Source: an uncultured virus (IMG/VR IMGVR_UViG_3300035183_001042) (lineage: Duplodnaviria; Heunggongvirae; Uroviricota; Caudoviricetes). Taken from it: 20,000 bases of DNA. Shown piece by piece: positions 1 through 20,000 of the stretch. The first letter of the stretch is position 1. Every line of letters starts with the position of its first letter. Location: the IMG/VR virus record IMGVR_UViG_3300035183_001042. One strand, 5' to 3'. A model generated the notes under the pieces. It was not told where the DNA came from. It saw only the letters and a program-made list of their open reading frames with translations, and did not search any database. Position numbers and translations under genes: made by a program.

Positions 1-582
1 CTGAAGTATTGGATTGTTGTTTGTCATGTTGCGGAATTGACAGCGAAACTCTGCGCACTGTCTGGCGGTTGGCTCTGGCTCACCGTAGTGGATCCAAGGG
101 ACCGACGCGACGTGATGCTTCGGCATGAATTCCAGAGACATGACAACACTCTTGGTCGTCACAATGAGGGTCGTCCATGTCTGCCACGCTTCTCAGCACC
201 ATTCTGCGGATGCGTCCCGAAAGACTTGAGTGTCTCCATAGGACTCAGACATCGACCAGATGTGCCCAAAGAAGAGGAGCGGCTTACTCTCGGTTCTCTT
301 GGCTTCGCGTAGCGCCACGATCCACGCTGGCTCTGGATCGCCTGCGCTCTCTTTTCCCACCAGTCTGTCACTCTACGAATCAGTGCGGAGCTTGTCGACT
401 TCTCTCCATCTGCTCGAAGACCCAAGAAGATCGATGAGGCGTCTTTCTATGGGATCCACGAAGGATATCCATCGGACGGCTGGAAGAGCTTCTTCGTGAA
501 CGAGAGCAAGAATGCGAAGCGTCGACTGACACCGTCTTCGGCGATGCCGCAGGCTCGATGCGCCCAAACAACGGAACGTTGA
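1..582 (+). pseudogene. 5'-truncated hypothetical frame interrupted by one in-frame TAG (310-312)
   Basis: Frame 1 is open from base 1 (LKYWIVVCHVAEL...) to the TAG at 310 and then continues about 90 codons (RHDPRWLWIAC...GWKSFFVNESK...) to TGA 580-582. Confidence 0.4.
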
Positions 583-632
583 TAGTTTAGCGAGGCTGTA
601 TACATGGTTCATCCTTCTGGTAAGATCGTTGT

Positions 633-926
633 ATGCAGGCTTCAGGACAGACTGTTCCAACCCAGGCGCAGCAGAACGCGATCGCGGATGTTTTTGCGAG
701 GAGCATGGTCGAATCGCTTGCCCCGATCCTCCAGCGAGACATCATTCCGCAAGTCCTGCAGGACCGAAACGCGCTGACCATCCTCGGGTCTGAGGCCGGC
801 AAGGCTGCGACTCGAGAGGCTGGCGCTTGGGGAGCGGTGCTCGCCGGAGGGGTCGGTCTCCTCGGCCTCGGAGTATTCTTGGTTGGCACTGCCAGCTTGC
901 TTCGGGCGATCAAGTCCACTCCATAA
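633..926 (+). CDS. small membrane protein with one C-terminal TM helix
   Basis: 97 aa ORF with hydrophobic, Gly-rich stretch AWGAVLAGGVGLLGLGVFLVGTASLL followed by RAIK. Confidence 0.75.
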   Translation: MQASGQTVPTQAQQNAIADVFARSMVESLAPILQRDIIPQVLQDRNALTILGSEAGKAATREAGAWGAVLAGGVGLLGLGVFLVGTASLLRAIKSTP

Positions 927-1002
927 GCAGTGGCAAGTCGCTCTTGCCATGGGCGTCTGGGCGTAGTTCAATCCAGACGATGATTCCCCAGGGAGAACCA
1001 CG

Positions 1003-1773
1003 ATGACCGTCAAAAAGAAGAAGAAGTGCCTGAAGAAGAGTCTCCATAGCAAGAAGTGCGCGAAGAAGATTCCCGGCACATGCTCGATCGAGACTCGCGG
1101 CAAAATGACGACGATCGTGTGCGACAGGCTTGCAGCTCGAAAAGTGCTCTCCGTCGCTCAGCAGCAGACCGTGCCAGATGAGAAGATCAACTCGCTCGCT
1201 CAGAAGGCTGCGAAGGCGTGGAAGCGCGCGCACGATGGTCTGCCGATGGGACGCGCTGGCTTCAACAAGGCCTACCGGGTCGCGCACGAGGAGATCTCGC
1301 GCTACCTCGGCATCGAGCAGGTGGGCAAGTTCGCGGCCGACACGAAGAAACGCTTCGAGGAGGCGTTGTCGATGGCGTTGATCGATCATGGGACGTCGCT
1401 CGACTTCGCGGCTTTCGAGCCCAAGCGCCGCGTCGGCAGTAGCAAGAGAACTGAAAATGTCGAGGATGTCGAGGATGTCGAGGAGATCGAGACGCGTCCG
1501 TCTGCTCCTGTCAGTCGCGACTTCGGCGAGGAGATCGAGCCGCGTCCGTCTGCTCCCGTCTTTCGCGACTTTGGCGAGACGAACTATCCTCGTCCGTCGG
1601 ACCCTGGCTTCCCCTTCCGTCGCGACTTCGGCGAGTCGAACGAGCCGCCGATGACCAATGGAGCTTACGGCTATCCCACCGAGCCAATCTCGGAGGACTT
1701 CGAGATGGACCGAGAGCGCTTCTACAGCAGAGCTTCTGATGGGCTGCACAGGCGTCGTCGTCGCTCGCGCTGA
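1003..1773 (+). CDS. hypothetical protein with Lys-rich N-terminus and RPSxP..RDFGE repeats
   Basis: 256 aa ORF; GGGAG RBS-like motif upstream; helical middle, low-complexity repeat C-terminus, poly-Arg tail. Confidence 0.8.
   Translation: MTVKKKKKCLKKSLHSKKCAKKIPGTCSIETRGKMTTIVCDRLAARKVLSVAQQQTVPDEKINSLAQKAAKAWKRAHDGLPMGRAGFNKAYRVAHEEISRYLGIEQVGKFAADTKKRFEEALSMALIDHGTSLDFAAFEPKRRVGSSKRTENVEDVEDVEEIETRPSAPVSRDFGEEIEPRPSAPVFRDFGETNYPRPSDPGFPFRRDFGESNEPPMTNGAYGYPTEPISEDFEMDRERFYSRASDGLHRRRRRSR
1457..1635 (+). repeat. coding tandem repeats: 9-bp x3, then 48-bp x2 plus one degenerate copy
   Basis: ATGTCGAGG x3 at 1457-1483; 48-nt units at 1480-1527 and 1528-1575; diverged third unit 1576-1632 ending CGCGACTTCGGC. 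Confidence 0.9.
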
Positions 1774-1785
1774 TGACGTCTCGGC

Positions 1786-2190
1786 TCACCGCTCTCCGCA
1801 GAAGGTCATTCCGATTTTGGGGAGGATCTCGCTGGCCAAGATCAGGCGGTGGCAGCGCGTTGGAACCTCGCAGTAGCAGACGAGGGTGACTTCTTCCTGC
1901 TTGACTAGCGCATCCCACGATTCGCGGTGATTCTTGTAGGACGCCCTCATCGCCGCGAGATAGCTCTCCCTGTAGTTGTCCCAGGCGTCCTTCACTTTGT
2001 TGGTAGCTGAGACTGAGACAAGTTTTCGCTGTTCTAGGATCTTTCGAAGGCTGATCATATCAAGGAAGGATGATTCCGGTGGCGCGAATGGCTTTCCGCG
2101 TGCTCCTCCTGTCTTTCGCGTGATATCGAACCGGTCCTCTCTGTCGTACCTAATCGAACTCGTCCAGACGTTTCCCATGGCTCGGCCCAT
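1786..2190 (-). CDS. DUF488-like protein (phage type)
   Basis: Motifs FDIT..K, FAP, W..Y...Y...M and VTLVCYC....CHRLILA are characteristic of DUF488-related proteins; start overlaps the upstream stop. Confidence 0.75.
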   Translation of the reverse strand: MGRAMGNVWTSSIRYDREDRFDITRKTGGARGKPFAPPESSFLDMISLRKILEQRKLVSVSATNKVKDAWDNYRESYLAAMRASYKNHRESWDALVKQEEVTLVCYCEVPTRCHRLILASEILPKIGMTFCGER

Positions 2191-2909
2191 CAGGACTTTC
2201 CCTTGTTTGCGTCCAGCAAGATGCGCAACAGATCGACGGCCTCCATGCCCGAGACGATCGCGTCATCTAGCGGGTTGTGCTCGAGCCCTCCAAAGCTCGC
2301 GTACCTCTGTGCGATCGGAGCCACGCTCGGGGCCGCTAGACTTGCTGCGAGACGAAGCGTCGATATCTCGTGCATCGGAGCTGGACCCAGCATCTCGAAC
2401 GCCGGATCAAGCGTGATTGATCGAAGGAAGATGTTGTGCTCCACAGGGAATCCCCAGTCGGCGACGGTGATGATCTCCTCTTCTTTCACGAGACCTTCGT
2501 AAGCCATGGCCACGCTGAGCGCACGCTTGATGTTCGTCACCCACAAAAAGTCGAGTCCCATCGCCTTTTCGTGCACCTTGATGACCCTGTCGACGCCGGC
2601 CCACGTGACCCCTGCGGTCCAGCAGCGCCACCACGCGAAGAAGGAGGCGTGCAGGTGTACATCCGATCCCTCGATGAGCGCTATGTCTGACCAGCGATTC
2701 ATCACCGGACCGATGACGTTCTCTTTCGTGAACGTGCTTGGGTTCGTGCTCAATATCTTCTGCTTCGTGAGTCTTGCCATAAATCGATCGACGACCCTGC
2801 CAGAGCCGGCTTCGATCACAGCTGCTCCGATGGCAAACACTGACCCTGCAAGTGTAGATGCCTCTCCGTCGATCGAGATGACGAGCTTTGGAACGCGGTA
2901 GTTCGACAT
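2190..2909 (-). CDS. DEDDh 3'-5' exonuclease (RNase AS / DnaQ-like)
   Basis: ExoI-like ISIDGE...FAIGA, ExoII-like VADWGFPVE, ExoIII HNPLDDA. Confidence 0.8.
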   Translation of the reverse strand: MSNYRVPKLVISIDGEASTLAGSVFAIGAAVIEAGSGRVVDRFMARLTKQKILSTNPSTFTKENVIGPVMNRWSDIALIEGSDVHLHASFFAWWRCWTAGVTWAGVDRVIKVHEKAMGLDFLWVTNIKRALSVAMAYEGLVKEEEIITVADWGFPVEHNIFLRSITLDPAFEMLGPAPMHEISTLRLAASLAAPSVAPIAQRYASFGGLEHNPLDDAIVSGMEAVDLLRILLDANKGKS

Positions 2910-2947
2910 GAGCGGTCACTACCACGCGCGAATTCAACGATCAACCG

Positions 2948-3964
2948 TCAAATGAGTCCGCGTGCTGGGTTCGAATCGTCGAAGCGGGTTGCTTCGTCAA
3001 CATAGCCAGACGTCGTCGTGATGCTCGCGTGAGCCAGATGTCGCTGCACTTGCTCGAGGCGCTTGCCTTGGCGGACAGCTTCTGTGGCAAATCCACGGCG
3101 CAACGAGTGTCCAGATACGAACTTTGGGTCGATCCCGGCCTTCTCGCATCGGTTCTTCACGATCTTCGCGACGCTCCCGCCGTGCAGCGCCTCCTTCCTG
3201 ATTCGACCGACCTTGTCGATGCCGGCGAACACGAAGTCGTCTGGCCCGCGCCCCTGAGCGAGGCAGAAGCGCTCCCATCTCTTTACAGACCGAACGGGGC
3301 AGAGCGCAGGCTCGGAGTGGTACGGGATGCCCTTGGTGATGCCGCGCCCTCCTTGGTCTGTCTTGCTCCTCGCGATCGTGATCGACACTCCTTCCTCCGA
3401 GGAGAAGTCGATGTCCTTCCAATGCAGTGAGCATAGTTCGCTCCTCCTCATGGCGCCGAACCACCCAAGAGCGAGCAGAGCGTGGTCTCGAGCCCCGACG
3501 ATGTTCGTTCTGTCGATCTTCGCGAGGATCGCGCGGAGTTGCGCTATCGAGATGCCTTTCTTTCTCTTCTTCGGAGCACCGTGACTGCGGATCGCCCCGC
3601 GGAGCGTCGACCGCACCAGCGGATCGAGCGTAGGCGACTCATACCCTGCTCGCAGATGCCCATGCTTGACCGCGGCGAGTGCGACCCTGATCGTCGAGAT
3701 CGTCCGCTTCTTCTCGACGAGCGCAGCTATCCAAGCCGCGGCCGTGATCGGGTCCGCTGGAATAGGCCGAGCTCCGATCGAAGCGCAGTGTTCTTCCCAG
3801 CTCTTCCAGTAGCTCTCGTAGGTTGACTTTGTGTTGTCGCTCTGCTCGTGTTCAAGAAGCTTCGTAACGGACTTGGCGAGCGCCTCGACCTTCTCATTTG
3901 CTCCGACCGTATCAATGGATCTGTTTACCTCGATCACTGCCAGCTCGGACCGCTCGATCGTCAT
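2948..3964 (-). CDS. tyrosine recombinase/integrase, Cre-like, with N-terminal core-binding (SAM-like) domain
   Basis: RDHALLALGWFGAMRRSEL, SKTDQ, SGHSLRRGFAT, RHLAHASITTTSGY give a complete R-K-H-R-H-Y catalytic set; N-terminal NTKSTY...W..W. Confidence 0.95.
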   Translation of the reverse strand: MTIERSELAVIEVNRSIDTVGANEKVEALAKSVTKLLEHEQSDNTKSTYESYWKSWEEHCASIGARPIPADPITAAAWIAALVEKKRTISTIRVALAAVKHGHLRAGYESPTLDPLVRSTLRGAIRSHGAPKKRKKGISIAQLRAILAKIDRTNIVGARDHALLALGWFGAMRRSELCSLHWKDIDFSSEEGVSITIARSKTDQGGRGITKGIPYHSEPALCPVRSVKRWERFCLAQGRGPDDFVFAGIDKVGRIRKEALHGGSVAKIVKNRCEKAGIDPKFVSGHSLRRGFATEAVRQGKRLEQVQRHLAHASITTTSGYVDEATRFDDSNPARGLI

Positions 3965-4742
3965 TCTTCTTCACTACCTGATCCTCTGGCCAAAAGACAA
4001 TTCTCCGCCCAGGATGATGAATGTCTTCTGACCTATGCCTCAGCCATCGAAGCATGGGAGCAATCTCAGCTGGGATCTCCTTGTTCCCGTAGAACTCCTT
4101 GATGTCATCGATCGCGCCGCGGACATCGCTAAGTGTCGGAGTAAGTTTGACGGAGATGTCCCTCCCGGCCAAAGAGACAGCAACCCACTCGCAGACAAGA
4201 TCCAACTTCGGCCCTCCCTCATTTGGCTCAGGAGTGTCGAGCAGAGCCTTCTTCCGATCGGATATTGCCAAGACAAAATCGCGAGCAGCTCTCCAAGTAA
4301 ACGCCGACCCGCTCATCCCCTTCGTCTCGTTCTCGAACAGCTGTTGAGGCTCCGCTCTGACAGTGGCCTGCTTCTTCTTTGTTCTCGAACACATCCGAAC
4401 AGGCCCTTCGGAGACGAGCTTTGCGTTCGACAAGATGGTGATGTGTCTCGGCTGGATATCGAGGATCGCGCGCTCCTCCGCGGTCTTCTCGCCGAACAGC
4501 ACGAGTTTCTCGAGCGATGAGAGGACCGGCATAGGAAGCCCCTTCAGGATGCCGACACGGATCGTGTTCGCAAGACACTTCGGTAGTGTATCCTGAACTG
4601 GAACCGCAGGGCCCTTCCCTTGGCCTGCGGTTTCGTCAGCTACCTTGTCTCTCCAGTCGTCGATCAGAGAGCAGTTCCAAACGTACTTTTCATCGATGAT
4701 CCGATCGAGATCCTCCGGATCTGGCCCGTCTTTCGTTGACAT
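3912..4742 (-). CDS. hypothetical protein
   Basis: 276 aa ORF with natural composition in the minus-strand gene train; 3' end overlaps the recombinase start. Confidence 0.7.
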   Translation of the reverse strand: MSTKDGPDPEDLDRIIDEKYVWNCSLIDDWRDKVADETAGQGKGPAVPVQDTLPKCLANTIRVGILKGLPMPVLSSLEKLVLFGEKTAEERAILDIQPRHITILSNAKLVSEGPVRMCSRTKKKQATVRAEPQQLFENETKGMSGSAFTWRAARDFVLAISDRKKALLDTPEPNEGGPKLDLVCEWVAVSLAGRDISVKLTPTLSDVRGAIDDIKEFYGNKEIPAEIAPMLRWLRHRSEDIHHPGRRIVFWPEDQVVKKNDDRAVRAGSDRGKQIH

Positions 4743-5196
4743 TGTACCTCTTGACGATATCCCATCGTCCGATGGCAGCCAGTTCTACGCTTCGAATCTG
4801 CTGCTCAAGCTTCAGTTGCTGCATACGCCTGCTGAGCCGATCTTTGGCCGATTCGCTCAGCCCTGAGCCATCTGCTAGCTGACTTTCACACGCAGCGATC
4901 GCAGCAGCGGTGCGCCTGGACACCTCAGCGTACTTCCAGGCAAGATACACATGAGCCGACAATTCGCTGCCAACGCAAAAGACCCTCGTCTCCGCGTTTA
5001 CGTGCTTTTCAAGCCTACGATGATTCAATGGCTGCATGGATCGGCAGTACGGGCATGGCGCGCTCGTGATGATCGTCCGTTGCTCAAGTTCCTCAAGTTC
5101 GCTGCGTCTCACGATGCTTTCCTCGCGAGGAATTCTGGAAGTCAAGATTTGTGCCACTATGACCATAGAAGCACTCACGATCGCCGCTGAGTTCAT
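4690..5196 (-). CDS. hypothetical protein with C2HC zinc-finger-like motif and coiled-coil tail
   Basis: CPYC...RLEKH...CVGS; ATGA overlap at its start. Confidence 0.7.
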   Translation of the reverse strand: MNSAAIVSASMVIVAQILTSRIPREESIVRRSELEELEQRTIITSAPCPYCRSMQPLNHRRLEKHVNAETRVFCVGSELSAHVYLAWKYAEVSRRTAAAIAACESQLADGSGLSESAKDRLSRRMQQLKLEQQIRSVELAAIGRWDIVKRYNVNERRARSGGSRSDHR

Positions 5197-5347
5197 TCCA
5201 CGAAGACCAGAATACCCACCATCTCGCCCTTGCGAACAGCAGTCTCTCGTTCTTCGTAGACGATCGCCGTCTGTTCACACTGATCGCCGTACTTTTGGCG
5301 ATCTTCTGAATCTCTGGCAAGTCGCTCATCTCTGCAGGAGAGATCAC
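5193..5347 (-). pseudogene. small (~51 aa) gene with a probable 1-nt frameshift
   Basis: GTGA overlap at 5344-5347 starts MISPAEMSDLPEIQKIAK. A shift at the A4 run (5293-5296) gives KYGDQCEQTAIVYEERE...VFVE, ending in an ATGA overlap at 5193-5196. Confidence 0.45.
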
Positions 5348-5913
5348 GGCTTGGCCCCTCGCTCTCTCTCTGATGCTTCGTCGTCTTCATCGTCATCATC
5401 GACCTCATCGATGCCGTCCATGCAGCTCTCGTAGAAGCCACGTATCACCGCGAAGAGAGCGTCAGCGTCCTCCTTGCGCATGCAAGTGGCCACGATCACC
5501 TCCTTGCCTTCGGTCTTCTTCAGCAGCGCATGACCGCGCCGAACCACCGTCGAGAGCTGAGCCGCTGCTGCCTTCTCTTGGGCAGAACGCAAGATGGCGC
5601 TCTGCTTCGTGTTTGCCTGTGCCACGTTGAACTCCTCTTGATCTGCGCCGAAACGTCGTTGCTGAACCGTGTCGTAGCAGCATGCATAGCTATGTGTCAA
5701 CGCGCTTCTCACTGAAGAAGCTTTGATCCTCTTTGCGGCGATCGTCGCGACGGCTCCAGCAACGATCCCGGCGATCGTCTCCGGTGACAAGCATACTGCC
5801 AATACCACCATCGCCAGGTCGTGCAGCGCTCACAAGTAGAACGGTTCGTCTGAGGCAAAGCCAAAGAGCTTCATCCACACGCGCCGATCGATGCCAACTT
5901 TCTCTTTTGCCAT
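5344..5913 (-). pseudogene. hypothetical protein with acidic tail and in-frame TGA at 5830-5832 (or a shorter intact CDS 5344-5811)
   Basis: ATG at 5913, 2 nt after the upstream stop, reads MAKEKVGIDRRVWMKLFGFASDEPFYL*ALHDLAMVVL..., in frame with the 155 aa ORF. Confidence 0.55.
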
Positions 5914-5915
5914 TC

Positions 5916-6971
5916 TCAGCGAGAGAGCTCTATCCCTGAAGTGTGCAACATGACCGCGTCGTGAACGCGCCAAGCGTACTCCATGCGAACGAGGTCCGTC
6001 TTCGCTTTGTGCTCGATGGTCTTCGGATCGATTGCGATCAGATCCTCTCTAGACATTGGGACCTCGATCGCCGTTCCTTCGAAGCCAAACTGAGACAGGT
6101 ACCGAACGACCTTCCAGAGAAGATGACTTGGTGCAGCGACGGCGCTCGCCCAGGCCACAGGCACTACGCCGAGCGACTTGGCCTCGAGGTATCCGTACTG
6201 CTCCTTCTTGCCAAAGTATTTCGCTCTTCTCTGTTCGATGTCTTCGATGGACATGCCTCGCGGCCACTTCGCAGCCCTAGCTCTAGCCTCCTTAGCGACC
6301 TCGAAGACCGATCGTAGCCTGGGAGATTGCTGGTTTGAACCGAGCATCCATGGACCAAGAGATAGCAGAGCCTGCTCCTGTCGGTAGTAGTTCGAGAACT
6401 CCTCGTTGCCGCTTAGTTCGAGGAACGTGCGGCTTGAGTAGCTGCCAAGAATATCCTTCGTGTTCGGCGTCCAAGTGTCCGTCTCGTAGACCACAAAGTC
6501 TGGTGGAGTACCTAGGCTCTTTCGGTAAGGAGCGAGGCTGTTCAGCACCGTCCTCGGATCGAACACAAGGCAGATCGGGCCGAAGTTCGACGCTGGAACC
6601 ACACCGACGGACAGCGAAGGAAAGATCAGCCCGCCGCATCGACCGATCCCGTTCTTGGCCTGCTTTGAAAAGAGCGACTCATCGGTCGAGTGCGCCATGA
6701 TTAGCGGAGTGCCATCTACCACTGCATAGCCGAATCGCTGATGAAAGTCCGCAGGCATCTTCGCTGTCCTAGCAAGCTTGCACCAATCGACGCTCATCGT
6801 CGTCTCTCGCTGCTCCTGCTCTGACGCCAAAGACATGTCTCGCTCGATTGCCCAGCGCGGCCTCGGGCCGGCCGGCACCATGCGATTCTTCGCGACCGAG
6901 AAGTACGGCAGCGTCTCTCCGCTCCTCGTCATCGGCACGCCAGGATACGGCAGGATCGTGACAGTGAACAC
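5916..6971 (-). CDS. putative ADP-ribosyltransferase-fold protein
   Basis: Ordered motifs LIMAHST, GGLIFPSLSV, NFGPICLVF, VYETDTWTP and YLEAK resemble an ART-like domain of phage/conjugative polyvalent proteins. The CDS is solid; the function is inferred. Confidence 0.6.
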   Translation of the reverse strand: MFTVTILPYPGVPMTRSGETLPYFSVAKNRMVPAGPRPRWAIERDMSLASEQEQRETTMSVDWCKLARTAKMPADFHQRFGYAVVDGTPLIMAHSTDESLFSKQAKNGIGRCGGLIFPSLSVGVVPASNFGPICLVFDPRTVLNSLAPYRKSLGTPPDFVVYETDTWTPNTKDILGSYSSRTFLELSGNEEFSNYYRQEQALLSLGPWMLGSNQQSPRLRSVFEVAKEARARAAKWPRGMSIEDIEQRRAKYFGKKEQYGYLEAKSLGVVPVAWASAVAAPSHLLWKVVRYLSQFGFEGTAIEVPMSREDLIAIDPKTIEHKAKTDLVRMEYAWRVHDAVMLHTSGIELSR

Positions 6972-6974
6972 AGA

Positions 6975-7334
6975 TTATCCGTCATCTCCGAACGTGTACG
7001 CAGCCATGCCCTCGAGCATCTCGAAGAACTCGGCGATGTGGACTGTTCCGCCCGATGTGAACTGAGGAGAAACCCATCTGTTGCCCTTATTTTGCTTCAC
7101 TCCGAGAAACCGAGCCGCTACGATCTCCGTCTGATGTGGAACGCTCTCTTTTACAGGGAATCGACGATAGATCCTCTTCACCACGTTCCAAGGATGAGAT
7201 CTGATCGCAAAGAAGACATGGTGTCCCCTCCTCCACGCAAGGACGTCATCGATCACGTCACCAAACTGGTGGCGCATGTACGCCATCAAACGAACCGAGA
7301 ACTCGATCGATACTGCGTCCAAGATCTTCTTCAT
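6975..7334 (-). CDS. hypothetical protein (first gene of the minus-strand train)
   Basis: 119 aa ORF ending 3 nt before the next start. Confidence 0.7.
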   Translation of the reverse strand: MKKILDAVSIEFSVRLMAYMRHQFGDVIDDVLAWRRGHHVFFAIRSHPWNVVKRIYRRFPVKESVPHQTEIVAARFLGVKQNKGNRWVSPQFTSGGTVHIAEFFEMLEGMAAYTFGDDG

Positions 7335-7383
7335 AGCATAGAGATCCTACCTCGATTCATCGCTGATGTCATCGGCGTTGCGC

Positions 7384-7413
7384 TTGACAGGCGCTGCGCC
7401 GCATGGCATCGAT
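7384..7413 (+). promoter_or_regulatory. possible sigma70-type promoter in the divergent intergenic gap
   Basis: Perfect TTGACA at 7384-7389, but only a poor -10 (CATCGA) at 17 nt spacing. Confidence 0.3.
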
Positions 7414-7456
7414 GCAAATGCTGAATCGCCGCAGTTAAGCACAAAGGAGCAATCTA

Positions 7457-8089
7457 ATGCGCCTGTTTCGCATCGAGTCAACGCCGGAATTTGACAACGT
7501 GATGCGGGAGTTCGACCCGAAGGAGCAATGGACCATCGACGTGATCGAATCCATGGCTGCTCGAGACGTCATGCCGACGAGTTGGTACGAACGGTACCTG
7601 GACAATCCGCCGGAGCGAAGAGAGCCTGATCTGATCGTCACTCTCTCTAGAAACGCTGCTCGGATGCTGGCTGCTGAGACGATCATGAAGAATCAGATCA
7701 CTGCGGCAGGCGTAGATCTATCTAGCTTTTTGGGCTTTGTCTCGAGGCGTTCACTGTCCTCTTTCAGAACGATCTCTCAGGAGATGGACCTAAACTTCTC
7801 CGTGCCTGACTCCTCGATGAAGAACAATCGAAGGGTGATCCCATGCCCGTCGATGAAAATCCTCTATGGGTGCGATCGGCATCTGCAGTTTTGTCGGTGG
7901 CTCAGCTTGTACGGGTACGACTGGCAAAAAGCGATCTGTGCGTCTGGTCTTTGTCCCGTGTACATTGGATCTTCGACCACGAAAGGCCCATGTGGGTGGG
8001 CTCTTGAGTGCGACACAGAGAACTGGGATGGGTACGACATGAGCGAATTCGACGCCGCCAATGGGGTCAAGATGCAACTCGAGCGATGA
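7457..8089 (+). CDS. hypothetical protein
   Basis: 210 aa ORF with a strong AAGGAG RBS just upstream of the ATG. Confidence 0.85.
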   Translation: MRLFRIESTPEFDNVMREFDPKEQWTIDVIESMAARDVMPTSWYERYLDNPPERREPDLIVTLSRNAARMLAAETIMKNQITAAGVDLSSFLGFVSRRSLSSFRTISQEMDLNFSVPDSSMKNNRRVIPCPSMKILYGCDRHLQFCRWLSLYGYDWQKAICASGLCPVYIGSSTTKGPCGWALECDTENWDGYDMSEFDAANGVKMQLER

Positions 8090-8097
8090 GGCAAACA

Positions 8098-8439
8098 ATG
8101 AGCGACAATCAGAATCCTCCGCAGATGCACGCGATCCTGCTTACGACGGGGATGATCTTGGTCGGGATCGTCATGGATGACGGGCGAGAGAGCGGCGAGA
8201 TGATCGTTATGAGTCCTTATGTTCTGCCTGCCACATCTACGATCGTGAGCGCCTTGAGAGAAAGAGATGTCGTCATCTCCTTGGCAAGGCTGATGGGGCT
8301 GCCTCCGGACCAGCCAATGCAGATCAACAGGGACCACGTCGTGCTGATGGTTCCGCATCCGTACGTCGAGAGGCGAAGCGGTCGCGTTCAGGAGCTGGGG
8401 GAAGACCGGCGTCAGGAACTGGGGGAAGACCGGCGGTAG
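8098..8439 (+). CDS. hypothetical protein, possible Sm/LSm-like beta-barrel
   Basis: GAGG RBS and ATG at 8098; pattern ILLTTGMILVG....MIVMSPY...MQINRDHVV resembles Sm-fold strands. Confidence 0.6.
   Translation: MSDNQNPPQMHAILLTTGMILVGIVMDDGRESGEMIVMSPYVLPATSTIVSALRERDVVISLARLMGLPPDQPMQINRDHVVLMVPHPYVERRSGRVQELGEDRRQELGEDRR
8388..8435 (+). repeat. 24-bp tandem duplication (QELGEDRR x2)
   Basis: TCAGGAGCTGGGGGAAGACCGGCG / TCAGGAACTGGGGGAAGACCGGCG, one mismatch. Confidence 0.95.
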
Positions 8440-8558
8440 ATCAGCGTTATGCATCATCGAATGAGCAACCGACGCTTGGTCAGCCTCGGGCGACCACAGG
8501 TAGAGTCCAACTCGGCCCATGCATCCGAAGAACAGGACCTTGGCAGTATCGGATCGAT

Positions 8559-8943
8559 TCAATTCTCGAGGCGTTCCGGCTCGTCGGCATCGTAGCCGAT
8601 CCAGCGAACAACGACCCCACCTTCTCTCTCGAGCTCGGCGACCACCTTCGGATGATTGTAGACGACTCTGTCGATTGGTTTCTGCTTCCACTTCGAGGTG
8701 CAGCCACTGTACCCGTATGCCTTTGACGGAAGCTATTTACGGGTGACACAAGCCTCTTCGAGAGAAATCCACTCTGTTCGCGGAGACACCTTCTCGAGCC
8801 ATGCCTTGACCTCTTGGATGCTCTCGTAGGTGTGAGGGAACTCCGCTCCGGTGTCGGCGAAGACGACGATGTCTGGCGCTCGCTGCTCCTTCACCGCCCG
8901 CAGGAGCAGCGCCGCCACTGTAGCTCTGAAACACCACTGTCAT
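8559..8943 (-). pseudogene. phosphoadenosine-phosphosulfate (PAPS) reductase / adenine nucleotide alpha-hydrolase family remnant
   Basis: MTVVFQSYSGG [frameshift; PP-loop xDS lost] AALL...VVFADTGAEFPHTY...SLEEACVTRK*LPSKAYGYSGCTSKWKQKPI...WIGYDADEPER; TAG at 8733-8735; C-terminus truncated. Confidence 0.85.
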
Positions 8944-9028
8944 GAACATCTCCTTCGCGTTGGACAATACAGCACGGTGATCCAAGAGGCCGAACAAGAA
9001 CAGCACGCGTCGGTCAAATTTCGAGACA

Positions 9029-9211
9029 TCACTTTCCGTCGAGTAGACGCGCAGCGAACGCTGCCGCCTTGGCTCCTCGTCCGATCCACCGTTGAACTCT
9101 CCGAGGCGACTTTCGGTAGACTTCGAGGACGGTCTTGGCTGCGATAGACTTCGCGAACGCGGCTGCTACGTGCAGGGCGAGCAGCGGCAAATTCTCTTCT
9201 TTCTTGGGCAT
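9029..9211 (-). CDS. small basic helical protein
   Basis: MPKKEENLPLLALHVAAAFAKSIAAKTVLEVYRK...LLDGK; the start is uncertain. Confidence 0.45.
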   Translation of the reverse strand: MPKKEENLPLLALHVAAAFAKSIAAKTVLEVYRKSPRRVQRWIGRGAKAAAFAARLLDGK

Positions 9212-9412
9212 AGCCCAAGAATCATAGCACCGGGAAGTGCTTCTTCGCGACGTTCTGGGCGCGCGCATCGATATCGCTGAATCTCTTCTTGTCTGTCTGA
9301 AGGAGTCGCTCGATGAGAGAAGATGCTGCAGAAGGTCTTCTCCACGAGCTTTGATCTCTGCTCTGTCTGTCCTTGTTATTTGGCCCTGGATACGCGCGAC
9401 GTGCTTCGGTGC

Positions 9413-10219
9413 TCACGGACGATGCTTGGATCTGGATGGATAGTCCATGTTCCACACTTCGCAGACCGCAGATGCCATGGCTCGAACTCCGTCGTTGAAC
9501 GAGACGTCGAGGCGGTGGTGGTCTCTGGATGCCATCGACCTGTGCCATCCGTCGGTGATTCTCCATCGGATCCATCGAACGGCTGCGGCCTCCATCGAGA
9601 GCGTGATGGGAGAGACCCAGTTTTCGCTACCGTTGAGTGCCATTCTCAGCCGACTGACGAGCTTGAGCAGATGGGTTCCACGCTGTCCCATTTCGCATTG
9701 GGAGAGAAGGTGTTCGTCTCCTTCTTGGTGGTTGGTCTCGGCGCGGAGAGGATCGATTTGGAATCCAGCCTCAGTGATGCTTCCTCGGTCTTCGATACGC
9801 CCGAAGACATCCTGCCATGGGCAGACGAAAGTTAGAGATCCTTGACGAATGATTTTGACCTTGCTGAGCGCGGTGTGCGCGGCCGACATGGTGAACTTTT
9901 TGTTCAGCTCGGGGCTGTACAGCCGCAGGATGTTCTCTTGCCTCTCAGCAGAGAAGTGGATCGGCTCGTCGATGAGCATGAGCAGGCGAACCTCGCCATG
10001 GTTGTCAGGCTTTGGCCTCACGGTGTCCGCATGCGACGTCTCAGAGAACGTCGCCCACCACATGGTCTCGATCGATGATTGGAGGGCCTCGCTCGCCCTG
10101 CACAGAGATTGAGCCGCGAACTTGCTCAGCCTCGAGTTGGTCTCTTCTGTGATCCGCGTCTGAATCCGCTTCGTCTTTCGGTCGCTCTCTGGGGTCGTCT
10201 TACCGCTTCTGCTGCTCAT
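9413..10219 (-). CDS. hypothetical protein with N-terminal ribbon-helix-helix-like DNA-binding domain
   Basis: AAGGAG RBS; KTKRIQTRITEETNSRLSKFAAQSLCRASEALQSSIE fits the RHH strand-helix-helix pattern. Confidence 0.7.
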   Translation of the reverse strand: MSSRSGKTTPESDRKTKRIQTRITEETNSRLSKFAAQSLCRASEALQSSIETMWWATFSETSHADTVRPKPDNHGEVRLLMLIDEPIHFSAERQENILRLYSPELNKKFTMSAAHTALSKVKIIRQGSLTFVCPWQDVFGRIEDRGSITEAGFQIDPLRAETNHQEGDEHLLSQCEMGQRGTHLLKLVSRLRMALNGSENWVSPITLSMEAAAVRWIRWRITDGWHRSMASRDHHRLDVSFNDGVRAMASAVCEVWNMDYPSRSKHRP

Positions 10220-10238
10220 GTGTCTTATCTCCTTCTCG

Positions 10239-10440
10239 TCATGGGCACTCCATGAGATCCATCGAGTCAGAACGCTCGACTTGCTTACCCATCAGCGCCG
10301 CGTACTCATTCGTGACGAATGAACTTTCGATCGACTCTTTGATCAGGTCAGACCGGAGCCTCCTACGCATTCTTGATGCTTAATCGTCATAATTCAAGGC
10401 TACTTCAGACCGTATACCAGCGCAAGTAAAAAGAGAACCA
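10239..10440 (-). pseudogene. possible small RHH-type regulator interrupted by TAA (10380-10382)
   Basis: ...AGIRSEVALNYDD*ASRMRRRLRSDLIKESIESSF... resembles CopG-type 'LDxLA....RSDLIREAI'; the start is not defined. Confidence 0.35.
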
Positions 10441-10908
10441 ACAAAAACACCAGGCGTTTCAGTAATGTAACCTACTGTCGTCGGCGTTGCTGGTTCTCGC
10501 TTGATTGTCTTTGCTCCCCTGAAGGTTCGGTGCAATGGCTTGGCGGTCACCAAACAAGATGGCACTCATGGACAGCGCTGACATTCCGAAGGTTTCTGTT
10601 GCGAAGATCCCGGCCGAGGCGGACGGACCCGACCAGTCCATGCTTCGTTTGATTGATCTGGTCAGATACAAGAACGATCCGGTGGCAGGACTCTTCGCTG
10701 GCTCGAACGGCCGACATCCGATCGTCTGGCGGTGGCGTCTGCGGTGCAGCGCAGTGATGCGAGCATCGTGTCGCACAAGACAGAAGCCCACACGCGCTCG
10801 CCGACCTTGCGCCTTCCCCCCACGGCATCTGCTTCGACATGGGGGCAGGTGGGGAGGGAGAGAGGCTACCGCCTTGAAGGCGACCATGGAAGATGGTTGT
10901 GATACACA

Positions 10909-12453
10909 GTGGTAGCCATGCCGATCAACAACAACAGACCTCCTCAGGCCGACAAGGTCAAAGCGATTCAGCGGCAATTCTACGGTGACTTGCCTCCTGC
11001 AAACCCAACTGAGGCGTTCGTTCTTGCCTGGGTCGAACAGCCACAGGGTCCGCATCCGGCTGGTCTGTATATGACGATCGTGACTACGCCGGGCGGTGCG
11101 CACCAGTGGGTGTGGATTGGTCCAGGCGGCGGTGGTCCAGGCCAGCAACTGCCAGATCTTCGATTCGTCGTGGCAAGGACTGGATACGGCGGTGGCACGC
11201 TCGGAGACATTGCTCCTGGTACGACGTACACCGATCCGGACCCGGCTGTGGCTTTCAACGCGGCGCTCGGCGCAGCGACGGTCTACCAAGCTGCGCTTCA
11301 GGCTTTGCCGGCATTCGCCGGACAAGAAGCGAAGTGCACGGTGATGCTTCATCCGGATCACTACGAAGGCCAGTTCGTGATCCCGTCGAGCGTGACCGTG
11401 GTGGGTCTTGGCGCGAATCCTTCCGATACGATCGTCGATAAACTGCTCTTCGCATTGGGCAACAACGTTTCCTCCGGCGCGAGGAATCTGTACCTCGCCG
11501 GCAGTGGCGCCCCGTCGCTGGCGATCGAAGTAGCGCCAGCTCCTGGGACGATCAGACTGCGGTTCGAACGAGTGGAGAGCGATCCGAACGCAGGCGTTGT
11601 CTTAACGCACGACGGATCAACGGAGTTCATCGAGTGCAAACTCGGAAGCACGACGGCGACATGCTTTTTGTCGTCTGATCTACTGTCTATTCGTACATCG
11701 TACACGAGATTGTCTACGGACAGAGTGAATCTGTCGTCGATGGAAGATCGTTTCATCGGGATCCCAGACGGTAATCCAGACCTCGTGATCAAGCTCGGCG
11801 ACTCTGTGATTCGAGACGCGCTGTTCGGGGATGTGCCGCCAGCGCCTCCCAAGCCGCTCTATGTTCGACTCGCTGGTGGTGCCAGTGTCTCGATGCTCAA
11901 CTGCTCGTTCCTGCAGCAGTCGACAGTGGGAGGATCTCTGATCGACGGGACGATCGGAGATCCGATTTCGACATTGTATGTGCGCGGGATCCTCTGTGCT
12001 GGACAGCACGATCTGTACGGTCCGCCATCAAGGCTGAGTATCTCACCTTTTGGAAACCACGAAGCCTCGCTGACTGAATCGCTCTCGGTTGTTGTGAACG
12101 CGCCAGGATTTTCCACGGCTCCAGTCTCAGGCGGTACTCCAGATATGATTGAAGTCAGCACGGTGTACGCGGTGCCTGTGTCGTCCGTGACCTACGTACT
12201 TCTCCCTCTTCCTGATGCGAATCGTCTGGCCCCTGGAAGGGACATTCTCGTGAAGAACACTTCGTCTCCGACCGATCCGACCGCAGGTCCGATCGCCCTT
12301 GTGACGACGCCTGGGCAGACCATCGACGGCTTGCCGAGTTCTCCGGTGCCAGCCAGCGTGACGAGCGCGACGCATGTAATCGTCGCTCCGGGGTCGCAAG
12401 TAACGGTTCGAGTCTCGCCTTCCAGAAATGGCTATCAGATCCGCGGTATCTGA
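10909..12453 (+). CDS. virion fibre/spike-like protein A (beta-helix entry motif plus C-terminal fibre-type beta domain)
   Basis: 514 aa, G/P/T/V-rich; TVMLHPDHYEGQFVIPSSVTVVGLGANPSDTIV (pectin-lyase-like start); C-terminal LPLPDA....GRDILVKNT...QTIDG...VAPGSQVTV. Confidence 0.7.
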   Translation: MVAMPINNNRPPQADKVKAIQRQFYGDLPPANPTEAFVLAWVEQPQGPHPAGLYMTIVTTPGGAHQWVWIGPGGGGPGQQLPDLRFVVARTGYGGGTLGDIAPGTTYTDPDPAVAFNAALGAATVYQAALQALPAFAGQEAKCTVMLHPDHYEGQFVIPSSVTVVGLGANPSDTIVDKLLFALGNNVSSGARNLYLAGSGAPSLAIEVAPAPGTIRLRFERVESDPNAGVVLTHDGSTEFIECKLGSTTATCFLSSDLLSIRTSYTRLSTDRVNLSSMEDRFIGIPDGNPDLVIKLGDSVIRDALFGDVPPAPPKPLYVRLAGGASVSMLNCSFLQQSTVGGSLIDGTIGDPISTLYVRGILCAGQHDLYGPPSRLSISPFGNHEASLTESLSVVVNAPGFSTAPVSGGTPDMIEVSTVYAVPVSSVTYVLLPLPDANRLAPGRDILVKNTSSPTDPTAGPIALVTTPGQTIDGLPSSPVPASVTSATHVIVAPGSQVTVRVSPSRNGYQIRGI

Positions 12454-12587
12454 GACTTTACTCATCGGTTGGGTCGTTTACAATCTTCACGACACTGAAG
12501 TCGGTGTTGGCGGATCTACATCATGGGTACGGCGCCTGACTTCTTGCTCTATTCTTTCATAACATTCTTCCCTTCAGGAGAGACTAG

Positions 12588-14303
12588 ATGGCAATCGTGC
12601 TTACTGACCAGAAGCTCCGCCAGATCACTGTCAACAACATCCTCGACGTGACTGGACCGAACAACGTGCCGCCATCCTCGTACGAGATCGGATGGCGTGC
12701 ACACGTCAAGACCGCGACGGTCGACAATGACCGCTACTTCACTGTGGTCATCGACAACACGACGAACGAGCACAAGTGGCTCGAACTCGTGACGAGCGCC
12801 TCTGCGTCATCGTTTCGCAAGCCTGACCAGCGCTTCACGGTGGGCCTCGCGGCGTACGACCTGCTTGAGCCTGGAACGGCGTCGTTCACGACGATTGCCG
12901 CTGGCATCACCGAGGCGGCGAACCCGGCAACGCCTGGAGTGACGCTAGGAGCAGCTTCGGCGATCTCGCGCCGCATGGTCGAGGTTGAGCCAGGTGAGTA
13001 CGCGGAGAACTTGACGCTGCAGTCGTTCGTTGGTCTTCGCGGCATGGGAGCCTCTCCGACGGAGACGGTCATCGTGCCTTCCGCAGGCACTGCGGTGGCG
13101 ATCAATGCCAACGCGGTCGATCAGGACTTCGTGATCGAGAACCTGACCATCGCCGGAGCGATCGACATCAACATCGCCGCGACCGCTCTCGGCGGAGGCG
13201 TGATCGTCCTTCGTGACGTGGTGTTCGACAACACGCGCGCGGTCCCTGCGTCGATCAACATAACGAGCAAGTCGCTGACGCCTCCGCAGATCGTGCTCGA
13301 GCGCTGCTGCGGGACGCTGTCAGCGTTTGCGGCAGCGAACACAGGATCGGTCTCGATTCGAATCACTGGGCGTCACGCGCCGGCGCAGTCTCCGGACAAC
13401 GGCGCAAACAACGGGCAGTTGCTCGTGCAGGCGCCGATCACGCTCGACTGCGCGGTGACCAACGAACTGTACATCGGGGACAACGCGATCGTGCGACGAA
13501 GCAGCGCCGGCGATTTGATCTCGGCCGTTCCGGCGAGCAACGGATCGTTCATCATCACACTCGACGACTCCTACCTCCATTGCGGCTCGAATGATTCGCT
13601 GGTGGTCTGTGGCAACACGGGGAACGGATTCGTGAGTATCTCGGGCGTGCATCTAGATGGCCAGCTGGAAACGCTGGTGACCGACAACGCGGTCTCGGGC
13701 AACGTCGTGGTAAACATCGAGAAGTGGCCGTTCTTGACCACTTCGCCGATGCCAGCAACTTCGCGTGCCTTCAGCGGCATCACGGGTGGTTCCCAGTCGA
13801 ACGCCTACTCTGGCAACGCGCTGCTCGCGAAGCACAACTACGGCACCTTCGTGGTCCCTGCGCCTGGACCCATTTGGAATGGGTTCTACGCGACGAACCT
13901 GCCGAACAGCCTCAATGGCTCGCCGTTCGACTTCACCAAGGACCTGCACACAGTGAACCCGGACTACGGCCCGGTCCTCAATATCGACCCTGACTCTGGC
14001 AACTCGACATTCCGCTACGCTCTCTTCCAGCTTCCGGAGCCGGAGGATCTCGAGGACGGCCGCAAGTACACGATCAAGAACACAGGCGATCCCTCGTCGG
14101 TGGCTCCGAACATCAGCGGGCCGATCGCGATCACGCTCCCAGCGGGCGGAACCTCGCGCATCGAGCACCTGAATTCGCGTCTCGCGGCGAACACGATCAT
14201 CACGTCGCAGAACTACTTCATCCTCGCGCCTGGTGACTCGGTGACGCTTGTCGTGGACCGCACGACGGATCCGACGACGCCGCAGTACCGCGTCGTCACC
14301 TGA
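12588..14303 (+). CDS. virion fibre/spike-like protein B, paralog of A
   Basis: 571 aa with AGGAG RBS; FTTIAAGI...VEVEPGEYAENLTLQSFVGLRGMGASPTETVI; C-terminal FQLPEP....GRKYTIKNT...ILAPGDSVTL. Confidence 0.75.
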   Translation: MAIVLTDQKLRQITVNNILDVTGPNNVPPSSYEIGWRAHVKTATVDNDRYFTVVIDNTTNEHKWLELVTSASASSFRKPDQRFTVGLAAYDLLEPGTASFTTIAAGITEAANPATPGVTLGAASAISRRMVEVEPGEYAENLTLQSFVGLRGMGASPTETVIVPSAGTAVAINANAVDQDFVIENLTIAGAIDINIAATALGGGVIVLRDVVFDNTRAVPASINITSKSLTPPQIVLERCCGTLSAFAAANTGSVSIRITGRHAPAQSPDNGANNGQLLVQAPITLDCAVTNELYIGDNAIVRRSSAGDLISAVPASNGSFIITLDDSYLHCGSNDSLVVCGNTGNGFVSISGVHLDGQLETLVTDNAVSGNVVVNIEKWPFLTTSPMPATSRAFSGITGGSQSNAYSGNALLAKHNYGTFVVPAPGPIWNGFYATNLPNSLNGSPFDFTKDLHTVNPDYGPVLNIDPDSGNSTFRYALFQLPEPEDLEDGRKYTIKNTGDPSSVAPNISGPIAITLPAGGTSRIEHLNSRLAANTIITSQNYFILAPGDSVTLVVDRTTDPTTPQYRVVT

Positions 14304-14384
14304 CCGAAGATCTGAAAAGCCTCTCACTCGGCCGTCAGGCCATGGAGAGGAGTTGTCGCCGACGGGACCATGGTGGGGCGTAAC

Positions 14385-14417
14385 AAAGCCTTGAATGGTT
14401 ACCACTTCAAGGCTTTT
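14385..14417 (+). terminator. intrinsic terminator-like hairpin, possibly bidirectional
   Basis: AAAGCCTTGAA (14385-14395) and TTCAAGGCTTT (14406-14416) form a perfect 11-bp inverted repeat ending in a T run, about 80 nt after the fibre gene B stop. Confidence 0.7.
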
Positions 14418-14462
14418 GTCGTTCTTTGGCCCCTTGAGCCGTCCCAGTGCAACCTGCGCAAT

Positions 14463-14858
14463 ATGGAACCGATGCGCTGGCTGAAGAAGGACGAACTTCA
14501 AGAGATGGTGACAGTTCTCCGGAAGCACGTCCCGCAGGGAGCAGTAACGGCCAAGCAAGCGCTGAAGATGATGACCGCCGCGTGTGGCGTGACCGACAGC
14601 GGTGGTTATCCGTCAGCGCTTTGGAAGCTTCAGGCCAACATTGTAGAGAACAGGCTGAAGAACCTGGAGAACTATGGTGGTGAGTCGGCTGAGTTTGAGT
14701 TGGCTCTCGTGGTTATCCACGGAGCGATGCGCGTATGGATCGCTCAACTGACAAGAGAAGAACTCGACGAGATCGGCGCCGAAGAATTTCTTCGCGATGC
14801 TCGCGCGGCATTCGATCGGCTGAGGGCCATCATGGACGTGGCATCATTCGCTTCATAA
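14463..14858 (+). CDS. hypothetical all-helical protein
   Basis: Part of ORF 14370-14858; the start is placed after the hairpin (MEPMRWLKKDELQEM...). Confidence 0.7.
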   Translation: MEPMRWLKKDELQEMVTVLRKHVPQGAVTAKQALKMMTAACGVTDSGGYPSALWKLQANIVENRLKNLENYGGESAEFELALVVIHGAMRVWIAQLTREELDEIGAEEFLRDARAAFDRLRAIMDVASFAS

Positions 14859-15113
14859 CGATGCGATGGTTCCATCGTCTTTTCTCTATCCGATCAAGTA
14901 CAACGTTTATCCAGTGAGGCTTTTCATGGCCAGATGTGCTCGTAGAATCGTCTGGCGCCAAGGCAAGCTCGCTATGTAGACGATCGACAGATACGTGCAG
15001 ATCCGAGATGTGATGGAGCATCTTCGGTTCTTGCTTGCGAGCTCTGGCTTCGCCACGCATCGGCCGGAACATACGAGCTCGTGTTCAAGAAAAGCCTGAG
15101 CCTTGGGTGCAGA

Positions 15114-16556
15114 TCACTCCCAATAGCCGTTGAACATGATGCCGTGCATGATGACGCCGCCCGTCCCAACTGTTCCGACCACGCGCTTGACGGCCTGGAT
15201 GAACTCTCCAGGCTGCACCAGGATTGGTGTTTGGAACGTGAACTCGATGTTGTCGAGCACGGTTCCAGCCGCAGCCGATGCTGGGGCTCCTTGCATGCCG
15301 ACGAAGACGCGCCTTGGGGCCTTCGAGGTCGCAGTCTCCGGAGTAGCAAGAGACACCGCAGTGTGTCCGAAGCAGATGGTCCAGAATGCGATGTTCGGGC
15401 CTCCGCTAAGCGCCGTCGTGACGGCTGAGCGAATCTTCACGCCCGTGATGTACAGGCTCTTGTTTGGCTGGTTCGCGGCGTACGCCGGGACTTGGTAGCT
15501 TGAGATGATTCCATCGGTATTCAGCGCGAGCGTGTTCGTCTCGAAGAACCATCCTCCAAGCCCGGTCCCTAGCGCTGCGGTCGTGTTCGTAGGCACCGCA
15601 CCAGCAGGGAGCGCCCCGCCAGTCGCGTTGACCAAGTTCGACGTCGATCCGATCGTGGCCTGCGTCTGTCCTTGGTAGCTGCCTCCTCCGTATCCGGCCA
15701 TGATGTGTTCATGAGCCTTTGTCCCGTGGTACTCGCCAAGCGAGACGCTCACAGCTCCAACACGCATCTGCTGCGGTGTTACTGGAGCGATCGCCTCGTT
15801 GTACTCCCGGAATGTCACAGGGAGAGCGGGCGAAGATGACATGGACCCTGACGCGGCAGGAAGCGGAAACGATGCAACGAGGACATCGTCGATCCAGAAC
15901 GTCGCACTAGAATTGTGAATCCCGATCAAGAATTTTCGAGTCGTAGACACGCCTACCAACGCGTTGAAGTTGATCGCTGGACTGGCTGTCTCCACGCCTC
16001 CGATGTTCAGGACGGCGACGAGTTGCCCCGCGCTTGTCAACCTGAAGAGCAGGCCGTCAGTTGGCGGGGCGGTGCCGGTAGCGATGAAGTATCCCCACTC
16101 GCACGTGTTGTTGACGACTGGGGCCGATGAGAACTGGACATTGCACTCGAACCAGAGAGTGAACGATCCCCACACCGGGAACGCTCTCCACGACGAGACG
16201 CGAGAGACCGCTCCCGCCGTGGTGAGGTTGGTGCTGTTCAGGTTCACCAATCCTCCAGCCAGAGCGATGGCGAAAGTCGTCGCTGGCGTCGTCCAGATGG
16301 TGTTGTTCACCGCGTTGGTAGGCCACGACTCACTGAGCATCAGCGTGTCGATGCCTGCGCGCATCCGGTAGTCCGCTGAGACTTCGAACGGAGCTCGATC
16401 TGGCACACCGGTGACAGTGCCATCGTCCCTCTCTCCCAACGCGATGGCGTATCCTGCCTCGTCGGTGTTCTTGGCCAGCGCGACCTTGGCCGCGTTGAAC
16501 GAGTCGATCTCGAGTGGATTCGGCGTTCCTATTCCGCTCTCCAACTGAAATGGCAT
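15114..16556 (-). CDS. virion structural / receptor-binding-like protein C (ConA-lectin-like beta-sandwich)
   Basis: 480 aa with AAGGAG RBS; all-beta, with DGLLFRL...LVAV...FLIGI.....TFWIDDVLVA typical of laminin-G/ConA folds; ends GYWE. Confidence 0.7.
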   Translation of the reverse strand: MPFQLESGIGTPNPLEIDSFNAAKVALAKNTDEAGYAIALGERDDGTVTGVPDRAPFEVSADYRMRAGIDTLMLSESWPTNAVNNTIWTTPATTFAIALAGGLVNLNSTNLTTAGAVSRVSSWRAFPVWGSFTLWFECNVQFSSAPVVNNTCEWGYFIATGTAPPTDGLLFRLTSAGQLVAVLNIGGVETASPAINFNALVGVSTTRKFLIGIHNSSATFWIDDVLVASFPLPAASGSMSSSPALPVTFREYNEAIAPVTPQQMRVGAVSVSLGEYHGTKAHEHIMAGYGGGSYQGQTQATIGSTSNLVNATGGALPAGAVPTNTTAALGTGLGGWFFETNTLALNTDGIISSYQVPAYAANQPNKSLYITGVKIRSAVTTALSGGPNIAFWTICFGHTAVSLATPETATSKAPRRVFVGMQGAPASAAAGTVLDNIEFTFQTPILVQPGEFIQAVKRVVGTVGTGGVIMHGIMFNGYWE

Positions 16557-16598
16557 GAGTCTCTCCTTGTTCCGAGGAAGAATTCAAAAGATGCTACG

Positions 16599-18038
16599 TC
16601 ACTCGAAGTATCCGTCGAAGGCAATGCCGTGCATTGTCGTGCCTCCGCTAGGGGCGGTCCCGGCCTTGCGCTTCACCGTTTGAATGAACTCTCCAGGCTC
16701 AACGATGATCGGCGTGTTGAACTTCGCGTAGACAGATCCAATCTTCGTCGTGGACGCAACTCCGGAAGGAACCCGCATCATTCCAACGAACTGTCTCCTC
16801 GCCGCCCTCGACGTAGCAGATCCTGCTGTGGCCAAAGAAACAGACGTGTGTCCAAAGCAGATCGTCCAGAAAGCAGTGTATCCACCGCCGGTAAACGATG
16901 AGATACAGAACGATTCAATGAGCACTCCGGTGATGTAGAGCGTCTTGTTGGAAGACAAAGCAGCAGACACTGGTACTTGGTAGCTTGAGATGATGCCGTC
17001 GATGTTCGCTGCGAGCGTCTCGTTCTCAAAGAACCATCCGCCCAATCCTGTCCCAAGGGCCGCGGTGGTGTTTGTCGGCACTGCCGCCGCAGGCAAAGCA
17101 CCTCCCGTGGAGTTCGTCAGGTTCGACGTCGACCCGGGAGCCGTAGGAGACTGATTCTGATAGGCGCCACTGCCCATGCCGGCCATGATGTGATCGTGAG
17201 CCTTGGTGCCATGATAGTCTCCAGCGGTGATGTTGATCGCTCCAACACGCATCTGCTGGACGTTGAGCGTCGCCGTCTGGTTGTACTCTCTGACAGAAAA
17301 AGGGAGAGAGTTCTCGATGCAAATCGCAGAGAACTGTGAGGCGAGCTCTATCGAGCCAACAAGGACATCGTCGACCCAGAAGGTCACGTTGCTGCGGTTG
17401 ACCCCAATGATGTAGTTCCTGGTCGTAAGAAACCCAACCTCCGAAGCGAAGTCGACGGGGTCGGTCTCCCTTTCTGCTCCGTCTCGAACAACGACGCCGC
17501 GGAGCCTCCCGTCAGAGCCGAGCCTGAAGAAGCAGCCGTAAGTTGGCTTCGCTGTTCCAGTCGCTGCGAAGAAGCCGAACTCACAAACGTTTCCACGAAC
17601 GGGAACCTGGGAGAACTGCAGGTTGATATCGGCCCAAAGGGTGAACCCTCCCCACATCGGGAAAGCTCTTCTCGTCGAGATCACGATCGACGCTCCGGCC
17701 GCTTGGTTGCTGCCGGAGTTCATGTTGACGATTTGGTTGTCAACGGCCAGCGTCATCGTCGTCGCGTTCGTCACCCATCGAGTCGAGTCGATTGCGGTGC
17801 CAGGAAACTGCTCGTTGAAGAGCAGCATGTCCAATCCAATTCTCAGTCTACCAAGAGGCGACACCTCGAACGCGGCTCTCGAAGGAGATCCGAAGATCGA
17901 GCCATTGTCTCGCTCGCCCAACGTGAGAGCGTACCCGGACTGCGCCTTGCTCTTGGCAAGCGCAGACTTCATCGAGTTGTTCGAGTCGATCTCGAGAAGC
18001 CGAGATGGACCTACTCCGTTGTCGACTTGGAAACCCAC
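16599..18038 (-). CDS. virion structural protein D, tandem paralog of C
   Basis: 479 aa, GAGG RBS and GTG start; colinear with C (GERD.G, TFW.DDVLV, QQMRVGA, YHGTKAH.HIMAG, VPTNTTAALGTGLGGWFFE, PGEFIQ.VKR, GY.E). Confidence 0.75.
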   Translation of the reverse strand: MGFQVDNGVGPSRLLEIDSNNSMKSALAKSKAQSGYALTLGERDNGSIFGSPSRAAFEVSPLGRLRIGLDMLLFNEQFPGTAIDSTRWVTNATTMTLAVDNQIVNMNSGSNQAAGASIVISTRRAFPMWGGFTLWADINLQFSQVPVRGNVCEFGFFAATGTAKPTYGCFFRLGSDGRLRGVVVRDGAERETDPVDFASEVGFLTTRNYIIGVNRSNVTFWVDDVLVGSIELASQFSAICIENSLPFSVREYNQTATLNVQQMRVGAINITAGDYHGTKAHDHIMAGMGSGAYQNQSPTAPGSTSNLTNSTGGALPAAAVPTNTTAALGTGLGGWFFENETLAANIDGIISSYQVPVSAALSSNKTLYITGVLIESFCISSFTGGGYTAFWTICFGHTSVSLATAGSATSRAARRQFVGMMRVPSGVASTTKIGSVYAKFNTPIIVEPGEFIQTVKRKAGTAPSGGTTMHGIAFDGYFE

Positions 18039-18046
18039 GTCCTACC

Positions 18047-18535
18047 TCACCCGTTACTCCAAGACCAAGAGACCATAAAGCGACCGCGAAACCCTGCCTG
18101 AGAACTCGCCTCGATCGTGAATCCTGTACCTGCGATGATGTCGCGAACGATCAGCCCCATCGCCGTCGCAGCCATGGAATGCTCATCGACGCTGTGCTCC
18201 GCCGTTGGACCAGGACCGAGTGTGAGCCGAACAGTCGCGTTCGAGGCGATTGCAGCCTGACCGGTCACCACCACAAGAGCGTTCTGCCGCTCTTTCCCAG
18301 ATCCGAAGTCGATGAGAGACGTGCCAGCGCCACCGAGCTCCGCGGGTCCGATCAGAATCCACCGATGAGCGCCGAACCCGGCATCGTACACGACCTCGAA
18401 GAGCCGCACGTTCGCGATGTCGATCGCTTGCGTTCCCACCTGAAGCGTCGCCGCAGGCAGCTGCAACTCTGGTGTATCAGCCAGAGTCATACCCGTAACG
18501 CGCCAGACTTTTCCTGCGAACTCACCGACAGCCAT
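18047..18535 (-). CDS. small virion-associated protein E, upstream partner of D/C
   Basis: Likely start MAVGEFAGK at 18535 (162 aa); IDFG...VVVTGQAAI...TAEHSVDEH...IIAGTGFTI...G.F.VSWSW resembles uncharacterised phage proteins. Confidence 0.7.
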   Translation of the reverse strand: MAVGEFAGKVWRVTGMTLADTPELQLPAATLQVGTQAIDIANVRLFEVVYDAGFGAHRWILIGPAELGGAGTSLIDFGSGKERQNALVVVTGQAAIASNATVRLTLGPGPTAEHSVDEHSMAATAMGLIVRDIIAGTGFTIEASSQAGFRGRFMVSWSWSNG

Positions 18536-18649
18536 CCAGATGATTCTACTTGGAGTCAATCGATTTTGTCTACGGCGACGACACGGACAAGTAAGCACTG
18601 ACGCGCATGTTTTTTGCGGTGATCGAAGCCAGTGGTAAGCACTGGCAAC

Positions 18650-19123
18650 ATGAGAAGCTACGCTGACTGCGATGTCTGTACGTCGAGCCAAAGCCACAAC
18701 CCTGGCGAGAAGCGCTCGCCATGCGATGACTGCATAGAAAGGTACAAGAGGGACTCTGAAAAGAGCCGCAAGTTCCTGCTAGGCAGATACGTGGAGATCA
18801 ACGGAGAAGCATCTTTGCCGAGGGCTGCGGTTGCCGAGGAGTTCTGGAAGACATGGGAGTCGATTGCCTCGATCGACTCGACGTTCGGATTTTTTGAACA
18901 CGAGGGTAACCCGTGCTTCTTGCTCTCCGCCCGCGGAGGAACGACGACGAGGGAAGTCATCGTCACCGTCACCGACGAGGGGATCACGATGGCGGGGAGA
19001 GCGAACCGACGAGACGCTCCTACAACCATTCGCTTCCGAGACAAACGAGCGCTCGACAAAGACTTTCTCCGCTACGTGGAGAACTGGATCTTCCGAACCG
19101 ACGCCGTCCGCTTCGGACATTGA
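18650..19123 (+). CDS. hypothetical protein with N-terminal CxxC...CxxC zinc ribbon
   Basis: MRSYADCDVC...PCDDCIERY...; natural composition; divergent from the structural cluster. Confidence 0.7.
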   Translation: MRSYADCDVCTSSQSHNPGEKRSPCDDCIERYKRDSEKSRKFLLGRYVEINGEASLPRAAVAEEFWKTWESIASIDSTFGFFEHEGNPCFLLSARGGTTTREVIVTVTDEGITMAGRANRRDAPTTIRFRDKRALDKDFLRYVENWIFRTDAVRFGH

Positions 19124-19141
19124 TCAGCGGATAGAGCATGG

Positions 19142-19172
19142 TTGACGCCTAGGAGACTACTCGTGCCATACT
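19142..19172 (+). promoter_or_regulatory. possible sigma70 promoter
   Basis: TTGACG, 19-nt spacer, TG-extended CATACT, upstream of an ATG near 19186. Confidence 0.3.
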
Positions 19173-19369
19173 CAGAATAGATTCATGGCATTCAAGATCT
19201 ACTACAACAGCTGGAGTTTCTTCGACTGTGCGTCTAGTTGAATCCTACGCTTCTCGACAAAGATTCACTGCCGTGGACATCGAAGATAAAGCAGGCGACG
19301 TGGGAACCACTTCGATAGAGAATCCACCTGCCGGACCTAGACTCTGTCTTTGATGGTGTATTGTATATG

Positions 19370-19434
19370 GTGTAGCTACACTGGACTAAAGTCAGATGCT
19401 TTCGATGGTACCGAAGCCTCTCGCTTCAACCGAG
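19370..19434 (-). mobile_element. degenerate IS200/IS605-family right end / omegaRNA 3' region
   Basis: The minus strand reads GGCTGTGGAGG...GAAAGCATCTGACTTTAGTCCAGTGTAGCTACAC, resembling the 'GAAGC-hairpin(CTTTAG)-GTAGTTCAC' ends downstream of tnpB genes. Confidence 0.55.
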
Positions 19435-19588
19435 TCACCTCCACAGCCTTCTGCACAGCGCATCGATCACGCTGCACACGGCGCAAGTCTGCGAGCTGTA
19501 CGCGGGATCGACTTTGACCACGCGGCACCAGGTTGCGACGCCTGTACTTGAGCAGTTCCACGATGCTGCCTGCGTCTCGACCGAGTCC
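19435..19588 (-). pseudogene. tnpB: TnpB C-terminal remnant (late RuvC region plus zinc ribbon), frameshifted and cut by IS110
   Basis: GLGRDAGSIVELLKY in one frame, then RVVKVDPAYSSQTCAVCSVID in another; matches TnpB 'LNRSILDAGW..F...L.YK....V.VDP.YTSQ.C..CG'. Confidence 0.8.
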
Positions 19589-19624
19589 GCCATGCGCCTT
19601 CGGCACGCCCTGATGGAGGAAACG

Positions 19625-19800
19625 GTGGCAGAGTCGTGGGCTACTGTCGGCACGGAGGTCGCGTTCTCCTTGGTGCGGAGAGCCCGTTACTGAGTCTGAC
19701 CGGAGGCCCCACGAGCACCCTGAATTGTTGCCATGAGCCTGACCCGTGAGGGACGGGCTCGGGAGCACGCTTGGTAGAGTTCGATGACGGGGCCTCACGC
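19625..19800 (+). ncRNA. putative IS110 bridge RNA
   Basis: Two stem/internal-loop/hairpin units: GTTCTCC/GGAGAGC hairpin (19663-19683); GAGGCCCC (19703-19710) pairs with GGGGCCTC (19789-19796) and encloses the CCCGT/ACGGG hairpin (19743-19757). Loop arms match the junction. Confidence 0.65.
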
Positions 19801-19825
19801 CGACGACAGCACTTGGAGGTGACCG

Positions 19826-20000
19826 ATGAAGGTGCTGCATGCGCGGTGTGCAGGTCTGGACGTTCACAAGGAACTGGTCGTGGCGTGCGCCCGGCTCCAG
19901 CACGGCGCGAAGGTGCAACGCGAGCAGCGTCGCTTCGACACGACGACGAAGGGCCTGCTCGAGCTCTTGGCGTGGCTCGAGGAGCTGGGGTGCACGCACG
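19826..20000 (+). CDS. IS110-family transposase/recombinase, N-terminal DEDD RuvC-like domain (partial)
   Basis: GGAGGT RBS at 19815-19820; MKVLHARCAGLDVHKELVVACARLQHGAKVQREQRRFDTTTKGLLELLAWLEELGCTH carries the GLDVHK signature. Absent from the ORF track because it lacks a stop in the window. Confidence 0.95.
   Translation, partial: MKVLHARCAGLDVHKELVVACARLQHGAKVQREQRRFDTTTKGLLELLAWLEELGCTH

What the first reader, a model, noticed from the sequence alone, without database searches (positions are those of the whole stretch)
19583..19825. Readable bridge-RNA-like structure with guide arms matching the IS110's own junction
Seen: the non-coding left end folds into two large internal loops. In loop 2 (closed by GAGGCCCC/GGGGCCTC, capped by CCTGACCCGT/ACGGGCTCGGG), the left side GCCATGAGCCT (19730-19740) matches the junction GCCATGCGCCT (19589-19599) at 10/11. 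The right arm CGCTTGG (19768-19774) matches the reverse complement of CCATGCG at 6/7. In loop 1 the left arm GAGGTCGC (19655-19662) matches the left flank GAGTCCGC (19583-19590) at only 6/8. Known: IS110 recombinases use a bridge RNA with target- and donor-binding loops. Inference: this is an RNA-guided recombinase with a core near GCC/CC and a predicted right end finishing ...ATTGTTG, possibly a new target/donor specificity.
Basis: partly seen in the sequence, partly recalled or inferred. Interest (0 to 1): 0.8.

Follow-up and report, generated by a model that had tools for sequence, protein, structure and literature searches.

The report
IS110 bridge RNA with mirrored guides

Summary
Window 19586-20000 is the left end of an IS110-family element: about 240 nt of non-coding DNA, then the start of a recombinase of about 408 aa. 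The guide assignments are wrong.

I compared 62 related left ends, then checked the result on 61 further loci. That places the guides as follows:
- **Core:** AG at 19584-85, so the element starts at T19586.
- **Left-target guide:** 19688-96, made of 5 variable nt, then AG, then 2 nt copying the element's first bases.
- **Left-donor guide:** 19771-77. It predicts a right end of ...GTTTC-TTGGT-AG, not ...ATTGTTG(CC).
- **Right-target guide:** a weaker guide ending in CU at 19664-70.

Both loops carry the same-sense "left" guide on the 3' strand. That is the reverse of IS621 (published) and of ISEc21 (checked here). It matches the published order in IS1111-type seekRNAs, yet the RNA sits upstream of the gene.

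A second copy of the same element in another metagenome has the flank TACTG-AG, a 5/5 match to the guide. The window's own flank matches only 3/5.

Verdict: a real bridge RNA, a member of a widespread family, with a mirrored layout that is modestly novel.

The parts
19435..19585 (-). Remnant of a TnpB (IS200/IS605-type) gene, C-terminal part, frameshifted. The IS110 element is inserted into it.
   Evidence: Pfam PF07282 Cas12f1-like TNB domain, E 6.2e-06, on ORF 19435-19653(-) residues 43-71. The reading frame on the minus strand begins at the core (by reading).
19579..19583 (+). Left target (LT), the 5 nt before the core: GACCG. It matches the guide at 19688-92 (UACUG) at only 3/5.
   Evidence: The window scored below the family norm.
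19584..19585 (+). Left copy of the AG core dinucleotide (CT on the opposite strand).
   Evidence: - AG is invariant in both same-sense guides in the 62-sequence alignment A4.
- AG lies at both junctions in 52 loci with both ends found.
- A single AG lies between right end and left end where L050 and L034 are followed by their own left-end start.
- Assembly unitigs of the repeat start at 19583.
19586..19825 (+). Non-coding left end (LE) of the IS110-family element, encoding the bridge RNA.
   Evidence: Homology among the window, L003 and L004 starts here. It aligns with 61 other left ends.
19589..19612 (+). LE-terminal GCCA motif plus a small hairpin. Function not established.
   Evidence: Conserved as TxGCCAY plus hairpin in A4. 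Its similarity to 19730-40 is mostly a family motif.
19619..19623 (+). Conserved GAAAC, an inverted repeat of the conserved GTTTC found 5 nt before the core at the right end.
   Evidence: Mean complementarity 0.88 between these columns and right-end positions -10..-5 in 48 loci. In the Variovorax element L001 the repeat is 9 bp, read by eye. No covariation shown.
19644..19649 (+). 5' strand of the long-range stem P1. It pairs with 19804-19809 and encloses both loops.
   Evidence: Recovered by single-sequence folding. The family helix has 5 of 5 pairs with double changes, up to 24 sequences at one pair. The alignment register for the window is shifted by about 2 nt.
19657..19660 (+). Outer stem of the target-binding loop: GGUC pairs with GACC at 19698-19701.
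   Evidence: 100% paired in 62 sequences, with 2 compensatory double changes.
19664..19670 (+). 5' strand of the target-binding loop, acting as the right-target guide. C19669 and U19670 face the AG core. Positions 19668, 19667 and 19666 face the first three bases of the right flank, which are predicted to be GAG.
   Evidence: Fraction complementary to the right flank, own pairing vs permuted:
- Position 1: 0.66 vs 0.29.
- Position 2: 0.43 vs 0.25.
- Position 3: 0.47 vs 0.27.

Mean matches over 7 positions were 2.78 vs 1.84 +/- 0.14, reached by 0 of 500 permutations (58 loci). The second set was weaker: 2.19 vs 1.70 +/- 0.13, 0 of 1000 (48 pairs). L086 is a perfect 7/7 plus core.
19671..19686 (+). 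Inner stem-loop of the target-binding loop: UGG-U-GC pairs with GCCCG.
   Evidence: 98.4% paired, with 3 double changes at one pair.
19688..19696 (+). 3' strand of the target-binding loop, the left-target guide. It reads UACUG (copy of LT -5..-1), then AG (core), then UC (copy of the element's first two bases, in the handshake-guide position).
   Evidence: **Guide vs left flank**
- A 9-mer (6 nt + AG + T) matched the flank at 8/9 or better in 56 of 68 loci. Only 1.6% of permuted pairings did so.
- The narrower 8-mer (5 nt + AG + T) matched 8/8 in 47 of 61 independent loci. None of the permuted pairings did.

**Two bases after AG**
- The second base after AG equals the element's second base in 36 of 37 loci (0.54 expected) and in 25 of 26 (0.65 expected).

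**Second copy of this element**
- A copy in run X3 has the flank ...ACGTACT+G-AG, a 5/5 match to the guide.
19703..19710 (+). It pairs with 19789-19796.
   Evidence: 97.6% paired. The six pairs carry 24, 23, 7, 26, 9 and 3 double changes.
19722..19726 (+). Putative right-donor guide on the 5' strand of the donor loop. A19724, Y19725 and U19726 face the donor's AG+T. This is the weakest part of the model.
   Evidence: Mean complementarity (wobble allowed) 0.81 to donor positions -1..+4 in 48 loci. The positions are conserved, so there is no covariation.
19726..19731 (+). Inner helix of the donor loop: UGU-x-GC pairs with GC-ACG at 19765-19769. It has the same design as the inner stem of the target loop.
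   Evidence: 97.1% paired. One pair changes U-A to C-G in 5 sequences.
19735..19760 (+). Cap hairpin of the donor loop: 19735-39 pairs with 19756-60, and the stem is longer in the window.
   Evidence: 5 of 5 pairs have double changes. Also recovered.
19771..19779 (+). 3' strand of the donor loop, the left-donor guide. It reads UUGGU (copy of the last 5 nt of the right end), then AG (core), then AG.
   Evidence: - An 8-mer (6 nt + AG) matched the DNA after the stop codon at 7/8 or better in 57 of 62 loci. About 10.6% of permuted pairings did so.
- 8/8 matches: 30 of 62 loci, against 0.8% of permuted pairings.
- The narrower 7-mer (5 nt + AG) matched 7/7 in 39 of 61 independent loci, against 0.7% permuted.
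- L004 carries the identical guide and ends ...GTTTCTTGGT-AG.
19815..19819 (+). GGAGG, the likely ribosome-binding site of the recombinase gene.
   Evidence: Read. GGAG is conserved at this place in A4.
19826..20000 (+). Start of the IS110-family recombinase gene (58 codons). It runs off the window.
   Evidence: ORF listing. Relatives at 83-95% identity are 399-408 aa with Pfam PF01548 + PF02371.

Best explanation
Window 19586-20000 is the left end of an IS110-family insertion sequence. Relatives are about 1.47-1.58 kb, and this copy sits inside a decayed TnpB gene.

**What the left end encodes**
The 240-nt non-coding left end encodes a bridge RNA. A long-range stem (19644-49/19804-09) encloses two internal loops of the same design.

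- **Target-binding loop (19657-19701).** Its 3' strand (19688-96) copies the 5 bases left of the insertion point, the AG core, and the first 2 bases of the element. [quoted passage not shown] Its 5' strand ends in CU and is complementary to AG plus the first bases of the right flank.
- **Donor-binding loop (19703-19796).** Its 3' strand (19771-77) copies the last 5 bases of the right end plus AG. Its 5' strand offers only a short A-Y-U opposite AG+T.

**Inferred mechanism**
By inference, recombination between the circular form (right end-AG-left end) and a target (LT-AG-RT) happens at the AG/CT dinucleotide, as in IS621.

**How the layout differs from the studied examples**
In IS621 and ISEc21 the same-sense 'left' guides lie on the 5' strand of each loop. 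Here they lie on the 3' strand. Read on the opposite DNA strand, the RNA looks canonical: core CT, a 5' guide, then a 3' guide of 5 nt + core + a 2-nt handshake. So the polarity of the recombination site relative to the RNA and recombinase genes is flipped.

**Shown and inferred**
- Shown: the structure, and the covariation of guides with flanks and ends.
- Inferred: RNA expression, binding by the recombinase, and the chemistry.
For: **Family membership**
- The window holds 58 N-terminal residues. Relatives of 399-408 aa carry PF01548 + PF02371.

**Structure**
- RNAalifold on 62 left ends predicted the loops.
- 88.1% of cells form pairs, against 78.9% in shuffles.
- 223 cells show double changes, against 73 in shuffles. 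No shuffle of 500 reached this.
- Versions with the 3' partner slid by 1-3 columns pair at only 28-44%.

**Left-target guide**
- 56 of 68 loci match at 8/9 or better, against 1.6% of permuted pairings.
- 47 of 61 loci match 8/8 in a separate genome set, against 0.0% permuted.

**Left-donor guide**
- 57 of 62 loci match at 7/8 or better.
- 39 of 61 loci match 7/7, against 0.7% permuted.

**Handshake-like extension**
- 36 of 37 and 25 of 26 loci match at the second base after AG. Sites were located without using that base.

**Right-target guide**
- Significant but weak.

**Core**
- A single AG lies between right end and left end where L050 and L034 are followed by their own left-end start.

**Control for guide order**
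- The same scan on ISEc21 found the same-sense left guides 5' of the complementary right guides, at bp 102-109 before 125-135 and at 194-204 before 219-226.
- This agrees with the published order (PMC11187229 passages; PMC11208160 passages).

**This very element**
- The repeat boundary lies at 19583.
- IS depth is 197-280 against flank depth 10.9-21.
- A second copy has a flank matching the guide 5/5.
Against: - The right end of this copy lies outside the window, so its donor match and right flank could not be seen.
- The window's own left flank matches its guide at only 3/5 variable positions.
- The right-target guide signal is weak. In the second set the mean was 2.19 vs 1.70 matches of 7, and many loci match at only 0-2 positions.
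- The right-donor guide rests on 3-5 conserved bases without covariation.
- No sigma-70-type promoter was found at the L050 junction (0 found).
- No RNA reads were examined: the runs laid were DNA contigs, so expression is unshown.
- Junctions were located with the guides themselves. The MI table is therefore partly circular; the permutation tests are the valid statistic.
- IS621 itself was not analysed here. Its layout is taken from the papers.
Confidence: 0.82

Rival explanations
1. This is an IS621-like bridge RNA in which 19730-40 and 19768-74 are the left and right donor arms pairing with the element's own left junction, and 19655-62 is the left target arm. The core is GCC/CC and the right end finishes ...ATTGTTG.
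For: The matches exist: 10/11, 6/7 and 6/8. The close relative L003 has an 11/11 same-sense match between its left-end start and its loop-2 5' side.
Against: - GAGGTCG is nearly invariant while flanks differ.
- The RD-like similarity does not track the locus: 7.05 own vs 6.84 +/- 0.09 permuted.
- G19730 and C19731 pair with 19765-66 in a helix that is 97% conserved and has compensatory changes.
- The right ends of L003 and L004 finish GTTTCTTGTT-AG and GTTTCTTGGT-AG, not ATTGTYG.
- 19771-77 co-varies with the right end in the same sense.
Confidence: 0.03
2. The structured leader is only a cis-regulatory 5' UTR of the recombinase mRNA, for example translational control. It is not a guide RNA.
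For: It lies directly upstream of the start codon. The 3' strand of P1 ends 6 nt before the GGAGG site. Expression as a separate RNA is unshown.
Against: A UTR model does not explain why two unpaired segments copy the flanking DNA and the far end of the element locus by locus, in 56 of 68 and 57 of 62 loci. It also does not explain why a second copy of this element sits at a site matching the guide 5/5.
Confidence: 0.05
3. The layout is not really 'mirrored'. The true primary guides are canonical, with left guides on the 5' strands, and the same-sense 3'-strand matches are secondary features.
For: The 5' strands exist and end in CU or YU. In ISEc21 an extra complementary donor match was also seen outside the expected loop, at bp 61-73, 11/13 (counted by eye). 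This shows that extra matches can occur.
Against: - No same-sense match of either 5' strand to LT or LD appeared in the runs analysis. The only same-sense runs at 0.72 or above for LT and LD map to 19687-96 and 19769-78.
- The 5' strand of the target loop is complementary to the RIGHT flank.
- The ISEc21 control shows that the method finds the canonical order when it is present.
Confidence: 0.08

Closest known systems
IS621 bridge RNA (IS110 group). Durrant et al. 2024, PMC11208160; Hiraizumi et al. 2024, PMC11208158. I read passages only.
   Same: - The RNA is encoded in the left end, upstream of a DEDD recombinase gene.
- The target loop comes first and the donor loop second.
- Each loop binds both DNA strands around a shared 2-nt core.
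- The core is CT/AG.
- One guide per loop has the format 5 nt + core + 2 nt, like IS621's RTG (positions 10-14) + core + handshake guide.
   Different: - In IS621 the 8-9-nt same-sense left guides are on the 5' strand of each loop. Here they are on the 3' strand.
- The core therefore reads AG on the coding strand.
- The recombinase is about 408 aa rather than 326 aa.
- Natural right-flank matches are weak.
- No promoter across the junction was found.
ISEc21 seekRNA (IS110 type). Siddiquee et al. 2024, PMC11187229; passages read. The locus was re-analysed here as L083.
   Same: The non-coding region is upstream of the transposase gene. Short segments match both strands of the target. It inserts into a conserved part of another IS's transposase gene, as the window copy does into a TnpB remnant.
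   Different: In ISEc21 the same-sense left-flank match (bp 102-109) precedes the complementary right-flank match (bp 125-135), and likewise for the donor. In this family the order is the reverse.
IS1111-type seekRNAs / bridge RNAs (ISEc11, ISPa11 and others). PMC11187229 passages.
   Same: [quoted passage not shown] That is the order found here.
   Different: - IS1111-type RNAs lie downstream of the transposase gene.
- Their transposases are 330-350 aa.
- They have 7-17-bp subterminal inverted repeats.
- Here the RNA is upstream and the protein is about 408 aa. Only a GTTTC/GAAAC repeat was seen.
- No IS1111 element could be analysed here. The one accession tried was not held.
Actinobacterial IS110-like elements, the branch that the seekRNA paper says holds IS110 itself (transposases of 395-455 aa).
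   Same: A Streptomyces plasmid element is 48% identical in protein (H17). It shows GAGCACG-A-GTATC-AG in its leader, matching its right end TTTTC-GTATC-AG. The layout therefore seems shared.
   Different: Only one such element was looked at, by eye. Other motifs (GAGGTCG, GTTTC) are not conserved there.

Membership tests
IS110-family bridge-RNA system | Adjacent DEDD (RuvC-like, PF01548) + Tnp (PF02371) recombinase | tested here: met
   The window holds only 58 N-terminal residues. 83-95% identical relatives of 399-408 aa carry both domains. Alignment A1 keeps D12, E62 and other invariant residues.
IS110-family bridge-RNA system | Structured RNA in a non-coding end with two internal loops | tested here: met
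   Consensus fold and pair counts on 62 sequences. The structure was better than all 500 shuffles on all five measures.
IS110-family bridge-RNA system | One loop co-varies with the target flanks and the other with the element's ends | tested here: met
   The left guides are strong, the right-target guide is weak, and the right-donor guide is conserved only.
IS110-family bridge-RNA system | A shared core dinucleotide included in the guides and present at both junctions | tested here: met
   - AG is invariant in both 3'-strand guides.
- The opposing dinucleotide on the 5' strand of the target loop is complementary to the core at 81% and 72% of loci for its two bases.
- A single AG lies between right end and left end in L050 and L034.
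IS110-family bridge-RNA system | Handshake guide: 2 nt next to a guide that match the non-cognate DNA | tested here: met
   - **Target loop, second base after AG:** matches the element's second base in 36 of 37 and 25 of 26 loci.
- **Target loop, first base after AG:** T in nearly all loci.
- **Donor loop:** the two bases after AG were compared with the right flank only by eye. No match was evident (listing), and no such column pair was among the top MI pairs.
IS110-family bridge-RNA system | RNA is transcribed, binds the recombinase and is needed for recombination | not testable with these tools
   Only DNA contigs were laid.
IS621 / ISEc21-type layout (IS110 type as described) | Same-sense left guides on the 5' strand of each loop, complementary right guides on the 3' strand | tested here: not met
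   Here the same-sense guides are at 19688-96 and 19771-77, on the 3' strands. The ISEc21 control gives the canonical order with the same method.
IS1111-type seekRNA / bridge RNA | Non-coding RNA region downstream of the transposase gene | tested here: not met
   The RNA lies upstream. The right ends are mostly short: the guide match lies within 63 nt of the stop codon in most loci and up to 99 nt in a few.
IS1111-type seekRNA / bridge RNA | Top-strand complement precedes bottom-strand match | tested here: met
   19664-70 (complement of the right flank) precedes 19688-96 (same sense as the left flank). The definition comes from PMC11187229 passages.
IS1111-type seekRNA / bridge RNA | Subterminal inverted repeats of 7-17 bp | tested here: inconclusive
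   Only a conserved GTTTC (right end, -10..-6) and GAAAC (left end, about +34) repeat was seen. It is placed asymmetrically and shows no covariation.

The most novel reading that the evidence does not exclude
The roughly 400-aa branch of IS110 elements may use a third arrangement of the bridge system, beside the two described. This branch runs from soil Planctomycetota, Acidobacteriota and Proteobacteria to a Streptomyces plasmid.

- The RNA gene sits upstream of the recombinase gene, as in the IS110 type.
- The recombination site has the opposite polarity, as in the IS1111 type.
- Specificity in nature rests mainly on one 9-nt guide per loop, of 5 nt + core + 2 nt.

Many left flanks look like right ends of related elements (...TTTC-NNNNN-AG). 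The layout may therefore favour insertion beside resident copies and the building of tandem arrays.
Probability: 0.45. Interest if true: 0.55.

Novelty: new variant of a known kind. Interest (0 to 1): 0.42.

Why it matters
Bridge recombinases are being developed as programmable genome-writing tools. All mechanistic work I saw rests on IS621-like or ISEc21-like RNAs.

A large, natural family keeps the same modules but puts them on the opposite strands of the loops. It also appears to rely on a 5+2+2-nt guide. Studying it would show which features of the RNA layout the enzyme really needs, and it would give differently programmable orthologues.

For genome annotation, the result gives a simple rule for finding the exact ends and target sites of these common soil-bacterial elements. 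The 5 nt before AG in two leader segments equal the left flank and the right end.

For this window in particular, the finding is otherwise ordinary: one slightly diverged copy of a multi-copy IS inside a dead TnpB gene.

Tried and rejected
**Searches that found nothing or were not possible**
- No whole genome is held for the window.
- An exact 45-mer of the leader was absent from the viral, genome and metagenome contig collections. The window's own continuation could therefore not be fetched.
- Rfam found nothing in the window at E up to 10. It also found nothing at E up to 1 on ISEc21, L003 or L001, so Rfam is uninformative here.
- Phage records gave no DNA match.
- The promoter scan of the right end-left end junction of L050 found 0 sites.
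- ISEc11, the intended IS1111 control, was not in the collection.
- Earlier-findings look-ups gave one unrelated IS110 note and no relatives.

**Hypotheses tested and dropped**
- A helix between the 5' side of loop 2 (19720-23) and the left-donor guide is only 52% paired, so I rejected it. A complementary MI signal had suggested it.
- PHROGs gave no hit for the seven large ORFs at 5916-19123 that were scanned. Pfam gave nothing significant for the six of them that were scanned. A weak Bbp16 hit (E 0.05) is below cut-off.

**Sequencing runs**
- Runs X3 and X5 (hot-spring metagenomes) cover only the IS part.
- Several 34-nt look-alikes of 19588-19621 in other contexts were not followed.

**Literature**
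- Searches for a description of the mirrored order in left-end-encoded RNAs and passages of nine papers found none.
- Figures and bioRxiv supplements were not visible. [quoted passage not shown] S12 of 10.64898/2026.10.21.760802.
Full report
**1. What is at the site**

The + strand carries an ORF from 19826 (MKVLHARCAGLDVHKE...) that runs off the window end. A protein search with its 58 residues found 138 relatives. The closest are 83-95% identical, 399-408 aa long, and carry Pfam PF01548 + PF02371, the IS110-family recombinase architecture.

No whole genome is held for the window. An exact 45-mer of the leader is absent from the three contig collections. The right part of this copy therefore could not be read. 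Everything about its right end below is a prediction from relatives.

**2. Checking the observation**

The closing stem (19703-10/19789-96) and the cap hairpin of 'loop 2' are recovered by folding. They are strongly supported by covariation. So the fold is broadly right. Whether the named arms are guides had to be tested on relatives.

**3. Relatives and element ends**

A metagenome scan gave 80 loci. Two are close: L003 at 89% and L004 at 82% protein identity.

- Homology among the window, L003 and L004 begins at ...AG|TC(C)GCCAT.
- Downstream homology ends at GTTTCTTGTT-AG in L003 and GTTTCTTGGT-AG in L004.

By eye, two unpaired leader segments copy the left flank and the right end. I then tested this on all loci.

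**4. Left-target guide**

The query was a 9-mer: the 6 nt after the conserved GAGCCCG, then AG, then T.

- It matches the DNA 230-270 nt upstream of the start codon at 8/9 or better in 56 of 68 loci, and 9/9 in 15.
- Only 1.6% of permuted pairings do as well.
- The first of the six positions usually does not match: 13 of 37 and 3 of 26. The guide is therefore 5 nt + AG.

I then located sites with 5 nt + AG only and looked at what follows.

- The next base is T in nearly all loci.
- The second base equals the element's second base in 36 of 37 loci (0.54 expected) and in 25 of 26 (0.65 expected).
- The third base does not match beyond chance.

In window coordinates the guide reads UACUG-AG-UC at 19688-96.

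**5. Left-donor guide**

The query was an 8-mer: the 6 nt after GAGCACG, then AG.

- It matches the DNA after the stop codon at 7/8 or better in 57 of 62 loci, and 8/8 in 30.
- In permuted pairings 8/8 occurs at 0.8%.
- The right-end consensus is GTTTC-NNNNN-AG.
- In window coordinates the guide reads UUGGU-AG at 19771-77. It is identical to L004's guide, whose right end is ...GTTTCTTGGT-AG.

With both ends found, 52 elements measure mostly 1467-1583 nt. The truncated Burkholderia element L002 and L006 are shorter. In L050 and L034 the right flank is the element's own left-end start. This gives right end-AG-left end with a single AG between them. The core is therefore AG, which is CT on the other strand.

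**6. Replication**

A separate scan of species-representative genomes gave 75 loci. They come from Planctomycetota, Acidobacteriota, Alpha-, Beta- and Deltaproteobacteria, Gemmatimonadota, Chloroflexota and others. Of these, 61 aligned cleanly.

- The left-target 8-mer matched 8/8 in 47 loci, against 0.0% of permuted pairings.
- The left-donor 7-mer matched 7/7 in 39 loci, against 0.7% of permuted pairings.

**7. Right guides**

The 5' strand of loop 1 ends in CU just before the conserved UGGUGC.

- **First set (58 loci):** its complement matches the first three right-flank bases at 0.66, 0.43 and 0.47. Permuted pairings give 0.29, 0.25 and 0.27. Over 7 positions the mean is 2.78 against 1.84 +/- 0.14, reached by 0 of 500 permutations.
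- **Second set (48 pairs):** the signal is weaker, 2.19 against 1.70 +/- 0.13, reached by 0 of 1000 permutations.
- **Individual loci:** L086 matches 7/7 plus core.

For the donor loop only a conserved A-Y-U opposite AG+T (19724-26, perhaps from 19722) could be proposed. This is the weakest part of the model.

**8. Structure**

RNAalifold was run on 62 left ends (A4), followed by a pair count with controls.

- 88.1% of cells are paired, against 78.9% in shuffles.
- 223 cells show double changes, against 73 in shuffles.
- No shuffle of 500 reached the observed value on any of the five measures.
- Structures with the 3' partner slid by 1-3 columns pair at 28-44%.

The helices are:

- a long-range stem enclosing everything;
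- the outer stem of the target loop, GGUC/GACC;
- the inner stem of the target loop, UGG-U-GC/GCCCG;
- the outer stem of the donor loop;
- an inner stem of the donor loop of the same design, UGU-x-GC/GC-ACG, 97% paired, with five U-A to C-G double changes;
- a variable cap hairpin.

The two loops are thus built alike: [right guide + CU/YU] - inner stem - GAGC(C/A)CG - N - [5-nt left guide] - AG - 2 nt.

**9.

- **19655-62:** contains the invariant GGUC of the outer stem.
- **19730-40:** begins in the donor loop's inner helix and runs into the cap hairpin.
- **Similarity of 19730-40 to the left-end start:** mostly a family motif. Own pairs score 7.05 of 11 and permuted pairs 6.84 +/- 0.09. It is unusually high in the window's close relatives (L003 11/11), which I cannot explain.
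- **19768-74:** overlaps the left-donor guide.
- **19684-93:** overlaps the left-target guide, not a right-flank arm.

**10. Order of the guides**

- **IS621 (published), right guide:** it binds positions 10-14 and the core, followed by a 2-nt handshake guide for the non-cognate DNA.
- **seekRNA paper:** the order of the two strand matches is reversed between IS1111-type and IS110-type (ISEc21) RNAs.

As a control I fetched ISEc21 by the published coordinates and scanned it with the same conventions.

- The same-sense left-flank match (bp 102-109) precedes the complementary right-flank match (bp 125-135).
- The same-sense right-end match (bp 194-204) precedes the complementary left-end match (bp 219-226).

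So the method returns the canonical order where it exists. In the present family the order is the opposite in both loops.

Read on the other DNA strand, this RNA is canonical in format: core CT, a 5' guide ending in CU, and a 3' guide of 5 nt + core + 2-nt handshake. What differs is the polarity of the site relative to the RNA and recombinase genes.

The order equals that reported for IS1111-type RNAs. The RNA nevertheless lies upstream of a gene for a protein of about 408 aa. The seekRNA paper assigns that size to the branch holding IS110 itself. One Streptomyces plasmid element, 48% identical in protein, shows the same GAGCACG-N-(5 nt)-AG copy of its right end.

**11. This copy in its community**

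Two microbial-mat runs hold the flank and the IS. Laying contigs gave the following.

- The flank contigs (depth 10.9 and 21) stop at 19637, inside the IS.
- The IS part has depth 197-280.
- Short unitigs begin at 19583, which is G-AG plus the element. This fits a multi-copy element whose sites share G-AG.
- A 1576-nt contig of a hot-spring run carries the same element behind a different flank ending ...ACGTACT, then G-AG. Its five bases before the core are TACTG, a 5/5 match to 19688-92.
- The window's own flank (GACCG) matches 3/5.
- The window copy differs from the high-depth copies at seven substitution sites and two one-base insertions. Five of the seven are window A against G.

This copy is therefore a slightly diverged copy at an imperfect site. 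A 2026 preprint describes half-match insertions for IS621 (abstract read only), which may be relevant.

**12. Surroundings**

The element interrupts the C-terminal part of a frameshifted TnpB gene on the minus strand (PF07282, E 6.2e-06). On that strand the TnpB frame resumes at the CT of the core. Elsewhere the window holds a tyrosine integrase (2948-3964, minus strand; PHROG integrase, E 2e-30) and several large ORFs without family matches.

**13. Novelty**

Bridge RNAs of IS110 elements are known. Large surveys exist: 85.7% of ISfinder IS110s in PMC11208160, and 86 covariance models over 32,190 loci in a 2026 preprint (section read). This family has very probably been captured by them.

In four literature searches and in the text I read from nine papers, I found no statement that a left-end-encoded bridge RNA has the mirrored guide order. 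Figures and preprint supplements were not visible and may show it.

I therefore file this as a new variant of a known kind, with moderate interest.

Noticed in passing
window 19435-19585 (-): Frameshifted C-terminal remnant of a TnpB (IS200/IS605-type) gene, with a Cas12f1-like TNB domain hit. The IS110 element interrupts it, so one mobile element sits inside the relic of another.
   Followed up: partly
window 2948-3964 (-): A 338-aa tyrosine integrase (PHROG phrog_1, E 2e-30). The window may be part of a prophage or integrative element.
   Followed up: no
window 10909-18697: Five large ORFs of 216-571 aa (10909-12453+, 12588-14303+, 15114-16556-, 16599-18038-, 18047-18697-) have no significant Pfam or PHROG match. 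The only hit is a sub-threshold Bbp16 match on 18047-18697.
   Followed up: no
L001 (Variovorax paradoxus plasmid NZ_CP138516.1) 2420-5232: Two copies of a related element lie in tandem, 1488 bp apart. They are separated by 12 bp + AG that repeat the left target. The record has 4-5 matching places.
   Followed up: partly
L050 and L034 right junctions; L148 likewise, seen by eye in the listing: The right end is followed, after a single AG, by the same element's left-end start. This is either a head-to-tail tandem or an assembled circle junction.
   Followed up: partly
left flanks of many loci, e.g. L038, L125, L117, L138, L094, L109: The 10-12 nt left of the insertion often read (G)TTTC-NNNNN-AG, like a right end of a related element. 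A C at position -6 is common in both targets and donors (24 of 37 and 15 of 26 targets). This suggests insertion beside resident copies or a protein-read motif.
   Followed up: partly
window 19619-19623 and the right ends of relatives: A conserved GAAAC in the left end is the inverted repeat of GTTTC just inside the right end. The repeat is 9 bp in the Variovorax element, read by eye. It may be a short subterminal inverted repeat, placed asymmetrically.
   Followed up: partly
window 19588-19621: A 34-nt stretch of the left-end start occurs in four runs inside other contigs (650-1130 nt, depth 5-27) with unrelated sequence on both sides.
   Followed up: no
L083 (ISEc21) NCR bp 61-73: ISEc21 has an extra 11/13 match (counted by eye) complementary to its own donor junction, upstream of its target loop, besides the expected right-donor guide at bp 219-226.
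   Followed up: no
window 19643, 19747, 19785, 19803, 19806, 19873: The window copy differs from the high-depth copies in the same runs. In five of seven substitutions the window has A where they have G. Three of these lie in or beside the long-range stem.
   Followed up: no
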